Assembly (NCBI GenBank): GCA_963749445.1
Contig: CAVVMJ010000003.1
Coordinates: 715-64,714 of the forward strand
DNA length: 64,000 bases
Direction: 5' to 3'
From: an uncultured bacterium
Lineage (GTDB): Bacteria > Patescibacteriota > Doudnabacteria > UBA920
The notes under the pieces are model-generated. The model searched no databases. It saw only the letters and a program-made list of their open reading frames with translations, and was not told where the DNA came from. Within the stretch, counting starts at the first letter, position 1. The number at the start of each line of letters is the position of its first letter. Shown here one piece after another: positions 1 through 64,000 of this stretch. The translations under genes were made by a program, and so were the position numbers.

Positions 1-38
1 CATAGAAGATCAGCAACTACCGCAGGGCCCAGGAGTGC

Positions 39-770
39 GTGGTTGACCTTATCAACGCCAACATCATTGAGGGCGTCCACCGCTCCGGCAGTCTAACCGC
101 CAAGTTTTTTACCAACACCTACAAAGATAATGTTCAGGCCGAGGACGCTCCCAGGGCCATTAAAGATTTTACCGCTTACAACAAAAAGGTCAACTGGCAT
201 TATTTTGGCAAAAAGACCGGCCAACTTAAGTATGTCTCGGTTATGGAACTCCAGCCCGTAAGTAAAAAGATTCATTTCCATACCGTGCTGTTTAACCAGC
301 CCTTTGTCCTGCAAAAAGACCTGCAAGACCTTTGGGGTTATGGGATTGTGGACATTCGTAAAATCTATGACCACAACTACGGTCAGTATATGGCTAAATA
401 CCTCGGCAAAAACTTTCGGGACTACCACGCCGCCGGTAAAAAACACTACTTCCGCTCCAGGGGCTTGGTTGAAGCCCAAATCCTTCGGCACGACGCTTCG
501 GTTTCGGACATTGCCGACCACTTGCCTGATTCTCTAATCCTGCACAAAATTCAGGGCATTAAGTTTCCGGTCTGGAACGGCTTTGAGTTTGTTGACCAGG
601 TTATGGACAAAACGGATTACAGCCTCAAGGGCTTCCCCCAAATCGTGGACTGGATTCAAGACACCATTGTCAATGTAAAGCAACATCCCCAGCCCCTGCG
701 GTTTAGCATTAGCCCCACGGACAGTCAAGCTCCAGCAGAGATGCCGCCTGATTATGATTTAGCATTTTAA
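39..770 (+). CDS. rolling-circle replication initiator (HUH endonuclease, Rep_1/pC194-like)
   Basis: HUH motif HFHTVLF is followed ~35 aa later by the catalytic Tyr motif GQYMAKYLGK (YxxKY), the motif order of RCR Rep proteins. An in-frame stop at 3-5 means the gene starts near 39. Confidence 0.55.
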   Translation: MVDLINANIIEGVHRSGSLTAKFFTNTYKDNVQAEDAPRAIKDFTAYNKKVNWHYFGKKTGQLKYVSVMELQPVSKKIHFHTVLFNQPFVLQKDLQDLWGYGIVDIRKIYDHNYGQYMAKYLGKNFRDYHAAGKKHYFRSRGLVEAQILRHDASVSDIADHLPDSLILHKIQGIKFPVWNGFEFVDQVMDKTDYSLKGFPQIVDWIQDTIVNVKQHPQPLRFSISPTDSQAPAEMPPDYDLAF

Positions 771-779
771 CTTAAAGCT

Positions 780-1109
780 ATGGACACAAAATTAACCCCA
801 GAAGCCACACAAAAATACCAATCGCACAATGACGGCAATTTGGGCCGCGCTCTTTGCAGGTGTATTTTCTGCCGCTATGTCCGGCATATCAGATATTCTT
901 TTTTCTATTCCTGCCCGTTTAAAGTCTGTCCCAGTTGCCGACCGGATTTGGATTGGAGCCGTTATAAAGCTCCGAGGGCTAAGCTTCCGCAAGATAAAAG
1001 CGGTGCGCCGAAAGGCTGGCAATTTAACACCCTGCAAGGCCTGACTGATGAGGAGCGGCAGCATTGGGAAGACTTGGATGAAAAGGATAAAAATTTAAAG
1101 GGTGCTTAA
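780..1109 (+). CDS. hypothetical Cys-rich small protein
   Basis: 109-aa ORF with CxC...CxxxC...CPSC cysteine clusters. No family recognised. It overlaps an alternative 71-aa hydrophobic ORF (829..1044). Confidence 0.2.
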   Translation: MDTKLTPEATQKYQSHNDGNLGRALCRCIFCRYVRHIRYSFFYSCPFKVCPSCRPDLDWSRYKAPRAKLPQDKSGAPKGWQFNTLQGLTDEERQHWEDLDEKDKNLKGA

Positions 1110-1818
1110 TAATTTATGATATTGAAATTTTATCTCTGGCCATTTTTTGCCCTCTGCCTGGCGGTCGTGATTATCGGGCAACCGAAGCGACCATAAAAAA
1201 ATTTTGTTTTTGTTTGGATATTTATTTTAAGCCTCCAACTTTTTGACTATTGTGAGATTACAGGAACCGCACCCCGGACAGGAAATAATATCCAGGTCAA
1301 AGGTTTCCTCTTTGGTGGCAGTCCAGGAGTTGCGGCACCTTGGACAGGTAATCTCGTAGACAAACTGGGCAGTCATAATTTTCATAGTGGATAAAGTTAA
1401 GAATTAAAGAAAGATTTTTGTTTTTGTTTTTATGTTTGTTAGACCATTTGCTTTACAGCGATATACGCGGAAACTTTCTTTCCGAAATCGTGATAGTCGC
1501 TGGATTCCGGGTCAACAGAGCTTCTCAACTCCATAAAGTAGTTGATACTTCTCTGCAGCGACGCCTTGATGATATTTGACTTCATCTCCGGCGTCAGACC
1601 CGGATTCTTGCTAACAGGCCTTGTAAACAGTCTTTTTGACTTTAGGCATATTAACTCCTTTCTTTGCTTAATTATTATGGGCGAACAGACTGGCCGAAAG
1701 TTTTAGGTGTCAAGGGATTAAAAATATTTTATGCCCAACGGGAAATAAATTATTTTTACCCTTGATCAGCCTAAAAACCGGACAGTATAATGAGAAGCCA
1801 TAAGAAGCAAAGACAGGG

Positions 1819-2208
1819 TTAAATTAAATTTTGTTCCTTAAAACTTTTATGGGATTCGCCGGTTACGATAACGTGGTCAAGCACTTCAATGCCGATCAGC
1901 TTGCCGGCATCCTTAAGGCGCTTGGTTACGGCGATATCCTCATCTGACGGCTCCAGACTCCCGCTCGGGTGATTATGGGCGAAAATAACCGCGGCAGAAT
2001 TCTTTAAGATAGCGGTTCTAAAACATTCCCTCGGGTGAATAAGACTGGTGTTGAGTGTGCCGATGCTGATAATCTCCCTGCTGATGATTTGGTTTTGGGT
2101 GTTTAAGAAAAATACGCAAAAATGTTCCTTGTCAGCTTTTCCTAAAATCTCCGCACTTGCCGGCAATCTCCAGTGGGCTGTATACGCCATCCGGCATGGC
2201 CTTAACAC
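1819..2208 (-). CDS. RadC-like JAB/MPN domain protein (UPF0758)
   Basis: AHNHPSGSLEPSDEDIAVTKRL JAMM-type motif and upstream conserved EHFCVFFLNTQN block. An overlapping out-of-frame ORF at 2132..2389 (SPLEIAGK vs SAEILGK) suggests the gene may extend to 2389 across a frameshift. Confidence 0.7.
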   Translation of the reverse strand: MLRPCRMAYTAHWRLPASAEILGKADKEHFCVFFLNTQNQIISREIISIGTLNTSLIHPRECFRTAILKNSAAVIFAHNHPSGSLEPSDEDIAVTKRLKDAGKLIGIEVLDHVIVTGESHKSFKEQNLI

Positions 2209-2677
2209 TTAAATTGCCGTAGACATACTTCTTGGCTTTCTTTCTTGCCTCCTCATCGCTCTCGGCCACAAAACGATAATTAACATTAACCTGGTATTCC
2301 ATAAATTTCAGATTACTTATTTTCCACCCACAGAATTTTGGAAGGCCCGGCCGGTCAAGGGTGAAGCCCGCGGCGATTTTATGCCCCACGGGAAATAAAG
2401 AAGCCGCCCCTTGACGGGACGGGACCCAAAATTAAAATCGGAAAAAATAAGTAAGCAAAAGTAAAAATATGTATCAATCAAAGCAATTAAAATCAAACTG
2501 CCGTGATTTCCCTGGATGACTTCAAAGCCTCTTTGGGGGATTATGCCAAGCGGTTTACCGATGAGGAATTAGAACGGCTTAGGCAGGATATGTATCAGTT
2601 GGCTGATATTGCCTTTGACGTTTGGGCTGGCGAGCGAAAGGGTGTATAATATTTTGGCTAAACTTTTTGATATTTTT

Positions 2678-3970
2678 ATGACTACTGAAACTTCAAAAAA
2701 TGCCGTGATTTACTACCGAGTTTCCACGGCTGACCAAGTGGACGGCTTTAGCCTGGATAACCAAAAAGAGGCCTGCCAACGGTATGCCGATGACAAGGGT
2801 TTTAATGTCGTTAAGCTTTTTTCCGATGAGGGCGAATCCGCCAAAACCGCTGACCGCCCTGGGCTTCAGGCAATGCTAAAATTTGTGGCCAACAAGAAAA
2901 ACAAAATCAACTGCATTATCGTCAACAAAATTGACCGCCTGTCCCGCAATGTTAACGACTACTCGGCCATTAAGGGATTACTTGATAAACTGGATGTTCA
3001 ATTAGTTTCCACCACCGAAGCCATTGGCAATAATTCCTTTGGTAAGTTTATGGGCAATATGATGGCAAGTATTGCCCAACTGGATAACGATGTCAGGAGC
3101 GAGAGGGTTAGCGACGGTATTTTAAAATGCTTGCAATCCGGCCGCTCTCCCCACCACGCGCCGCTCGGCTACTTAAACCAAAACCACGGAAGAAAAGACA
3201 TATCAATTGTCCCGGACCCGGAACGCGCCAACACAATAAAATTTTTGCTAAACGAATTTTCCAAAGGCATTTACACCCAGGAAGAGCTGCGGGTTAAGGC
3301 TAACCGGCTTGGTTTGCGTTCCAAAAAGGGCAAGGAAATCGGCACCCAGCTCATCCATAAGATTTTAGCCAGTAAGTTTTACGCGGGCATTATCGTTAGC
3401 AAATACGGCGAATTTAAAGGCACTCACCCCGCCCTTATCACCGAAGAAACTTTCCATAAAAACCAAAAGCAGTTCCCCAAAACCACCAAAGGCGACTACA
3501 TAGCCGGCAGCCGGACTAATGAGGCTTTTCCCTTAAGACATCAAGTAGACTGCGGCCTTTGCGGCCGTCCTTTGACCGCCTGTTTTTCAAGAGGCAAATT
3601 GGGTACCCTTTATCCATATTACCGCTGTTACCAAAAGGCCTGTCCGTCTAAAAAGGCCATAGCTAAAAAGACTTTGGAGGACGAATTCTCCAAGTGTTTA
3701 ACCAAAGTTACCCCGACCCCCGAAATCCTAAACGCCTTTAGAAAAGTGATTATTGATGTCTGGCAAAACCGTTTTAAGGAACTAAACCAAAAGCAGGAAG
3801 TCATTAAAAAACAGGTAGAAAACCTCACGGCTGAAAAAGCCAAGCTCCTTGACCTCGTTAAAAGAAATTTACTGCCTGATGAAGATTTTAAAATTGAATA
3901 CGCCAAAGTCAAGGAACAGCTGGCTGACAAACAAATTGAATTGGATGAAATCAAAAACCCAGGACTTTAA
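2678..3970 (+). CDS. large serine recombinase (resolvase/invertase N-terminal domain + recombinase + zinc-ribbon domains)
   Basis: N-terminus AVIYYRVSTADQ...DGFSLDNQ (catalytic Ser motif), a C-terminal Cys cluster CGLCGRP...YYRCY, then a coiled coil. The ORF track starts at 2609, but M at 2678 fits the family; a TATAAT box lies at 2645. Confidence 0.85.
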   Translation: MTTETSKNAVIYYRVSTADQVDGFSLDNQKEACQRYADDKGFNVVKLFSDEGESAKTADRPGLQAMLKFVANKKNKINCIIVNKIDRLSRNVNDYSAIKGLLDKLDVQLVSTTEAIGNNSFGKFMGNMMASIAQLDNDVRSERVSDGILKCLQSGRSPHHAPLGYLNQNHGRKDISIVPDPERANTIKFLLNEFSKGIYTQEELRVKANRLGLRSKKGKEIGTQLIHKILASKFYAGIIVSKYGEFKGTHPALITEETFHKNQKQFPKTTKGDYIAGSRTNEAFPLRHQVDCGLCGRPLTACFSRGKLGTLYPYYRCYQKACPSKKAIAKKTLEDEFSKCLTKVTPTPEILNAFRKVIIDVWQNRFKELNQKQEVIKKQVENLTAEKAKLLDLVKRNLLPDEDFKIEYAKVKEQLADKQIELDEIKNPGL

Positions 3971-4174
3971 CCCTGACCGCCTCTGTGGAGTTTGTTTTTG
4001 ACTTTATAGCCTCTCTTCCAAGCAACTGGCCTAAAACTACCTACTGGCAAAAAACAAAATTGATGAGTTTGATTTTTCCCAAAAAGCCTATTTACAATTA
4101 TCAAACATTTACAACCCCAAAATTATCTTATATCTTCCAAGCAAAAACCGCCTATGACGGCGGTAAAAATGCTT

Positions 4175-4250
4175 TGGTGGGTTGGGCGGGGATCGAACCC
4201 GCGACAAACGGCTTAAAAGGCCGCTGCTCTACCAACTGAGCTACCAACCC
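4175..4250 (-). tRNA. tRNA-Lys(UUU)
   Basis: Cloverleaf on the minus strand: acceptor GGGTTGG/CCAACCC, D arm GCTC-AGTTGGTA-GAGC, anticodon stem GCGGC/GCCGT with loop CTTTTAA (anticodon TTT), T arm GCGGG-TTCGATC-CCCGC, encoded CCA. Confidence 0.8.
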
Positions 4251-4361
4251 AATTAAACGATTCTCTGATATTTTACAATAAAACCCCAATTTTATCAAGC
4301 CGTAAAATTTTGACAAAACTAACAAATCCCCTACACTTAAGCTAAAGACTAATCTAAATTT

Positions 4362-4724
4362 ATGAACTCAAACAAAAAAACTTGGTATACTCTATTGTTG
4401 GCCGTGCTAGTCGTGGTAATTTGGGCCATTTGGCGGTATAGCGCCAAGGGACCGGCAAGCGTTACCTCTCCAGCCGAAACAGGTAATGCCAACCAAACGC
4501 AGCCCGCGGCGGCCGGCAACCAAACTCCGAGCGGCGATGTTTGGCAAGGTATCTTAAAAGTTTCCGATAACCCCAAAAAAGGCAACCTCATGTTGGTTAT
4601 GGAAAAAACCACTGTCTATATTAATACCAGCCGCGACTATTCCGATTTAATCGGCCGCCAAGTTAACGTCAGCTACGAAGGAACTGTGGATAGTTTCCAG
4701 CTCGGAGACATTGTTGGGCAATAA
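4362..4724 (+). CDS. hypothetical membrane-anchored protein
   Basis: N-terminal TM helix (WYTLLLAVLVVVIWAIW) followed by a soluble domain. No family recognised. Confidence 0.35.
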   Translation: MNSNKKTWYTLLLAVLVVVIWAIWRYSAKGPASVTSPAETGNANQTQPAAAGNQTPSGDVWQGILKVSDNPKKGNLMLVMEKTTVYINTSRDYSDLIGRQVNVSYEGTVDSFQLGDIVGQ

Positions 4725-4808
4725 ACAAATTGACAAGATTGACCAGGATTGATCATGGTTGACATGATTAGTGGCCATATCTTGTCAATCTTTTAAATCC
4801 CTTAAATC

Positions 4809-5759
4809 TTGTTCAATCATTTTATGATACTTGAAACTTTTAAAACTTTTGGCTATTTTGAACTGCTGGACACCGGCAGAGGTTTTCGTCTGGAACGGTG
4901 GGGCGAGGCGGTGTTGGCACGGCCGGATCCGCAAATCATTTGGCCAAAATCGTTAGCCGATTCAGAATGGGATAAGGCTTGGGCGATTTTTAAATCAGGC
5001 AGCGGCGATGGAAAAGGGAAATGGGATATCAAAAAAAATCTTCCCGTTCCTTGGACCGTTAAGTTCCAAAACATCCGATTCTTGCTCAAGCTCTTCCCTT
5101 TCAAACATACCGGGCTGTTTCCCGAACAGGCGGCGAATTGGGAGTTTATGATTCAAAGATTAAAAGATTCAACCCATTCGACAAGCTCAGGGCAGGCGAT
5201 TGAAAGATCAAAAATTCTGAATCTTTTTGCTTATACGGGAGGCGCTACGATAGTACTGGCCAAGGCCGGATGCTTTGTCACCCACGTGGACGCTTCCAAA
5301 CCGGCCATAACTTGGGCCAAGGAAAATTATAAGTTAAATTTCGAAAATAATGCGCCCTTCGACCACGCTCAGGGCGAACATTCCCAACATATTGGGAATG
5401 TCCGCTGGATTTTGGATGACGCGGTAAAATTCGTCAAACGCGAACTTAAGCGCGACGCCAAATACGACGGCATAATTATGGATCCGCCGGCCTTTGGCCA
5501 TAGCCCTTCCGGCAAGACCTGGAAATTTAACGACGACCTACCTGGGCTGTTAGCCGATTGTGTTCAGCTGCTTTCGACCAACGCCAAATTCCTCATCATC
5601 AACGGCTACGCCACGAATTCTTCCGCTTTGGCGCTCAATAATTTACTGGAAGACGCCATAAGAAATCGCGGCGGACAAATAGAGTTTGGCGAACTGTGCT
5701 TAAAACAAAAAAATGAACGCTTGATATCTACCGGCATCTTCGCCCGTTGGTCATCTTAA
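4809..5759 (+). CDS. class I SAM-dependent (r)RNA methyltransferase, RlmI/RlmK-like
   Basis: LNLFAYTGGATIV (motif I) and DGIIMDPPAFGHS (motif IV), as in 23S rRNA m5C/m2G methyltransferases. Confidence 0.65.
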   Translation: MFNHFMILETFKTFGYFELLDTGRGFRLERWGEAVLARPDPQIIWPKSLADSEWDKAWAIFKSGSGDGKGKWDIKKNLPVPWTVKFQNIRFLLKLFPFKHTGLFPEQAANWEFMIQRLKDSTHSTSSGQAIERSKILNLFAYTGGATIVLAKAGCFVTHVDASKPAITWAKENYKLNFENNAPFDHAQGEHSQHIGNVRWILDDAVKFVKRELKRDAKYDGIIMDPPAFGHSPSGKTWKFNDDLPGLLADCVQLLSTNAKFLIINGYATNSSALALNNLLEDAIRNRGGQIEFGELCLKQKNERLISTGIFARWSS

Positions 5760-5818
5760 GCGTATAAAATCAAAAACGGCTTTGCGTAAGCAAAGCCGCC
5801 CTTTCTACTTTCTACTTT

Positions 5819-6220
5819 CTACTTACTGTCCCCTTCCGGCTCCAAATATGACCAGACCGTTTTGTACAACTGGTCCAAATTCAAAGTGCCTTTAACCAGA
5901 TACTCCTTAATGCGGCCCTGCTTAAGCAGCATGTCCCGAAGCTCCGGCTTGTCCAAATTGGTCAGCGCGATTACCGGCACGTTCTGCAGCCTGTCTTGGC
6001 CCTGCATAAAATCCAAAACGCCGCTACTGCCGTCCGCTTCTGTTAACAACAAATCTAATAATACCAAATCCGGCGTAACTTTTTTTAAAAATTCCTTGGC
6101 CTCCTGCGGCGTGGCCGCGGACATAATTTGCGTGCCCCAAGCGTCAAACTGCTTCTTTAAGGTGTTCAAAATCAGCTTGTCGTCATCAATTATTAAAATT
6201 ATATAGTGTCCTTTGGGCAT
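5819..6220 (-). CDS. response regulator receiver domain protein (CheY-like, single domain)
   Basis: IIDDD...LVLLDLLL...T..K architecture with conserved Asp pocket and phospho-acceptor Asp. Confidence 0.8.
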   Translation of the reverse strand: MPKGHYIILIIDDDKLILNTLKKQFDAWGTQIMSAATPQEAKEFLKKVTPDLVLLDLLLTEADGSSGVLDFMQGQDRLQNVPVIALTNLDKPELRDMLLKQGRIKEYLVKGTLNLDQLYKTVWSYLEPEGDSK

Positions 6221-6362
6221 AAAAATAGACTGACAAGATTTAAATGATTTAAATGATTTAAATGATTGACATGATTTTTAATTGGCAATCTTGCCCGCCC
6301 GCCGAAGCCCCGGCGAAGGCTGGGTCATTCTTGCGAAGTCTAGTCAATCTTGTCAATTGATT

Positions 6363-6920
6363 CTACAACTCGTTTGTATCCCCGACAAACTTGCCGAGGA
6401 CAATTAAATAAACAATGGGCAAAACCAGCCAGACAAAACTCGCCGGATTATTAATAAAAATTGTCTGGATTAGCGGGCTAAAATTTTGCTGCACGCCGGC
6501 CGGCATATAGCTTAAAATAATATTTATCAGCAGCCCGATCTGCAAAAAAGCGAACACCAGGCCGAACACCATGGACACCAAATGCCGGCTGTCCGCCGAA
6601 GTCTTTAAGGCGAACCGGCCAAGGAACAAAAACAGCACCAAAAAAACTATCACAAAAGCCGCCAGCTGCTGTAATGACTCAATGGACGTAAGCCCCAGCT
6701 TGCCCGTGGTAATGCTTAAAAACGGCATCTCCAAAACAATCAGCTTGGCCACGTACACGCTGAGCAAAATGTTGATAATCCGGCCGCGGCCCGAGGCGAA
6801 CATATACAAAATGGCGGCACCGATCCACGCCAGAAGAATAAACAAATCCCAGGACGGCGAAGTCCAGTTAAAACTATGCACCAGTTGCGAGGCATTGCCT
6901 ACGGAAAGCGCTTCTAGCAT
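6363..6920 (-). CDS. integral membrane protein (CvpA-like)
   Basis: Four predicted TM segments with a GRGRI motif after TM1. Family assignment is tentative. Confidence 0.4.
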   Translation of the reverse strand: MLEALSVGNASQLVHSFNWTSPSWDLFILLAWIGAAILYMFASGRGRIINILLSVYVAKLIVLEMPFLSITTGKLGLTSIESLQQLAAFVIVFLVLFLFLGRFALKTSADSRHLVSMVFGLVFAFLQIGLLINIILSYMPAGVQQNFSPLIQTIFINNPASFVWLVLPIVYLIVLGKFVGDTNEL

Positions 6921-7022
6921 TTTTGTTTTTGCCGATAAATCTCAATTCCTGGTTAATTATAGCACAAAACCGGTCAAAATCCAAAGATTACTTAATTGAT
7001 TAAATAATCAATTAAGTAATTC

Positions 7023-8204
7023 TCAAAAGTTATTTTTGATACTATCCCACAAATTTTCATCAATCTGCACGGTTTCACCGCGTTCAGCTGCAAGCTGTTT
7101 CAATAATTCTTTTTCTTTCCGTGATAACTTATTGGGCACAATCACGCGGACGGTAATTAACAGGTCGCCGCGGCGGGAGGGGTTGTGGATGTCCGGCACG
7201 CCGTGATTCTTAACTTTCATTACGGTGCCGCTTTGCGTACCGTTTGGAATTTTTAGTTCAATCTGCCCGTCCAAAGTTTTGACGATAATTTTTGCGCCCA
7301 GCGCGGCCTGGGTAAAACTTACGGGTAGTTCTTTAAGCAAATTGTTGCCGTCACGCGTAAATTCTTTATTCTCGCGCACGCGGATGGCCAAATATAAATC
7401 GCCGGGGCTGGAGCCGCGGTAGCCGGCCTCGCCTTCCCCGGCCACGCGGATTCTTTGGCCGTCGTCTATGCCGGCCGGAATTTTTACGGCAATGGTTTTC
7501 TCCTGTCTCAACGCGCCGCTCCCGCCGCAGGTGTGGCAGGGCGTTTCCGGCACTTTGCCCGTGCCCTCGCACCGGTCGCACGTGGTGCGGCTCTGGATTT
7601 GGCCAAAAATCGTGCGGCGCGTGGTGGCTATTTGTCCCTGGCCGTGGCACTTGGGGCAGGAGTTGATTTTAGACCCCGGTTCCGCACCGTTGCCGCCACA
7701 GGTTTTACAAACGTCTTTTTTTTCTAAAGTGATGGTTTTTTCCGCGCCGAACACCGCTTCCTCAAAATTTATGGTCAGCGACATTTCCAAATCTATGCCG
7801 CGGTTGCGCCTGCTTTCGCGCTGCCTTCTGCCGCCGAACATATCGCCAAAAATGTCTCCCAAATCAAATTCCACGCCGCCTTCGCCGCCAAAACCCCCAA
7901 AATCCCAGGCGGAGCCTGGTCCGCCTCCGGCGGAAAAACCCCCGAACGGATTTTGGCCCTGCTGATATTGATAACCTCCGTTTCGCGAGGCCTGGTCAAA
8001 CGTTTGCCCGTAAGTGTCGTACTGCTGCTTTTTTTCCGCGTTGCCCAGTACCTGATACGCCTCGTTAATTTCCTTAAACTTAGCCTCGTTGCCCTTATTT
8101 TTATCCGGATGATACTCGTGCGCCATCTTGCGGTAGGCGCGCTTAATCTCGTCGCCACTGGCGCCTTTGGAAACTCCTAAAATGTCGTAATAATTCTTAG
8201 CCAT
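7023..8204 (-). CDS. dnaJ: molecular chaperone DnaJ
   Basis: J domain MAKNYYDILGV...HPDKN, Gly/Phe-rich region, four CxxCxGxG zinc-finger repeats, C-terminal domains. Confidence 0.95.
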   Translation of the reverse strand: MAKNYYDILGVSKGASGDEIKRAYRKMAHEYHPDKNKGNEAKFKEINEAYQVLGNAEKKQQYDTYGQTFDQASRNGGYQYQQGQNPFGGFSAGGGPGSAWDFGGFGGEGGVEFDLGDIFGDMFGGRRQRESRRNRGIDLEMSLTINFEEAVFGAEKTITLEKKDVCKTCGGNGAEPGSKINSCPKCHGQGQIATTRRTIFGQIQSRTTCDRCEGTGKVPETPCHTCGGSGALRQEKTIAVKIPAGIDDGQRIRVAGEGEAGYRGSSPGDLYLAIRVRENKEFTRDGNNLLKELPVSFTQAALGAKIIVKTLDGQIELKIPNGTQSGTVMKVKNHGVPDIHNPSRRGDLLITVRVIVPNKLSRKEKELLKQLAAERGETVQIDENLWDSIKNNF

Positions 8205-8275
8205 TCAATGTCAATTTAAAATTACGGATTACGCATTACGGATTAATTCGTAATCCGCAATAAAAAAATTGTAAC

Positions 8276-8584
8276 CTATTCTGTCTTAAACTTGAAATTC
8301 TGATCCGGGACGACTGCCAGGGAAATGGTGCCGAACTGCTCTTCGTAGCGTTTGACGTTGTCCTGCATCGCGGCCGTGAGCCTCTTAAAATGCGACGGCG
8401 AGACAATCACGCGGCTCACTAACTGCCCGGCTGGCGGCAGAAGATTCATAAAATCCAAAACAAACTCCTCGCCGGTATGCCCGACCTGCACCATATTGGC
8501 GTACTGGCCCTTTAGGATTTTGTCATCGGCCTTGACCTGGATTTGCTGTTGGGGCTGTTGCTCTTGATTATTATTATTGGCCAT
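8276..8584 (-). CDS. DUF3467-like small protein
   Basis: LKGQYANMVQVGHTGEEFVLDF...SRVIVSPSHFKRL resembles the DUF3467 family. It sits between dnaK and dnaJ. Confidence 0.45.
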   Translation of the reverse strand: MANNNNQEQQPQQQIQVKADDKILKGQYANMVQVGHTGEEFVLDFMNLLPPAGQLVSRVIVSPSHFKRLTAAMQDNVKRYEEQFGTISLAVVPDQNFKFKTE

Positions 8585-8777
8585 ATTTTTTTAGATAATG
8601 ATAAAATTTTTCCATCCCGAAATTTTTGATTGTAATAAGAATATCATCAGCAATCAAAAATATCCGGGATCCGGAAGCCTGAAATTTTCCAGGATAGCTC
8701 TTGTACCTGGACCCCGGATATTTTTTACGGCAGATAATTTTCTTGCGCGTAAAAAATTCCGGGGTGGACACAGAGTG

Positions 8778-10664
8778 TTATTTTGGAACCTCTTTATAAT
8801 CCGCGTCCACGGTGCCTTTATCGGCTCCGGGCTGATTATTATCCGGCGACGGATTCGCGCCCGGCTGGCTTCCCACTTCACCCTTCCCACTTCCCCCTTG
8901 CCCCTCGTACATCGCCGCCCCCACCTTTTGGATGGCGGACGACAATTCATCAACCGCTTTTTTTATGGCATCCACGTCGTCCTTGTCTTTTATCGCTTTT
9001 AACGCGGCGATTTTGTCTTCAACCGTTTTTTTATCTTCGGCCTTTGCTTTATCGCCCGCGTCTTTAATTGTCTTTTCGGATACGCTGATGAGAGTATCAG
9101 CTTGGTTTCTCATATCCACGGTTTCCTTGCGCTTCCTGTCCTCGGACGCGTGCGCTTCGGCTTCCTTTTTCATCCTTTCCACATCGTCCTTGCTCAAATT
9201 GGAAGACCCCTGAATGGTAATGTGCTGCTCTTTGTTCGTGGCTTTGTCCTTGGCTTTGACTGTTAAAATTCCGTTGGCGTCAATGTCAAACGTCACTTCT
9301 ATTTGCGGGATGCCGCGCGGCGCCGGCGGAATGCCGTCCAAAATAAACTGGCCCAAAGATTTGTTGTCGCGCGCGAATTCCCGCTCGCCCTGCAGCACGT
9401 GGACTTCCACCGAAGTTTGGTTGTCGCCGGCCGTGGAAAATGTTTGTGACTTTGATGTTGGGATGGTGGTGTTACGATCGATGAGAGGCGTGCGAACTCC
9501 GCCCAAAGTTTCCAGACCCAAAGTCAAAGGCGTAACATCCAGCAGTAAAATTTCCTTGCCTGCCACGTCGCCGCCCAAAATTCCGGCCTGGATGGCCGCG
9601 CCCTTGGCCACGGCTTCCATGGGGTCAATGCCGCCCTCCACCTGTTTGCCAATGTAATCTTCCACAAACTTTTTTACGCTCGGCATCCGCGTGGGCCCGC
9701 CGATTAAAATAATTTTATCGATGTTGGCCGGGGTCAATTTGGCGTCTGAAATGGCCTGCTCCACCGGCCTGCGCATCCGCTCAATGAGCGGCTTAATCAA
9801 TTCTTCCAGTTTGGCGCGCGTGATTTTTATTTGGAGATGTTTGGGCCCGTTTTGGTCAGCCGTGATGAACGGCAAGTTAATGTCGGTTTCCATTGTGGTG
9901 GAAAGTTCAATTTTGGCTTTTTCCGCCGCTTCCCGCACGCGGTTCATGGCCATTTTGTCGTTGTTCAAGTCCACACCGCTGGAATTCTTAAAATCGCCGA
10001 CGATATAATCTATCAGCACTTTGTCCATGTCCTTGCCGCCGAGCTGCGTATCGCCGCTCGTAGACTTGACTTCAAACGTGGCCTGGTTGTCCACTTCGCT
10101 AAAATCCATAATCGTTACGTCCAAAGTGCCGCCGCCCAAATCAAACACCAAAATTTTCTGATCCCGGGCCGTGCCTTTGTCCAAACCGTACGCGAACGCC
10201 GCGGCCGTGGGCTCGTTGATTACGCGCACCACTTCCAGTCCCGCGATTTCGCCCGCGTTTTTGGTGGCCTGCCTTTGCGCGTCGTCAAAATACGCCGGCA
10301 CGGTAATGACCGCCTTAGCCACCGGCTCGCCCAAAAACGTTTCCGCGTCTTTTTTGATTTTTTGGAGGATGAAAGCGGAAATTTGCTCCGGCGTGTAATC
10401 TTTGCCGTTAACGTGATATTTAAAACTGGTCCCCATTTTGCGCTTGGCCTCAAACACCGTGCCCTCCGGATTAGTCACGGCCTGTCTGCGCGCCGGCTCA
10501 CCCACTAACAATTGGCCTTCCTTGGTGAAAGCTACGTAAGACGGAAAAGCCTTCCCGCCCAAACTCGCGCCCTCGGCCGAAGGAATAATCACCGGCTTCC
10601 CCGCCTCCATAACACTCGCGGCAGAGTTTGATGTTCCTAAGTCTATCCCTATAATTTTTGACAT
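8778..10664 (-). CDS. dnaK: molecular chaperone DnaK (Hsp70)
   Basis: [18 protein letters not shown] and [11 protein letters not shown] signatures; full-length 628 aa. Confidence 0.97.
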
Positions 10665-10688
10665 ATATTTTTTTCCTTTACTTTTATA

Positions 10689-10874
10689 TTAATCTTCAAA
10701 CCGCAAATTTTTATCAAATTCCTCAAATGCTCTATTGGCATCTTCATAAGCTTTTTCCAAGTCATCGAGTTGTTTAAATTCTAAAATCGTATTACTAAAA
10801 ATGTATTTTTTTAAATTCTCACAAGTTTCAAACAAATTTTTAAGTGCTTTTTTATATTCCTCGGTTAATTTCAT
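10689..10874 (-). CDS. hypothetical small protein
   Basis: 61-aa helical, charged ORF in an AT-rich tract. No family recognised. Confidence 0.2.
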   Translation of the reverse strand: MKLTEEYKKALKNLFETCENLKKYIFSNTILEFKQLDDLEKAYEDANRAFEEFDKNLRFED

Positions 10875-10930
10875 ATATTATCCTTTCTATAAATAAAATA
10901 TTTTTAAAAATAAATTTCTAAATTTAATAA

Positions 10931-11167
10931 TTATTTATTCTCCAATTCTTTTATTCTTTTTTCTAAATCCTCAATCCTAACTTCTAACATAATAGAATCC
11001 ATGAATGACCAAATAGTTTCTAGTACAAGTATAAAGATAAAAATCCATAGCGTTGTTAATTGGCTTGCAAGCCCGTGAGAGGAACTAATAACAATAAAGA
11101 TAATCCCAAAAACTACTGCTGTAACAACTCCTTTAACTATAAGTTCTTCTCTAATTTTTTTCCACAT
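10931..11167 (-). CDS. hypothetical small membrane protein
   Basis: 78 aa with two TM helices and a C-terminal coiled-coil tail. Confidence 0.25.
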   Translation of the reverse strand: MWKKIREELIVKGVVTAVVFGIIFIVISSSHGLASQLTTLWIFIFILVLETIWSFMDSIMLEVRIEDLEKRIKELENK

Positions 11168-11188
11168 AAATTTATAACTTAATTATTT

Positions 11189-11302
11189 GTCATTCCCGCG
11201 AAGGCGAGAATCATTTAATTTGTCATTGCGAGTGCAGCCGAAGCAATCTTTTTATAGATTGCCGCGTCGGCCAGATAAAGCCCTGGCCTCCTCGCAATGA
11301 CA
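11189..11302. repeat. palindromic MITE-like repeat, family A (1.5 copies)
   Basis: gtcattcccgcgaaggcgagaatca followed by gtcattgcgagtgcagccgaagcaatc...gattgccgcgtcggcc...ggcctcctcgcaatgac. Near-identical copies at 11667-11753 and inverted at 55877-55963, with a partial copy at 24715-24770. Confidence 0.8.
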
Positions 11303-11357
11303 CAAAAAAGTAGATTCAGCGTCCATTCAGCGTACCTATCAGCGACAAATCAGCGGC

Positions 11358-11651
11358 CTACAATAGCTCTACATCAAGTTCCTTAAACTGATTCAGCGTC
11401 ATTCCCACGACTTTTTTGCTGGCAAGCAGCTTTTTTGACGTTAAAAAGTGCTCCCGGTTGTCGTCTTTTAACCGCACAAAGACATTGCCTTCGCTGGCGT
11501 CGGACAGGCGTTTCATGTGCAGGATGATTTTGTGCTTGTTTAGGGCTTTGCCCGTGATTTCGCAATCGTCGCCGTCCAAAATTTTAATTTTTTTGTCCTT
11601 TTCCTCGTTCTCCATTATCTCCCCGACTTCAAAAATGTCTTGTATAGTCAT
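11358..11651 (-). CDS. hypothetical protein flanked by family A repeats
   Basis: 97-aa ORF with no recognisable family, bracketed by direct copies of repeat A. Confidence 0.3.
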   Translation of the reverse strand: MTIQDIFEVGEIMENEEKDKKIKILDGDDCEITGKALNKHKIILHMKRLSDASEGNVFVRLKDDNREHFLTSKKLLASKKVVGMTLNQFKELDVELL

Positions 11652-11666
11652 TTGTTCCTTTTTTCT

Positions 11667-11753
11667 GTCATTGCGAGTGCAGCCGAAGCAATCTTTATCT
11701 TAGGATGAGATTGCCGCGTCGGCCGGATAAAGCCCCGGCCTCCTCACAATGAC
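11667..11753. repeat. palindromic MITE-like repeat, family A
   Basis: Same sequence as 11223-11301, in direct orientation. Confidence 0.8.
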
Positions 11754-11758
11754 ACTTA

Positions 11759-12445
11759 TTATTCTAATTTTTTCTTGCTAATAACAACCTGTGAAGGCCG
11801 AATGACCTTACCATTTAATTCAAACCCGGTTTGGACTTCCTCTATAATAATCCCGTCGTCCTGGTCGCTTTCCGTTTCGCGGATGGCTTCGTGGAAGTTT
11901 GGGTCGAATTTTTTGCCGATGGCTTCTATTTTCCTGACGCCCAGTTCCCCAAGCGCTTTGTCCAGCTGCATAACTATACCGTCTACGCCCATTTGCCAGT
12001 TGGCGTATTTTTTCCTGAATTCCTCTGCTCTAACCCCCTCCCCGCCCTGCGGGCGGTACTCCCCCTCAGCAAGGGGGAGAGGCTCCGCACTTATCTCTGC
12101 ATTTTCCGCGGAGCTCCCCTCCTTTTCAAGGAGGGGTGTCCCGCCTTGGCGGGACGGGGTGGTTGGAGTATATTCAGGCAGATGTTTAAGCGCCTGCTCC
12201 AGCGAATCAATCGTGGGCAACAATTTTACCACCGTAACTTCCTTGGCAAATTCCAAAAGTTCCCTGTTTTCCGCTTCCTTGCGGCGCTTATAGTTTTCAA
12301 AATCCGCGGCCGCGCGCTTCCAGCCGTTCATGGCCGAATCCAAATCGGTTTGGAGTTTTTCCAAAGTTATGTTGCCGTTTTGACTGTCATCGGCCGGCTG
12401 ATGGTTATCGGTTTGCTGGTTTTCTTCTGACATAATTGGAAACAA
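11759..12445 (-). CDS. grpE: nucleotide exchange factor GrpE (with an internal GC-rich palindromic insertion)
   Basis: GrpE N-terminal helix WKRAAADFENYKRRKEAE and C-terminal domain. A ~145-bp GC-rich multi-hairpin insertion at 12030-12175 stays in frame (PSRQGGTPLLEKEGSSAENAEISAEPLPLAEGEYRPQGGEG). Confidence 0.85.
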   Translation of the reverse strand: MFPIMSEENQQTDNHQPADDSQNGNITLEKLQTDLDSAMNGWKRAAADFENYKRRKEAENRELLEFAKEVTVVKLLPTIDSLEQALKHLPEYTPTTPSRQGGTPLLEKEGSSAENAEISAEPLPLAEGEYRPQGGEGVRAEEFRKKYANWQMGVDGIVMQLDKALGELGVRKIEAIGKKFDPNFHEAIRETESDQDDGIIIEEVQTGFELNGKVIRPSQVVISKKKLE

Positions 12446-12494
12446 TTACGCATTGCGGATTGCGGATTGCGAATTCGTAATGCGAAATCCGTAG

Positions 12495-13250
12495 TTATCT
12501 AATAATAAAAAGTAGCGCTATTGCCGCTCCGCCGCCCAATAATTTGCTGATATACTCCATTAACGATAAGTTCTTTTCGTACTTCATGGACTTCGGGCCG
12601 ATTAACCCAATCACTCCCCTTTTACCGCTGGGCAATTTGAGGCCGCTGACAATCATAGAATAGTCGGAATTTTTTGACAGCTTAAGCTCTTTGCCAATAA
12701 ACGTTTCCGGTTTGGTGGATGAGGAATAATCCTGCATCATTTTTTCCGCGTACTGGTCAATGTTGTCAAAAAACTGCGCGATTTCCTTGGCGTCTTCGGC
12801 CGCCAAAGCGGGGTTGTCCACGATATTGGACAAGCCGGTGGTGGAGGTTTCTTCCGGGAACAGGGCAAAACTGGCTTGTTGGGAATGATCTGATAATAGT
12901 TTGGCAATCCGGCGTCCCATTTCCGAATGCGCGATTTGTAGCTTAAACAATTCCCGCTTCAGCGCCTCCTGCTCTTTTAAAGTCAGGCGCACGCGGTCCA
13001 TAAGTTCGTTTACAAAAAACCGGAAGCCCTTGTCCGTAGGCACGCGGCCGGAGGAGGTGTACGGCTGGGCAATAAAACCCAACTTTTCCAAAACCTGCAT
13101 TTCGTTGCGGATGGTAGCCGGGCTGACGTCAAAGTTATACTTGCCCGCCAAATCCTGGCTGGCCACGGGCTGGCAATTGTCGCAGTTTTCCTTGACAATG
13201 GCCGCGAGAATTCTGGCTTGGCGAGGATTAATATCGCTATTTTCCGTCAT
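12495..13250 (-). CDS. hrcA: heat-inducible transcription repressor HrcA
   Basis: Winged-helix N-terminus with SPATIRNEMQVLEKLGF...SSGRVPTDKG, C-terminal GVIGLIGPKSMKYEKNLSLMEYISKLL, and a CIRCE element upstream. Confidence 0.85.
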   Translation of the reverse strand: MTENSDINPRQARILAAIVKENCDNCQPVASQDLAGKYNFDVSPATIRNEMQVLEKLGFIAQPYTSSGRVPTDKGFRFFVNELMDRVRLTLKEQEALKRELFKLQIAHSEMGRRIAKLLSDHSQQASFALFPEETSTTGLSNIVDNPALAAEDAKEIAQFFDNIDQYAEKMMQDYSSSTKPETFIGKELKLSKNSDYSMIVSGLKLPSGKRGVIGLIGPKSMKYEKNLSLMEYISKLLGGGAAIALLFIIR

Positions 13251-13320
13251 AAAATTTATAGATTATTCCTTTTATCTGCGCCATCTGTTTTCATCCGCGT
13301 ATCTGTGATTAATAATACTA

Positions 13321-13347
13321 TTAGCACTCTAACCTGTCAAGTGATAA
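13321..13347. promoter_or_regulatory. CIRCE-like inverted repeat (HrcA operator)
   Basis: TTAGCACTC-N9-aAGTGaTAA against consensus TTAGCACTC-N9-GAGTGCTAA, ~70 bp upstream of hrcA. Confidence 0.6.
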
Positions 13348-13422
13348 TCCAACTAATTTATTACTAGTCCTATTTGTGGATAATTATGGCAAAATAACAA
13401 AAATCCCCAATAAATAAAGGTG

Positions 13423-13451
13423 TTGACACTGGGTGAACGATTGTATACTAT
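13423..13451 (+). promoter_or_regulatory. sigma70-like promoter (TTGACA-N17-TACTAT)
   Basis: Upstream of the ORF6N gene. The same ~28-bp module recurs on the minus strand at 23817-23845, upstream of the R-M methyltransferase. Confidence 0.5.
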
Positions 13452-13489
13452 ATTAATACGATTAATTAATAACCCCAAAAAGGAGGCAT

Positions 13490-14026
13490 ATGGACAAAAC
13501 AAAATTAAATCAAATTACCAATATACTGCCGGTTTCCCCTAACTTTATTGAACGGCGGATTTACTCTATACGCGACCGGCAAGTTATGCTGGACAGCGAT
13601 TTGGCGGATTTGTATCAAGTAAAAACAAAAAACCTTAACAAAGCCATTAAGCGCAACCCGGATCGGTTTCCTCAAGATTTCATGTTTCAGCTCACTAAAA
13701 AAGAAGCGGGTAACTTGAGGTTCCAATTTGGAACCTCAAGTTACGGCGGCAGGCGTTATTTACCCTATGCTTTTAGCGAGTACGGAGTGGTTATGTTGTC
13801 TTCGGTTTTAAATAGCCATCGGGCCATACAAATGAACATCGCGATAGTCAGAGCCTTTATCAAACTTCGGGAAATGCTTGAGGAATATAAAGGCTTATCC
13901 AAACAAGTCGCCAAAATTAAAGGCGTCCAGGATTTACATACCAAAGTGTTGGTAAAAGTCGTAAAAAATTTAAAAAGAATCAGTACTCCCGTAAGCACCA
14001 CCGCGATTGGCTTTAGGGTTAATTAA
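13490..14026 (+). CDS. ORF6N-domain protein (phage antirepressor-like)
   Basis: IRDRQVMLDSDLADLYQVKTKNLNKAIKRNPDRFPQDFMFQLT matches the ORF6N signature. Confidence 0.7.
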   Translation: MDKTKLNQITNILPVSPNFIERRIYSIRDRQVMLDSDLADLYQVKTKNLNKAIKRNPDRFPQDFMFQLTKKEAGNLRFQFGTSSYGGRRYLPYAFSEYGVVMLSSVLNSHRAIQMNIAIVRAFIKLREMLEEYKGLSKQVAKIKGVQDLHTKVLVKVVKNLKRISTPVSTTAIGFRVN

Positions 14027-14037
14027 AAATAAAAAAT

Positions 14038-15222
14038 ATGAAAACCAAACACATTCTATTTGCGGCGATGGTAATTTTTGCCGCGCCAATGGTTAGCCAG
14101 GCCGCTGCCGCGCATAGTTCCCGCGTCTGCTCTGTGGCCAAAAAGACCGGACTGGCCAGCTGCAACGCCCATGTAGTGACGGACAATAAGGGGAAATTTT
14201 TGGTCAGCGCATCGCCGCAGGGTTTTAGCCCGACGCAACTGCGGAGCGCTTATGGTCTTTCCGGAAAAGCCAATAAAAATCCCATAGTCGCCATTGTGGA
14301 TGCTTACGATGACCCAACGCTAAAAAATGACCTGGATGTTTATAGCCGGCAGTTTGGCTTGCCGGTGTTGGCCGATTGCAAAACTGCCGTCGTCAAATCG
14401 CCAATCCCCTGCTTCCAAAAACTCAGCCAGCGGGGAACATCCGCTTTACCAAAACCAAACGGCGGTTGGGCGATGGAAATTGCGCTGGATGTGGAAACCG
14501 TGCATGCTGCGTGCGAAAACTGCTCTATATTATTGGTGGAAGCGACTTCGCCGAATATGAATAATTTGATGCTGGCCGTGGATACCGCAGTCAGAGCCGG
14601 CGCCGTTGCGGTTTCCAATTCTTACGGCGGTCCGGAATTCGCGCAGGAAACGCAATTTGACAGCCATTTCAATCACCCGGGCGTGGCTTTTACCGTCTCT
14701 TCCGGCGATAGCGGCTATGGCGTGGAATATCCCGCAGCTTCACCTTATGTTACGGCTGTGGGCGGTACTTCCCTATATTTAGGCGCTGATGGAAAATACA
14801 AAAACGAAGACGCCTGGAGCGGCGCCGGTTCGGGATGTTCGCAGTTTGAATCAAAACCCGCTTGGCAGACAGACGCGAAGTGTCCCGGACGGACGGTAGC
14901 CGATGTTTCAGCCGTGGCCGACCCCCAAACCGGCATAGCCATATACACTACCACCAGCACCAAAAACCAAAAAGGCTGGTTTACCGCGGGCGGTACATCT
15001 CTATCCGCGCCGCTCATTGCCGCAGTCTACGCGCTGGCCGGAAATTTACCCGCTGATAAAAACGCCAACAGCCTGCCCTACAGCTTAGGGTCAAAATCCA
15101 ATTTACACGATGTTGTCGGCGGCTCAAACGGGAACTGTAGTCCGGCGTATTTATGCACGGGCAAAACCAAATACGACGGCCCCACCGGCCTGGGCAGTCC
15201 CAAAGGTACGGGCGCGTTTTGA
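14038..15222 (+). CDS. secreted sedolisin-like (S53) serine peptidase
   Basis: Signal peptide; AIVDAYDDPTLKNDLDVYSRQFGLP, EIALDVE, SSGDSGYG and GGTSLSAPLIAAV motifs (Ser-Glu-Asp triad arrangement). Confidence 0.7.
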   Translation: MKTKHILFAAMVIFAAPMVSQAAAAHSSRVCSVAKKTGLASCNAHVVTDNKGKFLVSASPQGFSPTQLRSAYGLSGKANKNPIVAIVDAYDDPTLKNDLDVYSRQFGLPVLADCKTAVVKSPIPCFQKLSQRGTSALPKPNGGWAMEIALDVETVHAACENCSILLVEATSPNMNNLMLAVDTAVRAGAVAVSNSYGGPEFAQETQFDSHFNHPGVAFTVSSGDSGYGVEYPAASPYVTAVGGTSLYLGADGKYKNEDAWSGAGSGCSQFESKPAWQTDAKCPGRTVADVSAVADPQTGIAIYTTTSTKNQKGWFTAGGTSLSAPLIAAVYALAGNLPADKNANSLPYSLGSKSNLHDVVGGSNGNCSPAYLCTGKTKYDGPTGLGSPKGTGAF

Positions 15223-15233
15223 CTTTTTTCCTA

Positions 15234-15622
15234 TGATTAAAAAATTCTTAGAATGGATAAAATTAAAACAACGGCTCCATAATATCTCCGCTCAGCCCCC
15301 TTTAGTCCGCAAACGGGATTTATGGTGGCTAAGCTTGGGAGAAAACGTCGGGTCGGAAATGAATGGGAAAAGCGGACTATTTTCTAGGCCGGCGCTGATT
15401 CTAAAAAAGCTGGCGCATGGGTTTTTTCTGGTTGCCCCAACCACAACAAAAATCCACGAAGGCACTTGGTATGTAAAAATAAACTACGCGGGCAAAGACA
15501 TGTGGATTTGCCTTCATCAAATCAGGACAGTAGATTATCGCCGCCTGTCGAGCCAGCTCGGCCAAATTGGAACAGATGATTTTGAGCAGGTACAAATGGC
15601 TTTTTGGGAACTATACAAATAA
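15234..15622 (+). CDS. MazF/PemK/EndoA-family endoribonuclease toxin (N-terminally extended)
   Basis: DLWWLSLGENVGSEMNGKSGLFSRPALILKK...FLVAPTTTKI...IRTVDYRRL matches the EndoA/MazF pattern. Start taken at ATG 15234; the track ORF 15110 overlaps the peptidase gene. Confidence 0.7.
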
Positions 15623-15796
15623 AATTCCCCCGCTCTTGCGAGCGAGGGCCGTGGCTAATGCCGAATGTATTTATATATTAGCAGATCCAATAAATTTGTC
15701 AAGCCTATCGGATAAATAAAAATTGACACAAATATACCCATTATCTAAAATGACTGTACTCCATTAAAGCCGCCTTAGACGGCTAAAGGTAACCAT

Positions 15797-16198
15797 ATGA
15801 CTAACCCAAAATTCCTCATCGATGATAAAGAACTAAAAAAGAAGCTCACGCCCGAGCAATACCGTATTCTGCGGGAAAAAGGCACCGAGGCGCCTTTTAC
15901 CTCGCCCCTTTTAAATGCGCATGATAAAGGCATGTTTGCCTGCGCCGTTTGCGGCAACCAATTGTTCAGTTCCGATACAAAATTTGATTCCGGCACCGGC
16001 TGGCCGAGTTTTGACGAGGCGCTGCCCGGCGCCGTAGAATTGCGTGATGATTTTGACATGGGCATGCGCCGCACAGAAGTTGTTTGCGCCAACTGCAGCT
16101 CGCATTTAGGGCACGTATTCGATGATGGTCCTGTTGAAACCACCGGAAAAAGATTCTGCATCAACGGCGCGTGTCTGCTGCACCAGCCAAAAAAATAA
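15797..16198 (+). CDS. msrB: peptide-methionine (R)-S-oxide reductase MsrB
   Basis: CAVCGNQLF...GWPSF...CANCSSHLGHVFDDGP...RFCINGACL. Confidence 0.9.
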   Translation: MTNPKFLIDDKELKKKLTPEQYRILREKGTEAPFTSPLLNAHDKGMFACAVCGNQLFSSDTKFDSGTGWPSFDEALPGAVELRDDFDMGMRRTEVVCANCSSHLGHVFDDGPVETTGKRFCINGACLLHQPKK

Positions 16199-16294
16199 AA
16201 AACCTTAAGTCACCCATTCAACAAGCTAAGGCGGTTTTTCAAACTGGGCCAAAATGCTATAATAACCTAAAGAACAAAATAATCAAGAACCATT

Positions 16295-18559
16295 ATGAAA
16301 CCTTCTAAAAACGTCCGCGTAGTTGTCGTAATTTTATCACTCGCGATGACAGTTGCCCTGGCTAGTATGCCGCCAAAAACCAACGCAGCCCAAGCGTGCG
16401 CCACAACACTTTATCCCGGGGACAGCATCCAGGCGGCCGTGGACTGTAACACAGCCGGCACGACTTTTACCTTGACTCCCGGGGTCTACCGCGGACAGTC
16501 CGTCGCGCCAAAAAATAACGACGTGTTTGTGGGCCAGCCCGGCGCGATTTTAAACGGCTCCAAACTCTTAACTAATTTTACCCAACAAAACGGCATGTGG
16601 CTGGCCACGGGCCAAAGCCGGGTCGATCAGCCTCACGGAGATTGCGATGCCACCCATCCGGGCTGCAACTATCCCGAAGACTTATATTTTGACAGCATCC
16701 CCCTGCAACATATGGCCAACTTAAGCGACGTAGCTGCCGGCAAATGGTATTTTGATTACGCGGCGGGAATAGTTTATTTGGGCAATAACCCGGCCGGACA
16801 CACGGTTGAGCTCGGCGCCACAAAGACGGCCTTTGGCGGCGCGGCCACGGGCGTGACCATCCGCAATTTAATAATTGAAAAATACGCCAACAACGCCCAA
16901 ATAGGCGCCGTGGGCGGCGATAAGTGGGGTTCGGACAAGCCGTTCAACTGGACTTTGCAAAACAACGAAATCCGCCTGAACCACGGCGCCGGCATCAGCC
17001 TCTTGGACGGGGCGGAAGTAAACGGCAACTATATTCACGACAACGGCGAAATAGGCTACTCGCTCCAGGGAAAAAATATTGTTTTTGAAAACAACAATCT
17101 GGCCTATAACAACTACGCCGGATTTGATTGCGGCTGGGAATGCGGCGGGGGCAAGGCGGCGTTTACCAATAATCTGACTTTCCGCAATAATTATTCCCAC
17201 GACAATTTCGGACCCGGCTTTTGGACCGACACCGACAATGTTAATACCACGTACAGCGGCAATGTCATAGCCAACAACCAACTGGAAGGCATTGAGTACG
17301 AAATCAGCTTTTCGGGTAAAATTACCAACAACACTTTTTTGAACAACGGAAGCGGCCGGTCGTATGGCGTGCCGTGGGGCACGCAAATCATGCTTTATAA
17401 TTCCCAGAATGTGGAAATTTCGGGCAATACGCTGGTGGTGTCGCCGAGCTTGGGCAACGGCATAGGTTTAATGGATACCCCGCGCGGCTCCTCCGCCACT
17501 TTAGGCGCTTATTTGCTTGCTAACAACAGTATTCACGATAACGACATGACTTACCAAGGATCTTCAGGAATGACAGGAGTCCAAAAAACCGACAGCAACT
17601 TTACCGTCAGCGGGACTATTGATCCCACAAATGTGTTTTATAACAACCATTATCACGCTTCGGACATAACCGCCAACCATTTTTATTGGAACGGCGCCAT
17701 GTCCTTTAGCGCTTTCCAGCAAAAGGGGCAGGAAACCCACGGCACTATGGATACAACCATTTCCGCGCACCCGTTGGTCATTCCCACCGGAGTCAGCAAT
17801 AACCCCACAGCCGCGGGCGCTGTTGCCGCGGTTCCCGTTGCGCCCCGCGCCGGCCAGCTGATTAACATTAACGGAACGGTCTACCTTGTTGCCAACACCG
17901 GCCTCTATGGTTTTCCCGATGCCGCGACTTTTTATTCCTGGGGGTATAAGTTTACCGATATTGTTACGGCCAACAGCGCGGAAACGGCTTTAAGTATGAT
18001 CGGATTAGTGCCAACCGAACAAGCCGGATGCTCCAGTCCGCTGAATCAGATTAACGGCAGTTGCGGCCAGGCCGGTTCAACCACCACGCCCAGAGTCGGG
18101 CAATTAGTCAACATAGGCAATACTGTCTATCTTGTTGCCAACACCGGCCTGTACGGCTTTCCCGATGCCCCGACATTTTATTCCTGGGGATTTAGCTTTA
18201 GCCAGATAGTGCCTGCCAACAGCGCGGAATCGGCTTTAACCATGATCGGATTAGTGCCAACGGAACAATCCGGATGTTCCAGCCCGATAAATCAAATAAA
18301 CGGCACCTGCGCTGTTTCTCAGGTCACCGCTAGGCCCGGCCAAATAATAAGCATCAACAAAACCGTTTACCTGGTTTCCAGCACCGGCCTGTACGGCTTT
18401 CCCGATGCCGCAACATTTTACTCCTGGGGCTTTACCTTTGACAATATTGTCGCTGCCAACAGCGCCGAATCCGCTTTGCCAATGATAGGGATAGTCCCAA
18501 CCAAACAAGCCGCCTGCACCCACCCCCTTGACCAAATCAGCGGCTCCTGCGGTTCTTGA
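16295..18559 (+). CDS. secreted right-handed beta-helix (pectin-lyase-fold) repeat protein with a 3x C-terminal ~80-aa repeat
   Basis: Signal peptide; many NNxxxxN beta-helix repeats; three tandem C-terminal repeats (G-Q-L-I/V-N-I-x-x-T-V-Y-L-V...GLYGFPDA.TFYSWG) at ~17830-18540. Confidence 0.55.
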   Translation: MKPSKNVRVVVVILSLAMTVALASMPPKTNAAQACATTLYPGDSIQAAVDCNTAGTTFTLTPGVYRGQSVAPKNNDVFVGQPGAILNGSKLLTNFTQQNGMWLATGQSRVDQPHGDCDATHPGCNYPEDLYFDSIPLQHMANLSDVAAGKWYFDYAAGIVYLGNNPAGHTVELGATKTAFGGAATGVTIRNLIIEKYANNAQIGAVGGDKWGSDKPFNWTLQNNEIRLNHGAGISLLDGAEVNGNYIHDNGEIGYSLQGKNIVFENNNLAYNNYAGFDCGWECGGGKAAFTNNLTFRNNYSHDNFGPGFWTDTDNVNTTYSGNVIANNQLEGIEYEISFSGKITNNTFLNNGSGRSYGVPWGTQIMLYNSQNVEISGNTLVVSPSLGNGIGLMDTPRGSSATLGAYLLANNSIHDNDMTYQGSSGMTGVQKTDSNFTVSGTIDPTNVFYNNHYHASDITANHFYWNGAMSFSAFQQKGQETHGTMDTTISAHPLVIPTGVSNNPTAAGAVAAVPVAPRAGQLININGTVYLVANTGLYGFPDAATFYSWGYKFTDIVTANSAETALSMIGLVPTEQAGCSSPLNQINGSCGQAGSTTTPRVGQLVNIGNTVYLVANTGLYGFPDAPTFYSWGFSFSQIVPANSAESALTMIGLVPTEQSGCSSPINQINGTCAVSQVTARPGQIISINKTVYLVSSTGLYGFPDAATFYSWGFTFDNIVAANSAESALPMIGIVPTKQAACTHPLDQISGSCGS

Positions 18560-18649
18560 TAAAACGGCTTGCGATAATCACAAAACGGCCATCTTGATTT
18601 ATCAGGATGGCCGTTTATCTTTGATTTGGCATTCTCCTATTCGCGCGAA

Positions 18650-21301
18650 TTAGAGCAGCTTAATGTAAGCGCGGGTGGTGTCGTCCAGCTGGCCGGTGGG
18701 TTTTAGGCCGGCATTTTTTTGGAACCTGATTAACGCCGCGCGCGTCCGTGGCCCAAAATAAATTGTTTCATTGCCCGGCGCCCCCGCGCCGTATTTTGCC
18801 AGAATAAAACCTTGGGTATTCAAAAATTGCTGTAAAAACTTAACGTCGTCGCCCTTCATCCCAAATTTTAGATTGCGTGGAAAATTATAAGTCGCCGCGC
18901 TCAAAACCACGGTTGTGGGAGTAGATGAAGAAACCGGAGTGGTGGTTGCGACCGTAGTTGTCGCGACAGGCAATGCAACCGGCGAAAAATAAACAGAACC
19001 GCCGCCGACCGATAATGTTGGTACAACCGATGCGGATGACGATGCGGCCGGCGGGCTGACGATTGTAAAACCCGTTGATTGGACTTCTTCCGCGTTGCCC
19101 ACGCGGTCAGTGGAGTAAAAACTAATTTGATGTTGGCCGACGCCGCTAACGCTAACCGGCGTCGCAGTCGCGTCTAGAAACGTTGAATCAAAAGTGGACG
19201 AAGCCTCCTGCCATTGCCCGCCGTCAAGCTGGTACATAATTTTGTAAATTCCCGATGTCTGGTTTTCCTGCCCGGCGATTATCTGATCGCTCGCCGCCAA
19301 ATCAACCTCCACCCCGCCGACAAAATCCCCGTCCGCGTTTTTATCGCCTAAAACCGTAACCGATGACACCGGCGACAACAAATCCAAAGACTGGTTTTGG
19401 TCCAGCGTGGCGGAAGGAACAATAACACGGTCGTCGCTGGTAAAATTTATTGTCTGGTCGTTAGTAAAATTTAAAGTTAATTCAGCCGTGGATGTCGCGG
19501 TAATAGGCACGCCGCCATAATAAGCGGTACTAACGATTTGTCCGTCAATAATTTTGGATGAATAAAAATCAAAAGTCCCGTTGTCCGTGGCAATAAATTT
19601 AATAGTATAGGTATGCCCCGGCGGTAGGAAAGCAAATTTATCATGATCTAAAACATCATATTGGACTCCGTCAATATTATAATCAAAACTGCCGTCCGGA
19701 TTTAGACCAACATGGTTGCCAAGTTCGTCATAAACTTGCAGATTGACAGGGCTGTGCACGGACACCTGCTCGCCGTCGAAATGGCATTCTGATGAGTCTT
19801 GCGTTATTTTAGTTTCCGGTAAATTATCGCCAGTAATAATGTTCTCAACCTGCTGCCTTATGCCATCGTGGGTAAGCATGGTGCCATGTAACTCATCCGT
19901 ATCCAGAACATAATAATTTTGTGTACCTTTTATATTGCTGGCGGAAATTATTGGCACTGTCCCATCACCGGCCACATAGTTTAGCTTATAATCTCCATTG
20001 CTACCAATTAAAATTTGTCCTACTGTTCCGCTCTGACAACCCATAATGTTGTAAGTTTGCATACCGCTGCCAGAAAAATCCATATTGTCAAAACCCGCAC
20101 TATGAAAAATCCCCGATTGGTCAATCAAATTTGAATTTCCTCCCAGATCCTTTAAGGCCTTTGTTGAGTCGGCAAAATTGTAAACTTGGCCGCCAATTAA
20201 GGAAACGCTAGAGTTTAAACTACCCAAATAACCAGTGGAGTGATTAAAATACTCCTGGCTGGGCAGCATTTGATAAACTGCCGGCATATTTTGACTGATT
20301 TTTTTCATTTCAGCCGGATCAAGTCCGATAAACCATTTTTTTACTCCAAGCGAGTCGCCATAAAGCAACATTTTCGCCGATTGTGGAGCGCCTAAATTCG
20401 GCGTACCAACAAAAACCAATTTGTTGATTTTACCCGCGTATTCCGGATGGTCATAAAGCAAACGTTTGATTAATAATCCACCTTGACTATGAGCGACTAT
20501 ATCAATTTTGCCTGTTGTACTTGAGGCGACAAGCGTATCAATTTCCGGCTTGAGAAAATTATCAGAATTCTTTTTTATATCGTCCCGCCAGTCATAAGGA
20601 AATAAAAATAAATTTGGATTGGTGCTGGTTGAATAGCCTTTAGCAATTAAATCAAACACCAATTGTTTCGAATAATCAAATGTCGGATGAGGTGCTCCTA
20701 AAACTTGTCCTAATGTTAAGCTAGCATCTACTGGGTTGCCGTTTGAATCGAAAGCTAAAGGATCCATAAAACCATCGGACGGCTTTAATATACTTGCCAT
20801 CCTTCCTATATCTGGCCACAAGATTTCACTGCCTTTATCAATTTCCGTTCCCAAAGTGCCTGGGATTATCAATAATGGCGATGTTATTACAGTGGAAACG
20901 TCATTAAAAACGCAAGTTATGGTAACATTGCCATTCAAGCCATCCATTTCCACCCCGTCCTCTATGGGAATAAAATTCCCGTTGCCGTCACTGCTTGAAC
21001 AGTTAACGCTTCGCGTTTTCCAACCGGGCTGATTATCCTCGTAAAATAGATAATCGTTTGTTCGCACATTAATTTCCGAGGATCCTTGTCCTCCAGTCGT
21101 TGTTGTTTGAATCTGAAAGTCCGGGAGCAAATTAAAGCTACTACCATTTTTTCCGTAGCCGTAAAAATTAAAAACTCCGTCGCCGCCAATAGAATTCTTT
21201 ATAACTACCAGCCTTAAACTTGACCACGGAGAAATAACCATCGCGAAAGTTTGCCATGGTAAAAAGGTCAGACAAATTATAACGATTAATTTTTTATACA
21301 C
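18650..21301 (-). CDS. secreted alpha/beta-hydrolase lipase with C-terminal peptidoglycan-binding domain
   Basis: Signal peptide; lipase nucleophile elbow IVAHSQGG; C-terminal PG_binding_1-like LKFGMKGDDVKFLQQFLN...GPRTRAALIRFQKNAGLKPTG. Confidence 0.65.
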   Translation of the reverse strand: MYKKLIVIICLTFLPWQTFAMVISPWSSLRLVVIKNSIGGDGVFNFYGYGKNGSSFNLLPDFQIQTTTTGGQGSSEINVRTNDYLFYEDNQPGWKTRSVNCSSSDGNGNFIPIEDGVEMDGLNGNVTITCVFNDVSTVITSPLLIIPGTLGTEIDKGSEILWPDIGRMASILKPSDGFMDPLAFDSNGNPVDASLTLGQVLGAPHPTFDYSKQLVFDLIAKGYSTSTNPNLFLFPYDWRDDIKKNSDNFLKPEIDTLVASSTTGKIDIVAHSQGGLLIKRLLYDHPEYAGKINKLVFVGTPNLGAPQSAKMLLYGDSLGVKKWFIGLDPAEMKKISQNMPAVYQMLPSQEYFNHSTGYLGSLNSSVSLIGGQVYNFADSTKALKDLGGNSNLIDQSGIFHSAGFDNMDFSGSGMQTYNIMGCQSGTVGQILIGSNGDYKLNYVAGDGTVPIISASNIKGTQNYYVLDTDELHGTMLTHDGIRQQVENIITGDNLPETKITQDSSECHFDGEQVSVHSPVNLQVYDELGNHVGLNPDGSFDYNIDGVQYDVLDHDKFAFLPPGHTYTIKFIATDNGTFDFYSSKIIDGQIVSTAYYGGVPITATSTAELTLNFTNDQTINFTSDDRVIVPSATLDQNQSLDLLSPVSSVTVLGDKNADGDFVGGVEVDLAASDQIIAGQENQTSGIYKIMYQLDGGQWQEASSTFDSTFLDATATPVSVSGVGQHQISFYSTDRVGNAEEVQSTGFTIVSPPAASSSASVVPTLSVGGGSVYFSPVALPVATTTVATTTPVSSSTPTTVVLSAATYNFPRNLKFGMKGDDVKFLQQFLNTQGFILAKYGAGAPGNETIYFGPRTRAALIRFQKNAGLKPTGQLDDTTRAYIKLL

Positions 21302-21313
21302 TTGTTAGAACAA

Positions 21314-21667
21314 TTAAAATGCAACTTGAATTGAAGAAAGACGGTATAAATTCAAAATTAATAAAGAAAAAATAAAAATGATAAAAACAACTATCCAAAG
21401 AGCAACTCTATTCTTAATATTCTTTCTTATTATTATTAAAAAAATCGCCGTGAAGAAAAGGCCAAAAAATTCTAATAATATCAGATTGCTCCATAAGCCA
21501 GCATTACCATAGCTATCTAAAAAATTAGGTCTCCAAACCTGGTAAGATCCATTTTTAAGAGAGCTGACGGTTGCATAATACATTTTGTATGCTGGGCTCC
21601 ACAACACTTCCGGCACCACGAACATTGCCAAAAATATTCCTAACAAAATTCTTTGCAGTTTTGTCAT
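21314..21667 (-). CDS. hypothetical membrane protein
   Basis: 117 aa, three TM helices. Confidence 0.3.
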   Translation of the reverse strand: MTKLQRILLGIFLAMFVVPEVLWSPAYKMYYATVSSLKNGSYQVWRPNFLDSYGNAGLWSNLILLEFFGLFFTAIFLIIIRKNIKNRVALWIVVFIIFIFSLLILNLYRLSSIQVAF

Positions 21668-21749
21668 TTTGTTTCCTTTCGTTTTATAAATTACCCTATC
21701 TTAATAATATCAAACCAAAAACCGCTGTCAATAAGCGGTTTAAACTGGC

Positions 21750-22280
21750 TCATTCCCACCGCTTGAACAAGTTGCTGACAAGCCCGTTTTTTATACTTCT
21801 GTAAATTTTTACACATAACGCACCCAATATATCCGATACAAATATCACAACAAGTAAATTAGAGAATACGATTAAATATAAAATAAGTCTTTTTGAAACA
21901 TCGTAACTATCGTATTGAAAATGGGTAACTAAAATTAGAGGGTATGAGATAAGTAAAAACCCAAAATCCGTAAAGTTAAACCAGCCCGGCTCATAAAACA
22001 AATTAAAAATTGTTGAAACAATGACTAATCCTAAACTTACACCCAGAACAATATAACCAATTTTTGAAAAGAATAGCCGCTTTCCTTCTGCTTTTGGATT
22101 CTTTCGATAAAAAGAATAGACCTGTTGAAAGAAAGGAATGGAAATAAAAGCCAAAACTACTCCCCCACCCAATACTTGCGACATATCCCCGATGGATACC
22201 AAGAACAAAAAAAGCACAAGCGTTATCCAAGCACTCACAATAGTAAAAAACACGTCTTTATAAAGAAAATATTTTCGCAC
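21750..22280 (-). CDS. hypothetical membrane protein
   Basis: 176 aa, multi-pass. Confidence 0.3.
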   Translation of the reverse strand: MRKYFLYKDVFFTIVSAWITLVLFLFLVSIGDMSQVLGGGVVLAFISIPFFQQVYSFYRKNPKAEGKRLFFSKIGYIVLGVSLGLVIVSTIFNLFYEPGWFNFTDFGFLLISYPLILVTHFQYDSYDVSKRLILYLIVFSNLLVVIFVSDILGALCVKIYRSIKNGLVSNLFKRWE

Positions 22281-22334
22281 TGCAAAAAATTATTCAGTTA
22301 ATTTTATATTTGGTTTTTCTTCAAAGTATTTGCC

Positions 22335-22859
22335 TTATTTGGGTAAGGGTAAACCTAATTTTTTTAGTGGCAAATATTCAAAATAGTACTGGCACCCAAC
22401 GGAAATAATATAATCAAGCGTGTCTTTATAAGCTGGATGTTTGAACCAGTCGCTTAAAATGTAAATATATTCAACTTCAATATTAAGAGCTGACATCAGC
22501 TTCTTATATTGCTTCTTTTTAAAATCGCAGGTTTGCAATTTTTCGTCTACCGAACCAGCAACTTTTTGGAATTTCATTTCAATGATGAAGAGCGTGTTAT
22601 TTACAATAACATAAAGCGCCTCATCTGGAAGTAATTTTTTGGAAATTATTTTTTTGTAATCAACCTTCTGCGATTCCAAATATTTGTACAGCCCGTTTTT
22701 CCTGTAGCTTTTTGCCACTTCTTTGCCGTTGAATAAAATTGTATTACCGTGTTGAACCGTGTAACCTTTAGTCTTAGATAAAAGGGTTAAAATATCTATT
22801 TTTCTTTCAAACTTTAAGCCAGTTTGAGTGTTGGCACCACCTTTGCCTTTTTCAATCAT
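22335..22859 (-). CDS. putative type II restriction endonuclease (PD-(D/E)xK)
   Basis: PDEALYVIVNNTLFIIEMKFQK gives a PD...ExK nuclease motif. Lies immediately downstream of, and co-directional with, a DNA methyltransferase. Confidence 0.45.
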   Translation of the reverse strand: MIEKGKGGANTQTGLKFERKIDILTLLSKTKGYTVQHGNTILFNGKEVAKSYRKNGLYKYLESQKVDYKKIISKKLLPDEALYVIVNNTLFIIEMKFQKVAGSVDEKLQTCDFKKKQYKKLMSALNIEVEYIYILSDWFKHPAYKDTLDYIISVGCQYYFEYLPLKKLGLPLPK

Positions 22860-22864
22860 AAAGA

Positions 22865-23816
22865 CTATTTAAACAATTCGGCTTGCTTGACCCCGATCTT
22901 GTTGATTAATTTTATTGTTTTTGAGCTTTCAATTTTTATAGTCGCCTTATTTAGTTCCGCGACTAAAAGTCCAAGCTCATTATATCTTTTTATGGATAAA
23001 TCCAAGTATTTTTTCTCTAGATCCATACCTATAAATTTTCTTTTAAGAGCACTGGCGGCAATGCCGGTGGTGGAACTACCAGTAAATGGATCCAAAATAA
23101 CATCACCCTCATTGGTGCTGGCAAGAATAATTCGCTTGAGCAAATCTATGGGTTTTTGGGTTGGGTGTTTGCCAAACTTTTTTTCAGCGGGTTTTGGCGT
23201 TCCCATTGACCAAACCGAACGCATTTGGAGCCCTGGCTTTTTTAAGCGCATCTTCCGGCCAGGTGCCGTTTTTCATCAAATCATAATTAAAAATATGTTT
23301 TGCCGTTTTGTCTTTTCTTGCCCAAATTAAAGTTTCGTGGCTGGCAGTAAAAAATCGACAACTTAAATTAGGTGAAGCGTTCGGTTTAAACCAAGCAATA
23401 TCATTAAGCACATGAAAACCAGCGACCTGCAAAGCAAAGCCGCATTGATAAATTGAGTGATAAGTTCCACTAATCCAAAGCGTACCCGACGGCTTTAAAA
23501 CTCTTTTGACAGCCTGTATCCATTCAAGGTGGAATTCAAAATCTTTTTTGAGACCATTGCTCTTGTCCCACTCACCTTTATTTACGCTCACTCGCCTTCC
23601 GGCATGAACACTAAACCCGCCATTGGAAAGTAAGTAAGGGGGGTCCGCAAAAACCATATCAACAGAATTTTCAGGCAACTGCTTGAGTATATTTAAACAA
23701 TCAGAGTTATATAAGACAAAATCACTCTGAATAAAATAAGGTTTATCCTGAACCCCAGAAAGGATTTTGGTGTTAGCCTCCATATGCTTTTTTTTAGTTT
23801 TTTTCTTCCTTTTCAT
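22865..23816 (-). CDS. beta-class N4/N6 DNA methyltransferase, split by an apparent single-base frameshift near 23225
   Basis: N-terminal part has DMVFADPPYLLSN (motif IV). C-terminal part has HPTQKPIDLLKRII and VILDPFTGSSTTG (motif I). The two ORFs overlap at 23184-23251 and the junction falls in an A6 run. Confidence 0.8.
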
Positions 23817-23845
23817 ATAGTATACAATCGTTCACCAATTGTCAA
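23817..23845 (-). promoter_or_regulatory. sigma70-like promoter (TTGACA-N17-TACTAT) abutting the methyltransferase start
   Basis: 28 of 30 nt identical to the promoter at 13423-13451. Confidence 0.45.
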
Positions 23846-24406
23846 ATAAATACTTGTGGATAAGTTTTTTGAGGCTCTCTTTTAGCTAATTTTAGCATTT
23901 TTAGGGCGGTTTAACCAATTTTAAAGGCCCGGGTTGGAGCCTTTGGTTTTATTGATGAATGATAGCTGGTTGGTGTCAGGGTTTAAATAGAAATTACCAT
24001 CTGATATGCGTATTTTCAGTTGTCCGATTTTTTCGGGCAACTCACTTACTTCCTCGCAAGCTTTTGGGAATAAGATAAGATACGTAATCTAGAATTTGGT
24101 TTTAGTGTCGGCGCATCCGTTAAGTAAAATTTACCTTCTGGTGTCCGCATTTTCAGGCGGTCACATTTTGTGACGACCTCGCGGCTATCCTGCACAATGA
24201 TTTTCAAACTGTGACATTTTGTCACGGTTTCATTTTTTATAGTTGAGGGCAGTCCTCTGGCGTAAGAGTCCTAAAGCAGAGGGCTGTCCTCAATCTCAAA
24301 ACAATACAATTTTAAAGGCCCGAGTTAGGGGCATGTGGTTTGAATAACGATAGATTTTCTCCCCCGATAATAAGGCCGATAAATCGGCAGACTACGGGGC
24401 ACACTA

Positions 24407-24643
24407 TTATCTGATATCGGTGTCGGGGATGAGGCCTTGCTGGATTAACTCGGAGCGGTGTTTGACGATTTCGGCATCGGTGCCGGTGAACAGGCACATT
24501 TTTCCGCAGCCGCGGCATTTGACTTCCAGGGCGCTGCCGGCATCGCTTAAGAAACCTTTACACAAAAGTTTGTGGCAATCCGGGCAGCGGTATTCCTTTA
24601 AATACTTTGGGTCTATCATATTTCTGCGGCTTCTTGCCGTCAC
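24407..24643 (-). CDS. Mu Com-like zinc-ribbon regulator
   Basis: YRCPDCHKLLCKG...EVKCRGCGKMC fits the Com family (CxxC-KLL...CxRCxK). It lies ~590 bp upstream of, and co-directional with, the methyltransferase. Confidence 0.55.
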   Translation of the reverse strand: MTARSRRNMIDPKYLKEYRCPDCHKLLCKGFLSDAGSALEVKCRGCGKMCLFTGTDAEIVKHRSELIQQGLIPDTDIR

Positions 24644-24889
24644 ATTAAAGGCTGGTTGATGAAAGTATTTTAGCAGATGATAAAGCGGGAATCAAGGGCG
24701 ATAATCATCGGTAAGGGATTGCCGCGTCGCCCCTCGGATGCACTCAGGGCTCCTCGCAATGACGAACGAAATTTGGCAGGCCAATCCACCTCCGCTAAGG
24801 CTACGGCGGACAAGGTGGCCTGTACTGCATCGGGCGGATGGTATCCGCCCCTACATCCGCGCAATCTGCGACATCCGCGTATCCGCAAA

Positions 24890-27795
24890 CTACAATACCT
24901 TTTTCAAATACTGCCCCGTAAAACTCGCTTTGACTTTGACAATGTCTTCGGGCGTGCCCGCGGCCACGAGCTCGCCGCCCTTGTCCCCGCCTTCGGGGCC
25001 AAGGTCTATGACCCAGTCCGCGGTTTTGATAATGTCCAAATTGTGCTCAATCACCACCACGGTGTTGCCCTTTTCCACCAGCTTGTTTAAAACCAAAATC
25101 AATCTTTTAATGTCGGCAAAATGCAGGCCCGTGGTCGGCTCATCCAGCAAATACAAAGTCCGGCCCGTGGCCGCGCGCGAAAGTTCGGTCGCCAGTTTAA
25201 TCCTTTGCGCTTCCCCGCCGCTCAAAGTGGTGGCGTTCTGGCCCAAACACATATAGCCCAAGCCCACCTGGGACAGGGTTTCCAGTTTTTTGTGGATTTG
25301 CGGCAAATTGGCAAAAAACACTTTGGCGTCATCTACTGTCATTTCCAAGACGTCGGAAATATTTTTTTCCTTGTAATGGATTTCCAAAGCCTGTTGGTTG
25401 TAGCGCTTGCCGTGGCACTCGTCGCAGGTAATGTACACATCCGGCAAAAAATTCATTTCCACCTGGATGACGCCGTCGCCCGCGCATTTTTCGCACCGCC
25501 CGCCGCGCACGTTAAAACTGAACCGGCCGGCCCGGTAACCGCGCATCCGCGCCTCGCGCGTGTCGGAAAACAAATCGCGGATCGGCGTAAACAAACCCGT
25601 GTACGTGGCCGGATTGGAACGCGGCGTGCGGCCGATTGGCGATTGGTCAATATTTATAATTTTATCCAAATGTTCCAGCCCCAGAATTTTTTTGTGCTTG
25701 CCCGGCTCTTCCTTGCTGTTAAAAAAATAGTGGTTCAGCGCTTTGGCCAAAATTTCGTTGAGCAAAGTGGATTTGCCGCTGCCGGACACGCCGGTGACGC
25801 AAACAAATTTGCCCAGCGGAATATCCGCGTTAATATTTTTAAGGTTAAATTCCTCGGCTCCCACAATGCTGAGTTTTCTGCCGTTACCCGGGCGGCGCCG
25901 CTTGGGCACTTCTATAAATTCCTTGCCTGCCAAATACTGGCCGGTTAAACTTTTGGCGCTTTTTTGGATTTGCGGCCGGCGTGCCTTGGGCCACCAGTTC
26001 CCCGCCGTGCTTACCCGCGCCCGGCCCAATGTCCACCACCCAGTCCGCCTCGCGGATGGTTTCCTCGTCGTGCTCCACTACGATTACAGTATTACCCAAG
26101 TCGCGCAAATCTTTTAAAGTTTGCAGCAACCGACGGTTGTCGCGCTGATGCAGGCCAATGGAAGGTTCATCCAATATATAGAGCACACCGGTGAGCCCGC
26201 TGCCGATTTGCGTGGCCAGGCGGATGCGCTGCGCTTCCCCGCCGCACAAAGTATCGGCCGTTCGGTCTAAAGACAAATAAGCCAGCCCCACATTCAGCAA
26301 GAACGAAAGCCGCGCATTAATTTCCTTTAAAATCTGTTTGGATATAGTTTGGTCTTTAACGCTTAAGACTTTGGGCAAATTTTTAAAAAATTCCGCGGTT
26401 TGGTCTATGGACAGGTGGGAAACATCCACTATCCCCTCACCGCCCACGGTTACGACCAAAACTTCGGGCTTGAGGCGTTTGCCCAAACAAACCTCGCACT
26501 GGCGGACGCGCATATAATTTTCGATTTCGCTGCGCATAAATTCGGAATCGGTTTCGCTGTAGCGGCGCTGCAAGTTGGGAATGACGCCCTCAAAAGCGGT
26601 ATTCATTTCAAACTGGCCGTCGCGGGTGGAAAATTCGCCGGCCACTTTGACTTTTTTCCCGCCCGTGCCGTACAAAACCACGTCAATAATTTTTTTGGGG
26701 AGATCCTTAACCGGCGTGTTCACGGAAAATCCGTATTCTTTGGCCACGGCTTCTAAAATTCGCGAGTACCAAGACAGGCGCGAAGTGGTTTTGCTCCACG
26801 GGCGGACGGCGCCTTCGGCCAGGGTTAATTTTTGGTTGGGCATAACCAAGTCCGGCTCCACCGTGAGCTTGGTGCCCAGGCCCTTGCACTCCGGGCAGGC
26901 GCCGTGCGGGCTGTTAAAACTAAAATCGCGCGGGTCCAGCTCGTTAAGCGACATATGCCCGTCAGGACAGGCAAAATTTTGGGAGAGGGTGATTTCTTGT
27001 CCCCCTGTAGCGGCATGCCTCGGCATGCCGTCTTGTTTAGGCACGCCACGGCGTGCCTCTACATCAGATGATACCATTTTAATGGCAATCGCCATCCCAT
27101 CGCCCAAATCCAAAGCCTTTTCCAAACTCTCGGCCAACCGCGCCCGGTCTTTTTGGGAAATGATAATTCTGTCCACCACCACGTCTATGGAATGTTTTTT
27201 TTGCTTGTCCAAATTTAGCCCCTGGGCCTCGTTCAAATCCATAACCGTACCGTCCACGCGGACGCGGGCAAAACCTGCTTTTTTGATTTGTTCAAAAATA
27301 TGCTTGTGCTCGCCTTTTTGGTCGCGCACAAACGGCGCCAGGAGCATCAAGCCGGTGCCTTCGGGCAAACTCGAGCAGCTGCTCCACCATGGCCTGCGGG
27401 GTCTGGCCGGAAATTTTTTTACCGCAAACCGGGCAGTGCGGAATGCCGATGCGAGCGTACAATAATCTTAAATAGTCATAAATTTCCGTGACCGTGCCCA
27501 CGGTTGAGCGCGGATTGTGGCTGGCGGATTTTTGGTCAATGGATATTGCCGGGCTCAAACCCTCTATTTTATCCACATCAGGTTTATCCATAAGGCCGAT
27601 GAACTGGCGCGCGTAGGCGGAAAGCGATTCCACATAGCGGCGCTGGCCTTCGGCGTAAATGGTGTCAAACGCCAAAGACGACTTGCCACTGCCCGACAAG
27701 CCGGTTAACACCACTAGCTTGTTGCGCGGCAAATCCACGTCCAAATTTTTTAAATTGTGCATCCGCGCCCCGCGGATGCTTATAATGTCCTTCAT
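24890..27795 (-). CDS. uvrA: excinuclease ABC subunit A (UvrA), broken into three ORFs by two apparent homopolymer frameshifts (~27367 and ~25965), with an in-frame repeat insertion
   Basis: Three consecutive overlapping ORFs carry UvrA N-terminus ([34 protein letters not shown]), middle (Zn-finger, ABC signature) and second ABC domain ([10 protein letters not shown]...[12 protein letters not shown]). The element at 27004-27066 encodes [20 protein letters not shown]. Confidence 0.85.
27004..27066. repeat. palindromic repeat family C inserted in frame in uvrA
   Basis: ggcacgccgtggcgtgcc and ggcatgcc(c)cggcatgcc hairpins. The same element sits in frame in uvrC at 30079-30141. Confidence 0.8.
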
Positions 27796-29166
27796 ACGGC
27801 GCTGATATTACGCTGATTAGTACGCTGATATGTCGCTGAAACGATGAAGAATAAGTTCAGCGTTTGTTCAGCGTACCTATCACCCCTCGGCAATGTTCGG
27901 GGTGACCCTGAGCATTGCCGAATGGGTCAGCGTCCATTCAGCGGATAAAGTAAAAACAGGCTAGTAGCAATTTTACCACGGATGTCAAGAGAATGCAAGA
28001 GCCTAGCCGCGGATCTGCACGCAGATCCGTAGGGGCGGGTTTGTAACCCGCCCTGATTCGGGCTGATAAAAAACCAAAATTTTTGCCTTATATAAAAGCC
28101 AATTTTACATATGTTTGTCAAAATTATATTTTACTTTAAATAAAGCAGATTTAGTTGGACAAAACAAAGACCCGCGCTAGTCCCGAAACAACGTTCGGGG
28201 GCGAGGGTCAGCGAAACAGTCTCAATACGAAGGAGACCACGTCGTAAAAGCCTAAAAAGGCCAAGAACAACAATATGGGGATCACAGCGGGAGACTTTTC
28301 GATGAAGTCCAAAAATTTTGCCCGCCAGCCGCTAATACGAATCACTCCTGGGACCACGGCTCCTCCTTCCTGGACACTACAATCTTCGCTACCGGCTTAA
28401 CCAGCCATAATAGCGAGACACAATGTCCAGTATGGCGACCGCCCCGAGCCCAAGACAGAGGTAGCGCCGGTCTTGGGCTGAGAATCACCTCTTCCGGGAA
28501 TAGTAATACCGCTGATATTTCGGCATTCTTCACCTCCCCCACCAGGTGCAGTAAAGCACCCAACAAACCGTGCCGATCGTAGCCAGCGAAGACCAGAACT
28601 CAGCGGGCGATGACAGGGAAAACCGCTGACCAGCGGCGTAGTCCCTAGTGGCAATGACGCACAACCAGGAGAGACTGGCACCAGCCGCCGCAATCGCCAA
28701 CCAAAACTGTAGTAAGGTCGGCCGGCTGCGCCGGCTTAAAACAAACTGGCCGAGACAAAAGCGGTATACCCGCAATGTGGGCTTGACAAAAACCCGGTGA
28801 GCGAACTCCGCCAGGGCCAGAAAGGTCAGAAACCCCAAATCGGAAAGTTCCTCCAGGGTTCCTGGATCATCAGACGGATCGATGCTGATGAACCTGTTGC
28901 TGACCGGGATATCCCCTTCCCGGCTGCGCCGACTCAAACCGATGGGACTGTTGCCGGATAGAGCATATGGCCACCATCCGGCCTTCCCATGCAATGGGTC
29001 GACGCGCCCGCAAGGGGGCACACGAGAGCTTGTAACCATTAATTAATTCCTCCTTCCGTTGCCCCTAACCGCAGGGCTGTGGAATAAATATATTTTCTGC
29101 GCCTAAAAGATTTTTGTCAACCACATCTCGACACCAAACCGCCTGACGGATATAATTACTTATGAA

Positions 29167-31131
29167 ATGACCCAAATCCAAAATCTCTCCACCAGCGGCG
29201 GATCCGCCTTCGGCGGAAAATCCAAAATCTCAAATATCCCAAAACAGCCCGGCGTTTACCAGTTTTTGGATAAAGACGGCGGGGTTATTTATATTGGCAA
29301 GGCCAAAAATTTGCGCTCGCGCGTGGGGCAATATTTTAACGGCAGCGATGAGCGGCCCCAAATCCCCCACCTGATGAATGAGGCGGCGGATTTTAGTTAT
29401 ACCGTTGTCAATAACGAACTGGAAAGTTTGTATTTGGAAAACACTTTGATAAAACAGTATCTGCCGAAATATAACATTTTACTGCGCGACGACAAAAACT
29501 ACGCGTTCATTAAAATAGATTACTCAACCGAGATACCGCAGATTGGCTACGCAAGAAAAATAGAAAATCCGGGACTTAGCCCTAAACCCTTAGCCCTTAG
29601 CCCTAAATACTTTGGTCCCTACACCGCCGCCTACAAAATCCGCGACACACTTCATTTAATGCGCAAAATTTTTCCCTACTGCTCGGCGACAAAAGTTTCG
29701 GGAAAACCGTGTTTCCACTATCACCTGCACCGCTGCCCGGGCGTGTGCATTGGGAAAATCACGCTTGACGAGTACCGGCTGACCTTAAAAAAAATTGAGG
29801 ATTTTTTGGCCGGCAATACGGCAAAAGTCGGCAAACAGCTGCAAAGCGAAATGCGCACTGCCGCCTCCAAAAAACAGTTTGAAAAAGCCGCCCGTTTGCG
29901 CGACCAACTGAATTCGCTAAAGCTTTTACAGGAACGCCAAACCGTAATTTTAGCCAAAAAAGTGGACTGGGATATTGTGTCTTTGGCGGCTTCCGATGGT
30001 TATGCCTGCGTTAACCTGTTTAAAGTGCGCGAAGGCAAATTGCAGGACAAAGAAGATTTTGTGTACGAGATGGGCTCCGATGTAGAGGCACGCCGTGGCG
30101 TGCCTGAACAAAATGACGGCATGCCCCGGCATGCCGCTACAGAATATACATTAACATTACAAACCTTCCTTGAACAGTACTATTCGGAAGCTTCCAGCGT
30201 TCCTAAAATTATTTATACCCAATATCAGGTCCGGGAATATCGGCTCATAGAAAAACTGATCCGCTCGCGTTATGACCGCGCAGTCAAAATCATCACGCCC
30301 CAAAAAGGCAAAGCCAAAGGGTTAATCAAGCTCGGAACAGCCAACGCGCAGGAATACCTGACGAAATGGCTTTCAGATCAAGCCGGGCATTTGGACAAAA
30401 TCAACCGCGCGCTGGAAGGCCTTAAAAACGCGCTTTGTCTGGAAAAAATCCCCGAGCGGATAGAGTGTTACGACATCAGCAATATCCAGGGCACCAACGC
30501 CGTGGGCAGCATGGTGGTGTTTAAAAACGGCCTGCCGGCCAAATCCGAATACCGAAAATTTCGGATAAAAACCAAGCACACGCCTGACGATTTTGCGATG
30601 ATGCGCGAGATATTGCAAAGAAGATTTAGGCACAATTACGAATTACGCATTACGGATTCTGAAAATTCGCAATCCGCAATCCGCAATCCGCAATCTTACA
30701 ATTGGCCTCTCCCCGACCTCATTGTCATCGACGGCGGAAAAGGACAACTCTCCGCGGCGCTAGGAGCGCTGCGGAAATTTCCAATTTCCAATTTCCAATT
30801 TCCAATTATTGGCTTGGCCAAAAGGATTGAAGAAATCTTCGTTCCGGGCAAATCCGAACCCATTATTTTGCCGCACGACGATCCCGCACTCCAACTCCTC
30901 CAGCGCCTGCGCGACGAGACGCACCGTTTTGGAATTATTTTTCATCGCCAGCTCCGCTCCAAGCAGGCCGTCCGGTCAGCGCTTGATAACATCCCAGGGT
31001 TAGGCCCCAAAACCAAAAAACTGCTCAAAGCCAAATTCGGCACCGTAGCCAGCATCCGGAAAGCCGATTTAAATGATCTTGCCTCGGTTGTTGGGGATAA
31101 AATAGCGCGGAATATAAAATCAAATGTATGA
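29167..31131 (+). CDS. uvrC: excinuclease ABC subunit C (UvrC), carrying in-frame repeat insertions
   Basis: GIY-YIG N-terminus GVYQFLDKDGGVIYIGKAKNLRSRV, UvrBC domain, endonuclease V-like and HhH C-terminus. Contains repeat C (30079-30141, [21 protein letters not shown]), ATCCG-type repeats (30640-30700) and a (TTTCCAA)4 microsatellite (30778-30807). Confidence 0.93.
   Translation: MTQIQNLSTSGGSAFGGKSKISNIPKQPGVYQFLDKDGGVIYIGKAKNLRSRVGQYFNGSDERPQIPHLMNEAADFSYTVVNNELESLYLENTLIKQYLPKYNILLRDDKNYAFIKIDYSTEIPQIGYARKIENPGLSPKPLALSPKYFGPYTAAYKIRDTLHLMRKIFPYCSATKVSGKPCFHYHLHRCPGVCIGKITLDEYRLTLKKIEDFLAGNTAKVGKQLQSEMRTAASKKQFEKAARLRDQLNSLKLLQERQTVILAKKVDWDIVSLAASDGYACVNLFKVREGKLQDKEDFVYEMGSDVEARRGVPEQNDGMPRHAATEYTLTLQTFLEQYYSEASSVPKIIYTQYQVREYRLIEKLIRSRYDRAVKIITPQKGKAKGLIKLGTANAQEYLTKWLSDQAGHLDKINRALEGLKNALCLEKIPERIECYDISNIQGTNAVGSMVVFKNGLPAKSEYRKFRIKTKHTPDDFAMMREILQRRFRHNYELRITDSENSQSAIRNPQSYNWPLPDLIVIDGGKGQLSAALGALRKFPISNFQFPIIGLAKRIEEIFVPGKSEPIILPHDDPALQLLQRLRDETHRFGIIFHRQLRSKQAVRSALDNIPGLGPKTKKLLKAKFGTVASIRKADLNDLASVVGDKIARNIKSNV
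30079..30141. repeat. palindromic repeat family C inserted in frame in uvrC
   Basis: Reverse complement of 27004-27066. Because uvrA and uvrC are on opposite strands, both genes translate it to the same peptide. Confidence 0.8.
30778..30807 (+). repeat. (TTTCCAA)x4 microsatellite inside uvrC (encodes ISNFQFPI)
   Basis: Direct 7-bp tandem repeat; note it is not a multiple of 3 per unit. Confidence 0.85.
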
Positions 31132-31256
31132 CTAAATCAGAAAATCGGATCAATCGGATAAATCAGAATCCGATAATCCGATTTATCCGGCACATTGACA
31201 CCAACCTTATAACTTAGTATAATAATCAAGACATTTTTAACAGCCTTCCCCATTCA

Positions 31257-31478
31257 ATGAACCACCCAATTTTTATATTTTTTGATATCCTGGTCATGGC
31301 AATTTTGATTATCGTCATTTCCCTGCAGAACAAGTCGGCCGGGCTGTCCAATGTTTTCGGCGGCGCCGGCAACATTGTCCAGACCCGCCGCGGCTTTGAA
31401 AAATGGCTGTTTTACGCCACCATTGTTTTGGGCATTTTGTTCGTGGGGGTCAACATTACCCTACTCCTGCTTAAGTAA
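31257..31478 (+). CDS. secG: preprotein translocase subunit SecG
   Basis: 73 aa, two TM helices flanking VFGGAGNIVQTRRGFEKWL. Confidence 0.7.
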   Translation: MNHPIFIFFDILVMAILIIVISLQNKSAGLSNVFGGAGNIVQTRRGFEKWLFYATIVLGILFVGVNITLLLLK

Positions 31479-31481
31479 CTA

Positions 31482-33233
31482 ATGACCGATTTCGTCCAAA
31501 ATTTCATAGCCTACTGCAGGCAGGTTTACCAAGGATTTAAGCAGATCAAAAACTTTCGCCTTTCCCATTTGCGGAAAGTTTTTTCTTTATTGGACAAGCG
31601 CGAAAAAATCGCCGTCGTCATCCTGGCCCTGCTCGCAGTAACGAATTTGTACCTGTCCCTGCGCAATGTTTATTACAAATATACCGTCTTGGCACCCTCA
31701 AGCGGCGGAAGCTTCAACGAAGGCTTAATCGGCCAGCCGGTATACATCAATCCCCTACTGGCCAGCCAGGATCCGGATCTGTCGCTGACCAAACTGGTCT
31801 TTTCGGGTTTGTACAAATATAACCCAAGCGGACGTTTGACTCCGGATTTGGCCGACGGCCAGCCAACAATTTCGGCCGACCAAAAACAATACACCGTCAA
31901 CCTCAAAAAAAACGTCAAATGGCATAATGGGAAAACTCTGACGGCTGACGACGTCATTTTCACCATCCAAACTTTAAAAGACCCGGCCTTCAAAAGCCCT
32001 TTGCGCAATTTATGGCTGTCCACTGACGTGGAAAAACTGTCCGATTATTCGGTCAAGTTTACGACCAAAGACGTTTCCGGGCCGTTTATGCAAAACCTGA
32101 CCCTGCCGATTTTGCCCCAGGCCGTTTGGGGACAGGTTGATTCACAAAATTTTTTGCTTTCGGAACATAACTTAAAGGCCGTGGGTACCGGACCGTACGC
32201 GGTCAAAGAAATCAAAAAACTGGCCGGCGGCAAGGTTGACCAAATTACTTTGGAAGCCTTTGCCGACTATTACCAAGGCCAGCCGAAAATCAGCGCCGTG
32301 GTTGTCAAATTTTACGACAATGAAACCGACGCCGCAAACGCCCTGCACAGCCGCGAAATCAAAGGGTATGGTTTTGTCGCCTTGGGCAGCGCCTTAAATT
32401 TGGACGGGGAACAAAAAAACCTGCAAGTTTTCAGCCTGCCGCTGCCCCAATACCAAGTTGTCTTTTTTAATTTGAATAACAAAATTTTGGCCGATGGCAA
32501 CGTCAGGCAGGCCTTAACCGAGGCTACCGACCGCCGCCGGATAATCCGCGATGTCTTTAACGGCCAGGCGCTTTTGCCCACTTCTCCCCTGCTGATTATG
32601 CAGGGACTGAGCGCCAGCCCCCAAACCGCCCAGCCTGACCTTGACGCGGCAGCCAAACTTTTGGACGACGACGGCTGGAAAATCGATCCGACAACCCAAA
32701 TCAGGACAAAAAACAAGCAGCCACTGGCGCTGAACTTTGTCACCAACGATTTTTTGCTCAACTCCAAAGCGGCCGAAGATTTGGCCGCCCAGTGGCGGGC
32801 TTTGAATATTACGGTTAATTTTTCCGTTTTGCCGACCCAGGACCTGATGGACAAAGCCGTCCGCCCGCGTAACTTTGACGTTTTGCTCTATCCGGAAAAA
32901 TTCAACGCCGACCCGGACCCGTTCGCGTTTTGGCACAGCAGCCAAATTAAAGATCCGGGATTTAATTTAACCGGCTTTTCGGATCCCAACGTGGACAAGC
33001 TGATTACCCAGGCGCGCGCCACCGTGGATCAAAACGCGCGCCAGCAGATTTACCAACAGCTGGACCAGATTATTGGTTCCAAAAACGCCGTTATTTTGCT
33101 GGACCAGGCAGTATATGTTTACGCTTTGGACGATGAAATAAAAAATGTTGGCCTCAAAACCCTGTACGACCCGAGCCAAAGGTTTTATGACATCGGCAAC
33201 TGGTATGTTGACCAGGCGAGGGTGTGGAAATAA
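31482..33233 (+). CDS. ABC transporter substrate-binding protein, family 5 (oligopeptide/nickel type), N-terminally anchored
   Basis: N-terminal TM helix and SBP_bac_5 architecture (…KWHNGKTLTADDVIFT…, …GYGF…, C-terminal lobe). Confidence 0.7.
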   Translation: MTDFVQNFIAYCRQVYQGFKQIKNFRLSHLRKVFSLLDKREKIAVVILALLAVTNLYLSLRNVYYKYTVLAPSSGGSFNEGLIGQPVYINPLLASQDPDLSLTKLVFSGLYKYNPSGRLTPDLADGQPTISADQKQYTVNLKKNVKWHNGKTLTADDVIFTIQTLKDPAFKSPLRNLWLSTDVEKLSDYSVKFTTKDVSGPFMQNLTLPILPQAVWGQVDSQNFLLSEHNLKAVGTGPYAVKEIKKLAGGKVDQITLEAFADYYQGQPKISAVVVKFYDNETDAANALHSREIKGYGFVALGSALNLDGEQKNLQVFSLPLPQYQVVFFNLNNKILADGNVRQALTEATDRRRIIRDVFNGQALLPTSPLLIMQGLSASPQTAQPDLDAAAKLLDDDGWKIDPTTQIRTKNKQPLALNFVTNDFLLNSKAAEDLAAQWRALNITVNFSVLPTQDLMDKAVRPRNFDVLLYPEKFNADPDPFAFWHSSQIKDPGFNLTGFSDPNVDKLITQARATVDQNARQQIYQQLDQIIGSKNAVILLDQAVYVYALDDEIKNVGLKTLYDPSQRFYDIGNWYVDQARVWK

Positions 33234-33395
33234 AAGCCGCGGATCTACTCGCGGATGGCGACGCGGATCACACGCGGAGTGTAGGGGCGGATAGTATCCG
33301 CCCGCGATGGATTGATGTTTGGGTGACAAAATGATAAAATGATTTATGGTTTGCCCAGGTGGCGGAACTTGGTATATTTACCCCGCACAGTTGGG

Positions 33396-33482
33396 GCCGC
33401 GGTGGTGGAATTGGCATACACGTACGTTTCAGGTACGTATGGGAGCAATCCCGTGAGGGTTCAAGTCCCTCCCGCGGCACCA
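33396..33482 (+). tRNA. tRNA-Leu(CAG), class II with long variable arm
   Basis: Acceptor GCCGCGG/CCGCGGC, anticodon stem TACGT/ACGTA with loop TTCAGGT (anticodon CAG), variable arm GGGAGCAATCCC, T arm GAGGG-TTCAAGT-CCCTC, encoded CCA. Confidence 0.7.
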
Positions 33483-33558
33483 CTTGTGCGGGGCACGCAC
33501 GTTTCAGGTACGTGTGGGAGCAATCCCGTGGAGGTTCGAGTCCTCTCCTGTACACCAA
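33483..33558 (+). other. partial tRNA-Leu-like duplicate (anticodon arm to CCA; no matching 5' acceptor or D arm)
   Basis: gcacgcacgtttcaggtacgtgtgggagcaatcccgtggaggttcgagtcctctcctgtacacca parallels the 3' two-thirds of the preceding tRNA at ~85% identity. Confidence 0.4.
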
Positions 33559-33603
33559 TAACTTTAATAGTTTATTAAAAATCCCTTATATCTAAGCCTT
33601 CCG

Positions 33604-33632
33604 TTGACAAAAAAATCAACCTGTGATATAAT
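33604..33632 (+). promoter_or_regulatory. consensus sigma70 promoter TTGACA-N17-TATAAT
   Basis: Perfect -35/-10 hexamers with a 17-nt spacer, ~260 nt upstream of rnj. Confidence 0.55.
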
Positions 33633-33894
33633 ATATACACAAGATAAAATTTCCCCGGAAACCCAAAACCATAAGTTAACAAATAAAAGTTAAAAAAGCT
33701 TTTTTAATTTTTATTTGTTAATTGCGCATCCGCAAGGCAGTCGGCCGAACAAGCCACTACTGCGGTAAAATCAACAAACCTTTGTTGGCAAACGAGCCAA
33801 CGTGATAGGAATTATATTATTTATTGGCTTACGAGCGCATTAAGCCAGGAAAGTTTTTATTATAGATAGATAGATTTCTATCTAAAAAGAAAAT

Positions 33895-35713
33895 ATGACG
33901 AGACGACATTCATCTCACCACCAGCGGCCCCAGGTGCCGCAACCGCCCCCGGGCCACGATCGTTTAGATATGCTTATTAACAAAGCCACGTCTTTGGGCG
34001 GACAAAATATGGCGGCCGCGACCAGCCCCTATACCGCCTCGCGACAAAACCTGCGCGTCATCCCCATGGGCGGGATTGAGGAAGTTGGGGAAAATATGAC
34101 CGTGCTGGAATACGGCAACGACTTGATTGTAATTGATATGGGTCTGGCTTTTCCGGACGATACCATGCCGGGCATTGACTATATTATTCCGGACACCAAA
34201 TGGCTGGAAGAAAACAGGCGGCGCATCCGCGGCGTCATAATTACGCACGGCCACTTGGACCACATTGGCGCCGCACCTTACATTCTGCCCAAGCTCGGCG
34301 ACCCGCCGGTCTACACTATGGCCTTAACCGCGGGCTTCATTAAAAAACGTTTGGAAGAATTTAATTTGCTTGGCCGTTCCAAAATTAACGTTTTAACCAA
34401 AGACGACGTGGTGGCTTTGGGCAATTTCAAAATCCGGTTTTTCCGCATTAACCACAGTATCCCGGACAGCATGGGCCTGTGCATTACCACGCCGGTCGGG
34501 CAGGTCATCTACGTGACAGACTGGAAATTTGACCACACGCCGGCAGACGGCAAGCCCACGGAGTTTGATAAAATCGCCAAATTCGGCGCCGAAGGCGTTC
34601 TGCTTTTAATGTCCGATTCCACCAATGCCATCAAGCCCGGCTACTGCATTTCCGAACGCGAAATCGGCCTGACCATAGACCGCACGTTTAGTGATATTAA
34701 AGGCAGAATAATTTTTGCCAACTTCAGCACCAACATTTCTCGTATCCAGCAGGTGTTTGACGCCGCGGCCAAATACAACCGCAAAGTCATTGTCACGGGA
34801 CGATCATTGGTCAACAACATTGAAATCGCGCTGTCTTTGGGCTACCTAAAAATTCAGCCCAAAATTATCATTAAATCCGAACAGGCCAAAAAATTTCCCG
34901 ACAACCAAATCGTGATTTTGACCACCGGCAGTCAGGGTGAGGAAGCGGCCGGACTGGCGCGCATTGCCCGCGGCGACCACAAAACCGTTAAAATCAAAAA
35001 AGGCGACACGGCCATTATTTCCGCCTCCCCCATTCCGGGCAACGAACGCGCCGTGGCCGTGGTGATGTCTAACTTAACCCGGTTAGGCGCCCACGTAATT
35101 TACAACAAGATGTTGGACATCCACACTTCGGGCCACGCCCACCAGGAAGAATTAAAATTGATGATGGCGCTGACCAAGCCCAAATTCTTTATGCCTATCC
35201 ACGGCGAACACCATATGATCGTCACCCACGCGGACTTGGCCAGAGGCATGGGCATTCCGGACGACCGAATTTTCACGCTGGACAACGGCCAAATTCTGGA
35301 GATGAATTCCGCGCAGCGAAGCCAAAGTCGTGGAAGATCCCAAAATCTCCAGCGGCTACGTGTTTATTGACGGCTTGGGCGTCGGCGACGTGGGCGAAGT
35401 CGTCATCCGCGACCGGCAGGTTATGGCCCAGGACGGAATGTTTGTGATAATAATGACCCTTGATAGGCGCAACGGCAAACTCGTTAACCAGCCGGACATT
35501 ATTTCCCGAGGCTTCATTTATATGAAAGGCAACGACGATTTGATCCGCGAAGTCAAACACGAAGTGCGCAAGCTCTTGGAAAGCAAAGGCAAGGAAAAAC
35601 TGGAACCCAACTGGGCCTACCTGCGCAACGTCATCCGCGATGAGATTGGGGAATACCTGTACCAAAAAACGGAGCGCAGGCCAATGGTATTACCTGTCGT
35701 CATCGAAGTGTAG
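33895..35713 (+). CDS. rnj: ribonuclease J (beta-CASP metallo-beta-lactamase), with an apparent frameshift near 35315
   Basis: ITHGHLDHIGA metallo-beta-lactamase motif, beta-CASP region, and the C-terminal domain in the overlapping ORF 35330..35713. The frames join as ...LEMNS/AEAKVVEDPKISSGYVFIDG. Confidence 0.85.
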
Positions 35714-35830
35714 TTGGCCGATTTATCGGCTGTCTAGAACCTCGCCGACAATCATAAAAGTCTAAACACATATCTAAAATTCCGTCCCTACAAGGGACGG
35801 AATTTTTATTATCAACAATTGCCTGTTATC

Positions 35831-38731
35831 CTACAGCAGCCTACCTAAATGAGAATCTATCAGCCTTTTTGTATCCATCCGGCAAATTTCCATCAAAGCT
35901 CCAAATCCAAGCTGGCTGTTGTTTTTAAAAGTCTTTTCGGACACTACAATATACTCCCATTCTTTCGGTTGATTTTCAATATTTACTTTACCCGCCGTCT
36001 GACACCAGCTTAACGCCGCCTTGGCTTTCAAAGCCACTAAATGTTTTTGATCTTCAACCGCTTCCCTCATTTCATCTTCCGCTTTCGTTTCCACAATATA
36101 CATTTTTTCTTTTGTCTTTACCACAAAATCCGGAAAATAACTCCGCTTTATGCCAAACCTGTCGCGGTAAGCTATGTTTAAGCTGTGTTTTCTTTCCTGC
36201 AATTTCGCAAAACTTTCCACTTCCGCCGAAACATTCAAAATGTTATCAATCAATAATTTCTCAAATCCTTCGCCTTTTCTGGAATATCCTTGTTTGGGAT
36301 AAATACACCTCACGGCCGGCGAAGACAAAGACTCGCGCAGATAAATTTTCAACACTTCGCTCACTTTACCAAAATTTCCTGCCGATATTTCGTATTTTAA
36401 ATCGCCAATCATTTCTACAATTTTATTTCTGACATTAGACACAGCGAAATCAAACACATCTGTGTAATTTAAGACCGTATTATTTTCCGGCAAAGTAAAA
36501 TCAATTTTTCCCCCAAAAAGCCTATTTGTCGCGTACTCGTCCAAAATACCCATAATATCCGCTATCTGGCCGGTAAGCGCCTGAGTTTTCCTGTCCATAG
36601 CCACAGCTTTGGCCGCCTGCCTCAAAAAATAATTATAATCAAAATACTCATTTTCCAATTTCCAGGTTTTTAATTTTCCGCCAGTCAGCGAATAAGTCGT
36701 GGTAACCGAAACTTGGGAAAGCTGTTTTTTCAGCATTCCAAAATCAGTTTTATACTTTGGCAAAGACATCAGGTCAATGCCGGATAAATCAATTTTCGGC
36801 GACTGGTCAAAAACCTGCAAGGGCCATAAAATATCAAACTTTAATATTCTCTCCGGCGTTGCCTCTACCAGAACCATGTCACCTGTCGCGGCGGTTTGCG
36901 TGCTGTCGCCTATGCCAATGGCATAACCCTGTTTTCTTAATTCTTCGTAAAATTGCCTGAACTGCGGATGTTCTACCACAAACAAAAAATCAAAAGAATT
37001 ATTTGGCGGACGATTTTCCCAAATATCTTTAGCCGCCTCATCTTTAAAACTTTTTAGTTCCGGATATCTATATTCCGGAAACATTAGCCGGATGCCGCGG
37101 CCAACAACTTGTTCAAGAAGCAAATTCGCCTCGGCTTTGCGCAACACCACAATTACCGCCACGTTCTGGGTATCAAAACCCTCGCGCAACATAAGCACGC
37201 TCACCACTATACGAATCGGATTCATTTCTTCCGGCTCGTCCAATGTTTCCAGCTTGCGATGATATTGGTTCCATTCTTCTTCGGACATATCCCCTTTTTT
37301 ATCCGAATGGATGGTCAAAATTTGCCCCTTATAGCTTCTGCCCAATTCATCCGTTAAATTTCCCAAATGTTCGTCAATTCTGTTCGCGACATCGTTGCTT
37401 TCCGCCATAACAAACAAAACCGGCTTTTTGTTTAATTGCTTTTCCCTGAATTCATGGGCTATCTGCTCCATTTTCTTGCGGCCAATGTCCAAAAGCAATT
37501 TTTGGCTGACCGAAAGTCCCAAAATTTCCCCGCGCTTATGGTCGCCTTCCGCCTCTCCCCGTTCCGCGCGCATGTCCAACTCTTCCAGTTTCTCTCCTGC
37601 CATAGACTGTCGCTCTTCCAAAAATATCTGCTTGACCAGCATGGCTTTCATCGCTTTTGCCAAATCAAAATCGTATACAATATGGGAAAAGTATTCTTTT
37701 TTCTCGTTGCTTCCGTAAAACGGCGTGGCGGAAAAATCTATCTGCAAAAATACCCCGCGTTCCCGCTTGTGACGTTCGCCAATCCGCTCATAAAGCACGT
37801 CCATAAACCTGCGCCACACCAAATCTTCGCCTTTGGCATTTTTATTGCCGTGAACGTGGTGCGCTTCGTCGTTAAATATTACAAGATCGGGATATTCCGC
37901 CAAGAAATCCGCGATAATTTCCCCGCGCGGCTGTTCTTCCAAATCTTCGCCGGTTAATTGTTCCCAAAGGTTCGCGTTTTCCTTTAGCCTAAATTGCTGC
38001 CAATTGGTAATAAAAACAAATGGCTCATCCGGCGCGGTAAAATTGGCGCGAATCTCGTTTGGCTCCAGCACTAAAAGATTAAAACGATTTTTATACCTCT
38101 CGCCTTCGGGCAAAAACAAACCGCTGTATAAATCCGATTTTGCTTTTTCCCGATTTCCGGTTTTCGCGTCATGCTTGCCTTTAAACATATCTAAAAGCCT
38201 GCTCAATACCTCGTGACCGGGCGCTACCAGCAAAAAATGGCCGGAATATTTTTTATGTTCATTATTGTAAAGCGCGTTAAAATATTGCCATACCAAAAGC
38301 GCGGCCAAAATCCAGGTCTTGCCCGTACCAGTTGCCATCTTCAAACAATATTTGGCAAAAGGAATTTTGCCGACTTCCTCGCTTAAGGCCGCGCTTTGCT
38401 CTAAAACTTCCGGCGCGAATTTTTCATACGCCTCTTTAAGGGTTTTTATGCCTAAAACTTCGTGGCAATAAATAATAGTTTCTATGGCCTGTTTTTGGCA
38501 GTCATAAAATTTTAAACCCTCGTCTTCGCTCCTGTTAAACCAAAAAGATAGCAAATCGTAAGTCGTCTGGCTTGCGCCCTGCCAGCCCATTTGCGCCCAC
38601 GACTTAACTTCACTTTCCAACCCTTTTACCAACGGCAATTCGTTCAACAAATTGTTAGATGTTGATTTCGCCATATCAAATTTCAACCTCCAAAATTTTT
38701 GTCGCGTCATTGCCGAATATGTCAACCACAC
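35831..38731 (-). CDS. res: type III restriction enzyme Res subunit (SF2 helicase + C-terminal PD-(D/E)xK nuclease)
   Basis: Walker A MATGTGKT, DEAH-like FNDEAHH, helicase C-terminal motifs, and C-terminal YFPDFVV...IVETK nuclease motif. Confidence 0.8.
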   Translation of the reverse strand: MWLTYSAMTRQKFWRLKFDMAKSTSNNLLNELPLVKGLESEVKSWAQMGWQGASQTTYDLLSFWFNRSEDEGLKFYDCQKQAIETIIYCHEVLGIKTLKEAYEKFAPEVLEQSAALSEEVGKIPFAKYCLKMATGTGKTWILAALLVWQYFNALYNNEHKKYSGHFLLVAPGHEVLSRLLDMFKGKHDAKTGNREKAKSDLYSGLFLPEGERYKNRFNLLVLEPNEIRANFTAPDEPFVFITNWQQFRLKENANLWEQLTGEDLEEQPRGEIIADFLAEYPDLVIFNDEAHHVHGNKNAKGEDLVWRRFMDVLYERIGERHKRERGVFLQIDFSATPFYGSNEKKEYFSHIVYDFDLAKAMKAMLVKQIFLEERQSMAGEKLEELDMRAERGEAEGDHKRGEILGLSVSQKLLLDIGRKKMEQIAHEFREKQLNKKPVLFVMAESNDVANRIDEHLGNLTDELGRSYKGQILTIHSDKKGDMSEEEWNQYHRKLETLDEPEEMNPIRIVVSVLMLREGFDTQNVAVIVVLRKAEANLLLEQVVGRGIRLMFPEYRYPELKSFKDEAAKDIWENRPPNNSFDFLFVVEHPQFRQFYEELRKQGYAIGIGDSTQTAATGDMVLVEATPERILKFDILWPLQVFDQSPKIDLSGIDLMSLPKYKTDFGMLKKQLSQVSVTTTYSLTGGKLKTWKLENEYFDYNYFLRQAAKAVAMDRKTQALTGQIADIMGILDEYATNRLFGGKIDFTLPENNTVLNYTDVFDFAVSNVRNKIVEMIGDLKYEISAGNFGKVSEVLKIYLRESLSSPAVRCIYPKQGYSRKGEGFEKLLIDNILNVSAEVESFAKLQERKHSLNIAYRDRFGIKRSYFPDFVVKTKEKMYIVETKAEDEMREAVEDQKHLVALKAKAALSWCQTAGKVNIENQPKEWEYIVVSEKTFKNNSQLGFGALMEICRMDTKRLIDSHLGRLL

Positions 38732-40727
38732 GCACCGCGACTTTCTTTTTCCCGCTTAACTTATAAATATTTTCGGCTTCCGTGCTCACCACTTTTGTCT
38801 TTCTGCCGTTGCCGCGCAGTTCCTGATAAAGAGATTTAAAAGTATGCCCGTCGTAATCCCAATCCACCGCCCAATAGTCTATAAGCACAGCAAAATTATT
38901 TTTTATCAACAACATAAGTTCAGTGCGCGACTCGTCCGCCTTTTTACCGCTGCCCAAAGGAAAATCTTCTACAATATAATTTTCTATTTTAATTTTCAGT
39001 TTTAACCCTTCAATTTCCGGTTTGGCAATTTTTAAATATGGCTTATTGAAAAACACCACTTTACCAACAAGCGGCTCCAAGTCGTCCTCGGTTTTTGCCT
39101 GTTTTAGATACTCGTAAATATCCGGCGGAATTTGTTTTGGGATAATTTCCAATTTAGTTTTTGCCGCTTTTTTTCTTTCGTTCAACAGTTCATCAAAATT
39201 GTATTCGTAATCCCAGCCCAAAAGAGTCAAATTCGCGAAACCTCCGCCCTGTAAATTTTCCGCTTCCTTGGCCAATTCTTCCGCCTTATGCGCCGCAATC
39301 GGCCTGTCCGGATAGCCGCAATACACCAATTCCATTTTGCCGTCCTCGGATTTTTTTACGCCCAAATCCTTGCGGTTTTCCATAATTTCCGCGCCGTAAA
39401 GCTTTAACACGATTTTTTGCATCTCATAAATCCGCCCTCCTCCCAAATAAATCATCTCCCTCTGATAATTCCCAATATTCTCCACCAAAAACGGTTTTGA
39501 TTTTTGTTCCACCAGTCTGCCACGCGCGACTTGAATACCAACTTTCCCTAGCTCACATCCAATCCATCGACGGTTTAAATTTTCAGCTACTGATATCGTT
39601 GTTCCTGAACCCAAGAAAAAATCTGCAACGATTCCATTTTCAGGGCACGACGCTTCAATTATTCTTTGCAAAAGTTTTTTTGGTTTCTGAGTTTGATATT
39701 CTATATATTCGGGCATTGCTGGATAAACTTGCGTAATCCTTGCCTCATCACTATCTATCCACGACCATACATCATCCATCTTTCTTCCTTCGTCAGCATA
39801 ATAACGATTTGCGTTATTGTTGCCGCTCATTCGATATTTCCTACCCTCTTCATCTGTAAACGGATAAATGGATAAGTCCTTAACCGGAACACGCACAGGG
39901 TTAAAATATCTGTTATCTCCTTTTGAATAACGAAAAATCATGTTGTGTTTTCGAGCAAAGTCTTTTTCAGGAGCGGTCCCAGCTTGAAAATGCCAAATTA
40001 TCTGATTCCTAAAATTTTCCTCTCCAAAAACCTCATCCATCATCACTTTTACATAATGCCCAACGTGCCAGTCCAAATGCGCGTAAATACTGCCATCTTC
40101 GGCCAAAAGGCGTTTCATTAGTTGCAAACGCGGGTAAAGCATATCCAAATAGCTGTCTGTGCCGCCAGCCCAGGTGTCTTTGTAGGCCAAGCGTTCTATT
40201 ACGCTCGGCTCTTTTACCAATTCCAAATCCGCCGATGTTTCAGAAACATCAGCCAGTTTGATTTTGTGCGAATAGTCCGCCTTGCTGTCAAACGGCGGAT
40301 CAATGTAAATTAAATTTATTTTGCCTTCGTACCCCTGGTTTAACAGTGCCTGCATTGCCAATAAATTGTCGCCCCAAATTAGGCGGTTCATTTTTTGCTT
40401 GTCCAATTCTTCTTCCCCGATTTTGCCGTCTGTAAAAGACAAAGGCAACTGGCCTCTGTGCTCGGGATTTGGCACCACCACTTCCGCGGTCTGGAATTCA
40501 ATATCCTTGGGGTTAGGCGCGCGCTTGGGTTTGGTATCCCAAACCAGCCGGGCCGAATCCCTTTTCCTGTTAGTATTCATTTGTTGTAGCTGAGGATTTA
40601 GTGCAGCTGGAAAACAAAAAGGGCCTCCCAACCGCGAGCAACACCTTTCGATGTTACTGCGTGCTTGCGCACGCACCTCAGCTACGAGTGCGGTTAAGAG
40701 ACCGTCCTTATGTAGCTGAGGTTTCAA
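38676..40727 (-). CDS. mod: type III R-M Mod subunit (adenine-specific DNA methyltransferase)
   Basis: INLIYIDPPFDSKADY (motif IV) and C-terminal FFLGSGTTISVAENLNRRWIGCEL (motif I). Overlaps res by 56 nt. Confidence 0.85.
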   Translation of the reverse strand: MKPQLHKDGLLTALVAEVRAQARSNIERCCSRLGGPFCFPAALNPQLQQMNTNRKRDSARLVWDTKPKRAPNPKDIEFQTAEVVVPNPEHRGQLPLSFTDGKIGEEELDKQKMNRLIWGDNLLAMQALLNQGYEGKINLIYIDPPFDSKADYSHKIKLADVSETSADLELVKEPSVIERLAYKDTWAGGTDSYLDMLYPRLQLMKRLLAEDGSIYAHLDWHVGHYVKVMMDEVFGEENFRNQIIWHFQAGTAPEKDFARKHNMIFRYSKGDNRYFNPVRVPVKDLSIYPFTDEEGRKYRMSGNNNANRYYADEGRKMDDVWSWIDSDEARITQVYPAMPEYIEYQTQKPKKLLQRIIEASCPENGIVADFFLGSGTTISVAENLNRRWIGCELGKVGIQVARGRLVEQKSKPFLVENIGNYQREMIYLGGGRIYEMQKIVLKLYGAEIMENRKDLGVKKSEDGKMELVYCGYPDRPIAAHKAEELAKEAENLQGGGFANLTLLGWDYEYNFDELLNERKKAAKTKLEIIPKQIPPDIYEYLKQAKTEDDLEPLVGKVVFFNKPYLKIAKPEIEGLKLKIKIENYIVEDFPLGSGKKADESRTELMLLIKNNFAVLIDYWAVDWDYDGHTFKSLYQELRGNGRKTKVVSTEAENIYKLSGKKKVAVRVVDIFGNDATKILEVEI

Positions 40728-40894
40728 CCATGTCCCGCCGAAGGCGGGGTTTAGGCTTTACCCGGGGTTTTACGCCCGGGGCAATATTCTCCGCCGGAGG
40801 CGGATCCGCCTTTGGTGGAAATTGTATTTTAATTATACTACAATTAAGCCAAAAATAAAACCGCCGGTTTTAAGCAAATTTTTTGCTTGCGCAG

Positions 40895-40923
40895 TTGACA
40901 AGTATATAACTACAAGTTATACT
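40895..40923 (+). promoter_or_regulatory. sigma70-like promoter TTGACA-N17-TATACT
   Basis: Upstream of the antitoxin/toxin pair at 40950. Confidence 0.5.
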
Positions 40924-40949
40924 TTGGTTATACTATTAAAATTAAACCT

Positions 40950-41231
40950 ATGAACAGCCAGGTTATTTTTAAAATCGACAAAACTTTAAAACAAAGGGCT
41001 ATGAAGAGAGCCAAGCTGGAAGGCGTGCCTTTGGCTTTTGTCCTTAAAATGGCCACCCAAGCCTATGCCGACCGTAAAATGGATGTTGCCGTGGTCGCGG
41101 AGCCCAAGTTCAACTACAAAACCGACAAAGAGGTTAGACAGGCTTTAAAAGACATAAAGCGGGGGAAAAACCTATCCCCGGGCTTTACTAACGCCAAAGA
41201 TGCCATAGAGTACCTGGATACTCTAACATGA
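40950..41231 (+). CDS. RelB/DinJ-like antitoxin
   Basis: 93-aa protein with an RHH-like N-terminus. The toxin gene overlaps its stop by 4 nt. Confidence 0.55.
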   Translation: MNSQVIFKIDKTLKQRAMKRAKLEGVPLAFVLKMATQAYADRKMDVAVVAEPKFNYKTDKEVRQALKDIKRGKNLSPGFTNAKDAIEYLDTLT

Positions 41232-41488
41232 CAACGGTCTTTTACCACAAAACCTTCCGGAAAAAATATCCAAAAATGCCCAATTTTATTCAGCAAGCTT
41301 TCAAGGAACGGCTGAACATATTTTTGAACGACCCCTATCACCCGCTTTTGCACAATCACGATGTCAATAAAGCTTACCCTGGTTGCCAAAGCATAAATTT
41401 AAGCGGCGACTACCGAGCGATTTTTGAGCCGGGGAAAGGCTTTGTAAAATTTATTACTATTGGAAGCCACTCCGAACTTTACGGCTAA
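41228..41488 (+). CDS. RelE/YafQ-family mRNA interferase toxin
   Basis: LHNHDVNKAYPGCQSINLSGDYRAIFEPGKGFVKFITIGSHSELY matches the YafQ/RelE signature (…L.G.….R..HI..D.LLIY…..L.L.R.GTHS.L…). Confidence 0.7.
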   Translation: MTTVFYHKTFRKKYPKMPNFIQQAFKERLNIFLNDPYHPLLHNHDVNKAYPGCQSINLSGDYRAIFEPGKGFVKFITIGSHSELYG

Positions 41489-41512
41489 AACTCCCCTTTT
41501 GGGGAGTTTTTT
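41488..41512 (+). terminator. rho-independent terminator
   Basis: ctcccc-tttt-ggggag stem followed by a T-run. Confidence 0.6.
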
Positions 41513-41631
41513 GGTATAATACCTTTACCCGCCAAAACTTTGCGGGAAGCTATAAAAATTTTTGCTATTATTCTGTCTTGTCAATAATAATTAAGATTAC
41601 CCAATAAAATGGGCAAAGTTTAGGCGGGTTA

Positions 41632-42711
41632 ATGACAAAAGAAATCATCGTCTCCGGAACCAGGGTTAGCGGCAAACTGCATATTGGCAATTATTTGGGC
41701 GCGTTTAGGCAGTGGCTGGATTTGCAGGCAAAGGATGATAACCAATGTTACTTTTTTATTGCGGATTTGCATGGGATGACCACGCCGTTTGAGCCAAAAG
41801 AACTATCCGCTAACACGCTTGATGTAGCGGCCACGTATCTTGCCGCCGGAATTGACCCGAACAAGTCGGTTTTCTTTTTGCAAAACCACATTTTGGAGCA
41901 CGCGACTTTAGCGTGGATTTTTAATTGTCTAACTCCTTTGGGCGAACTTTATCGGATGACACAGTTTAAGGAAAAAACAGGGATTAAAACTATCGAGTCA
42001 GATATACAAACAACTGAATCTGGTACAGATGATCCCCGTCATAAAAATTTAATTGGGAATCGACTTGAAAAAGAAATTTCAAAACGGCAGACCTCAGTCA
42101 ACGCCGGATTGCTCACCTACCCGGCTCTGATGGCCGCGGACATTTTAATGTACAAAGCCACGGCTGTGCCAGTGGGCGACGACCAGGTCCAGCACGTGGA
42201 GCTCACGCGCGTGGTGGCGCGCAAATTCAACAACCGCTTTGGCCAAGTCTTTCCGGAACCCAAGACGTATTTGAACAAACCGTTAAGGATAATGTCGCTT
42301 ACTGACCCAACCAAAAAAATGAGCAAAACCGCAGATGAAGCCATTGGGCTGGACGACAGCCTGGAAGAAATGCAGCGTAAGCTCAAAAAGGCCGTTACCG
42401 CATCCGACCCCAGCGGCAAAACCAGCCCGGGCGTGGAAAACCTGTTTTTGCTTATGGAAAACTTTAGCCCGGACAAAACCAAAAAATACTTCGCGGACAA
42501 ACAAGTCCAGGGGCTTTTGCAATACAGCGAGCTCAAAGAAACGCTGGCCGTTGACATTTACAACCACTTTGCCGCATTCAGGGAAAAGAAAAAAGAACTC
42601 TTAGCCAAACCCGAATATCTTGCCGAAGTCCTTGGCGACGGCGCAAGCCGTGCCCGCCAAGTCGCCCAAAAAACTTTGCAGGAAGTCAAAGCAAAAATCG
42701 GATTATTATAG
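41632..42711 (+). CDS. trpS: tryptophan--tRNA ligase
   Basis: Class I HIGH-like HIGNYLGA and KMSKT motifs; TrpS-length with one internal insertion. Confidence 0.85.
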   Translation: MTKEIIVSGTRVSGKLHIGNYLGAFRQWLDLQAKDDNQCYFFIADLHGMTTPFEPKELSANTLDVAATYLAAGIDPNKSVFFLQNHILEHATLAWIFNCLTPLGELYRMTQFKEKTGIKTIESDIQTTESGTDDPRHKNLIGNRLEKEISKRQTSVNAGLLTYPALMAADILMYKATAVPVGDDQVQHVELTRVVARKFNNRFGQVFPEPKTYLNKPLRIMSLTDPTKKMSKTADEAIGLDDSLEEMQRKLKKAVTASDPSGKTSPGVENLFLLMENFSPDKTKKYFADKQVQGLLQYSELKETLAVDIYNHFAAFREKKKELLAKPEYLAEVLGDGASRARQVAQKTLQEVKAKIGLL

Positions 42712-42723
42712 AATGCCTTGACA

Positions 42724-42756
42724 AAGACCGAAATAACAATCAGATCGGTCTTTTTT
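42724..42756 (+). terminator. rho-independent terminator
   Basis: agaccga...tcggtct hairpin plus TTTTTT. Confidence 0.6.
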
Positions 42757-42811
42757 GATGCATTTAAAAATAAATAGTCTGCTATAATGGAAGCACGAGA
42801 GGAGGACTCCC

Positions 42812-43186
42812 GTGCTAAAAATTCAGTATAAACGACAGGGGTGCGTATTGTTTACGTTCCGCTCAGAAGAAGATAGCCAAAGGGCTTTCCAAGCCTGCAA
42901 GCGGGCTTTCTCCGACGGAAGCGAATTTTACGGTTATCATCTCAAACAGGGCGCCCCTTACCAACCGTGGTGGCTAGCAGACCACTACACGCTCATCTTC
43001 GGCACCCTAGAGGTACCGATTTTGACACACGGACCGGAAATTACCCGAATCAGGGTATCTTCCTACCCGCCGATGTTTATCGGCAATGCGCTACTCGACC
43101 GCGATATGGGTATCATAGATCGCTGGCTAATTGACGAATTCACTCTTCGGAGTTGGTCGTCCCAGTCATTCTCTGCCGCGGCTTGA
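42812..43186 (+). CDS. small hypothetical protein, paralog 1 of 3 (GTG start; SD sequestered in hairpin)
   Basis: Shares the core [Y/F]xΦΦF[G/A][T/F]...THGxE[I/V]xR and an N-terminal ΦxFxxSxEDxxRA block with the 43378 and 43889 ORFs. Has its own TATAAT box, GGAGGA SD and terminator. Confidence 0.5.
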   Translation: MLKIQYKRQGCVLFTFRSEEDSQRAFQACKRAFSDGSEFYGYHLKQGAPYQPWWLADHYTLIFGTLEVPILTHGPEITRIRVSSYPPMFIGNALLDRDMGIIDRWLIDEFTLRSWSSQSFSAAA

Positions 43187-43377
43187 AACAAACACCTTTT
43201 CTTTCTGCCCGCTAACGCCTGGCAGAGAAACCGGCGGACGCCTACCTCGCGTCCGCCTTCGCCTTTTACCAAACTTTTTATTCAAAAGGCCAACCAAACG
43301 GTTGGGCTTTTTTAGTTATCCACCAATTGCCATTAAAAAATATTGCTTATATACTGGGAATATAAAGGAGGTGCCAC

Positions 43378-43752
43378 ATGCCGAGTTGTGTGGCCTTTTT
43401 TGAAAGCAAGGCCGACGCAAGTCGGGCCTATCACGTTCTGTTCTTAAAGATCGTTCGGCGGCATCCGTTTCTTGACCTGGAGCCGCTGTACATCTGGTCA
43501 GGCGCGGAGAATCGCCCTTACCAAAGCGAACACAACGATGAGTACTTCATCGTTTTCGCCTTTACGTCGGCAAGCCCCCGGCATTTCAAGGAAACTGGGT
43601 TTATTGGATATGACATTACCGAAATGTCGTCTGCCCAAGCTTGGGACTTAGTCACCAAGCACGGGCGGAGCGCCCTCACATCGGTGGTTAAACGCCCCAT
43701 CGCTGCCGCCGATGCCATCGCTCCCGACAGCAGCAGGAGGACCGCCGCATGA
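43378..43752 (+). CDS. small hypothetical protein, paralog 2 of 3
   Basis: As above; TATACT box, AGGAGG SD, ATG start, downstream hairpin terminator. Confidence 0.5.
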   Translation: MPSCVAFFESKADASRAYHVLFLKIVRRHPFLDLEPLYIWSGAENRPYQSEHNDEYFIVFAFTSASPRHFKETGFIGYDITEMSSAQAWDLVTKHGRSALTSVVKRPIAAADAIAPDSSRRTAA

Positions 43753-43888
43753 CCAAACACCCATACGGCAGCGGGCGGACATCAATATTTCGGATGTTCG
43801 CGCGCTGCCGTCGCTGTTTTATATATTTGTGCTTTTTTTATACTTTCTATATACTTGAGTCAAATCTACGTTCCACAGGAGGTTCAAC

Positions 43889-44230
43889 TTGCCGTACACT
43901 TATATGGTGGTGTGCGCATCGAAAGAAGAATGGCTCGCTAGAAAGAAAGGGTTCGAGGCTGCCTGTAACGGCAGCGGCGAAACGTTCATGGATGTCAAAC
44001 CCATAGCTGCAGAATTCACAGACGGCCAATCGACCAAACCGTATGCCCGAAGGTGGGGCAACAAGCACTTCATTCTTTTTGCCACCCACGAGCCCGTCAC
44101 CACCCATGGAGTTGAAGTCCATCGCTTCAATGACATGTCGACCGGCGGGTTCGTTGACGCCCTCGGCCATTACTCATGGGACGACCTGATGAGCCAGGTT
44201 TGTTCCACACACAACCATGCCACCGTCTGA
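43889..44230 (+). CDS. small hypothetical protein, paralog 3 of 3 (TTG start)
   Basis: As above; AGGAGG SD 7 nt before the TTG start; two hairpin terminators downstream. Confidence 0.45.
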   Translation: MPYTYMVVCASKEEWLARKKGFEAACNGSGETFMDVKPIAAEFTDGQSTKPYARRWGNKHFILFATHEPVTTHGVEVHRFNDMSTGGFVDALGHYSWDDLMSQVCSTHNHATV

Positions 44231-44382
44231 CTTCGGCAACACATCGCCAACGCGCGGCGGACGACCACCCATCGTCCGCCGTGCATCATTTTTAAAACGC
44301 CCAAACAGGGCGTTTAATATTGTTTGATGTCTTTATGAAATTATTTTGGGAGGGTTATAAACCCTCCCCTACATTACAATAA

Positions 44383-45177
44383 TTATTTCAGCAAGCCTTT
44401 AATAATTTTTTTTGTCTCTTCCGGGCCCTTGACCTGAATGTAATCCACTCCGGTTTTGACCACCGCGTAATCGTTGCCGCCGGGGACAATCGCATCGCCA
44501 ATAAATAACATTTTGCCAATAGGCACGCCCAAATGGTTTTTTATCTGCCGCAAACCGTAAGCCTTGTCTATCCCCTTTTTGGTAACGTCAATGGATGTAA
44601 ACCCCGCGGCGCGTACTTCCAAATTTGGCAAATATTTTGCCGCGAGTTTAGCGATTTTCATTTTCAAGGACTTGTTTTCTTTAAGCCATTGCTCTTTAAG
44701 CGCCACGCCTTTTTTGCCTAAAATCGCAACCACGTCCTGGCCTAAAAAGGACAGCGTAACTTGCGTACCGCGGTCTTCTATAATCTGGCCGTAAGTTTTT
44801 TTGGGATGATGGTAGCCGATTTCCTTAAACACGCGTTGGAAAGTTTGCTTGATTTTCGCGCGTTCGCTTTTTGTCAGTTGATGGGAATAAATTTGTTTCC
44901 AGCCATTATGGTACCGATAAAAGGACGTTGAGGTTGTGGGAAATAAAAATAACTTGGATAACAATTCCTTTGGCGCCAAAAGCGCGTCTAAAAATTGCAG
45001 CTTAAACAAATCGTACTTGCCGCCGCCAATAACCGCGACTTTTTTGGCTTCCAAAAGCCGGGCAAACAGCCCCGACATCTCCCTGTCCATAACCGACTTG
45101 GTCGGCGTCAGCGTGCCGTCCAAATCAAAGACGATTAGGCTTTTAAACTTTAAGTTTTTAGGATTGATAATCTTCAT
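44383..45177 (-). CDS. HAD-IIB hydrolase, phosphomannomutase (PMM)-like
   Basis: LIVFDLDGTLT (motif I), KKVAVIGGGKYDL and LFIGDAIVPGGNDYAV parallel eukaryotic-type PMM motifs. Confidence 0.65.
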   Translation of the reverse strand: MKIINPKNLKFKSLIVFDLDGTLTPTKSVMDREMSGLFARLLEAKKVAVIGGGKYDLFKLQFLDALLAPKELLSKLFLFPTTSTSFYRYHNGWKQIYSHQLTKSERAKIKQTFQRVFKEIGYHHPKKTYGQIIEDRGTQVTLSFLGQDVVAILGKKGVALKEQWLKENKSLKMKIAKLAAKYLPNLEVRAAGFTSIDVTKKGIDKAYGLRQIKNHLGVPIGKMLFIGDAIVPGGNDYAVVKTGVDYIQVKGPEETKKIIKGLLK

Positions 45178-45889
45178 AATTATATTTTAGCACAAACAAA
45201 AAAAAGAAGCAGGCGTCCCGGTACACTCACAGGACGCCCGCGATAGGCAACTCCCACCAAAGGATGCCTTAGTTGGTAACTTCCGCCGCTCGAGCCTGCA
45301 AGGCCCGGGGATTGCGTTCGCCGCTCGACGCAACGAGCGGCAGAATAGCCGGTGCCCTGTTGGGCTTGCCATCAAGGGCACGGCGGGCGACTTCCAGGGG
45401 TGCTTGACCCCTGGCTCCTCCTTCTTGAATGAAAGCCCCTCTCTGGGCGGCGACGAACCTGCCAGACCTGCCGTAGTTCTTCATCAGTTTCTCCATGTTG
45501 TAAGAAAACAACGCTACCGATATGGCAATCGGAGGCACCGCTTCCTTACAAAAATAATACTCTTATATATGCCATAAGTCAAACTAATCTGTTATAATAA
45601 ACATGAACAGGAGGCCCTATGAGTATCCTGAAAACACCTCCTTTCCTGCAGTAGCGTTTCCACGACACGATTTAGCCTCCGCAGAGAGGCCGCTGTTTAA
45701 TCCGCTACTTGCGGGAAAGGAGAGTGATCCAGCGCAGATATACCTTTTGCCGATATTTTTTCCGGCGAGGCGCCATTGTTTTTCTTTTGGCGCCCTTTTC
45801 TTTTGCTCTTGGCTAAACCGGCTATCTGATTTATACTACCCACGATGACTTTTCCTATTCTCTTGTCTCTAATCTCTTTTCACTAACAT

Positions 45890-47052
45890 ATGTCTTTTCA
45901 AATCGGAATCGTCGGGCTGCCAAATGTAGGAAAATCAACTCTTTTTAACGCCATTACCAAAAGCAAGGTGGAGGCGGCGAATTACCCGTTTGCCACCATT
46001 AACCCCAATGTGGGCGTAGTGGCTGTGCCGGACGAACGCTTGGCCAAACTGGCCGCGCAGGAAAAAGCGAAAAAATTGTGCCCACGGCTATTGAGTTTGT
46101 AGATATTGCCGGATTGGTCAAAGGCGCCAGCAAAGGCGAAGGCTTGGGCAACCAATTTTTAAGCCATATCCGCTCCGTTGACGCGATTTTGGAAGTGGTG
46201 AGATTTTTTGAAAATAAGGACATTATCCATGTGCAGGGCAACGTTGACCCCAAGCGCGATATGGAAACCGTTGCCATAGAACTGCAATTGGCGGATTTGC
46301 AAAACGTGGAAAATAGATTATCATCCGTCGCCCGCCAGGCCAAAAGCGGCGAACGCGACGCGATAATCAAAAAAACTGTGCTTGATAAATATCGGATGGC
46401 GCTTGAGGCCGGAGCTATGGCCAACACCGTGCATTTGACCGATGAAGAAAAAGAGCACAGTAAGGATATTGAGCTTTTGACCAACAAACCGATTATGTTT
46501 GTGGCAAATGATAAATTTGATTTGGATAAAAAATCTTTTTCATCTGCCATTCCGAGCCCTGGGATATCGGGCGAGGAATCTGTTAAAACATCTGCTAGTG
46601 ATAACAGATCCCTCCACTCGCCCTCGGATGCACTCGGGCTCGGTCGGGATGGCAAATTTATTACCATCGATGCACAACTAGAAAGCGAACTCGCGGAGCT
46701 TTCCGATGACGAACGCGCGCAGTACCTTAAAGAACTCGGCCTGCCGGAATCGGGTTTGGATAAAATCATCAAAGCCGCGTATAAAACTTTAGGGCTGATT
46801 ACCTTTATTACGGCCGGGCCAAAAGAAAGTAAGGCCTGGACCTGCCCCGCCGGTACCAAAGCTCCGCAGGCCGCGGGAATAATCCATACCGATTTTGAAA
46901 AAGGCTTTATCCGCGCCGAAGTCATCCAATGGAATAAATTATTGGAAGCCGGCGGCTACGGCCCGGCGCGGGATAAGGGTTGGCTAAGGGTTGAGGGAAA
47001 AGAATATGTGATTGCGGATGGGGATGTTGTGCACTTTAGATTTAATGTATAA
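45890..47052 (+). CDS. ychF: ribosome-binding ATPase YchF (Obg family), with an apparent frameshift at ~46085 and an in-frame repeat insertion
   Basis: [16 protein letters not shown] and FATINPNVG in the first ORF; [24 protein letters not shown] through the C-terminal TGS domain in the second. The frameshift falls in an A6 run. Insertion at ~46523-46660. Confidence 0.9.
46523..46660. repeat. composite palindromic repeat (family B) inserted in frame in ychF
   Basis: cattccgagcc...ggcgaggaatc and cagatccctccactcgccctcggatgcactcgggctcggtcgggatgg. Family B copies also at 50051-50092 and fused with family A at 24715-24770. Confidence 0.7.
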
Positions 47053-47327
47053 TTTGATATAATTCAAACAATCCTGCTCATGCAGTTTGGGCTACAGTTC
47101 AAACTCGCGGGGTTTCCAATCTTTGGAGCGCCAGAGTATTGCATCTTACGGGGTGTAATAGCGTGCGAATATTGATTGCGGTGATACTTCTTGTCTGTTT
47201 CCAGCGGAAATGCCCCGGCGTTAGGTTGGGACTACTCCCAAGTTAAATACAGGAAAGAAAAGGGTATAGGCCTCTAAAAGGCAGTAAGCCTTACATTTTC
47301 CAGTGATCACGGACGGAAATAGGCAAT

Positions 47328-47448
47328 TTCTCGACTCCAACGGGTATCGCGTCTGCGTCAAGCTCAACTCGGATGGGCTCAACGTCAACAACGATCATCC
47401 GTCCTACGGCGACAACGACAACTTGTACGTCTGCGTTGCCCGGAAGTC
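47328..47448 (+). repeat. DGR template repeat (TR)
   Basis: 121 bp matching VR at 48950-49070 (minus strand). All 16 mismatches are A in the TR. Confidence 0.85.
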
Positions 47449-47461
47449 TCATCGTTTTTTA

Positions 47462-47495
47462 AATCAGACCTACCTTTTAAAAGGTAGGTCTGATT
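47462..47495. terminator. perfect 13-bp-stem hairpin (aatcagacctacc-ttttaaaa-ggtaggtctgatt)
   Basis: Lies between the TR and the 3' end of avd. Could be a bidirectional terminator or a DGR RNA structural element. Confidence 0.5.
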
Positions 47496-47847
47496 GTTGC
47501 AGCACCTGAACTGATTTTTTCCAGCCGCCTAACATCCGGCCTATTTCATCCACCGAATCCTGAAAGAAAATATACTTTTTATTATCCATGGCCTTAATGT
47601 CTTTAGCCAGACGCATATAAATCCGCAAAATATTAAGTTTGCCGCTGGCTTTGTCCAAATATGGTAGCTTTTCCGCCTTGGGTAAGCCGGTTGCGGTAAG
47701 CAGATACTCCAAAATTTCCGTTAAAACTGTTTCGCTTTTTTGGCCTAAAGAATATCTGTCCTGCTTTGGGAAAGTTTTTAAACAAATATAAAACTCCTTG
47801 TATAAATCATACGACTTTTTAAAAATTGGAACATCAAATTCATTCAT
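47470..47847 (-). CDS. avd: DGR accessory variability determinant (Avd, four-helix-bundle/IVS-like)
   Basis: FPKQDRYSLGQKSE and DEIGRMLGGWKKS parallel bAvd PRKHGVAREMF and EVGRILGSWIARV. 125 aa, strongly basic C-terminal half. Confidence 0.75.
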   Translation of the reverse strand: MNEFDVPIFKKSYDLYKEFYICLKTFPKQDRYSLGQKSETVLTEILEYLLTATGLPKAEKLPYLDKASGKLNILRIYMRLAKDIKAMDNKKYIFFQDSVDEIGRMLGGWKKSVQVLQQSDLPFKR

Positions 47848-48843
47848 ATGAAAATCTATAAAGATGTTTTTAGCAAAATAGCTAGTGCGGAAAACCTGTT
47901 TGACTCATGGCAGGCATTCCGCAAGGGAAAGACTAAGCGCAGCGACGTAATGGCTTTTGAATTTTCATTGGAGCAAAATATTTTTGATTTGCGCGATGAA
48001 TTAAAATCAAAAAGATACAAACATGCGCCCTATTCTTCCTTTTTTATTCAAGATCCCAAACAAAGGAACATTCATAAAGCCAGTGTCCGCGACCGGCTTA
48101 TCCACCATGCCATTTTCGCCGTTCTGAACCCCATTTTTGAAGCGGCCTTTATTCCCAATTCCTTTTCCTGTCAAAAGGGCAAAGGCACGCATAAGGGAGT
48201 GGAGGCGCTTAAAAATATATTGCGCGAAGCCAGCAAAAATAACACCAAACCATGCTTTGTGCTTAAATGTGATATTAGACAGTTTTTTCATTCGGTTGAC
48301 CATGATATTTTGATTTCAATTATTGGGCAAAAGATCAAAGACCTTGATGCCATGCGGCTAATCCGAGAGATTGTGGAGAGCTTCCCTAATGGCGTGCCGA
48401 TAGGCAATTTGACCAGCCAACTGTTTGCCAATCTTTATTTAAATGAGCTCGACAGGTTTGTTAAGCACAAACTGAAAGTTCCTTTTTATGTTCGCTATAC
48501 CGATGATTTTGTTCTGGTTTCAGATTCGCCTGAAAAACTTCTATCCTTGCTGGAATGGATAAAGCTGTTTTTGCGGGAGCGGCTCAAGCTTGAGATCCAC
48601 CCGCACAAACTAACTTTACGAAAATACCATCAGGGGATTGATTTTCTTGGTTATATTCAGTTTCCCAAATTTAGGATTTTGAGGAACAAAACTAAGCAAA
48701 GAATTTTAAGGAAATCGGCCAAGGGCTTAAACGAGCAGTCCTTGCAATCGTATTTAGGGGTTCTGTCTCATTGTAATGCCTACAAGCTTGGCGAGAGTTT
48801 AAAGAACGAGTTTTGGCTGCAAAGTGAGGAGGGGAAAAAGTAA
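47848..48843 (+). CDS. DGR reverse transcriptase
   Basis: RT motifs 1-7 with YTDDFVLV (motif 5) and the DGR-diagnostic IGNLTSQLFANLYL (motif 4). 331 aa, RT domain only. Confidence 0.9.
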   Translation: MKIYKDVFSKIASAENLFDSWQAFRKGKTKRSDVMAFEFSLEQNIFDLRDELKSKRYKHAPYSSFFIQDPKQRNIHKASVRDRLIHHAIFAVLNPIFEAAFIPNSFSCQKGKGTHKGVEALKNILREASKNNTKPCFVLKCDIRQFFHSVDHDILISIIGQKIKDLDAMRLIREIVESFPNGVPIGNLTSQLFANLYLNELDRFVKHKLKVPFYVRYTDDFVLVSDSPEKLLSLLEWIKLFLRERLKLEIHPHKLTLRKYHQGIDFLGYIQFPKFRILRNKTKQRILRKSAKGLNEQSLQSYLGVLSHCNAYKLGESLKNEFWLQSEEGKK

Positions 48844-48924
48844 AAAAAATTTCGGGAAGGCTTCGCCAGAGGCGAAGCCTTGCTTTCAAGGCCTCAAAGC
48901 CTAAAGCTTCAGAGTTCCGAAGCT

Positions 48925-49779
48925 TCAAGCGATCAAAGCACGATGGGCGGACTTCCGGGCAACGCAGACGAACAAGTTGCCGCTGCCGCCGTAGGACGGA
49001 TGAGCGCCGTAGACGAAGAGCCCAGCCGAGTCGAGCCAGACGCAGACGCGATACCCGTGGGAGTCGAGAATGCGGCCCCAGTGATAGACGTTGTCGAACA
49101 GCCGCTGACCGGTGGCCTTCTGGTGAGCGAGCACCGCCTGGGAGAACACGCGCTCGTCGGCGCGTTCGTAGTCTTCGCCCAATGCCACGATGTTGTCTTC
49201 CTGCTGTTGCCAGTTGGTGCGATTCCACCGCGGGGTCATGTCGAGCAGGTAGTAGCCGGCCTCCGGCTTGCTGTCGCCGACTTCCTTGTACTGCGGCTTC
49301 AGGAACCAGTCGACGCCCGGGTAATAGTTGGGCGGGTGGCTCTTGTCGGTACCGAGCGTGGAGTGCTGGCTGCGGAACGACGCTGTCGAAGCATAAGCCA
49401 GCATCCATTTGTGCGTCCCGGCCTTGTTCTGGTAGGCACACTCCTGAATCTGGGCCATGTTCGGGCAAACCACGGTCTGTCCCTTGGGGGACGGTTGGGC
49501 GAAGGTGGTCGAGTTCTGCTCGTGCGTCACCAGACTGGTCTGGCCGAGCAGGGTGAGCGCACCAGCGAGGTCGAATGCCGGAGTCGTCAGCCGGATTGCG
49601 AGCCGGTGAACGAATTGCTGATACTCTTCCGGATAGACTCCGCTGCTATGGATTGCCAAAAGTTCGGCGTGAAGGAAACTTCCCTTCTCCAGTGCGGCTT
49701 CGGTTGCGTTGCGCATGTCTCGGATTTGACCCGGGGTTGCCGGATCGTTGCTCTTAGACGTGAGTAATGGGGTTCCCAT
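48925..49779 (-). CDS. DGR target protein (FGE-sulfatase/C-type-lectin-like fold) with C-terminal variable repeat
   Basis: C-terminus ...LDSHGYRVCVWLDSAGLFVYGAHPSYGGSGNLFVCVARKS corresponds to TR-encoded ...LDSNGYRVCVKLNSDGLNVNNDHPSYGDNDNLYVCVARKS, with TR AAC/AAT codons diversified. GC-rich relative to its neighbours. Confidence 0.85.
   Translation of the reverse strand: MGTPLLTSKSNDPATPGQIRDMRNATEAALEKGSFLHAELLAIHSSGVYPEEYQQFVHRLAIRLTTPAFDLAGALTLLGQTSLVTHEQNSTTFAQPSPKGQTVVCPNMAQIQECAYQNKAGTHKWMLAYASTASFRSQHSTLGTDKSHPPNYYPGVDWFLKPQYKEVGDSKPEAGYYLLDMTPRWNRTNWQQQEDNIVALGEDYERADERVFSQAVLAHQKATGQRLFDNVYHWGRILDSHGYRVCVWLDSAGLFVYGAHPSYGGSGNLFVCVARKSAHRALIA
48950..49070 (-). repeat. DGR variable repeat (VR)
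   Basis: See TR. The shared ggaagtc at the 3' end is the candidate IMH boundary. Confidence 0.85.
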
Positions 49780-50151
49780 TGTCAGTATCCTCTTATTCAG
49801 TTGTCAAAGCTTCCTTGGGCCGCAAGGACACGGTCTCATCTTTTTCAAAACAAGACAAGCACTTTATTATCCTTCGATTAGTGAAGGATTGTAAAGCGCA
49901 AGTCTCGTTATTTTTGAGACCTTACATTATGGCACTTTTTTTATCTCCTGTCAATATCGACAAAAAAACCATCAAATGCTATAATTTCAACACTTATCCA
50001 TTTCGAGCGAGTCAGACGAGCCGAGAAATCTGTTTAATTAAAATCAAAAACAGATCCCTCCACTCCTCGGATGCACTCGTCGGTCGGGATGGAATCTAAT
50101 TTAATACACTAATCATATTCCCCCTATGGGGGATAGAAAGGATTCCTTTCT

Positions 50152-50628
50152 ATGCCGCAATATGAGCTGATGTACCTGCTCGGCAGCCAAGTGGCCGACG
50201 ACCAGGTGCCTAACATCTCGCAAAGCGTCAAAAAATTCGTTGAGGATTTCGGCGGAAGCAACATTGTGGAAACGCCCCTCGGCAAAAAAAAACTCGCCTA
50301 CCCCATTGGCAAAACCCGCAACGGCCATTATGTTGTGGTAAATTTTACAATGGACGGCAACAAAATTAACGAGCTGGACGCCAAAATCCGCACCCAGGAC
50401 AGCACTATTATCCGCTACCTGCTCACCAACCGCGACGAGCATTTGGAACGGCTGGAAAAAGATAAAAAAGTGCAGGCCAAGCTAAACCGCCGGATTCCCG
50501 TGGAAGGCGCGGCCCAAAGCCAGCCAGTTGGGCAAAAAGCCAAAAAAGCTCCGGTGGTTTTGGATCTCGCGCCCGAAGACATTGACGCCAAGATTGAGAA
50601 GGCGTTGTCCGAGGATATTACAAAATAG
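50152..50628 (+). CDS. rpsF: 30S ribosomal protein S6
   Basis: MPQYELMYLL...LAYPI...GHYVVVNF pattern. Confidence 0.9.
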   Translation: MPQYELMYLLGSQVADDQVPNISQSVKKFVEDFGGSNIVETPLGKKKLAYPIGKTRNGHYVVVNFTMDGNKINELDAKIRTQDSTIIRYLLTNRDEHLERLEKDKKVQAKLNRRIPVEGAAQSQPVGQKAKKAPVVLDLAPEDIDAKIEKALSEDITK

Positions 50629-50748
50629 TTTTAAGTTATAAGGCATTGCGGCCAGTATGGTAGTAAGTATTAAGTTGTAAGTTACTTACTGCCAACACCT
50701 TACAACTACACCGGCCGCCACAACCTACAACTATTAACCATCAAACAT

Positions 50749-51261
50749 ATGGACTTAAACAAAGTCATGATCATCGGCCGCCTGACGCGCGACCCGGAAA
50801 CCCGGACCACCCCCAGCGGCATCAATGTCTGCCAAATGGGCGTGGCCACGTCTTACGTTTACACCAACAGGGAAACCGGACAAAAAGTGGAAAATACCGA
50901 ATTCCACAATGTGGTGCTGTGGCGCAAACTCGGCGAAATCGCCCAGCAATATCTTAAAAAAGGCACCCAGGTATTCATTGAAGGACGACTCCAGACCCGC
51001 ACCTGGCAGGGACAGGACGGCGCCAAAAGAAACCGCACCGAGATCGTGGCCGACAACATGATTATGCTCGGCCGCCCAAGCGGCGCTTCAGCATCAAGCT
51101 CGGGTTCTTATTCCGCCCCCGCCAGAGCGTCGGCCAAAAACGAAATTGTGGACCAGCCGTCCCCCACCGAAGAACTGCCGACCATCCAGCAGGATTCCCC
51201 GACTCCCACTCCGGAAGCCGGCCAAAGCGAAAACATTAATGTGGAAGACATCCCGTTTTAA
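50749..51261 (+). CDS. ssb: single-stranded DNA-binding protein
   Basis: OB-fold N-terminus (NKVMIIGRLTRDPE...TEFHNVVLWRKLAE) and acidic C-terminal tail ending DIPF. Confidence 0.9.
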   Translation: MDLNKVMIIGRLTRDPETRTTPSGINVCQMGVATSYVYTNRETGQKVENTEFHNVVLWRKLGEIAQQYLKKGTQVFIEGRLQTRTWQGQDGAKRNRTEIVADNMIMLGRPSGASASSSGSYSAPARASAKNEIVDQPSPTEELPTIQQDSPTPTPEAGQSENINVEDIPF

Positions 51262-51383
51262 GCGAAGCTTCTACTAAATACGAAAGAGACAAAAATACTA
51301 AAATTGACCCCAACTGAACAAAATTTACTGCAATCCAATTTTACGTTAATTTGTATTTAGTTTTTAAAAATTATTAATTTCTT

Positions 51384-51638
51384 ATGCGCCCATCCAACAA
51401 CCGAGATACCCGCAGCCGCGACAGCCAGCCCCAAATTAAAAAGCAGTGCTACTTTTGCAGCAATAAAACCACCACCGTGGACTACAAAGACACGCAAACC
51501 CTGCGCCGCTTTATGTCCCCGCACGCCAAAATTTTGGCGCACAACCGCACCGGCACCTGCCCCAAGCACCAGCGCATGGTGACCAAGGCCCTAAAGCACG
51601 CGCGCCACATGGCGCTGTTGCCGTTCGTTGCATCGTAA
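51384..51638 (+). CDS. rpsR: 30S ribosomal protein S18
   Basis: CYFC...VDYKD...LRRFMS...KILAHNRTG.C.KHQR. Confidence 0.9.
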   Translation: MRPSNNRDTRSRDSQPQIKKQCYFCSNKTTTVDYKDTQTLRRFMSPHAKILAHNRTGTCPKHQRMVTKALKHARHMALLPFVAS

Positions 51639-51709
51639 CAAAATTAACCAATTGCGGATTACGTATTACGGATTCACTCAATTCGTAATTCGCAATCCGT
51701 AATGTTCAA

Positions 51710-52279
51710 TTGAAACAAATGGATTTAAACGACATGAAAATCGGGACAATCATTCTTTGGGAAAAACAGCCCGTAATGATTATTTGGTCAAACCGGATGC
51801 GCACCGCCCAAAGAAAACCGGTGATGCAGACCAAAATGCGCAACGTCATAACCGGCAAAGTCTACGAGTACTCTTTTAAGTTCGGCGAAAGCATTGAGGA
51901 AGCCGATGTGGTCCGCGAAAAAGCCAATTTTTTATATGCGGACGCCGAAGGCACGCACTTTATGAATAACGAGACCTTTGAGACAGTGGACATTGCCAAA
52001 GACGTCACGCTGGAGCAAGAAAAGTTTTTGAAAGAAGGGATGGAAGTCAGCATTTTGCGCTTTAACGACAAACCTGTGTCCATCGAATTGCCCATAAAAA
52101 TCGAACTCAAAGTAACCGAAGCCCCGCCCTCTACCGTCGGTAACAGCGGCGGCAACGTCACCAAACCGGTCACGCTGGAAACCGGCCTGGTCGTCAACGC
52201 CCCCATGTTCATTAAGGAAGGCGACGTGCTTAGAATTGACTCCCGCTCCGGCGAATATGTGGAAAGAGCGGCACAATAA
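51710..52279 (+). CDS. efp: elongation factor P
   Basis: KOW-like N-terminus and two OB domains; conserved ...FMNNETFETV... and GDVLRIDSRSGEYVERA. Confidence 0.85.
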   Translation: MKQMDLNDMKIGTIILWEKQPVMIIWSNRMRTAQRKPVMQTKMRNVITGKVYEYSFKFGESIEEADVVREKANFLYADAEGTHFMNNETFETVDIAKDVTLEQEKFLKEGMEVSILRFNDKPVSIELPIKIELKVTEAPPSTVGNSGGNVTKPVTLETGLVVNAPMFIKEGDVLRIDSRSGEYVERAAQ

Positions 52280-52512
52280 CTAACACGGATCTACGGATTT
52301 GATGCGGATCTACGGACGGCTACGGATTCCAAGTTATATCCATCCTGAATTTTTTTGCGCTGATGATTATCAAAAGCTGCAAAAAATCTGTCCTAAGAGA
52401 AGCCGAAGGATATTCAGGATCCATCATAAAGCATTTTAAAACTCCCATACTCTATAGTATGGGAGTTTTTCAACTGGTAATCTTTTGTCGGCAAAAAAAG
52501 GATTATCTTAAA

Positions 52513-52734
52513 TTAAACCGAACCACTTAAGTACTTCTCCCCGAGCGAAATAATAATTTCGGCGGTTTTTATGGATTCCTTATACCATTTCTCGATGACT
52601 ATGGGATTATAAGAACTAATGCCCTGGATTTCCATTTTATGCACGCCGTCGTCCTCGGCCCGCCCTTCGTTGGAAGAGCTGATCCTGATTTTGAACAATT
52701 CCGTGGCTAACGCGATAACTTTATCTTTTTCCAT
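52513..52734 (-). CDS. hypothetical small protein
   Basis: 73-aa ORF with no recognisable family. Confidence 0.2.
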   Translation of the reverse strand: MEKDKVIALATELFKIRISSSNEGRAEDDGVHKMEIQGISSYNPIVIEKWYKESIKTAEIIISLGEKYLSGSV

Positions 52735-52746
52735 AGGCCTTGATTT

Positions 52747-53241
52747 TTATTTTTCCACATTCAGCGTAACCCGGTCTTTGCCGTCGCAGGTTACCACAAG
52801 ATTGCCTAAAACTTGCGGATAAAGCACGGCGTAATCGTAACCGGCTATTTTAAAAGTTTGCGTGTCGGCTTTAAAAGTATGGGCAATGGCGTCGCGGTTA
52901 TCCAGCATTACCGGCGAGCCTTTTTTTACCGCGATGGTGGCCGGAGTGCCTTGGCACTGGCTGAACTGGAAACGCTCCGTGTAGGTTTTTATGGCATCGC
53001 CGTAGGAAAGTTTTCCCGGCACTATGCTGGCGCTCGGTGGAGTTGCGGTGGCGGCCGGTGAAACAACGTTATTTGAATTGCCGCCCTGTTGGGCGCTATT
53101 TTGGCCGCCGGTATGCGTATAGGCATAAATTCCCAAGGCGGCCAGTACTAAAACGACAATGCCCGCGACTAAATAAGCCGATCTTTTGCTGGCCCAATCA
53201 TATTTTTTTGGCTGATTATTTACTCCGTTAGAATCTGGCAT
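52747..53241 (-). CDS. hypothetical membrane-anchored protein
   Basis: N-terminal TM helix and extracytoplasmic domain. Confidence 0.3.
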   Translation of the reverse strand: MPDSNGVNNQPKKYDWASKRSAYLVAGIVVLVLAALGIYAYTHTGGQNSAQQGGNSNNVVSPAATATPPSASIVPGKLSYGDAIKTYTERFQFSQCQGTPATIAVKKGSPVMLDNRDAIAHTFKADTQTFKIAGYDYAVLYPQVLGNLVVTCDGKDRVTLNVEK

Positions 53242-53272
53242 ATATTTTACAATTAATTTTAATAATCAAAAT

Positions 53273-53521
53273 TTAATTTTTTTGCCTAAGAGCCCTGCCA
53301 ATCCAAATCACAATAATGGCTCCAACAACAGCCACCACCAGGCTGTATAAATTAAAACCGGTTATGCCCGCGTGACCCAATGCGTTCATAATGAATCCAC
53401 CGACAAGGGCGCCGATCATGCCTAAAATAATGTCCCAGAGCAGCCCTTCGCCCTTACCCATAATGTTAGAGGCAATAAAACCCACAATCGCCCCAAAAAT
53501 AATCCAAAGTATAATTCCCAT
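53273..53521 (-). CDS. GlsB/YeaQ/YmgE-family stress-response membrane protein
   Basis: 82 aa, Gly-rich triple-TM pattern IIFGAIVGFIAS...GMIGALVGGFI typical of the family. Confidence 0.7.
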   Translation of the reverse strand: MGIILWIIFGAIVGFIASNIMGKGEGLLWDIILGMIGALVGGFIMNALGHAGITGFNLYSLVVAVVGAIIVIWIGRALRQKN

Positions 53522-53635
53522 TTATCCGCCTAAATTTTGCCGTTATTTTGGCAAACTTAATTATTAAAACAGATATTTTTGATTAAAGTCTTTTGAATAT
53601 TACCCGAAAAATTTTGGCGGGTAAAATTAGTTTAA

Positions 53636-54007
53636 TTATTTATCCTGATTGTCCAACTTTACCGCGGCTTCCGGAGTGGATACGGTTTTGCCCATAACCA
53701 GGAGCTTGGCAATTGCCATGGCAATTAGCCAATAAACCAGCATGGCAAGCAATGTTGTCCATTCAAAGATGCTGCCGTTAACATTGCTAATCTTAAACAC
53801 ACTCAAGAAAGGCGCGGCGAACGGATAGGTAATGCCATAGATAAAACTGGTAAATCCGGCGGCGGGATTGGCGCCGAATAATTTAAGCAAAAACCGAAAC
53901 GCCAAGATGGCTTCCAAAAGGCCGGCAATATACCAAACAATCTGGGTGCCGCGGTAAAGCGGCTTGGTGCTAAGCGAGTTGTATGAATCTTTGGTTTGAT
54001 TTTCCAT
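53636..54007 (-). CDS. YggT-family membrane protein
   Basis: FRFLLKLFGANP...FIYGITYPFAAPF core resembles YggT/Ycf19. Confidence 0.5.
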   Translation of the reverse strand: MENQTKDSYNSLSTKPLYRGTQIVWYIAGLLEAILAFRFLLKLFGANPAAGFTSFIYGITYPFAAPFLSVFKISNVNGSIFEWTTLLAMLVYWLIAMAIAKLLVMGKTVSTPEAAVKLDNQDK

Positions 54008-54242
54008 ATATTTTTCGTTTAAGTTAATAAAGATTACTGCGACCTTTAACAGTGAGATAATTCTTAAAGTTTAAAAAGGGCGGGATTAACAAAGGCCATA
54101 CTGGCTGCGATCATCGCGGCAAAAATTAGCTTCGCCGCAAAAACCGCCGCGTTTTGAGCGGAATAGCCTGCGCGGGCGTTGGTCCAATTTTCAGACAAGT
54201 TATTATAGGGCATAGAAAGGCCATTCCTTGCATAAACCTCGG

Positions 54243-54548
54243 TTAAATAATTTCTTTGGTAATTAATTGGGCAATCCGGTTATCAATCCTAAGTTTGTAA
54301 AAAACTTTTTGGCCGAGTTTTTCTTTTAATAAAATTTTCGCCTGCGCCAGGATTTTAAGATGCTGGGAAGCCAGCGGTATTGAAATGCGCAAAATTTTGG
54401 CCATATCGCCGACGCCGAGCCGTGACTGTTTGCCCAGCATTTCAAAAATCCTATAACGGTTGGCGTCGCCGAGTATCTTAAAAATTATTCTCTGGTCTGT
54501 GCCGTTAAAGCCTTTGCGGATTTTCGTGATTTGTTTGTCGGTAAGCAT
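54243..54548 (-). CDS. ArsR/SmtB-family transcriptional regulator
   Basis: wHTH with ...RYRIFEMLGKQSRLGVGDMAKILRISIPLASQHLKIL... Confidence 0.75.
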   Translation of the reverse strand: MLTDKQITKIRKGFNGTDQRIIFKILGDANRYRIFEMLGKQSRLGVGDMAKILRISIPLASQHLKILAQAKILLKEKLGQKVFYKLRIDNRIAQLITKEII

Positions 54549-55079
54549 ATATTTTTACTGCCTTTAATATTTTAAAATTTGCCGCGACCCATGTCATCCG
54601 GGGTACTCAAACAAGCCGGAGCGGGGTTTCACCGTCTTCCGGCCCGGGCTCATCCTGAAAACGATAATATAAATTCGTTCGGGATGGCGCCAAGGATAAA
54701 ATTGATGCTAAACTCTGCCGCTAGGGATTGACAATTTAACCGATTATAGAACTTACGCTTTTTAGTTTGAAAATCTTTGCTTTAAAAAATAAAACGCGTA
54801 AGTCCCATAATCAATTAAACGGTTGGTTAGTTGTTTAACCGTTAATGTCATCCATTGCCTTAAGCGTACTCCCTATTATAGATAGTGTATATAGCTGTCA
54901 AATTAGTTATCCCCTTTTCAGGAGCTTTCTGTCTTTTTTGGACGATAATTTAACAATTAAACAACTATTTAACTGCTTAACTGCGCAACTAACCATTTCT
55001 TATGGCTTAACTCGGGCTGTAATGTTGTAATGGATGTTTTACCTTGTACAAACCGGCCGATAAGGCATAGACTTAAGCT

Positions 55080-55871
55080 ATGGCGAATTTAAAAATCTCA
55101 AAATTTACAGTCCTGTTGGTTATCGCGGCGATAATTTTTGCGGCAGTTGCTTTGCGTTACATTAACAGCAGAATGCCGCAGGTGATAAATTACAATGATC
55201 AAGCGGGCAGCTCGGCTACCACAACCCCAAACGGCAGCGCGGCTTCGGAGCCGCAAACTAAACCGGCCCCCGCGCCCGCCTCTTCAAGCACGCAGCCAAG
55301 TTCGCTGAATTTGCCAATCCCCTTTACCTCCCAGGCGCCAACCGGCAACTGGGACACAGTCCACAATGAAGACTGCGAGGAAGCCGGCGCGGTTATGGCC
55401 AATGCTTATTTAACCGGCAACACCGCGGTGGTTCTTCCGGCCGCGCAGGTGGAAACCGAAATGACCGCCTTAAACAATTGGGAAGACAGCCATTTTGGCT
55501 ACCATCTGGACACTACCGCTGCTGAAACCGCGCAAATGATTACAGGCTATTACGGGCTTAAGGCAACAGTTCAGGACGGTTACACTCTTTCGGATATTAA
55601 AGATCAAATCAATTTGCATCACGTTGTTATTTTGCCGGTTAACGGCCGTCTTATTGGCAACCCCAACTACACGCAGCCCGGGCCGATTTACCATATGCTG
55701 GTTATCCGCGGATATACAATGGCAGGATTGATTACCGACGACTCCGGCACCAGGCGCGGGCAGAACTATCCATACACTTTTGAAATTTTACACAACGCGG
55801 GCGCGGACTGGAACCATTCTACTAATACAATAGATCAGACAAAAAAAGTGATGATTGTGGTTTCCAAATAA
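55080..55871 (+). CDS. membrane-anchored C39-like (papain-fold) peptidase-domain protein
   Basis: TM anchor, Ser/Pro-rich linker, then NEDCEEAGAVMANAYL (Cys), YHMLVIRGY (His) and ITDDSGT (Asp) in C39-like order. Confidence 0.5.
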   Translation: MANLKISKFTVLLVIAAIIFAAVALRYINSRMPQVINYNDQAGSSATTTPNGSAASEPQTKPAPAPASSSTQPSSLNLPIPFTSQAPTGNWDTVHNEDCEEAGAVMANAYLTGNTAVVLPAAQVETEMTALNNWEDSHFGYHLDTTAAETAQMITGYYGLKATVQDGYTLSDIKDQINLHHVVILPVNGRLIGNPNYTQPGPIYHMLVIRGYTMAGLITDDSGTRRGQNYPYTFEILHNAGADWNHSTNTIDQTKKVMIVVSK

Positions 55872-55876
55872 TTTTT

Positions 55877-55963
55877 GTCATTGCGAGGAGGCCGGGGCTT
55901 TGTCCGGTCGACGCGGCAATCTTGTCATAAGATAAAGATTGCTTCGGCTGCACTCGCAATGAC
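55877..55963. repeat. palindromic MITE-like repeat, family A (inverted copy)
   Basis: Reverse complement of 11667-11753. Sits between two paralogous C39-like genes. Confidence 0.8.
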
Positions 55964-55971
55964 AAACTAAA

Positions 55972-56655
55972 TTGATGTTCAAAATAAAATTCCCAAAACT
56001 GGATATGCTTTCCGCCGGGATTATTTTTGTGGCGCTTGCGAGCGCGGGACTTTTCATTTTTAAAGTCGTCATTCCCAAAGTTATGCCGGCTACGGTTATT
56101 CTCCAAGTACCTTTTAGCGCGCAAGCGCCGACTAACGACTGGAATCGCAACGAAGACTGCGAAGAAACCAGTATTACCATGGCCAACGCCTTTTTAACCG
56201 GAACCACCCAAGACAAATTACCCGCAGATGCGGCTCAAAACGCGATAAATAATCTTAAAGCTTGGGAACAAATCAATTTAGGCTATAACGCCAACACGGG
56301 CGTGGACGCGACCACACAAATGGCGCAAGGCGCTTTCGGTCTAAAAATTACGCAAATCCAGAATTTCACGGAAACCGATTTAAAAACAGCGCTTGAAAAC
56401 AACCATCCTATCCTTTTACCCATAAACGCTAAACTTTTGGGAAGCGCGCAATACGCAAACGGCGGCCCAACTTATCATATGATAGTCCTGCGCGGTTTTA
56501 AAGGCGACACTTTCATAGTCAACGACCCGGGCACAGACAACGGCGACGGCAATGAATATCCCTTCTCTGTCCTGGAAAACGCCTCGGCCGACTGGAATAA
56601 TGCCACAAAAAGCATTGACTCAACCAGAAAATTCGCGCTTATTGTATCTAGATAA
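55972..56655 (+). CDS. C39-like peptidase-domain protein, paralog
   Basis: Same Cys/His/Asp blocks (NEDCEETSITMANAFL, YHMIVLRGF, VNDPGT). Confidence 0.5.
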   Translation: MMFKIKFPKLDMLSAGIIFVALASAGLFIFKVVIPKVMPATVILQVPFSAQAPTNDWNRNEDCEETSITMANAFLTGTTQDKLPADAAQNAINNLKAWEQINLGYNANTGVDATTQMAQGAFGLKITQIQNFTETDLKTALENNHPILLPINAKLLGSAQYANGGPTYHMIVLRGFKGDTFIVNDPGTDNGDGNEYPFSVLENASADWNNATKSIDSTRKFALIVSR

Positions 56656-56800
56656 TAAGCGATATCCGTAGCTCCGAGCCGGCAACACAAAATGTCCTTT
56701 AGTTCACTTTTTTAGACATTTTAAACCCCTCCGCGAAGAGGGGTTTAAAATTTTTCAATCGGATATTTATTGCGGCTGCGAGATACTATTACAAAAATTA

Positions 56801-59215
56801 TTACTGGCACATCTGGCGTAAAGATACCAGGCTGCCTTTTTGCAAATTGCCATCAGCCGCGTTGGCCGGCACTACGCGGGAAAAATCGTTATCCGTGTGC
56901 CAGGAATTATAAACGGCCACGGACGGGTAGCCGTGCAAAAGCGAGCCGTCATACCAGTAAACCGTACCGCGAAAATTCACGTCCAAACCGGACATATGCG
57001 CGGCTTTGGGATTGGAAATTATGCCGCCTGGCGACACCTGATTTAATTCGGGGGCGGTAACCGTCAGTACGGAAGAAAATTTAAAACCCAAGCCCAAAAA
57101 CACGCCGGCCGAGGTAAAGCCGTGCTTGGTGCCGCCGGAAATAAGGGACACGGTCGGATTAACCGGCGACTTCACCAAAGCTCCGTCATTCGGCAGAAGC
57201 AAAGATCCGGCCGGCAAAGCGCGAAAAGCGGCGGTTGCCGGTACGGCATCCTTAAATTCATAGCCAAAAGAAAAGAGCATTCCGGGATTGGTAATGCCGC
57301 GGCGCACGTTATCTTGGATAAGATAATACGTACCGGCATCATTAATTAAGCACATATTGATATATTGGCCGCCGTCGCCTGAAGGGGCAGGGACGACAGG
57401 GACAGCCCCGGCTGTCGGCGTGGTTGACCCTACGGCTACGGCCTGCGATAAATTGCCGGAACTATTTTTCGTAAAAACTGCATAAGCGTAAGCGGTGTTG
57501 TTGGTTAAACCGGAATCAAGAAAAGATTGGCCTGTTCCGCTGTAAACCAAGACACCGTCTGTGGCGCTGGCCGGAGCGCTGTTGCCGGCTTTACGAACAA
57601 TAACGGTTGCCGTCCAGCCCGAAGACGCGGGCGGATTAACCCAGGTAATCAGCGCCTGCCCGTTGCCGGGCTGTATGGCAAAATTAGTGATTGCTGATGT
57701 ATTGCCGGTTGAAGATCCAGCTCCACCACCACCGCCTCCACCACCACCGCCTCCACCGCCGGAAGGGACGGTTTGGGTAGTGACAGAAATGGGTGATGAT
57801 TGGCTGGATTCGTTACCCGCACCGTCGTAAGCAGACACAGCGTAAGTATATGCTGTTGAAGCGGACAAGCTAGCATCGGAATAAGAAACAGAGGTGGTCG
57901 TGGCTATTTTTGATCCTCCCCGATATATATTATAGCCGGCCACTCCCGCGGTATCGGTAGAAGCCGTCCAGGACAGATTGATTTGGCTGCTTGATACCGC
58001 GATGGCGGAAAAATTGGTAGGGATAGTGGGCGCCGTATTATCCACAATAAAAGTTGCAGAGGGGCCGGCGCCCAGGGCTGTGTTGCCGGCTGCATCCGAA
58101 GCGGTACCGGCAGCCAAGCTGATGCCCAAAGTCCCGTCGCCGGTGATGCCAGAGATGGTGACAGTACGATTGGAAGTACCGGAGCCGGAAACCGCGACAG
58201 TACCGGTAGCGGTGCCCGTCTTGTTTAAAGTAACATTGGCGTTTGCTAAAGTTACGGTGCCAGCGCCTGTATACGTGATAGTGTAGGTCACAGGCCCTGA
58301 CTTGGTTGATGGGACGGACGGGGAACCGGTGGACAAAGTCGGAGCGGTGTTGTCCACGGTAAAAGTAGCGCCCGAAGAAGGGGCAGACCTAACAAGGTCT
58401 CCATCCAAATCCGTACCGGTGGGGATGGAAACAATTGCGGCGCCATTGCCGGCGCCGACCACATAAGTATATGAGTATACGGTAGGAGACGTCTTGACCA
58501 TATTGGCGGCCGCGACCGTGTTGGCGCCGGATATGGCGATTTGCGGGACAGGAGAATCCCTTAAAGCCCGCGAGAAAGTTGCGGTGATGGTTAAACTATC
58601 CCCTGCTTTGACAATACCGTCGGCATCGGAATACGTAATGACCGCTAACGGCGGCTGATTCAACGTAATAGTGCCGTCAACTCCCAGTATCACCAAAGAA
58701 CTAGCATCCAAACTGGTGCCGCGCAGATTGTTAAGATGCAACGGAACGGATGTCGCGATAATGTCTGTGGCCATTGTAATTATAACGTGGGCCACCACTC
58801 CATTGCCTAACAGATTATCATTCAGCCCCGATTCAAGACAAAAAACCGAACCGGCCCCTGCGTTTATATTGCAGCTTATATCTTTTCCCGCGGCCGCGGC
58901 CACCGGCCCCTGCGTTTCGGACACAGACGCCACGTCAGCGGAGTTAAACGATATCGCCCATTGGATGTCGGTCGGACTATCCGACGCAGTGGTATTGTCA
59001 AGGGAAAGGTCTAACGTCACCGGGCCGCCCGGCGTGGCAATGCCGCTAGCCAACGTCAGCGTGGAATAATAATCCGCTTTCGCGGCATGGTTAAAACCAA
59101 AGCTAAAAACCAAGCCTCCGGCGAAAGCTATACAAACAAATAAAAATCTCTCCAAATTTGACATTTTTTTGATTTTTTCCGTCCTCAAGCAATTACCCTT
59201 TATACATCTTACCAA
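56801..59215 (-). CDS. large secreted protein: cohesin-like N-terminal domain, FN3/Ig-like repeats, poly-Gly linker, C-terminal domain related to the C-terminal repeat of the 16295 ORF
   Basis: Signal peptide. The N-terminal domain aligns with those of the 59237, 62409 and 63171 ORFs (…IQWxΦxΦNxADΦxSΦ…AGKxΦxC…FCLΦxGLNxN…). A G13 run sits at 57721-57760. Confidence 0.55.
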   Translation of the reverse strand: MVRCIKGNCLRTEKIKKMSNLERFLFVCIAFAGGLVFSFGFNHAAKADYYSTLTLASGIATPGGPVTLDLSLDNTTASDSPTDIQWAISFNSADVASVSETQGPVAAAAGKDISCNINAGAGSVFCLESGLNDNLLGNGVVAHVIITMATDIIATSVPLHLNNLRGTSLDASSLVILGVDGTITLNQPPLAVITYSDADGIVKAGDSLTITATFSRALRDSPVPQIAISGANTVAAANMVKTSPTVYSYTYVVGAGNGAAIVSIPTGTDLDGDLVRSAPSSGATFTVDNTAPTLSTGSPSVPSTKSGPVTYTITYTGAGTVTLANANVTLNKTGTATGTVAVSGSGTSNRTVTISGITGDGTLGISLAAGTASDAAGNTALGAGPSATFIVDNTAPTIPTNFSAIAVSSSQINLSWTASTDTAGVAGYNIYRGGSKIATTTSVSYSDASLSASTAYTYAVSAYDGAGNESSQSSPISVTTQTVPSGGGGGGGGGGGGGAGSSTGNTSAITNFAIQPGNGQALITWVNPPASSGWTATVIVRKAGNSAPASATDGVLVYSGTGQSFLDSGLTNNTAYAYAVFTKNSSGNLSQAVAVGSTTPTAGAVPVVPAPSGDGGQYINMCLINDAGTYYLIQDNVRRGITNPGMLFSFGYEFKDAVPATAAFRALPAGSLLLPNDGALVKSPVNPTVSLISGGTKHGFTSAGVFLGLGFKFSSVLTVTAPELNQVSPGGIISNPKAAHMSGLDVNFRGTVYWYDGSLLHGYPSVAVYNSWHTDNDFSRVVPANAADGNLQKGSLVSLRQMCQ

Positions 59216-59236
59216 AATAACTAAAAATCTCCAAAA

Positions 59237-62200
59237 TTACCGAGCCGGGAACCATTGGCCTTGGGGAATATAGCCAAAATTAACCTGAAAATTCCCCGAA
59301 ACGCCGGCATTGGCGATAGCCTGATTGACCATATTATTAATATTATTAGCCAAATTGCTTGGCAAAGGATTTCCAAACGAAGTTGGATTTACAATATTAG
59401 GCGCGAGGTTATTGTATGTTCCCGAGTAATTGTAATTGTTGCACGAATTGTTAACGCAGGTATTAATCGTCGTGTTGTTAAAACTATTGTTAATCGGATT
59501 AAGATTGCCTCCGGTGGATTGCGGTATAATATAAACGCTGCAGCTCGCGGACTGGCTGCCGCTGGTAACCGTGACAGAGCGGCCACCTGAGCTTGAATAG
59601 CTGGTGCTAAAACTGGCTCCGCTGCCCGAGGCGGGATTTTCCCCGCCACTCCAGGAATAGCTGCCGCTACCGCCGATTGCCATAAAAATTACGGCTTGAT
59701 TCACATTCACCGAAGACTGGCTGGCGCTGCAGCTCACAGTCTGCGCCACTGCCGGACATTGAGACTGGGCCTGGTTTTGGGCGTTAATTTGAGCCTGATT
59801 TTGGGCTTTGTTCTGGGCATCAGCTTGGCTGACATTGCTGGTGGCTGTGGCAGAGGCTGTGGCTGTTTGCGTGCCTCCGGCCGGACAGTTAACCGTAGCC
59901 GTTTGGGTGACTATGGCGGTAAAGGTCGTGGGATTTGGCTGGCTTACATTCACCGTGCCACAACTGGCTGAATGGCCGGCGTTGTCGTTTAAGGTTACCT
60001 GGAAACTGCCAGAGTTGCCGTAAGTCGCGGTTAGGCCGCTGATGTTGGAAGCGCCGGAAGCCACCAAGGTATAAGGGCTTTGGCCGCCGTTGGCGGAAAA
60101 ACTGACGCTGCCGTTGACATTAATGTTAATAGAAGAAGTTGGTTGGCAAGTTAAATTAACCGGCGCCGGACATTGAGACTGGGCCTGGTTTTGGGCGTTA
60201 ATTTGAGCCTGAGCCTGGGCTTTGCTCTGGGCATCAGCTTGGCTGACATTGCTGGTGGCCGTAGCAGACGCTGTGGCTGTTTGCGTGGAGCCGTTTGGAC
60301 AGCTAACGGTGGCCGTTTGGGTAACCGTGGCGGTAAAGGTCGTGGGATTATTGGCATTAACATAAATTGGATTGCTAGCTGCCGTAGGCGTGGAACAGAC
60401 ATTGGCGTAACCGGATTTATTTTGAACCTGACACATGATAATTTCGGCTCCCGAATTTGGCGCGGTGCAGGAAAAGTTTGCGGCCGTGCCCGTAAAGCCG
60501 GTAAAACTGTTACAGCCTGCGGGCGTGGGAATAAACGCGTTGGCCACGCCAAAATCACAGCTTACGGAAAAAACCTGTCCCGAATCAACCCTGGCCGGCG
60601 CGGTCACAATGCCAGATGAGGGAGTCATGCATACCTGATTGTTGACATTAACCATTACTGTGCCGCAACTGGCTGAATGGCCGGCGTTGTCACTTAAAGT
60701 TACCTGGAAACTGCCAGAGTTGCCGTAAGTTGCGGTCAGGCCGCTGACATTGGCACCGGGGGCGCTCAAGCTGTAATTCCCGTTGCCGCCGCTGCCTTGG
60801 AAGCTGACGCTACCGTTGACATTAATGTTAGTGGAAGAAGTCGGTTGGCAAGTTAAATTAACCGGCGCCGGACATTGAGACTGGGCCTGGTTTTGGGCGT
60901 TAATCTGCGCCTGGTTTTGGGCTTTGCTCTGGGCATCCTGTTGGCTGACATTACTTGTGGCCGTAGCAGGGGCTGTGGCTGTTTGCGTGGAACCGTTTGG
61001 ACAGCTAACGGTGGCCGTGGCCGATGCCGTGGCGGTAAAGGTCGTGGGAGCGCTAACATTGATGGCGTTACTGACCGCCGTGGGTGTGGAGCATACATTC
61101 GTATAGCCGACTTTATTTTGAATCTGGCACATTATAACTATGCTTCCCGAACCGGGCGCGGTGCAGGAAAAATTGGCGGCCGTGCCCGAAAATCCGGTAA
61201 AACTGCTACAGCCTCCTGGTGTGGGAATAAACGCGTTGGCTACCCCAAAATCACAGCTCACGTTAAATACCTGTCCGGGATCAACGTTGGCCGGCGCAAT
61301 CACGTTGCCGGACGAAGGAGCTGTGCACGCCGGAGTGTTGGGACTGACAGTCACCGTGCCGCAACTGGCTGAATGGCCGGCGTTGTCGTTAACGGAAACC
61401 GAATAACTGCCGCTGTTGTTGTATGTCGCGGTCAGGCCGCTGATGTTGGAAGCGCCGGAAGCAATCAAAGCATAAGGACTTTGGCCGCCGGTGGCGGAAA
61501 AGCTGACGCTGCCGTTGATATTAATGTTAGTGGAAGAAGTCGGCTGGCAGGATAACGGATTACTGACGGCGTTGTTAATAGTGATGCTAACCCCGTTGGA
61601 AGTCCCAATTTGCCCTAGTGAATCCGTGGCCTTAGCCGTTAAAATGTGGCTGCCGTTGGCAAAGGCAGTGGTATTCCAGGAAACGGCATAAGGCGTAACA
61701 TTGGCCGTACCCAGCGCGGTGTTGCCGTCAATAAAAAACGCGACATTAGCTATCGTGGCGCCGCTCTGCGCCGCAGCCGTTGCTGTAATGGTAGCCGAAC
61801 TGCCGGAAACCGCGGCGCCGCTGGCCGGCGAAACAATGGCCACGGTGGGCGGCATATTATTTTGCGATTGTTTGACGGTCAAATTTACGTCCGTTGCGGT
61901 CATGGAATCTGACTTTCCATCCAAGGTCGTCCAACGCGCATCGGAAAAATGCAAAGGAATGGAAACGGCGGAAGTACTGATTGATAAAGTAACCGTCACG
62001 GTTCCCAAAGTGCCGTTGGCAATAGTGTTGTTGTTCAATCCGGCTATTAAGCAAAAGAGCCTACCGCTGGAACTCGCGCAGCTGGCTGAATCGCCGGCAT
62101 CCTTGGTCGCCTGGCCGTCAGCTTTCCAGGAAATTGACGTTATATCCGCCGGATTATAATTTAAAGCAAACTGCACGCCAGCCGGTTGCTGCGGGGCGCC

Positions 62201-62404
62201 GGAAGAATTAATGTAAATATTCAAATCCACGGAACTTCCGGGCACAACGTTAGTAGCGGAATCCATAGTCAGCTGGACAGTGCTGTCGGCATGGGCTAAA
62301 GGAAAATTTTGGTGGATTTGATTAATCACAAAACCCGCCAATAATCCCGAGATAAAACAAAGGGTAAGTTTGCCTTTATTGCGGAGAAAAAAAGATAAGT
62401 TCAT
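59237..62404 (-). CDS. very large secreted repeat protein (cohesin-like N-terminal domain + 3 near-identical ~190-aa repeats + N/S-rich tail)
   Basis: Signal peptide. Three ~570-bp tandem units (~59700-61560) are almost identical at DNA level (…CQPTSSTNININGSVSF…). Confidence 0.55.
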   Translation of the reverse strand: MNLSFFLRNKGKLTLCFISGLLAGFVINQIHQNFPLAHADSTVQLTMDSATNVVPGSSVDLNIYINSSGAPQQPAGVQFALNYNPADITSISWKADGQATKDAGDSASCASSSGRLFCLIAGLNNNTIANGTLGTVTVTLSISTSAVSIPLHFSDARWTTLDGKSDSMTATDVNLTVKQSQNNMPPTVAIVSPASGAAVSGSSATITATAAAQSGATIANVAFFIDGNTALGTANVTPYAVSWNTTAFANGSHILTAKATDSLGQIGTSNGVSITINNAVSNPLSCQPTSSTNININGSVSFSATGGQSPYALIASGASNISGLTATYNNSGSYSVSVNDNAGHSASCGTVTVSPNTPACTAPSSGNVIAPANVDPGQVFNVSCDFGVANAFIPTPGGCSSFTGFSGTAANFSCTAPGSGSIVIMCQIQNKVGYTNVCSTPTAVSNAINVSAPTTFTATASATATVSCPNGSTQTATAPATATSNVSQQDAQSKAQNQAQINAQNQAQSQCPAPVNLTCQPTSSTNINVNGSVSFQGSGGNGNYSLSAPGANVSGLTATYGNSGSFQVTLSDNAGHSASCGTVMVNVNNQVCMTPSSGIVTAPARVDSGQVFSVSCDFGVANAFIPTPAGCNSFTGFTGTAANFSCTAPNSGAEIIMCQVQNKSGYANVCSTPTAASNPIYVNANNPTTFTATVTQTATVSCPNGSTQTATASATATSNVSQADAQSKAQAQAQINAQNQAQSQCPAPVNLTCQPTSSININVNGSVSFSANGGQSPYTLVASGASNISGLTATYGNSGSFQVTLNDNAGHSASCGTVNVSQPNPTTFTAIVTQTATVNCPAGGTQTATASATATSNVSQADAQNKAQNQAQINAQNQAQSQCPAVAQTVSCSASQSSVNVNQAVIFMAIGGSGSYSWSGGENPASGSGASFSTSYSSSGGRSVTVTSGSQSASCSVYIIPQSTGGNLNPINNSFNNTTINTCVNNSCNNYNYSGTYNNLAPNIVNPTSFGNPLPSNLANNINNMVNQAIANAGVSGNFQVNFGYIPQGQWFPAR
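59700..61560. repeat. three ~570-bp near-identical tandem coding repeats
   Basis: Repeated blocks are visible directly (e.g. ccggacattgagactgggcctggttttgggcgttaat at 59754, 60166 and 60868). Confidence 0.8.
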
Positions 62405-62408
62405 ATGC

Positions 62409-62939
62409 TTAAATTATAATGATATTTACTTTAGAAAGGGGCGGGCGCAAGCGGAGCTTGCGCCTCCTGGTCATTTTGGTAGCCCGCCGCGCTGCCAATA
62501 CCACCATGGCCGGCGTGTCGGCAAGGTACCGACGGCAACAGGGATATTTTTCCCCTGAGCCGTAATTCCAAGGGTTTTGGTAAGGCCGATTGCAGTTCTG
62601 GAAAATTCGACCGATACCTCGGCCACCACCCCATCTCTGATGGTTTTCTCGTCGCTTCCCGGCCTTCCCGATCAGTAGGCACTTCGTGCCATCTGCGACA
62701 GGCGAACACAACAGTTCTTTGCCTGCGTCTTTGGCCGCCTGCCCGGCGGCCACGGAGACCAAAAAGTCTTTCTGATGGGTCAACGTCCACTGCATTTCTG
62801 CAATGCCATCAGCGAAATTGGCGGAATTGTAGCTGAACACCAAATTTGTGGTACCGACACCGGGACTCAGGGTCAGGGTAGCAACCTGGCCAAACTCTGG
62901 CGCAACGGCCAATAACAAAACGACGACCAAGGTTCTCAC
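62409..62939 (-). CDS. secreted cohesin-like domain protein (C-terminal half of the ORF looks like read-through or frameshifted)
   Basis: Signal peptide plus the N-terminal domain homologous to the neighbours. The Arg/Gly-rich distal part is not protein-like. Confidence 0.4.
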   Translation of the reverse strand: MRTLVVVLLLAVAPEFGQVATLTLSPGVGTTNLVFSYNSANFADGIAEMQWTLTHQKDFLVSVAAGQAAKDAGKELLCSPVADGTKCLLIGKAGKRRENHQRWGGGRGIGRIFQNCNRPYQNPWNYGSGEKYPCCRRYLADTPAMVVLAARRATKMTRRRKLRLRPPLSKVNIIII

Positions 62940-63170
62940 TTGGCCCTCCTTTATTTATCTTAGATATGCGACTTTTGACCGATTCCTGGCTTAAAGACAA
63001 GCCTGCCATCAACCAAAAGTATCTGAATAATAAAGCAAAACGGCCTTTTATGCAACTCCCTTTTTGCTGCTTACTGTTATGGGAAACCATTGTATAACGG
63101 CCAATTAAAAAAACCGGCAGGACCTCTGGTGGTGAGGTCTTGCCGGTAGAGAAGTCTGATCGAAGCGCCT

Positions 63171-63710
63171 TCATTGGGGACAGGACGCCCGGCGCGATAT
63201 GGCGTTTGCCAGCGACCGCAGATCGGATATGTCAACCGACCCGTCGCGGTTGATGTCGCAACTGGCCATCGGGCACGTGGCAGTGCCCAAAATCACGGTG
63301 ATCATCGTCCGATAATCACCTATGTCAACCACCCCATCGCCGTTGATATCGCAACGGTTTTGGTGGACCAACATGTTGATAAACCCGTAGGTTCCTACGG
63401 GCCAACCATCAATCTGTCCTTGCGGCGTGGTGGCCATCGTCCCGCCTGAAATCAGACAGGTCGTGACCTTCGCGTCGGCTCGCGCAACCGTCTGGCAGGC
63501 GACACTTGCGCCAGCATCCACATCTGCCGTTAGCAGAGTGACGGTATACGTCAGAAAAGTCGAATACTGGAATGTCCACAAATTACCGAACGGCGGATCT
63601 GTGGGTGAGTCCCCCAACAACGGGAGGAGCATACCAATCAAACCAACCAGTACGAGTCTCTTCACTATTCCAACCTCCATTTTCAGTTGTAATTTGTTTG
63701 GCACCCTCAC
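63171..63710 (-). CDS. secreted dockerin-repeat protein
   Basis: Signal peptide; C-terminal tandem Ca-binding dockerin repeats DINGDGVVDIGD and DINRDGSVDISD. Confidence 0.6.
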   Translation of the reverse strand: MRVPNKLQLKMEVGIVKRLVLVGLIGMLLPLLGDSPTDPPFGNLWTFQYSTFLTYTVTLLTADVDAGASVACQTVARADAKVTTCLISGGTMATTPQGQIDGWPVGTYGFINMLVHQNRCDINGDGVVDIGDYRTMITVILGTATCPMASCDINRDGSVDISDLRSLANAISRRASCPQ

Positions 63711-63727
63711 GGATGCCGCAAAGTTAG

Positions 63728-63985
63728 CTACCGCGCCGCGGCCGCTGCCACCAACCCTCTAGCCTTTAGCAGGGAACGGTTGATGCAACCATGGGAAACC
63801 CCTGCTACTCTGGCCGCCTCCCTAGCCGTGCTTCCTTGCTCAATCTTACGGACGAATTCCTGCTGAACGCGCGAAGCCAGACGCTTGTTTGCTACAATCA
63901 ACCGTTTGGCCTCCTCACGAATCCGCTCTTGCGTAGCAATCTGGATTCTCCTCTTGGAGTCGGCCTCGGGTCCAGCCGCGGCCAA
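63728..63985 (-). CDS. HTH-domain protein, N-terminus beyond window (transposase- or regulator-like)
   Basis: STAREAARVAGVSHGCINR helix-turn-helix. The ORF runs off the window edge. Confidence 0.25.
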   Translation of the reverse strand: MAAAGPEADSKRRIQIATQERIREEAKRLIVANKRLASRVQQEFVRKIEQGSTAREAARVAGVSHGCINRSLLKARGLVAAAAAR

Positions 63986-64000
63986 CTCTTTAGCCTTTCG

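Follow-up and report, generated by a model that had tools for sequence, protein, structure and literature searches.

Why does one short palindrome lie inside two different genes of nucleotide excision repair, in the same orientation and read as the same peptide? The question is raised by a 64-kb stretch of Patescibacteria/Doudnabacteria-like DNA (the window), in which uvrA on the minus strand and uvrC on the plus strand carry nearly the same two-hairpin sequence. Our comparative analysis suggests that the element is probably a REPIN-like, non-autonomous mobile element built of two GTAG-tagged REPs joined head to head, one that a RAYT (REP-associated Y1/HUH tyrosine transposase) would copy in trans.

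Anatomy of the shared palindrome

The sequence shared by the two genes, GATGTAG...CTACAG, occupies positions 27005-27065 of the window in uvrA (61 nt, minus strand) and 30079-30142 in uvrC (64 nt, plus strand). An earlier reading of the DNA made without database searches (the sequence-only reading) had placed the same palindrome in both genes at 27004-27066 and 30079-30141; pattern matches and nhmmer confirmed the pair, and the coordinates proved right to within 1-3 nt. GTAG REPs are defined as short (~20-40 nt) palindromes with a conserved GTAG at one end, and those of Di Nocera, De Gregorio and Rocco (2013, BMC Genomics 14:522) possess a 6-13-bp stem and a 2-3-nt loop (PMC3733652). All four units of the two window copies consist of a GTAG tag, one base, a perfect 8-bp G+C stem, which the adjoining pair extends to 9 bp, and a 2-nt loop, and all four stems are identical.

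The core GTAG...CTAC of the uvrA copy (27007..27062, minus strand, 56 nt, in frame) is translated, together with flanking GAT and AG, as 20 residues. Its unit A (27039..27062, minus strand) is composed of the GTAG tag, an A, the stem GGCACGCC, the loop GT, the stem GGCGTGCC and a T, GTAG being followed by a perfect 9-bp stem with a 2-nt loop, and its unit B (27007..27030, plus strand; GTAGCGGCATGCCTCGGCATGCCG) is inverted relative to unit A. The core of the uvrC copy (30082..30140, plus strand, 59 nt, likewise in frame) comprises unit A (30082..30105, plus strand; GTAGAGGCACGCCGTGGCGTGCCT) and unit B (30117..30140, minus strand; GTAGCGGCATGCCGGGGCATGCCG). The units face each other across a spacer of 10 nt in uvrA and 13 nt in uvrC, with the GTAG tags outermost. 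An extra AAT in the uvrC spacer, one spacer base and the loop of the second hairpin (GA in uvrA, CC in uvrC) are the only differences between the two copies.

Each half-pattern has exactly two matches in the 64-kb window, as against none expected from 100 shuffles, and an nhmmer profile built from the 13 copies described below returned the uvrA and uvrC sites of the window and no others. GTAG-tagged hairpins with a stem of at least 7 bp number 8 in the window, where 0.1 would be expected. Along with the two dimers, these 64 kb contain four single GTAG-tagged REPs of other stem families, all of them extragenic. One (GTAGGGGCGGATACCATCCGCCC, 24832..24854, minus strand) is located 36 nt 3' of the uvrA stop codon, a second (GTAGGGGCGGGTTTGTAACCCGCCC, 28029..28053, plus strand) is intergenic between uvrA and uvrC, a third (GTAGGGGCGGATAGTATCCGCCC, 33281..33303, plus strand) lies ~48 nt 3' of the ORF ending at 33233 and 5' of a tRNA-Leu, and the fourth (GTAGGGGAGGGTTTATAACCCTCCC, 44348..44372, minus strand) is at a site crossed by no open frame of 120 aa or more.

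Translation confirmed the earlier proposal that both genes read the element in one and the same orientation and as the same peptide, DVEARRGVP(K/E)Q(N)DGMPRHAAT. The shared orientation is nonetheless less telling than it seemed, since only three of the six reading frames of the element are open, and that orientation offers no open frame other than the one used. The used frame is also by far the most hydrophilic, with a GRAVY of -1.2 and no cysteine, as compared to values of -0.1 to +0.9 and the presence of cysteines in the other frames.

Host genes and insertion sites

The uvrC gene (29167..31131, plus strand) is intact, encodes 654 aa and matches TIGR00194 above the cut-off (542 bits). The element corresponds to UvrC residues 305-325 (21 residues) within the first RNase H-like domain (Pfam PF22920, residues 267-399), where it occupies the loop between a strand (291-301) and a helix (323-341). 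Mapping onto structure, which the sequence-only reading had recommended, places the insert of UvrC in a low-confidence loop of the AlphaFold model (pLDDT 63 and 58 over residues 301-320) bordered by a confident strand and a confident helix (84-95).

The uvrA gene (24890..27795, minus strand) extends over 2906 nt as assembled and was identified by NF001503/TIGR00630 on the 494-aa middle fragment along with Pfam UvrA_inter and UvrA_DNA-bind. The element itself leaves the frame unbroken, as claimed earlier; the assembled gene is nonetheless split into three ORFs (27795-27292, 27368-25884 and 26029-24890) by two frameshifts, near 27,37x and 25,96x, both away from the element. If both were real, uvrA would be a pseudogene and the tolerance of UvrA for the insert would be moot. 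The element lies beyond the UvrB-interaction domain (Pfam UvrA_inter), 6 residues from its end, and comparison with the solved structure 9gxk indicates ~23 extra residues between this domain and the next zinc module.

Because the element is absent from all five close, syntenic UvrA orthologues (960-1008 aa) and from 118 of 119 UvrC orthologues, the alignments support its reading as an insertion in both genes rather than as ancestral sequence. In the UvrA orthologues the loop is filled by unrelated sequence of varying length. The exceptional UvrC orthologue (P0012, 67% identical) carries two copies of the dimer, and its uvrC copy differs from that of the window by one compensated stem pair. A protein identical to the UvrC of the window (P0001) is encoded on a 197,764-bp NCBI/ENA contig. 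The UvrC orthologues range in length from 592 to 799 aa, and much of this spread is found in loops filled by palindromic repeats. One permissive loop was recognized in UvrA and at least two in UvrC, and at least three other, unrelated families of palindromic repeats occupy these loops in relatives. In the alignments both insertion sites are hypervariable loops. The loop of the closest UvrA orthologue (L135), SRGNTATRNHAEN, was considered as a decayed copy of the element and rejected, its DNA being a different, ACGCGGAA-type direct repeat.

Copies beyond the window

Further copies had been suggested as a test of mobility, and the searches revealed them: 13 distinct copies of the same dimer were found across the datasets, the 2 of the window and 11 more. 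On low-GC metagenome contigs the dimer lies in frame in seven unrelated housekeeping genes (BipA, LepA, ATP synthase alpha/beta, CarB, AspRS, PurL and LigA), and some copies are situated outside genes. About 11 of the 13 copies are within long ORFs with Pfam-confirmed identities, so that the element, unlike typical REPs, is not predominantly extragenic in this sample, which may be biased by a dimer search that demanded two perfect hairpins. The copy in LigA and that at the second site of P0012 are translated in a different reading frame, GSGTPRRA...GMPRHAST. The cores measure 55, 56, 58, 59 or 62 nt, none of them divisible by three, so that every copy in frame must have gained or lost bases at its junctions.

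A selected protein sequence, either a functional peptide module or the product of gene conversion between uvrA and uvrC with no mobile DNA involved, would account for two copies in the same frame in nucleotide-excision-repair genes 3 kb apart, and Di Nocera et al. argue for a clustering of REP inserts in repair genes, whose activity might thereby be altered (PMC3733652). Yet it is the DNA palindrome that is conserved and not the peptide: the stems are invariant or compensated and remain paired, whereas the copies differ in loops and spacer and therefore in residues. The same DNA is furthermore present in unrelated genes, in a second frame, outside genes and beside a transposase gene; close orthologues are devoid of the insert, and only 1 of the 7 metagenome hosts is a repair gene. 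We therefore consider this explanation very unlikely. A protein search with a 41-aa concatenation of both peptides returned as its sole match a 40-aa ORF (P0121), this query having missed UvrC itself.

Conservation of the palindrome raises the question of whether the hairpins, domesticated from a mobile origin, are kept for a cis role as DNA or mRNA structure, such as attenuation, mRNA stability or gyrase/IHF sites, roles like those that have been suggested for REPs at large (PMC3733652). Of 56 hairpins, 54 have complementary bases (C-G or T-A) at the variable stem position, where ~30 would be expected under independent variation; stem pairing is kept by compensated changes. Folded as single-stranded DNA, each copy reaches about -21 kcal/mol on each strand (z = -4.9 to -5.8), and none of 200 shuffled sequences was as stable. 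Stem conservation is, however, equally expected of a transposase recognition site, or the C-G and T-A stems may represent two sub-families each propagating as a unit, and no Rfam family matched either the uvrA or the uvrC element site at gathering thresholds. A cis role as the main explanation is in our view rather improbable, although it can coexist with the REPIN reading.

A scan of a 596-Gb genome collection with the single-unit pattern yielded at least 117 loci, mostly of a related single palindrome of other phyla; chance alone would be expected to give ~4-40 matches depending on G+C content, and isolated matches in odd phyla may be of this kind. The genome from which the window comes was not among the matches listed. 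Five matches to the unit were present in viral contigs. Among the matches listed, a near-identical single GTAG hairpin, GTAGGGGCACGCCATGGCGTGCC(CCTAC), is common to genomes labelled Acidobacteriota, Chloroflexota, Sumerlaeota, Chlorobiaceae, Gemmatimonadota, Patescibacteria and others.

A linked transposase gene and the proposed mobilisation

The association with a transposase is provided by contig Ga0182027_10005809 (L132/L145, GC 42-43%), which encodes a 174-aa Y1_Tnp protein (P0122) with dimers on both sides. This protein matches Pfam PF01797 with 28.3 bits (cut-off 23), its sole NCBIfam match is 'REP-associated tyrosine transposase' with 66 bits, under the 80-bit cut-off, and its homologues are named RayT by JGI. 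A related dimer is located ~45 nt 5' of the start of the gene and a full window-type dimer 23 nt 3' of its stop codon (27 nt past the last sense codon), and a REP unit stands in frame directly after the HUH motif. The gene order recX - RAYT - ... - M48 peptidase - LemA is shared by two genomes whose RAYTs are 71% identical (the second being P0123), a conserved chromosomal position that fits vertical inheritance. Homologous RAYTs also adjoin the single-hairpin form in loci of Acidobacteriota and Anaerolineales.

Within the 64-kb window, no RAYT gene was detected by an HUH-motif regular expression or by an HMM built from four RAYT ORFs. The window likewise contains no homologue of recX, the M48 peptidase or LemA, the RAYT neighbours in L145, which places the syntenic RAYT site outside it. 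No contig of 197,764 bp is among those that carry the 120 listed RAYT homologues.

The identity of the associated enzyme bears on whether the element might instead be a conventional MITE, i.e., the remnant of a DDE insertion sequence with terminal inverted repeats, mobilised in trans. DDE transposases of MITEs leave target-site duplications. Several features are reminiscent of such elements: the inverted-repeat ends TGTAG...CTACA, the T found 5' of the core in 10 of 13 copies and the A found 3' in 8 of 13, which superficially resemble a TA target, and an IS1595 DDE transposase gene adjoining uvrA in the relative L137. None of the 13 copies, however, is flanked by a direct repeat of more than 1 nt, and without a target-site duplication the model of a TA-target MITE was discarded. 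The T and A at the flanks merely lengthen the palindrome, and the element is made of two self-contained GTAG-tagged hairpins and flanks a Y1 rather than a DDE transposase gene. A conventional MITE can accordingly be given very little credence.

For a REPIN-like dimer, by contrast, the missing duplication would be the expected trace of a Y1, and not a DDE, transposase. By analogy with transposases of the IS200/IS605 type, the RAYT may recognise, on single-stranded DNA, the folded hairpin (GTAGAGGCACGCCGTGGCGTGCC being the putative substrate) and the GTAG tag; it would then cut and paste the dimer in trans without duplicating its target. Purifying selection would then keep insertions in essential genes only if they were a multiple of three in length, free of stops and placed in a permissive loop; such a filter would explain why both window copies use the one open, hydrophilic frame of their orientation. 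The copies in uvrA and uvrC are read as a surface loop of ~20 residues, hydrophilic and rich in Gly, Pro and Arg, and the peptide itself probably has no required function. To our knowledge, RAYT-driven REPIN transposition has never been directly demonstrated, model organisms included, so the mechanism is one that we infer here, and mobilisation by the RAYT in particular from association and anatomy.

Wider significance

In-frame double-hairpin repeats are already known from Rickettsia, Opitutus and other bacteria. Our search of the literature found no description of REP/REPIN-type elements in the candidate phyla radiation, to which the present element extends both such repeats and their occasional intragenic life. 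It also offers a concrete account of some of the differences in length among conserved proteins of these organisms, namely palindromic repeats in loops, and implies for annotation that such inserts should not be taken for lineage-specific functional motifs. It is a further, independent example of nucleotide-excision-repair genes with REP dimers inside them, an occurrence judged unlikely to be fortuitous by Di Nocera et al. (2013; PMC3733652). The other hosts reported here (GTPases, ATP synthase, CarB, AspRS and PurL) point to permissive loops of large proteins rather than to a targeting of repair genes.

A broader reading, which we regard as unlikely overall but worth stating, is that several palindromic families of Patescibacteria, including the RAYT-linked GTAG dimer, repeatedly enter, and replace each other in, one small set of permissive loops in essential proteins, with GTAGGGGCACGCCATGGCGTGCC in addition spread across phyla. 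Mobile hairpins would in that case be a general and ongoing source of loop length variation in these reduced genomes, and the hairpin would be kept by selection even within coding sequence, as the compensated stem changes suggest. For GTAGGGGCACGCCATGGCGTGCC to occur across phyla, one REP-RAYT system would have to have spread horizontally, or convergence would have to be strong, and either outcome would be awkward for the view of REPIN-RAYT systems as lineage-specific and vertically inherited.

Comparison with known systems

The sequence-only reading had likened the element to Rickettsia palindromic elements (RPEs). The comparison holds for behaviour, as in both cases a reduced genome has palindromes within the reading frames of housekeeping genes, where they are translated as a surface loop; it fails for family membership, the anatomy being that of a GTAG REP/REPIN dimer. 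RPE-1 is roughly 100-150 bp long, and the present element (56-59 nt) is much shorter, the two being compared here by description. We know of no dedicated transposase for RPEs, whereas the family of the element flanks a RAYT gene. The in-frame behaviour of RPEs is covered, with citation of Ogata et al. (2000, 2002) and Claverie and Ogata (2003), by Di Nocera et al., in whose account the intragenic RPE-4 and RPE-6 of R. conorii are counted as CGTC repeats (PMC3733652). Given the GTAG tag of the element and a host that, by the source names of its UvrC neighbours, is Patescibacteria/Doudnabacteria-like and not Rickettsia, membership in the RPE families proper is extremely unlikely.

Correia elements are bacterial MITEs, short and non-autonomous, with inverted-repeat ends and at times fused to coding sequence. 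The element resembles Correia-type MITEs in being short, non-autonomous and bounded by inverted repeats, and differs from MITEs in the absence of a target duplication and in its associated Y1 transposase. MITEs are described as degenerated insertion sequences of 70-300 bp with 15-30-bp terminal inverted repeats (PMC3733652).

REPINs consist of two inverted REPs separated by a short spacer (PMC3337134), and REPIN-RAYT systems have been described by Bertels and Rainey (2011; PMC3116915) and in PMC3337134. The element shares with these systems an inverted REP pair and, on contig L132/L145, the link to a single-copy Y1/HUH transposase gene flanked by REPs (a REPtron). Classical REPINs are extragenic and come from Pseudomonas and enterobacteria, whereas the element, of 56-59 nt, is mostly intragenic and is accompanied by no RAYT in the window.

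The REP dimers described by Di Nocera et al. have outward GTAG tags and, when intragenic, encode 20-30 residues. Their hosts include excinuclease ABC genes, with dimers inside uvrA of Opitutus terrae and Thioalkalivibrio; the Thioalkalivibrio UvrA contains two, read as VGRASARHAAASTGTASRAEARP (PMC3733652). Intragenic REPs are a documented minority there (PMC3733652), whereas most copies of the element in our sample are intragenic. Neither the stem GGCAYGCC nor the phylum Patescibacteria figures among the 24 GTAG families and 8 phyla in the part of that survey drawn on here (PMC3733652). With those dimers the element nevertheless has in common the terminal GTAG, the stem, the 2-nt loop, the outward position of the tags and the uvr genes as hosts.

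The element and its two copies

The uvrA copy of the element (minus strand, 27065-27005) reads GATGTAGAGGCACGCCGTGGCGTGCCTAAACAAGACGGCATGCCGAGGCATGCCGCTACAG, and the uvrC copy (plus strand, 30079-30142) departs from it in three small ways: one spacer base is changed from A to G, AAT is added in the spacer, and the loop of the second hairpin is CC versus GA. The palindrome shared by the two genes is as the sequence-only reading had described it. Each unit consists of GTAG, one base and an 8-bp G+C stem with a 2-nt loop, the stems of the two halves being GGCACGCC/GGCGTGCC or the self-complementary GGCATGCC. The halves are mutually inverted with the GTAG tags outermost, so that the whole reads GTAG...CTAC. 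The half-patterns gave two exact matches each in the window and none in 100 shuffles, and a profile built from 13 copies found no third copy in the 64 kb. Folded as single-stranded DNA, both strands of both copies reached about -21 kcal/mol (z = -4.9 to -5.8).

Of its six reading frames, the element leaves three open. The one translated in uvrA (20 residues) and uvrC (21 residues) is the sole open frame of that orientation; it is hydrophilic, with a GRAVY of -1.2 compared with -0.1 to +0.9 for the others, and has no cysteine. Selection on essential genes suffices to explain the frame shared by the two copies, and the encoded peptide would be neutral.

The uvrC ORF encodes a product of 654 aa (542 bits on TIGR00194), and a homologue search placed it among Patescibacteria, next to proteins named Candidatus Doudnabacteria or Patescibacteria group. 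The uvrA gene as assembled (2906 nt) falls into three overlapping ORFs, which the sequence-only reading had missed; the middle fragment matches NF001503/TIGR00630 and Pfam UvrA_inter and UvrA_DNA-bind. The two frameshifts, near 27,37x (TTTGCCCGAAGG; 27,360-27,385) and 25,96x (CCGGCCGCAAATCC; 25,955-25,980), are both distant from the element. As all three fragments lack stop codons and show 77-91% identity to intact orthologues, assembly indels appear the more likely cause, ahead of a very recent pseudogenisation.

Orthologues and insertion sites

The divergent uvrA-uvrC pair is kept in synteny in five relatives, and the element was found in none of their five intact UvrA proteins (960-1008 aa). 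At the corresponding position, flanked by LG(D/N)G.... and I.LSQ(K/N)FACP, two of these relatives (L134, L138) have a short loop (ETDGKTSKHETD), L139 has the hairpin CCCTCTCCC-AAA-GGGAGAGGG, L137 a long unrelated insert, and L135 direct repeats of the ACGCGGAA type. In UvrC (592-799 aa among orthologues), the stretch from FVYE to LQ.FLEQYY is hypervariable in an alignment of 120 orthologues, its length varying between roughly 5 and over 80 residues. The residues that had been read as an insertion are thus not shared by the UvrA of these relatives, nor by 118 of 119 UvrC orthologues. The single exception, P0012 (67% identical, on a 3.3-kb Logan contig), holds two dimers in its uvrC. One shares the codon position, left flank (ATGGGCTCC) and 59-nt core of the window's copy, and the other occupies the second variable loop (RRF...WP.PDL).

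Other orthologues carry different palindrome-derived peptides at the UvrC loop, such as RRHSERSEESR...ILHPSDALGVQDDA, SPSLSLKKE...PLLSKEGLGE and DTNIRMHTNDTN. In all, at least three palindrome-derived peptide families besides that of the element were observed at the same UvrC/UvrA loops of relatives (UvrC P0002-P0120; UvrA L137, L139): HSERSEESR...ILHPSD...VQDDA, SPSLSLKKE...PLLSKEGLGE/PHPGPLPKGEGG and DTNIRMHTNDTN.

Aligned to the solved UvrA structure 9gxk, 26 query residues stand for three chain residues (256-258). Pfam UvrA_inter, the UvrB-interaction domain, ends six residues before the element, and alignments to the crystallised interaction-domain constructs 3fpn and 4dfc end just before it. 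No solved structure covering the UvrC insertion site was found. In an AlphaFold2 model built on the alignment of 119 orthologues (mean pLDDT 85.9), the element occupies residues 305-325, a coil that links strand 291-301 to helix 323-341 within the first RNase H-like domain (PF22920, residues 267-399). The 10-residue blocks at the site have pLDDT values of 63 and 58, compared with 84-95 on each side.

The window's uvrC contains three palindromic inserts in all, and two other weak regions of the model, residues 1-15 and 491-510, coincide with the further two. Both belong to other families, are in frame and have low pLDDT: one at the N-terminus (29186-29219, STSGGSAFGGK), the other at residues ~490-510 (30633-30694, HNYELRITDSENSQSAIRNPQ), where the insert is a gap against solved UvrC C-terminal structures. 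Residues 105-110 also fall below a pLDDT of 50 and are not linked to any insert. Elsewhere in the window these families recur at 7903 and 40788 as well as at 8220, 12444 and 51649; only the copy at 7903 is inside a long ORF.

Copies elsewhere

A metagenome scan for the dimer revealed 16 loci, a sample of copies skewed to perfect hairpins. The sub-family identical to that of the window (GTAGAGGCACGCC...GGCATGCCGCTAC) occurs on contigs of 41-48% G+C, in long ORFs matching Pfam families of BipA/TypA, ATP synthase alpha/beta, LepA, CarB, AspRS and PurL, and there the frame is always VEARRGVP..(D)GMPRHAAT. In an NAD-dependent DNA ligase copy, translation of the first unit follows a different frame and yields GSGTPRRAVDAKGMPRHAST.

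A single-unit pattern scan with one genome per species found at least 117 loci. Among the matches listed, a single 28-nt palindrome, GTAGGGGCACGCCATGGCGTGCCCCTAC, is the commonest form; its hosts carry MAG labels of Acidobacteriota/Terriglobia (most), Chloroflexota, Sumerlaeota, Chlorobiaceae, Gemmatimonadales, Patescibacteria and others. Isolated single-unit matches may have arisen by chance; extended palindromes and genomes with multiple matches are not due to chance. An Acidobacteriota MAG contig (CAVQAP010000013.1, locus L079) carries four single 28-nt GTAG palindromes in 8 kb together with a RAYT-like ORF. At least one of them is in frame in an apparent helicase motif region (LTATPRHL-VGARHGVPLP-VEVEK), and hence the single-hairpin form also inserts in frame, in other phyla.

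Association with a transposase

Y1/HUH transposase ORFs (YDYS.PG.Y ... VVMPNH.HG) were present in five of the listed 8-kb loci, each with a REP-like sequence in frame directly after the HUH motif. The best link of the element to a mobiliser is a 174-aa protein on contig Ga0182027_10005809 (L132/L145), which scores 28.3 bits on Pfam Y1_Tnp (cut-off 23). The only NCBIfam model that it matches, 'REP-associated tyrosine transposase', gives 66 bits, under the 80-bit cut-off, and its homologues, several of them from Patescibacteria, bear the JGI name 'REP element-mobilizing transposase RayT'. Upstream of its gene lies GTAGCGGCACGCCGCGGCGTGCCG-ACTCAATATGAAAA-GGCACGCCGCGGCGTGCCG, and a full window-type dimer starts 23 nt past the stop codon (27 nt past the last sense codon); the gene and its flanking dimers appear to form a REPtron. 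A second assembly, with a RAYT that is 71% identical, shares the gene order recX - RAYT - ... - M48 peptidase - LemA, which fits a single-copy RAYT inherited vertically.

Most of the listed RAYT-type Y1 transposases (P0122-P0241; L021, L044, L079, L115, L132) have a short variable peptide right after the HUH motif, resembling a translated GTAG hairpin (DGTPRRAATG, VETRHGASL, NAPRRVPTG, VGNAYMRSL and others). That of L132 is demonstrably an in-frame REP unit, and RAYT-type genes may carry their own cognate repeat in a loop.

No target-site duplication was seen at any of 13 distinct copies; the core is usually preceded by T and followed by A, which merely lengthens the palindrome. The lack of duplications speaks against a DDE-type MITE and would be the footprint expected of a Y1 transposase. 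A RAYT would be the candidate to move the element, presumably via single-stranded DNA.

Loops and spacers vary freely across copies and the stems remain paired. At the single stem position that varies, 54 of 56 hairpins keep a complementary pair, against an expectation of about 30 for independent variation of the two sides, and the uvrC copies of the window and P0012 differ by exactly one such compensated pair. The hairpin may be the constrained feature, as a recognition site or a cis-acting structure; alternatively, C-G and T-A hairpins may be two sub-families, each propagating whole.

Other repeats and features of the window

The window holds eight GTAG-tagged perfect hairpins with stems of at least 7 bp, against 0.1 expected. 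Four form the two dimers, and the other four are extragenic single units of other stem families. Single GTAG REPs at 24832-24854, after uvrA, and at 33281-33303 lie just 3' of a gene, the typical REP placement. A longer composite palindromic repeat (TTGTCATTGCGAG...GCAATCT + AGATTGCCGCGTCGGCC...CTCGCAATGACA) is present in three to four mostly extragenic copies (11213-11306, 11659-11763, 55867-55971 and 24747-24776), one of them just downstream of uvrA.

A match to the Rfam LOOT RNA (RF03000; 40640-40757, minus strand; 57 bits, gathering score 46) adjoins a TCCGCC...GGCGGA palindrome copy at 40788-40821. The tRNA-Leu(CAG) gene (33396-33482) is followed by a 90%-identical repeat of its 3' 50 nt (33494-33543), possibly a remnant of integration at this tRNA. 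Long diverged tandem repeats at 59637-62516 and 17841-18551, with periods of about 700 nt and 240 nt and 60-85% identity, probably encode repeat domains of large proteins.

A diversity-generating retroelement spans 47328-49779. A 121-nt repeat at 47328-47448 recurs, reverse-complemented, at 48950-49070; at each of the 15 mismatches A in the former corresponds to G, T or C in the latter, the signature of a template repeat and a variable repeat. The interval separating these repeats encodes a reverse transcriptase (47848-48843, Pfam RVT_1) as well as a bAvd-like four-helix-bundle protein (47470-47847, minus strand), and the variable repeat lies within the 3' end of an ORF with no Pfam match (48925-49779, minus strand).

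Comparison with known systems

No description was found in the literature of in-frame REP dimers in Patescibacteria, of the stem family of the element, or of single UvrA/UvrC loops at which several palindromic repeat families, unrelated to one another, have landed. In their anatomy, the halves and the whole of the element match the GTAG-tagged REPs and head-to-head dimers of Di Nocera et al. 2013 (PMC3733652). The observation of a dispersed palindrome inserted in frame is confirmed and its interpretation supported apart from the family name, which changes from RPE-like to GTAG REP dimer (REPIN). The same paper classes Rickettsia RPE-4 and RPE-6 as CGTC-tagged REPs. It already lists REPs 'entirely located within ORFs'; dimers or groups that encode 20-30 residues make up over half of these inserts. 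Many replication and repair genes are among the hosts, which include uvrA of Opitutus terrae (both paralogues), uvrA of Thioalkalivibrio (two dimers), uvrB of Rickettsia conorii, DNA ligase and tRNA synthetases. Since intra-ORF REP dimers are already recorded there, the present case belongs to a known phenomenon.

Follow-up and report, generated by a model that had tools for sequence, protein, structure and literature searches.

Three tandem small orphan genes beside trpS in a Doudnabacteria-like genome, with regulatory flanks more conserved than their protein bodies

Integron cassettes are promoterless open reading frames (ORFs) under a common Pc promoter, an arrangement that does not describe the three genes reported here (g1, g2 and g3); nor do these resemble type II toxin-antitoxin pairs, whose two genes are co-transcribed and usually overlap, since they lie 136-191 nt apart and match no family. 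FourU elements, found in RNA thermometers, hold the Shine-Dalgarno (SD) sequence paired with four U residues. Among degradation signals, ClpXP recognizes ssrA and related natural degrons mainly by a terminal Ala-Ala carboxylate (PMC7652416). Patescibacteria genomes are small and nonetheless retain many lineage-specific small genes, and the locus described here has an unusual signature, in which conservation is seen in the regulatory shell and in a C-terminal Ala-Ala but not in the protein body.

The DNA analyzed (the window) is a 64,000-nt stretch from the genome of an uncultivated, Doudnabacteria-like member of the Patescibacteria. The three genes occupy a 1.67-kb gap, here called the slot, bounded by two convergent genes: trpS, encoding tryptophanyl-tRNA synthetase (41632-42711, + strand; PF00579 on an identical protein), forms the upstream border, and a PMM-like HAD hydrolase gene (44383-45177, − strand; PF08282 and PF03332, with synteny) forms the downstream border. 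A computed hairpin followed by a T-run seen in the sequence terminates trpS (42718-42758, + strand). The first-pass annotation had recommended comparing the synteny of trpS and the PMM-like gene in relatives, where we found the gene order kept. The genes around the slot are trpS, the PMM-like gene, ychF and a toxin-antitoxin pair, with no integrase among them. GC and GC3 of g1, g2 and g3 fall inside the host range, and a foreign origin by composition was rejected on these values. A type III restriction-modification system, a RelB/YafQ-like pair and a reverse transcriptase were also observed near the slot. A link between the reverse transcriptase, 3.6 kb downstream, and a diversity-generating retroelement was considered and rejected: no template/variable repeat pair was found, and two population samples were 100% identical. 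The opposite strand also carries long ORFs, for example at 43847-44170.

All three ORFs lie on the + strand where the first-pass annotation had placed them, with the three kinds of start codon it had listed; every feature given for them below is on that strand. g1 (42812-43186; ORF list, BLASTP paralogy) starts with GTG and encodes 124 aa ending in SFSAAA. Its extended -10 box, TGcTATAAT (42780-42788), sits inside a 49-nt block with 86% identity to a second species (locus L082), and the end of its SD, GGAGGA, lies 5 nt ahead of GTG. The 3′ region of g1 (43202-43313) holds three hairpins, at 43202-43228, 43233-43257 and 43284-43311, the last followed by a T-run; the middle one corresponds to GGCGGACG...CGTCCGCC. 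g2 (43378-43752; ORF list, BLASTP paralogy) starts with ATG and encodes 124 aa ending in RRTAA, downstream of a promoter, TTGCCA-17-TATACT (43327-43355), that agrees with 10 of 12 consensus positions, and of an SD, GGAGG, 6 nt ahead of ATG. Its terminator (43765-43839) comprises a hairpin with 19-bp arms (43765-43811) and subsequent T-runs, and the hairpin resembles that 3′ of a slot gene in a relative (L085). g3 (43889-44230) starts with TTG and encodes 113 aa ending in HNHATV; its promoter, TTGTGC-17-TATACT (43827-43855), is inside a 44-nt block 91% identical in L082, and its SD, GGAGG, 6 nt ahead of TTG, is kept in L082 together with the TTG itself. The sequence and its fold placed the g3 terminator at 44252-44315, with a hairpin at 44252-44284 (GGCGGACG...CGTCCGCC) and a second at 44295-44315 that is probably common to g3 and the convergent gene.

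Each gene thus has its own -10 box, GGAGG site and GC-rich hairpin terminators (z of the 3′ hairpins, -5.5 to -5.7), and the 136-191-nt spacers contain both terminators and promoters. This layout suggests that g1, g2 and g3 are transcribed separately; the earlier proposal of separate promoter-to-terminator units is backed by the g1 and g3 promoter blocks kept in the second species. The genes had likewise been proposed to be divergent tandem paralogs, and their similarity is weak yet above chance by BLASTP, profile ranks and DNA traces. BLASTP gave E values of 4e-5 for g1-g3, 3e-4 for g2-g3 and 2e-3 for g1-g2. When a profile of g3 and its ortholog was compared with all of the window's 792 six-frame ORFs, g2 ranked second (E 0.09) and g1 third (E 0.9), and the core motif of g3 is still present in both. 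At the DNA level, the ribosome-binding site and start of g2 and g3 share 83% identity across 18 nt, and the terminator hairpins of g1 and g3 share 81% across 26 nt. Since neither g1 nor g2 has an ortholog, the case for their being coding is built on SD spacing, the length of the ORFs and weak paralogy with g3.

A word-indexed search of 5.8 billion proteins with the three-sequence alignment returned self matches only, and an exhaustive profile search of 1.84 billion representatives recovered, besides self, one true ortholog, P0005, which matches g3 at 43% identity (E 5e-27). Another candidate, P0004, was rejected as a homolog, being a 2846-aa repeat protein whose score consists of 11 sub-threshold repeats, each of at most 7.5 bits. 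The family is present in just two species among the proteins searched, and a metagenome scan yielded only another copy of the locus, from the same species as P0005. Pfam-A hmmscan at E up to 10 assigned no family to g1, g2 or g3, and an NCBIfam scan gave no match; a clear housekeeping-family match, the outcome that the first-pass annotation had set against its own reading, was found in neither database. Furthermore, a PDB sequence profile search reached a best E of 0.68, PADLOC returned 0 families, the best PHROG match had E 0.17, BFVD gave none with E <=0.001, viral contigs gave none, and cmscan with Rfam over 42650-45950 (E up to 1) found nothing. The unit contains neither a partner toxin gene nor an effector gene.

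The second species is represented by L082 and the identical L087, in which the gene order is trpS, a g1-position gene and the g3 ortholog, with g2 missing. Compared with the window, identity in L082 is 86% for the g1 promoter and 5′UTR, 91% for the g3 promoter and 80% for the trpS coding tail. For g3, dN was 0.44 against a dS of 2.65 (trpS, 0.12 against 0.82), and purifying selection was seen for g3, the sole copy of the three. The g1-position proteins of the two species are unalignable (dN ~0.9), their coding sequence having diverged at about the synonymous rate between conserved flanks. The coding part diverges so fast that a recognizable ortholog is found in the nearest species only, and for g3 only.

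In relatives, the slot is empty or occupied by other small orphan genes, and the number of slot genes among close relatives ranges from 0 to 3. Because the slot is empty in some close relatives, the module is dispensable; these empty slots, together with the confinement of the family to two species, bear out the earlier description of an accessory, fast-evolving family. The terminator hairpin GGCGGNCG...CGNCCGCC reappears 3′ of the small orphan genes in the same slot of relatives. Within the window, the hairpin motif occurs at g1 and g3 only (expected 0), and in the related loci it is confined to these slots. The middle hairpin of g1 and that of a slot gene in L086 are identical at 24 of 27 positions, compared with 49% identity at trpS third codon positions; the terminator hairpins compared are 100% paired, with compensatory changes in 2 of 9 pairs. 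Since relatives conserve its non-coding shell, the module is a long-standing resident of the slot in this clade. Neither BLASTP nor hmmsearch nor hhalign gave a significant match between the window family and the small slot ORFs of relatives, and a search with a second slot family found its own members only. Because profile methods do not detect any relationship of the window family to the other slot families, cassettes may have been replaced rather than diverged in place. Two contigs that are 100% identical along 1188 nt part directly after a g3-type terminator.

Folding around the g1 start, a check that the first-pass annotation had called for, found the predicted hairpin at 42792-42816 (-13.7 kcal/mol, z -3.6 to -4.2). 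It is also kept in L082, where its counterpart folds at -12.3 kcal/mol with one compensatory change (A-U to G-C) and two wobble-compatible changes. The hairpin had been thought to bury both the SD and the GTG; the GTG is indeed paired, as is the SD's first GAG, but the GAGGA core lies inside the 5-nt loop. By the usual 7-nt spacing from the -10 box, the transcript likely starts at ~42795; because this position falls inside the 5′ arm, the hairpin may be shortened, and folding from there leaves just -5.8 kcal/mol. A role as a 5′-terminal stabilizer fits the g1 hairpin equally well. Moreover, such a structure is not restricted to g1, as had been supposed: g2 has a start-region hairpin too (43365-43401; -15.4 kcal/mol, z -2.6), in which CCUUUUU from codons 6-8 base-pairs with the SD (AAGGAGG). 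A start-region hairpin at g3 was dropped as non-significant in both species.

Across 16 related loci, an Ala-Ala C-terminus was found in 10 of 323 crude ORFs, comprising six trpS-slot genes, one gene of the neighboring PMM-ychF slot and three rpsR. Slot genes are enriched in this ending, which elsewhere in these genomes is nearly restricted to rpsR. The Ala endings sit on Ala-rich or predicted-disordered tails; g1 ends in AAA, g2 in TAA and g3 in ATV, with ATA in the g3 ortholog. None of ClpX, ClpP, Lon and FtsH was found among the window genes scanned. Ala-rich tails could also result simply from 3′ sequence that is GC-rich. As to the protein bodies, the AlphaFold2 model of g3, based on an alignment of four sequences, reached pLDDT 75 and pTM 0.70 (tail 106-113, pLDDT <50) and predicts a small cytoplasmic alpha+beta protein with the order b-a-b-b-b-a-a and a disordered tail; structure searches gave generic or non-significant matches only. 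The g1 model has the same order of secondary-structure elements, at a low-confidence pLDDT of 47, and was too poor for use.

Collectively, we favor, with slightly more confidence than doubt, the reading that these genes, as three copies of one module, encode small proteins that are dispensable, duplicated and fast-evolving and that probably do not last long in the cell. Such a module would run from a promoter and strong SD through an ORF of ~115-125 codons with an Ala-rich tail to a stop, an A/C-rich spacer and a CGGCGG...CCGCCG hairpin terminator, and would have been copied whole by tandem duplication. Translation initiation of g1 and g2 may be damped by the hairpins, which sequester the start codon in g1 and the SD in g2, and the Ala-Ala ends of both may act as ssrA-like degrons, in which case the proteins would be strongly made and quickly removed. 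Strong synthesis, quick removal and fast sequence turnover would suit small protein-binding modulators in an evolving interaction better than an enzyme or housekeeping factor. If both the degrons and the hairpin controls are real, the proteins would be deliberately short-lived partners in a fast-evolving interaction, possibly with host or phage, and shell motifs could find members that protein homology searches overlook; otherwise the array is simply one more tandem set of orphans. An extension that we consider unlikely is that the locus stands for a new Patescibacteria small-gene class, in which the expression shell (promoter, SD/start hairpin, Ala-Ala-stop, A/C-rich spacer and sequence-conserved CGGCGG hairpin) is selected and the protein body is near-neutral or diversifying; its members might serve as short-lived arms-race decoys or inhibitors, or bind their own conserved 3′ hairpin.

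The slot could alternatively be a recombination hotspot whose cargo is mobile or can be exchanged, for example genes of immunity, anti-defense or other conflicts, with the conserved hairpins or flanks as recombination sites and with the g1-position genes of the two species as different cassettes rather than diverged orthologs. Its content of 0 to 3 genes in close relatives would fit, as would unrelated g1-position proteins between conserved flanks, the contigs that diverge right after a g3-type terminator following 1188 identical nt, and the proximity of the type III restriction-modification system, the RelB/YafQ-like pair and the reverse transcriptase. However, the genes have host-like GC and GC3, match nothing in PADLOC, PHROGs, BFVD or viral contigs, adjoin no recombinase and, unlike integron cassettes, have a promoter each; promoter and terminator are fixed at one site across species, fitting vertical descent, and no cassette common to distant genomes appeared among 5.8 billion proteins. 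We regard cargo as unlikely.

It is also conceivable, if quite unlikely, that the g1 and g2 protein sequences are near neutral: the ORFs would be young or in decay and would stay open either by chance or because the transcript or its translation is selected, for example as a regulatory RNA or decoy substrate, rather than a folded product. The confident predicted fold of g3 and its purifying selection, the retention of its core motif in g1 and g2, and ORFs of 113-124 codons with optimal SD spacing argue against this, whereas near-synonymous coding divergence at the g1 position beside conserved flanks, the pLDDT of the g1 model (47), the lack of homologs and tails rich in Ala, Ser, Arg and Pro, as translated GC-rich DNA would give, point toward it. 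That the three are chance ORFs in GC-rich, hairpin-rich intergenic DNA, and not genes, is highly improbable: long ORFs on the opposite strand (43847-44170) and the absence of an ortholog for two of the three genes are outweighed by a g3 ortholog that keeps the SD and TTG start with dN < dS, consensus SDs 5-6 nt ahead of the start in all three, conserved promoters and mutual paralogy. We give just as little credence to a dimeric alpha+beta barrel (ABM/Dabb) with a housekeeping or stress role, the fold and the stress role being first-pass guesses. Neither PF03992 nor PF07876 matched, nor did any Pfam (E up to 10) or NCBIfam family; the modeled order b-a-b-b-b-a-a differs from the ferredoxin-like b-a-b-b-a-b of ABM/Dabb, the slot is empty in close relatives, and a stress role found no support.

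As for the closest known systems, the modeled g3 fold is nearest to generic two-layer alpha+beta sandwiches (ACT, RRM, CutA, ABM/Dabb and eIF4E-like sheets). The start-region hairpins recall translational hairpins that occlude an SD or a start codon, fourU RNA thermometers among them, g1 pairing its GUG and g2 its AAGGAGG with the U-run CCUUUUU, and a second species retains the g1 hairpin, with one pair changed in a compensatory way; they differ from these in the lack of an Rfam match, the position of the g2 U-run within the coding region, the g1 SD core in the loop and the possible truncation of the g1 hairpin at the transcript start. The Ala-Ala or Ala-x-Ala endings of g1, g2 and most slot proteins of relatives would be analogous to ssrA-like ClpXP degrons, although the slot tails are gene-encoded rather than tmRNA-added and g3 ends in ATV. 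With integron cassettes, which pair an ORF with an attC hairpin, the array shares tandem short ORFs, each with an imperfect-palindrome hairpin behind it that is better conserved than the coding sequence; in contrast, the slot ORFs have their own promoter and SD, U-runs follow their hairpins as at intrinsic terminators, no integrase lies adjacent, and the array is inherited at one site between conserved housekeeping genes. Taxonomically restricted islet genes resemble it in variable occupancy, tandem duplication and the lack of homologs beyond the clade; the slot genes differ from these in a shell conserved far above the coding part and in a C-terminal signature common to their proteins.

Three small ORFs lie on the plus strand between trpS (41632-42711, +), the upstream neighbor of g1, and a convergent gene for a PMM-like HAD hydrolase (44383-45177, minus strand), at the positions and with the three different start codons reported in the first-pass annotation: g1 (42812-43186, GTG, 124 aa), g2 (43378-43752, ATG, 124 aa) and g3 (43889-44230, TTG, 113 aa). 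The -10 box, strong SD and hairpin terminator that it had assigned to each gene were likewise all found. Promoter-like elements precede g1 (TGcTATAAT, 42780-42788, +), g2 (TTGCCA-17-TATACT, 43327-43355, +) and g3 (TTGTGC-17-TATACT, 43827-43855, +), a GGAGG-type site is located 5-6 nt upstream of each start codon, and very stable, GC-rich hairpins with T-runs (z about -5.5) follow each gene. Terminator-like sites were enriched in this 2-kb region (9 versus 2.8 expected), and we infer that the genes are expressed monocistronically. An ATGA-started ORF (43749-44006), which overlaps the end of g2 and crosses the terminator and the g3 promoter, is probably not real. The 3′ end of g2 (43735-43752, AGGAGGACCGCCGCATGA) resembles the ribosome-binding region of g1 (AGGAGGACTCCCGTG) and may be left over from a module junction.

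Pairwise BLASTP related g1 to g3 (E 4e-5), g2 to g3 (3e-4) and g1 to g2 (2e-3), and the similarity among the three is weak yet non-random. The trio has a common core, PY..(W)..(H/Y)(F/Y).(I/L)(I/V)F(A/G)(T/F), and THG.E(I/V).R is present in g1 and g3. As an unbiased test of paralogy, the 792 six-frame ORFs that the window contains were all searched with a profile built from g3 and its orthologue; g2 ranked second and g1 third, albeit with E-values of only 0.09 and 0.9. The DNA retains traces as well: g2 and g3 share 83% identity across 18 nt spanning the SD and start, and g1 and g3 share 81% across 26 nt of their main terminator hairpins. Whole modules, rather than coding sequences alone, were therefore duplicated; the window contains no further copy. 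Collectively, these sequence comparisons establish the genes as divergent tandem paralogues with a common core, as originally proposed.

The proteins had no match in Pfam, NCBIfam, PHROGs, PADLOC or PDB sequences, no relative was found among the viral contigs searched, and a word-indexed search of 5.8 billion proteins matched the trio only to itself. Two more matches came from an exhaustive HMM search covering 1.84 billion cluster representatives. P0005 (108 aa) is, by sequence, a true g3 orthologue (43% identity, E 5e-27); P0004, a 2846-aa repeat protein, was treated as spurious because its score is the sum over 11 repeats, each of 7.5 bits or less. Within these searches, the trio is an orphan family. 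The AlphaFold2 model of g3, built on a four-sequence alignment (mean pLDDT 75, pTM 0.70), predicts b1 (3-9), a1 (12-26), b2-b4 (52-80), two helices (85-104) and a disordered tail; the g1 model was poor (pLDDT 47), with a matching order of elements. The predicted g3 structure makes the alpha+beta fold guessed earlier reasonable, while membership of the ABM/Dabb group was unsupported, and Foldseek of the models against PDB and BFVD returned nothing significant.

The source organism is an uncultivated Patescibacteria bacterium near Doudnabacteria, whose closest TrpS among species representatives is 67% identical. P0005 is encoded on a 1.35-kb ENA contig of a second species (L082), which is 100% identical over 1188 nt to a JGI contig (L087). 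Both carry, in order, the trpS 3′ end, a terminator, a promoter and 5′UTR, a 97-codon GTG ORF, hairpins, a promoter, the TTG-started g3 orthologue and a GGCGGACG...CGTCCGCC hairpin. Identity to the window reaches 86% across the 49-nt g1 promoter/5′UTR block and 91% across the 44-nt g3 promoter block, in both cases above the trpS coding tail (80%). Purifying selection acts on g3 (dN 0.44, with dS saturated at 2.65; trpS tail, dN 0.12 and dS 0.82). The protein at the g1 position of L082 had no detectable similarity to g1 (dN about 0.9), and neither contig has a g2 counterpart. The TTG start and SD of g3 are kept in L082, which favors the 113-aa protein over the 108-aa database version, P0003. 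Directly after the g3-type terminator, the two contigs, which derive from different metagenomes, part (L082 1189-1351, L087 1213-1359): L087 runs on into the PMM-like gene, whereas L082 enters a different convergent gene with the C-terminus ...FEEKFPEKTV, indicating that the slot borders vary even within one species.

The g1 start-region hairpin (42792-42816; -13.7 kcal/mol, z -3.6 to -4.2), described in the first-pass annotation as burying both SD and start, does exist and pairs the GUG start; of the SD, however, only the first GAG is paired, and GAGGA lies in the loop. Its equivalent in L082 folds at -12.3 kcal/mol despite differing arms and second codon, with one compensatory A-U to G-C substitution alongside two from G-C to G-U, which is suggestive of conservation between these two sequences. 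The conserved -10 box predicts a transcript start at about 42795, within the 5′ arm, which would reduce the hairpin to only -5.8 kcal/mol; a start at 42792-42793 would place the full hairpin at the mRNA 5′ end, fitting stabilization as well as translational damping. A g2 hairpin overlooked earlier (43365-43401; -15.4 kcal/mol, z -2.6) pairs AAGGAGG with CCUUUUU of codons 6-8. No significant start-region hairpin was found for g3 in either species, and Rfam gave no match in the region, even at an E of 1. Hairpin control of g1 and g2 may operate. The overall observation of the first-pass annotation is confirmed, with its hairpin description corrected.

The trpS-to-PMM order is conserved in relatives, while the content of the intervening slot, 83 nt to 1.2 kb long, varies. 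The slot is empty in some close relatives (TrpS 71% identical); others have one or two small orphans there, encoded on the same strand. Several of these form small families of their own, such as that of the related loci L083, L085 and L086 (E 2e-14 to 6e-6), which matched only itself among 5.8 billion proteins; no kinship of the relatives' slot orphans with g1-g3 was detectable by BLASTP, hmmsearch or hhalign. A second variable slot separates the PMM/PGM gene from ychF (window 45178-45889; L002 13837-14332; L084 2485-2834; L085 7729-8756; L086 7826-8546). The window version is a GC-rich gap of 713 nt that lacks a convincing ORF and has no Rfam match; in relatives the slot holds small minus-strand orphan genes, one of which (L085 8391-8756) terminates in Ala-Ala and another of which is followed by a GGCGGCCG-type hairpin (L002 13914-13940). 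The adjacent window ychF (45890-47052, +) consists of two ORFs that overlap (45890-46102 and 46078-47052), the result of a frameshift or else of a sequencing error; L002 has one undivided ORF of 361 aa.

The motif GGCGGNCG-N(5-14)-CGNCCGCC occurs in the window only in the g1 and g3 terminators (0 expected), and among Patescibacteria loci it is restricted to the trpS-PMM slot and the neighboring PGM/PMM-ychF slot; the remaining matches come from GC-rich genomes that are unrelated. The g1 hairpin and that 3′ of the L086 slot gene are identical at 24 of 27 positions, loop included, against 49% at trpS third codon positions between the two genomes. Pairing of the nine-pair stem is 100% across an alignment of five sequences, with compensatory changes in two of the nine pairs. 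The conservation of hairpins and promoters, set against protein divergence, indicates that constraint is stronger on the non-coding shell than on the protein.

The best-supported interpretation is a dispensable, lineage-restricted small-gene module, duplicated twice in the source genome, with a conserved regulatory shell around a very fast-evolving protein. The main rival, cassette exchange at a hotspot, would account for the unrelated proteins at the g1 position. The GC (0.52-0.56) and GC3 (0.57-0.65) of g1-g3 fall in the range spanned by other window genes and thus carry no mark of recent import. The trio constitutes a new orphan family, unusual in combining a shell that is conserved with cargo that diverges.

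Accessory elements lie nearby. One block (35831-41488) lies in the interval from RNase J (33895-35370) to trpS, in which L084 and L086 carry no more than one small ORF. It contains a type III restriction-modification pair, namely a res subunit whose N-terminal endonuclease domain is TnsA-like (35831-38731, minus strand) and an N6/N4 methylase (38676-40727, minus strand), and a RelB/YafQ-like pair (93 and 86 aa) also present in L085. The methylase gene has a LOOT RNA at its 5′ end (RF03000; 40640-40757, minus strand; 57 bits, gathering score 46). A reverse transcriptase (47848-48843; RVT_1; generic PADLOC RT model, 3e-49) is followed by a 61-63% GC stretch (47848-49780 region) in which both strands contain long ORFs that lack a Pfam match; no template/variable repeat pair was found at this gene, and a retroelement link to the trio was rejected, as no such repeat joins it to g1-g3. 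The window TrpS (359 aa, versus 323-347 aa in the closest relatives) carries a lineage-specific insertion. Elsewhere, 50 nt of a tRNA (33396-33479; 33419-33468) are repeated 75 nt downstream (33494-33543, 90% identity), and a 48-nt direct repeat recurs 452 nt apart (11256-11303 and 11708-11755, 94% identity).

Slot genes share a 3′ architecture of an Ala-rich C-terminus (often Ala-Ala), stop, A/C-rich spacer and CGGCGG...CCGCCG hairpin. Of 323 ORFs called crudely in the window and 15 related loci, 10 end in Ala-Ala: six trpS-slot genes, g1 and g2 included, one PMM-ychF slot gene and three encoding ribosomal protein S18. None of the other window ORFs of at least 100 aa (about 50) does so, and g3 ends in ATV, not Ala-Ala. 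The Ala codons could come from the GC-rich 3′ sequence for other reasons, and no AAA+ protease gene lies within the window. The proteins may serve as modulators that bind other proteins in an interaction that evolves rapidly. In the ssrA tag and related natural degrons, the free Ala-Ala carboxylate is the key element that ClpXP recognizes (PMC7652416). By analogy with these, which g1, g2 and other slot proteins resemble in their C-terminal Ala-Ala, the slot proteins would be short-lived, with Ala-Ala-dependent turnover.

Follow-up and report, generated by a model that had tools for sequence, protein, structure and literature searches.

A 108-nt imperfect palindrome (el1) lies in frame within ychF on a 64,000-nt stretch of contig CAVVMJ010000003.1 (hereafter the window), which comes from an uncultured bacterium of the Doudnabacteria. 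It is probably a dispersed selfish element of the REP/BIME/REPIN kind belonging to Candidatus Doudnabacteria, tolerated in a permissive loop of the YchF protein and, we infer, translated with it. A sequence-only reading of the window had described an in-frame, MITE-like insertion at this place. The observation was confirmed, and its interpretation as a dispersed-repeat copy inside ychF was supported, copies being present at unrelated, mostly non-coding loci. Coordinates of the features are collected in Table 1.

The host gene was assigned from its product, which carries the two domains of a YchF/OLA1-type ATPase (Pfam MMR_HSR1, PF01926, E 9e-24, and the C-terminal, TGS-like YchF-GTPase_C, PF06071, E 1e-34) and is similar to the solved YchF structures 1jal (H. 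influenzae YchF, E 3e-109) and 2dby (E 9e-103). Orthologues 75-86% identical to it bear the names Candidatus Doudnabacteria or Patescibacteria, and in the protein comparison P0002 proved identical to the 324-aa ORF of the gene. The gene is read as two ORFs because of a 1-nt deletion, placed at about 46060-46066 and 480 nt upstream of the insert; this broken frame had not been mentioned in the sequence-only reading. The orthologues have caggaaaagagcgaaaaaatt at the site and the window has caggaaaaagcgaaaaaatt, one base fewer (readings compared: ..gaaaagagcgaaaaaatt.. versus gaaaaagcgaaaaaatt). Were the deletion real, ychF may be non-functional in this genome, and the insert could be part of the decay of a pseudogene. 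The deletion stands out against all orthologues inspected, which favours such decay. Both halves of the gene are nevertheless otherwise intact, are 86% identical to P0001 and have kept all invariant residues; sister species have the same insert in intact alleles; and uvrA in the same window is likewise split by a single-base break (25960-26000), which points to sequencing error. Pseudogene decay is therefore unlikely. Because uvrA is similarly split by one base, the ychF break is probably an indel error of the assembly or, alternatively, a very recent mutation.

At least two single-base frameshifts are thus present in housekeeping genes of this assembly, and repeats are the classical place of misassembly, so that a repeat could have been collapsed or chimerically joined into ychF. 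This is extremely unlikely, since independent ENA, JGI, Logan and NCBI assemblies (loci P0001/L082/L083, P0034/L110, P0007/L072 and P0005/L112) carry inserts of the same family at identical codon positions, all of them in frame and all different in sequence.

el1 is located after the G4 motif of YchF (..FVAN) and before the next strand (FITIDA). Alignment of the product to 1jal was split into query residues 1-209 and 257-387, with 47 residues opposite 23 in 1jal, and the insert occupies exactly the sole stretch unaligned to the solved YchF structures. The loop was measured from '..VAN' to 'xIxIDAxxE'. It spans 39-69 nt in most of 60 measurable Doudnabacteria loci and 147 nt in the window; in residues, it is 13-23 in the Candidatus Doudnabacteria orthologues and 49 in the window, 36 of which are encoded by el1. 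The alignment of orthologues that had been proposed as a check came out in favour of an insertion: most orthologues are without it, among them the 85% identical protein P0003 (locus L080), whose loop of 66 nt lacks a GTCAT-type insert of the el1 kind. An orthologue with a segment of the same length, which was to speak against an insertion, was indeed found (P0001, 387 aa), yet its segment belongs to the same repeat family, and the insertion is therefore shared by a subclade and is not native YchF sequence. YchF proteins more than 75% identical vary from 354 to 403 residues, solely through such inserts. A neighbour-joining tree of 120 YchF proteins, built for counting gains and losses, was star-like and unresolved. 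In an AlphaFold model of mediocre quality (mean pLDDT 64.6, N-terminal domain unmodelled), insert residues 224-253 had a pLDDT below 50 and the flanks 72-86. This agrees with a disordered surface loop, as agreement and not as strong evidence.

The sequence and translation of the insert quoted in the sequence-only reading were exact. Its extent had been given as 46523-46660 (about 130 bp and 45 residues); the palindrome was recovered, with a real core of 108 nt and 36 residues, the rest being flanks. el1, whose ends read GCCATTCCGAG...CTCGGTCGGGATGGC, folds into a hairpin with a minimum free energy (MFE) of -53.3 and -54.4 kcal/mol on the two strands (z -4.7 and -5.9), which was matched by none of 200 shuffles. 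Its left unit reads AGATTCCTCGCCCGATATCCCAGGGCTCGGAATGGC and its right unit AGATCCCTCCACTCGCCCTCGGATGCACTCGGGCTCGGTCGGGATGGC. The full arms of the central stem (CTGTTA/TAACAG) lie at 46573-46585 and 46602-46614. A paired 3-nt insertion (GCC...GGC) in the right unit adds 3 bp to the stem and keeps the frame. Rfam gave no match on el1, either at gathering score (whole window) or at E <0.1 (46400-46800); when matches at E up to 1 were listed for the latter interval, they were just chance snoRNA matches and were rejected. The insert peptide had no match in the protein database at E up to 1, with 814 candidates sharing words.

About 181 units were counted in 1.55 Mb of related DNA. The unit is a hairpin of 28-48 nt, 5' (C)AGAT-NNN-TC...TC-NNN'-ATGAC 3', in which the kept structure is a 5-bp basal stem, ATNNN/NNN'AT. 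Two inverted units and a short spacer make up a doublet of 57-130 nt that can be folded as one long hairpin, with termini GTCATYCYGA...TCRGRATGAC that are often longer (TGTGTCAT...ATGACACA). Forty doublets were chosen for their termini and for folding into one long hairpin, within-unit pairing not being required. The stem triplets were fully complementary within the left unit in 39 of the 40 and within the right unit in 28 (failures were mostly mislocated triplets); between units, they were so in 2/40 for the outer and 1/40 for the inner triplets. As the stem pairs within units and rarely between them, it is the small hairpin that is conserved as a structure. Six covarying stem types were found (CCC/GGG, TCC/GGA, CCT/AGG, TCT/AGA, TTC/GAA and TGC/GCA), and the paired units differ in stem type in 38/40 doublets. 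In L086 (4376-4504), the spacer of a doublet holds three tandem copies of GTTGATCCCAAGGATA, and the doublet spacer is therefore able to expand.

One component of the palindrome, the 'family B' unit, had also been said to recur in intergenic DNA at 50051-50092 and 24715-24770. The first recurrence was verified as an 88% match (46603-46652 against 50049-50092, E 4e-7) and proved to be part of a full doublet, el2, which sits between a -10-like tataat and the rpsF start (50152) and has no counterpart at the homologous place in the rpsF leaders of L082, L110 and L111. For the second, the shared core stood and the subtype did not: it is a single unit of another stem type, which has a 15-nt exact core in common with el1, or 24/26 positions with two gaps (TCGCCC(C)TCGGATGCACTC(A)GGGCTC), and resembles the ATTGC/GCAAT copies at 11256, 11708 and 55877. 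In total, two doublets of the subfamily and four related sites were found in the window. A right-arm pattern search yielded 26 metagenome loci with 28 distinct doublets of 87-129 nt, most of them where no reading frame is open. Lengths of the non-coding doublets modulo 3 fall into all three classes (about 8-9, 4-5 and 7). No copy was found in phage records (blastn) or IMG/VR viral contigs (pattern scan).

Table 1. Features of the window and of related loci discussed in the text. Positions are those of the window unless a locus is named.
Feature	Position	Strand	Description
ychF (YchF/OLA1-type ATPase)	45890-47052	+	two ORFs: 45890-46102 and 46078-47052
ychF frameshift site	46057-46077	+	one base short against all 11/11 orthologous loci inspected
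el1	46546-46653	+	imperfect palindromic doublet, 108 nt = 36 codons, in frame; from fold and translation
el1 left unit	46546-46581	-	basal stem ATTCC/GGAAT
el1 inter-unit spacer	46582-46605	+	apical loop of the long hairpin and part of the central stem
el1 right unit	46606-46653	+	basal stem ATCCC/GGGAT, apical motif TCGGATGCACTC
el2	49997-50093	+	97-nt doublet, same subfamily as el1, rpsF leader
Single unit	24716-24763	+	ATTGC/GCAAT type, apical TCGGATGCACTC, intergenic
Doublet	11222-11301		ATTGC/GCAAT type, intergenic
Doublet	11667-11755		ATTGC/GCAAT type, intergenic, directly downstream of grpE
Doublet	55877-55963		ATTGC/GCAAT type, intergenic, between two paralogous genes
uvrC-loop occupant	30633-30694		D10-family hairpin
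uvrC-loop occupant	L071, 1387-1446		CCT/TCT doublet
uvrC-loop occupant	L066, 1801-1869		TGC doublet
Retroelement TR	47305-47448	+	
Retroelement bAvd	47470-47847	-	
Retroelement RT	47848-48843	+	IGNLTSQ motif
Retroelement target gene	48925-49779	-	VR 48950-49095
LOOT RNA (RF03000)	40640-40757	-	57 bits, above gathering score

The length of the ychF loop is a multiple of 3 in 60/60 loci, with 19 different lengths between 39 and 165 nt. Copies of the same subfamily were found in frame in tgt (tRNA-guanine transglycosylase; L093, L103) and dinB (L101), and related doublets in frame at two uvrC sites (L071, L066, L076), all of these hosts being confirmed by Pfam. The right unit in tgt and dinB is read in the same phase as in ychF, and the peptide ..SLHSSDALVGRDD recurs. 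This shared phase can be explained by the TGA in ATGAC alone, which shuts one of the three sense phases; once it was accounted for, the phase preference of the coding copies was not significant. Measured from terminus to terminus, the coding copies are mostly 3n in length (108, 102, 99, 96, 87, 60 and 57 nt). The suggestion that they might always be multiples of 3 failed for the tgt copies, which are 95 and 119 nt long and leave the host frames open; it is therefore the frame of the host that is kept, and not the length of the element.

These data bear on whether the insert reaches the mature protein. An intron- or intein-like intervening sequence would be cut out at the mRNA or protein level, leaving a mature YchF without the 36 residues. 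The long stable hairpin is typical of RNase III substrates, and intervening sequences are a known feature of the rRNA of CPR bacteria. Excision would, however, remove the constraint on the frame, and the conservation of the frame in 60/60 loops speaks against it, as do the freedom of coding copies from stops and the occurrence of non-coding copies of any length and with stops. There was no match to an Rfam intron or other family, and the insert, at 36 residues, is far below intein size and lacks intein motifs. Excision is very unlikely on these grounds.

Further hairpins were seen in frame in the window. A sliding 90-nt MFE scan was too noisy because GC varies and did no more than direct attention to grpE and uvrA. 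In grpE (12040-12170, minus strand), about five hairpins form an in-frame block (TPTTPSRQGGTPLLEKEGSSAENAEISAEPLPLAEGEYRPQGGEGV; a 191-nt segment folds at -96 kcal/mol) by which the Pfam GrpE match is split in two, and its peptide TPTTSPRQGG..LLEKEE also fills the ychF loop in P0077 and P0096. A single hairpin motif (GATGTAGAGGCACGCCGTGGCGTGCCT) lies in frame in both uvrA (26990-27060) and uvrC (30054-30130), where it encodes the same 17-residue peptide. The uvrC gene of the window carries two in-frame hairpin blocks besides the D10-family hairpin listed in Table 1. A small repeat family, TCTCCRCCRG.GGCGGATCCGCCTTYGGYGGAAA, was found at 29186-29219, 40788-40821 and 7903-7936, with one copy in frame near the uvrC N-terminus and another adjoining the LOOT RNA.

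Comparison of el1 with its counterparts in sister species showed how the element changes. In L082 (P0001), CCCTTA/TAAGGG stands in place of the central stem CTGTTA/TAACAG of the window copy, a compensatory change, and GTCAT/ATGAC in place of its termini GCCAT/ATGGC, and the encoded peptide varies freely between the two. Between the window and L110 (P0034), the right-unit stem changes from ATCCC/GGGAT to ATCTC/GAGAT, again compensatory, with both changes synonymous. The right unit of el1 is identical to that of L110 at 45/48 positions, and the right unit of el2 to the ychF-resident right unit of L082 at 38/38. Across genomes the right unit is 94-100% identical; flanking third-codon positions of ychF are only 50-56% identical. 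el1 looks mosaic, its left-unit interior being close to L082 and its right unit to L110 and L112. Pure 'junk in the loop' is a poorer fit to units conserved so far beyond neutral host sites than copying of recent date, gene conversion or selection for a nucleic-acid function.

Strong hairpins (z -3.6 to -8.7) were found in 17/60 related ychF loops and belong to at least five unrelated families. GTCAT-type hairpins are present in the window, L072, L082, L110, L005, L051, L008, L030, L052, L111 and L112, CCCCTCC-type hairpins in L002, L011, L020, L050, L065, L078 and L019, and separate types in L003, L001 and L080. With this count, a hairpin in the loop could be rejected as a trait common to the whole clade. 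The families recur in part elsewhere, the L002 hairpin also at 44348-44375 of the window, and inserts are nested in the ychF loop of P0013/L111. In L001 (10655-10700), the ychF loop consists of unit termini alone (CCCCAGATGACCGTCATCTGGATGACGGTCATCTGGGG) and may be a footprint left after the unit interiors were lost. The uvrC loop from RRFxRS to WPLPDLIxIDGG is filled by three unrelated hairpin families in three genomes (Table 1) and is, like the ychF loop, a multi-family hot spot.

The main rival to a tolerated selfish element is drawn from these comparisons. It holds that the hairpin is kept for a nucleic-acid purpose, as a protein-binding site or mRNA structure, or that the loop is a landing pad, where new hairpins insert into or convert the resident one; in either case, the insert would be more than tolerated junk. 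The variety of families among the hairpin-bearing ychF loops, the similar turnover at uvrC site 2, the conservation of units above synonymous sites, the mosaic of el1 (left unit close to L082, right unit to L110) and the nested inserts of P0013/L111 are all in its favour. Against this, about 70% of the orthologues have a loop without a hairpin, and ychF therefore needs none; the families that occupy the loop have no common sequence; repeated hits are to be expected if a gene-dense genome of 1 Mb has few sites that can take an insertion; and we know of no partner protein for the hairpin. This rival was accordingly judged improbable. Unit conservation and family turnover hint at a targeted process or a nucleic-acid function and do not require one.

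The behaviour of el1 was compared with that of Rickettsia palindromic elements (RPEs; Ogata et al., 2000, Science 290:347, summarised in PMC10969869), for which selection leaves few of the insertions in essential genes, those that preserve the frame and are located in loops (PMC10969869). Likeness was found in a palindromic repeat, about 100-150 bp long and dispersed in a small genome (el1 is 108 nt, with multiple copies), in frame in unrelated housekeeping genes (here ychF, tgt, dinB and uvrC stay open), with a conserved peptide added where the fold allows and several families coexisting. Differences were found in the host, which belongs to the CPR/Patescibacteria and not to the Alphaproteobacteria, and in the construction of el1 from two short REP-like units of unlike stem type. 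To our knowledge, the filling of one loop by different families in sister species is not known for RPEs. By analogy, el1 appears to work like an RPE and is not filed as one, its host being a CPR bacterium.

The anatomy is that of REP/BIME/REPIN sequences, which consist of short (~20-40 nt) imperfect-palindrome units with a conserved stem, here 28-48 nt, and of inverted doublets with a spacer that may form one long hairpin (PMC3116915, PMC3337134). The unlike unit types within a doublet recall the Y and Z REPs of BIMEs, most copies are extragenic, and the copies are highly conserved among themselves. Differences lie in the termini, GTCAT/ATGAC here as opposed to a GTAG-type motif, and in the copies within ychF, tgt, dinB and uvrC, which are not extragenic and some of which are presumably translated. 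A search for RAYT/Y1 transposases (tblastn with IS200 and IS608 TnpA sequences against 1.55 Mb) returned one IS200 only, in L069. It encodes a Y1 transposase of 167 aa with an HVHFL motif (1640-2143, minus strand; end hairpins CCGCAGCAAGCTGCGG) and is bracketed by CCGCAGCTTGCTGCGG hairpins, which are unrelated to the GTCAT units.

The label 'MITE-like' was upheld for a dispersed palindromic repeat and not for a MITE in the strict sense. Small size, lack of coding capacity, terminal inverted repeats, presence/absence polymorphism and occasional in-frame ORF fusion are shared with MITEs, for which Correia/NEMIS, ERIC and cyanobacterial MITEs served as comparators (reviewed in PMC10969869). No direct repeat that could be a target-site duplication was visible at the junctions of el1, el2 and the ychF copies of L082, L072, L005, L051 and L008, for which there was no close empty site, and an autonomous IS with matching ends was not found. 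The mobility of el1 is argued from presence/absence and dispersal only, because a transposase, a target-site duplication and a parent element were not found. In the literature searched, such elements are unreported in CPR/Patescibacteria, and the terminal motifs, queried as text, matched only primers. Behaviour is thus known from RPEs and anatomy from REP/BIME/REPIN sequences; in the searchable literature, neither this family nor its presence in this phylum nor loops that are multi-family hot spots were found.

Several other features of the window were recorded. The interval from ychF to rpsF holds a complete diversity-generating retroelement (47305-49779; components in Table 1), with 21/30 TR/VR differences at TR adenines; the ychF-rpsF spacer in L082 and L111 is only ~120-130 nt, too small for the cassette. 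At 33396-33543, tRNA-Leu(CAG) is accompanied, 75 nt downstream, by a 90% identical direct repeat of 50 nt of its 3' part, which an integrated element may have left behind. A 1058-residue ORF (59240-62413, minus strand) consists of ~700-nt tandem repeats that are 60-85% identical (families D1-D5).

In the preferred reading of el1 as a selfish element, copies would spread to new sites, mostly between genes, and a copy in an essential gene would survive only if the frame were kept, no stop codon were introduced and the site were a tolerant surface loop. The YchF loop between G4 and the following strand would be such a tolerant landing place. The ychF copy would be transcribed and translated with the gene, adding 36 hydrophilic, probably disordered residues with no function of their own. 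The insertion is older than the divergence of this genome from its sister species (P0001, P0034), and el1 has since evolved as a nucleic acid, by compensatory changes, paired 3-nt indels and unit exchange.

It is conceivable, though doubtful, that Doudnabacteria REP-like units use a few permissive loops of essential genes, for example in ychF, at two sites in uvrC, and in tgt, dinB and grpE, as recurrent landing pads in which the dominant family of a genome replaces or converts the residents. The units would then be strictly kept in structure, arranged in heterotypic doublets and near-identical across species, perhaps in CPR generally. If this is true, hairpin-targeted integration or gene conversion would be driven by some recognition enzyme, and the elements would, in a systematic way, be a major cause of varying protein length in ultra-small genomes. 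Streamlined CPR genomes of ~1 Mb still host thriving selfish hairpin repeats, which land in essential genes because there is little intergenic room. Such inserts mislead gene calling, domain annotation, alignment-based phylogeny and the quality control of metagenome-assembled genomes, and they provide a natural map of loops that tolerate 20-60 extra residues. The strict conservation of units beyond host synonymous sites points to some recognition machinery or function in this phylum.

Follow-up and report, generated by a model that had tools for sequence, protein, structure and literature searches.

A probable Patescibacteria-clade diversity-generating retroelement with a conserved, structured leader RNA upstream of its TR

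To our knowledge, reverse transcription in diversity-generating retroelements (DGRs) is mechanistically understood only for the Bordetella phage element, in which RNA on both sides of the TR primes, guides and stops cDNA synthesis. There, the strand that base-pairs with the TR 3′ end, and also with the stretch immediately 5′ of the TR, lies in the downstream spacer (Sp47-56 and Sp59-70; 10.1101/2023.10.23.563531). Structured RNAs beside bacterial RT genes have been described as motifs RT-1 to RT-19; RT-10 was assigned to a DGR and corresponds to the TR-brt spacer of BPP-1 (Weinberg et al. 2017, PMC5737381). Among CPR DGRs, Architecture B3, ‘TR-(avd)-RT’, made up 90% of the set examined by Wu et al. 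(2018, Nucleic Acids Res 46:11, PMC5758913). CPR-restricted DGRs were placed in clade 2 by Roux et al. (2021, PMC8144416), and targets in that clade typically have no recognisable Pfam domain or membrane anchor.

We analysed a 64,000-nucleotide stretch of DNA from an uncultured bacterium (the window) against a comparison set of 80 loci encoding relatives of its RT, all from uncultured MAGs and mostly Patescibacteria/CPR. We concluded that the window very likely carries a functional Patescibacteria (CPR)-clade DGR of Architecture B3, located between ychF and rpsF in a Doudnabacteria-like genome. Membership in clade 2 of Roux et al. was assumed; the window’s target likewise has no recognisable Pfam domain or membrane anchor. 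The DGR is a further member of a well-surveyed CPR clade, with a layout that is the clade norm and already known. Its leader RNA, upstream of the TR, belongs to a heavily covarying family that brackets the TR unlike in Bordetella, in the most DGR-rich bacterial lineages, and offers a concrete model for how far the Bordetella mechanism generalises. Coordinates are collected in Table 1.

Table 1. Features of the DGR locus, in window coordinates.
Feature	Position	Strand	Details
Promoter-like site, DGR RNA	47035-47063	+	TTTAGA, 17-nt spacer, (TG)TATAAT; 10/12 matches, TG before -10
Leader RNA 5′ domain	47066-47183	+	RNAalifold pairs, model R2
5′ domain helix	47072-47077 with 47107-47112	+
5′ domain hairpin	47084-47092 with 47097-47105	+
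5′ domain hairpin	47115-47119 with 47123-47127	+	Read by eye, outside the model
5′ domain helix	47129-47131 with 47165-47167	+	Encloses 47137-47146 with 47151-47160 (UACG loop)
Long-range duplex, 5′ strand	47178-47191	+	GCGGTGA-T-ACTTCT; includes part of family-wide motif ACTNCTTG
Leader RNA 3′ domain	47184-47329	+	Alignment pairs, model R1
Helix H5, long-range	47191-47202 with 47315-47326	+	TTGTCTGTTTCC with GGAAATAGGCAA; ends 1 nt before TR
Helix inside H5	47206-47209 with 47235-47238	+	Around variable hairpin 47212-47216 with 47228-47232
Conserved single-stranded stretch	47242-47253	+	GTTAAATACAGG
Helix inside H5	47252-47256 with 47297-47301	+	GGAAA with TTTCC
Pairs within 47252-47301	47260-47263 with 47289-47292; 47270-47273 with 47279-47282	+	Second pair forms a hairpin
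TR	47328-47448	+	121 nt, 27 adenines; ungapped alignment to VR
Long-range duplex, 3′ strand	47442-47455	+	GGAAGT-C-TCATCGT; spans the final 7 TR nt plus 7 nt of 3′ flank
Perfect palindrome/hairpin	47462-47495	+	17-nt arms 47462-47478 and 47479-47495; starts 14 nt after TR
avd, accessory variability determinant	47470-47847	-	125 aa; NF033474 and PF22296 matches
DGR reverse transcriptase	47848-48843	+	331 aa; R73, D142, I185-GNLTS-Q191, Y217-TDD220
Hairpin between convergent RT and target genes	48857-48881		AAGGCTTCGCC-AGA-GGCGAAGCCTT
Target gene	48925-49779	-	284 aa; AGAGGA ribosome-binding site
VR	48950-49070	-	Codes for target residues about 237-276
Promoter-like site, target gene	49926-49954	-	TTGACA, 17-nt spacer, CATAAT, with TG; 11/12 consensus matches

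A first-pass annotation had described the layout as non-canonical and strand-interleaved. Its strands are right, with TR and RT on plus and avd and target on minus, but the unusualness is unsupported. The order TR(+)-avd(-)-RT(+) was found in nearly all related loci in which the three could be located, and the window has TR, reverse-strand avd and RT in sequence with no other accessory gene, as in B3 (PMC5758913). Core order, strands and host group are those of the CPR B3 DGRs; the window differs in the position of its target, downstream of RT on the opposite strand, and this is its only less usual layout feature. The avd and RT starts stand back-to-back at 47847/47848 as annotated, the avd ATG (CAT, 47845-47847) directly adjoining the RT ATG (47848-47850), and in nearer relatives the two start codons lie 0-12 nt apart. 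Abutting starts, a hairpin after the TR and a GC-rich target beside an AT-rich RT are all common in the family.

Across 59 surveyed TR/VR loci, a VR opposite the TR strand was confined to the window, L001-L003, L007, L010 and the second VR of L005; it was also seen in L083 and L084, which share the window’s target family. In the other TR/VR loci the two repeats share a strand, and the VR usually ends 280-400 nt before the TR begins. Locus L005 contains both arrangements: an upstream VR shares the strand of the TR, and a downstream VR has the reverse orientation. Of the 17 mismatches that each shows, 15 are at TR adenines, and these two VRs speak for orientation independence. Cassettes of the same TR-(avd)-RT-(target) order and target family occur in other contexts in L001, L083 (beside uvrC/uvrA) and L084, whereas the ychF/rpsF context is common to the window, L002 and L003.

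The RT matched RVT_1 (4e-24), and its best solved relative was 8ub7_A (2e-52 over residues 4-306), with group II intron RTs next (2e-23). We took 8ub7_A to be the Bordetella phage bRT, judging from the residues described for bRT in its aligned sequence. Residues R73 and I185 correspond in the alignment to bRT R74 and I181, two positions that promote adenine mutagenesis in bRT, and the annotated IGNLTSQ (I185 to Q191) conforms to the DGR signature [I/V/L]GxxxSQ (PMC7826257). The catalytic motif is also kept (YTDD, Y217 to D220), so that the RT carries both marks of the DGR clade. The accessory protein, annotated as bAvd-like, scored above the cut-offs of NF033474 DivGenRetAVD (NCBIfam; 88.7 bits, cut-off 80) and PF22296 bAvd (69.5 bits, cut-off 40), while a sequence search against solved Avd chains returned nothing significant. 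The locus resembles the prototype, the BPP-1 DGR (mtd-avd-TR-brt), in its Avd, in A-only TR/VR differences, in a CLec-fold target and in an RT that aligns to the solved bRT chain with signature and R74/I181 equivalents. Likewise shared are a stem-loop after the TR, a duplex abutting the TR 5′ end and another involving the TR 3′ end. It differs from BPP-1 in having both avd, placed between TR and RT, and the target on the opposite strand.

Alignment of the TR to the reverse-complemented VR showed 106 of 121 positions identical, without gaps. All 15 mismatches fell at TR adenines, as claimed in the first-pass annotation, which had counted 16. Because the TR has 27 A in 121 nt (22% A), the chance of 15/15 mismatches at A is ~1.7e-10. 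In the target frame, nine TR adenines are at codon position 1, 18 at position 2 and none at position 3. The VR ends 25 nt from the target stop codon and is thus at the 3′ end of the gene. TR and VR share their last 21 nt (CGTCTGCGTTGCCCGGAAGTC) unchanged, including two unmutated A, a candidate IMH-like 3′ end. The only conserved hairpin downstream of the VR is terminator-like and starts about 68 nt away, hence it does not adjoin that end; inverted repeats just downstream of the VR were reported for only 34% of DGRs (Wu et al. 2018, PMC5758913). This hairpin (48857-48881), with T8 on the target strand after an 8-nt spacer, probably terminates the target transcript, and its stem is preserved through compensatory changes in L001-L003. 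No further TR-like copy was found within the 64-kb window. We rejected the idea that the region upstream of the TR is the leftover of a duplicated target gene, because similarity is absent outside the 121 nt.

The suggestion that the 250 bp upstream of the TR are highly structured and might be part of the DGR RNA was strongly supported, and family-wide. Approximately 260 nt form a conserved structured RNA of 64 pairs with strong covariation and 93-95% pairing, and the fold of 47053-47520 gave z = -4.5 against dinucleotide shuffles. We used subfamily G-INS-i alignments and covariance models for this analysis. Pairs were counted on alignments that had themselves been fitted to the models, a procedure that leans towards the modelled structure, although MAFFT built the seed alignments without structural information. 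In the 5′ domain, 22 of 30 pairs had compensatory changes (RNAalifold, 14 sequences), 93.0% of cells were paired versus 60.8% when shuffled, and covariation was 0.811 versus 0.230 (slid controls 0.11-0.13). Model R2 of this domain had a single match in the window (112 bits, E 6e-25). Over 38 related loci it gave 40 matches at E<=1, and the ones inspected lay directly upstream of the 3′ domain. In the 3′ domain, 26 of 34 pairs were compensatory (13 sequences), 33 of 34 had changed on both sides, pairing was 95.1% versus 63.4% when shuffled, and covariation was 0.600 versus 0.177 (slid controls 0.08-0.14). Model R1 also matched the window once (122.7 bits, E 2e-30) and matched 46 related loci, upstream of the TR on the TR strand. 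In 32 of 39 loci, its 3′ end lay no more than 3 nt from where TR/VR homology begins. Both models are practical markers of the TR, as they matched at the TR in loci where a mismatch-based TR/VR search found no pair.

Scanning Rfam 15 (4227 families) at E<=1 and at E<=10 over 47030-47860 left the leader, TR flank and hairpin unmatched above chance, with only chance-level snoRNA and sRNA model matches on the other strand; at gathering score, the whole window had nothing for leader, TR or hairpin. The RT-1 to RT-19 motifs are presumably among the families scanned. Like RT-10 and the other RT motifs (PMC5737381), the leader is a structured RNA adjoining a bacterial RT gene, whereas it lies 5′ of the TR rather than between TR and RT and had no match in the Rfam 15 scan. 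No description of it was found in the literature searched, which was taken without Paul et al. 2017 and the Wu et al. supplementary tables.

A long-range duplex joining the leader to the TR 3′ end (Table 1) was predicted in the single-sequence MFE fold. For this duplex, an energy test of own partners against those of other loci replaced the column-wise covariation count, which was unsuitable because ungapped concatenated alignments leave TR ends unregistered and bulges vary by subfamily. Mean energy was -12.1 kcal/mol for own partners versus -8.4 between loci, and 0 of 10000 permutations were as low. With the conserved core removed, in 34 de-replicated loci, the advantage of own partners was moderate (-7.97 versus -6.02; 0 of 20000 permutations as low). 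Compensatory examples include ACTTC/GAAGT, ACTAC/GTAGT (L016), ACTCC/GGAGT (L020), GAGGAG/CTCCTC (L007) and CATTACC/GGTAATG (L026). The register differs between subfamilies, and 12 loci have a G-A mismatch in the core (ACTGC opposite GAAGT). The window and L001-L003 keep adenines 47444-47445, in the 3′ strand, unmutated in their VRs.

The annotated hairpin 3′ of the TR exists, but its stem is longer than the 13 bp given, with 17-nt arms forming roughly 15 bp closed by a UUAA loop (-23.6 kcal/mol). Its 3′ part overlaps the avd stop and last codons, and therefore it is not strictly between TR and avd, as had been stated. In L001 and L002, T-A pairs are replaced by compensatory C-G pairs. A comparable hairpin was found in 58 loci (mean -16.8 versus -6.5 kcal/mol shuffled), starting a median of 10 nt after the TR with a median of 13 bp. 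We regard it as a candidate Avd-binding stem-loop and/or transcript end, two roles that are compatible with each other.

A promoter-like site precedes the leader (Table 1), with the DGR RNA start expected near 47070. At the aligned column, a TAnnnT box was present in 50 of 58 related loci versus a 2.3% background per position, whatever the upstream gene. A simple consensus scan detected no promoter-like site in the interval from this promoter to the start of RT, nor any shortly upstream of avd. A TR-RT transcript running antisense through avd is therefore plausible from the sequence, because the sole plus-strand promoter-like site upstream of RT precedes the leader and the hairpin has no U-tract. 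The opposing reading, that the hairpin serves only as a terminator (of the TR RNA and/or avd) and that the RT has its own promoter inside avd without any long antisense transcript, would fit the overlap with the avd 3′ end and the U-rich, terminator-like tail that follows the hairpin on the TR strand in 29 of the 58 relatives. We consider it rather unlikely. The tail in the window and L001-L003 is GUUGCAGCA or similar, with 2-4 U of 9 and an A-rich minus-strand side, and the scan produced no promoter-like site for RT. Moreover, Avd-binding stem-loops just downstream of the TR were reported in 207 of 278 Avd-type DGRs, CPR ones included (Handa et al., 10.1101/2023.10.23.563531).

In the mechanism that we propose, the sigma-70-like promoter would produce a non-coding DGR RNA consisting of the ~260-nt leader, the 121-nt TR and the 15-bp stem-loop. 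The leader segment just 5′ of H5 would pair with the last nucleotides of the TR and its 3′ flank; thus, we propose that the TR is held as a closed loop. We infer that an RT-Avd complex binds this leader-TR RNA and begins cDNA near the TR 3′ end, copying the TR with random nucleotides opposite adenines until it stops at H5. The cDNA would then replace the VR in the C-terminal lectin-fold domain of the target, whose transcription would start at a separate promoter on the other strand. The RT would probably be translated from plus-strand read-through across the antisense avd. In this scheme, both transcript ends are predictions, and the leader may carry the priming and stop functions found downstream of the TR in the Bordetella phage.

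In Bordetella, the strand pairing with the TR 3′ end and the upstream flank is downstream of the TR; the window’s corresponding strand (47178-47202) instead lies ~140 nt upstream of the TR, inside the 260-nt leader. We tentatively suggest, as a possibility that falls short of being likely, that the CPR-clade DGR RNA is a circular permutation of the Bordetella DGR RNA, with both duplex strands consecutive in the leader: the strand of the template:primer duplex (TR 3′ end) would come first, directly followed by that of the cDNA-stopping duplex (TR 5′ end). If true, the permutation would explain why the TR-RT spacer is free for an antisense avd gene, and the leader would amount to a large RNA family, unrepresented in Rfam 15, that has 64 covarying pairs.

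Alternatively, the leader could act in cis as a regulator, for instance a riboswitch or attenuator, which governs transcription into the TR, avd-antisense and RT and takes no part in the cDNA-making ribonucleoprotein. Its 5′ position behind a conserved promoter and its conserved single-stranded stretches such as TAAAATACAG would suit this role, and RT read-through could be regulated, since the post-TR hairpin resembles an intrinsic terminator in half of the loci (29/58). We judged this very unlikely, however, because the 3′ helix meets the 5′ limit of TR/VR homology so closely, because the pairing with the TR 3′ end is locus-specific, and because no Rfam riboswitch matched. In addition, the leader accompanies the TR in loci whose avd lies elsewhere than between TR and RT (L035, L039, L044) and in L080, whose TR and RT are on different strands.

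As the first-pass annotation held, the DGR appears complete, with RT signature, Avd, A-only TR/VR differences, a CLec-fold target with the VR at its 3′ end, and lineage-specific VR changes confined to TR adenines, and it is probably active. Between the window and L001 (RT 92% identical), the TRs differ at 1 site and the VRs at 17, all of them TR-A sites, which suggests activity since the two lineages diverged. A decayed or silent cassette, with old TR/VR differences and a target no longer diversified in this host, is highly improbable: the adjacent ychF does show a frameshift of -1 within an A-run, which could reflect either sequencing error or decay of the gene in this genome, but RT, avd and target all have full length with no interruption, the residues of the catalytic site and the DGR signature are retained, relatives share 97-98% identity with Avd, the VR is in frame without stops, and between close relatives VR differences are confined to TR-A sites, with nearly identical TRs. 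A metagenome scan with the VR 3′ flank gave 0 matches; a scan with a leader 20-mer gave two short contigs (L081 and L082), both lacking the VR.

Residues about 70-284 of the target are predicted to adopt a C-type-lectin/FGE-like fold, which bears the VR; the N-terminal approximately 65 residues were modelled as helices at low confidence. Fold comparison was the sole informative search. Against Pfam/NCBIfam the target had no family at E<=0.01, including FGE-sulfatase PF03781 and DUF1566, and against PDB sequences none below E 0.07. The FGE-sulfatase link that the first-pass annotation suggested checking is thus seen in the predicted fold and not in sequence membership of PF03781. Identity to Treponema denticola TvpA (2y3c), other FGE-type CLec proteins, Thermus TaqVP (5vf4) and Mtd (1yu0) is 8-15%. 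Unlike TvpA-type CLec variable proteins, the target has no PF03781 match and no lipoprotein or signal sequence; by eye, neither a signal peptide nor a membrane segment was seen. Its homologues are hypervariable within the VR segment.

The target and TR are GC-richer than RT and avd, in agreement with the earlier annotation (0.611 and 0.562 versus 0.407 and 0.373; whole window 0.472). We rejected a local foreign insertion or assembly chimera as the origin of the GC-rich target, because the TR, beside an AT-rich avd, matches the target in GC and because the same contrast recurs in 47 of 59 related loci. The GC excess of target genes over their own RT is a consistent family-wide pattern that merits further attention.

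The TR and the reverse-complemented VR gave an ungapped alignment. The first-pass annotation had reported 16 mismatches and we counted 15; its claim that they fall only at TR adenines held for all 15, an outcome with a chance probability of ~1.7e-10 given 27 adenines among the 121 nt of the TR. In the target frame, every one of the 27 falls at codon position 1 or 2. The TRs of the window and of its close relative L001 differed at one site and their VRs at 17, every one a TR-adenine position, and the hypervariability in an alignment of target homologues coincided exactly with the VR segment. The RT, avd and target genes are all intact, and no further TR-like copies were found in the 64-kb window. 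We concluded that the element is a real, complete DGR of an already known kind and is probably active.

The RT carries the claimed DGR motif (I185-GNLTS-Q191) together with Y217-TDD220. Its best solved relative was chain 8ub7_A (2e-52), presumed here to represent the Bordetella phage bRT. Residues R73 and I185 correspond in the alignment to R74 and I181 of bRT, whose role in promoting adenine mutagenesis has been demonstrated (PMC7826257). The predicted Avd-like gene was confirmed (88.7 bits with NCBIfam DGR-Avd, cut-off 80; Pfam bAvd also passed), and its start codon does abut that of the RT.

The layout had been called non-canonical and strand-interleaved, a description that did not survive comparison. 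A scan with one genome per species yielded 199 loci with RT relatives. We surveyed the best 80, all from uncultured MAGs with titles mostly of Patescibacteria/CPR, using A-biased mismatches to locate TR/VR pairs, an iterated profile for Avd and tblastn for RT; the closest RT relatives among these 80 were 86-92% identical, two of them titled Candidatus Doudnabacteria. The order TR(+)-avd(-)-RT(+) occurred in nearly every surveyed locus in which all three parts were located, and the avd and RT start codons lay 0-12 nt apart in the nearer relatives. DGR components on different strands were already known, and TR-(avd)-RT is Architecture B3, comprising 90% of a CPR set (Wu et al. 2018, PMC5758913). 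The layout is therefore standard for the clade and not novel; what is less usual is where the target lies. Most relatives carry the VR on the same strand as the TR, its end 280-400 nt before the TR begins. The window, L001-L003, L083 and L084, whose targets all belong to one family, have the target past the RT and on the other strand. Both VR arrangements coexist in locus L005, and in either case 15 of the 17 mismatches are at TR adenines; thus, retrohoming in this CPR clade does not depend on VR orientation.

The gene order ychF-DGR-rpsF-ssb-rpsR-efp is common to the window and L002, and ychF lies directly upstream of the DGR on the shorter contig of L003. The same cassette occurs in unrelated genomic contexts in L001, L083 and L084. 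Third-codon-position identity (window 46078-52279 vs L002, L003) was 0.74 for avd, 0.69 for RT and 0.60 for the target, versus 0.46-0.62 for flanking genes; this lower divergence of the cassette suggests either exchange between lineages or extra constraint.

Features of the DGR and other elements of the window
Feature	Coordinates	Strand	Description
LOOT RNA (Rfam RF03000)	40640-40757	-	57.1 bits vs gathering score 46.4
Palindromic repeat copies	46603-46652 and 50049-50095		two most similar; weaker near 11229, 11674, 24733, 55943
Promoter-like site before leader	47035-47063		TTTAGA-17-(TG)TATAAT
Leader 5' domain	47066-47183		sole covariance-model match in window, 112 bits
Long-range duplex, 5' strand	47178-47191		GCGGTGA-T-ACTTCT, just 5' of H5
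Leader 3' domain	47184-47329		sole covariance-model match in window, 122.7 bits
H5	47191-47202 with 47315-47326		12-bp helix, closes 3' domain, ends 1 nt before TR
TR	47328-47448	+	aligned to reverse complement of VR
Long-range duplex, 3' strand	47442-47455		GGAAGT-C-TCATCGT, last TR nucleotides and flank
Hairpin after TR	47462-47495		perfect palindrome, 17-nt arms
avd	47470-47847	-	DGR-Avd and bAvd models passed
RT	47848-48843	+	RVT_1 match
Hairpin between target and convergent RT	48857-48881		conserved
VR	48950-49070	-	reverse complement aligned to TR
Target promoter-like site	49954-49926	-	strong, 11/12 matches

Following up a side remark of the first-pass annotation, that the region upstream of the TR is highly structured, led to the result of greatest interest: a conserved leader RNA bracketing the TR. 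We aligned the 330 nt upstream of the TR from 58 loci. A -10-like TAnnnT box fell at a single aligned column in 50 of them (background 2.3% per position), irrespective of the upstream gene, and the sequence downstream of it is non-coding and forms two folded domains. Seeds aligned without structural information gave 34 pairs for the 3' domain, 26 with compensatory changes (13 sequences), and 30 pairs for the 5' domain, 22 compensatory (14 sequences). Paired cells reached 95.1% in the 3' domain (63.4% shuffled) and 93.0% in the 5' domain (60.8% shuffled), and covariation was 0.600 (0.177 shuffled; slid controls 0.08-0.14) and 0.811 (0.230 shuffled; slid controls 0.11-0.13), respectively, in model-fitted alignments that favour structure; none of 500 shuffles reached the observed values for either domain. 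The remark was thus borne out.

Covariance models derived from the seeds matched 46 related loci for the 3' domain and 38 for the 5' domain, always upstream of the TR and on its strand wherever a TR was located. The matched loci include seven that lacked any pair from the TR/VR search, L080, in which TR and RT are on different strands, and L035, L039 and L044, in which avd lies elsewhere than between TR and RT. A subfamily (L018, L021, L029, L030, L037, L048, L059) has shorter leaders of 210-240 nt that start GGCTAATACAA; these match the 3'-domain model and not the 5'-domain model, so the 5' domain is replaceable. The leader had no match in Rfam 15, a scan that we assume covers the RT-associated motifs of Weinberg et al. 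(PMC5737381), and we found no earlier description of it in the DGR literature searched, Paul et al. 2017 lying outside its scope.

Two pairings place the TR within this structure. The first is H5, the long-range leader helix adjoining the TR; in 32 of 39 loci TR/VR homology starts ≤3 nt from the 3' end of the 3'-domain model. The second is a duplex between a leader segment and the TR 3' end, which appears unaided in a single-sequence fold of the window. Across 39 loci, segments paired with their own partner at a mean of -12.1 kcal/mol, versus -8.4 between loci (0/10000 permutations); without the conserved ACUNC core, 34 de-replicated loci gave -7.97 versus -6.02 (0/20000). Compensatory pairs include ACTTC/GAAGT in the window, ACTAC/GTAGT in L016, ACTCC/GGAGT in L020, GAGGAG/CTCCTC in L007 and CATTACC/GGTAATG in L026. 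Weaknesses of the duplex are that its register differs between subfamilies and that a G-A mismatch interrupts the core in 12 loci.

In the Bordetella bRT-Avd-RNA structure, Avd binds an 11-bp stem-loop, Sp3-33, directly after the TR. TR117-129 is base-paired to Sp47-56, whose last nucleotide is the priming A56; two nucleotides on, Sp59-70 forms a duplex with avd369-379, immediately 5' of the TR, and cDNA synthesis stops there (Handa et al., bioRxiv 10.1101/2023.10.23.563531). As in Bordetella, a single strand of the window carries first a segment pairing with the TR 3' end and, directly after it, a segment pairing with sequence that abuts the TR 5' end. In contrast to Bordetella, where they lie in the spacer after the TR, these segments are upstream of the TR in the window. 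In the VRs of the window and L001-L003, neither adenine of GGAAGT at the TR 3' end has been mutated, which fits a primer duplex that is left uncopied. By this analogy, we infer that the DGR RNA of CPR bacteria is that of Bordetella in permuted form, which, if true, would explain the room for an antisense avd in the TR-RT spacer. Handa et al. searched CPR DGRs for such elements only within 40 nt upstream of the TR (bioRxiv 10.1101/2023.10.23.563531), so a partner ~140 nt upstream would be missed.

The hairpin reported between TR and avd has the perfect stem claimed for it, but is larger than stated and overlaps the end of avd. A hairpin after the TR was strong in 58 loci (mean -16.8 kcal/mol vs -6.5 shuffled; median start 10 nt past the TR; median 13 bp), and a U-rich tail followed it in 29 of the 58. 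In the window's own clade, compensatory changes preserve the stem, which has no U-tract.

A consensus scan found no promoter from the leader promoter to the RT start and none close upstream of avd. Since none was found there, the simplest route to RT expression would be read-through transcription that starts at the leader promoter and runs antisense to avd; an avd promoter would have to be located within the RT coding sequence. The target has an AGAGGA ribosome-binding site.

The 284-aa target (48925-49779, minus strand) had 23 homologues, all unnamed, and no match in Pfam, NCBIfam or PDB sequence searches; no signal peptide was seen by eye. Targets without recognisable domains are typical of the CPR-restricted clade 2 (Roux et al. 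2021, PMC8144416). Fold comparison returned many C-type lectins and indicates a divergent C-type-lectin/FGE-like fold with the VR at its C-terminal end, an assignment limited to fold level because scores were moderate. A distant homologue, P0022 (L085 5001-5819), is 41% identical and lies more than 5 kb from any RT or avd; it could be either a remote target or a paralogue that is not diversified. The reported GC contrast is real (target 0.61, TR 0.56, RT 0.41, avd 0.37, window 0.47). With the final 150 nt of the target, the part containing the VR, left out of the calculation, the target exceeded the RT by >10 GC points in 47 of 59 related DGR loci (means: target 0.517, RT 0.357, whole locus 0.415). 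The target sense strand shows no specific A depletion.

Elsewhere in the window, the ~700 nt from a phosphomannomutase-like gene to ychF (45178-45889) hold short ORFs only; a GC-rich segment (~45200-45500, 0.62-0.63) with an 89-aa minus-strand ORF (45269-45538) had no Rfam match. The ychF gene (45890-47052) is split over two reading frames near 46066-46078, where, compared with L002, it is one A short in the run GCGAAAAAATTGTG; this -1 homopolymer frameshift could be a sequencing/assembly error or a true pseudogene. A dispersed short palindromic repeat with core CTCGGATGCACTCG occurs in six copies (0.14 expected). The two most similar share identical 17-nt and 15-nt blocks and flank the DGR in direct orientation, one upstream of rpsF and the other in frame within ychF, where the window protein is ~30 aa longer than that of L002.
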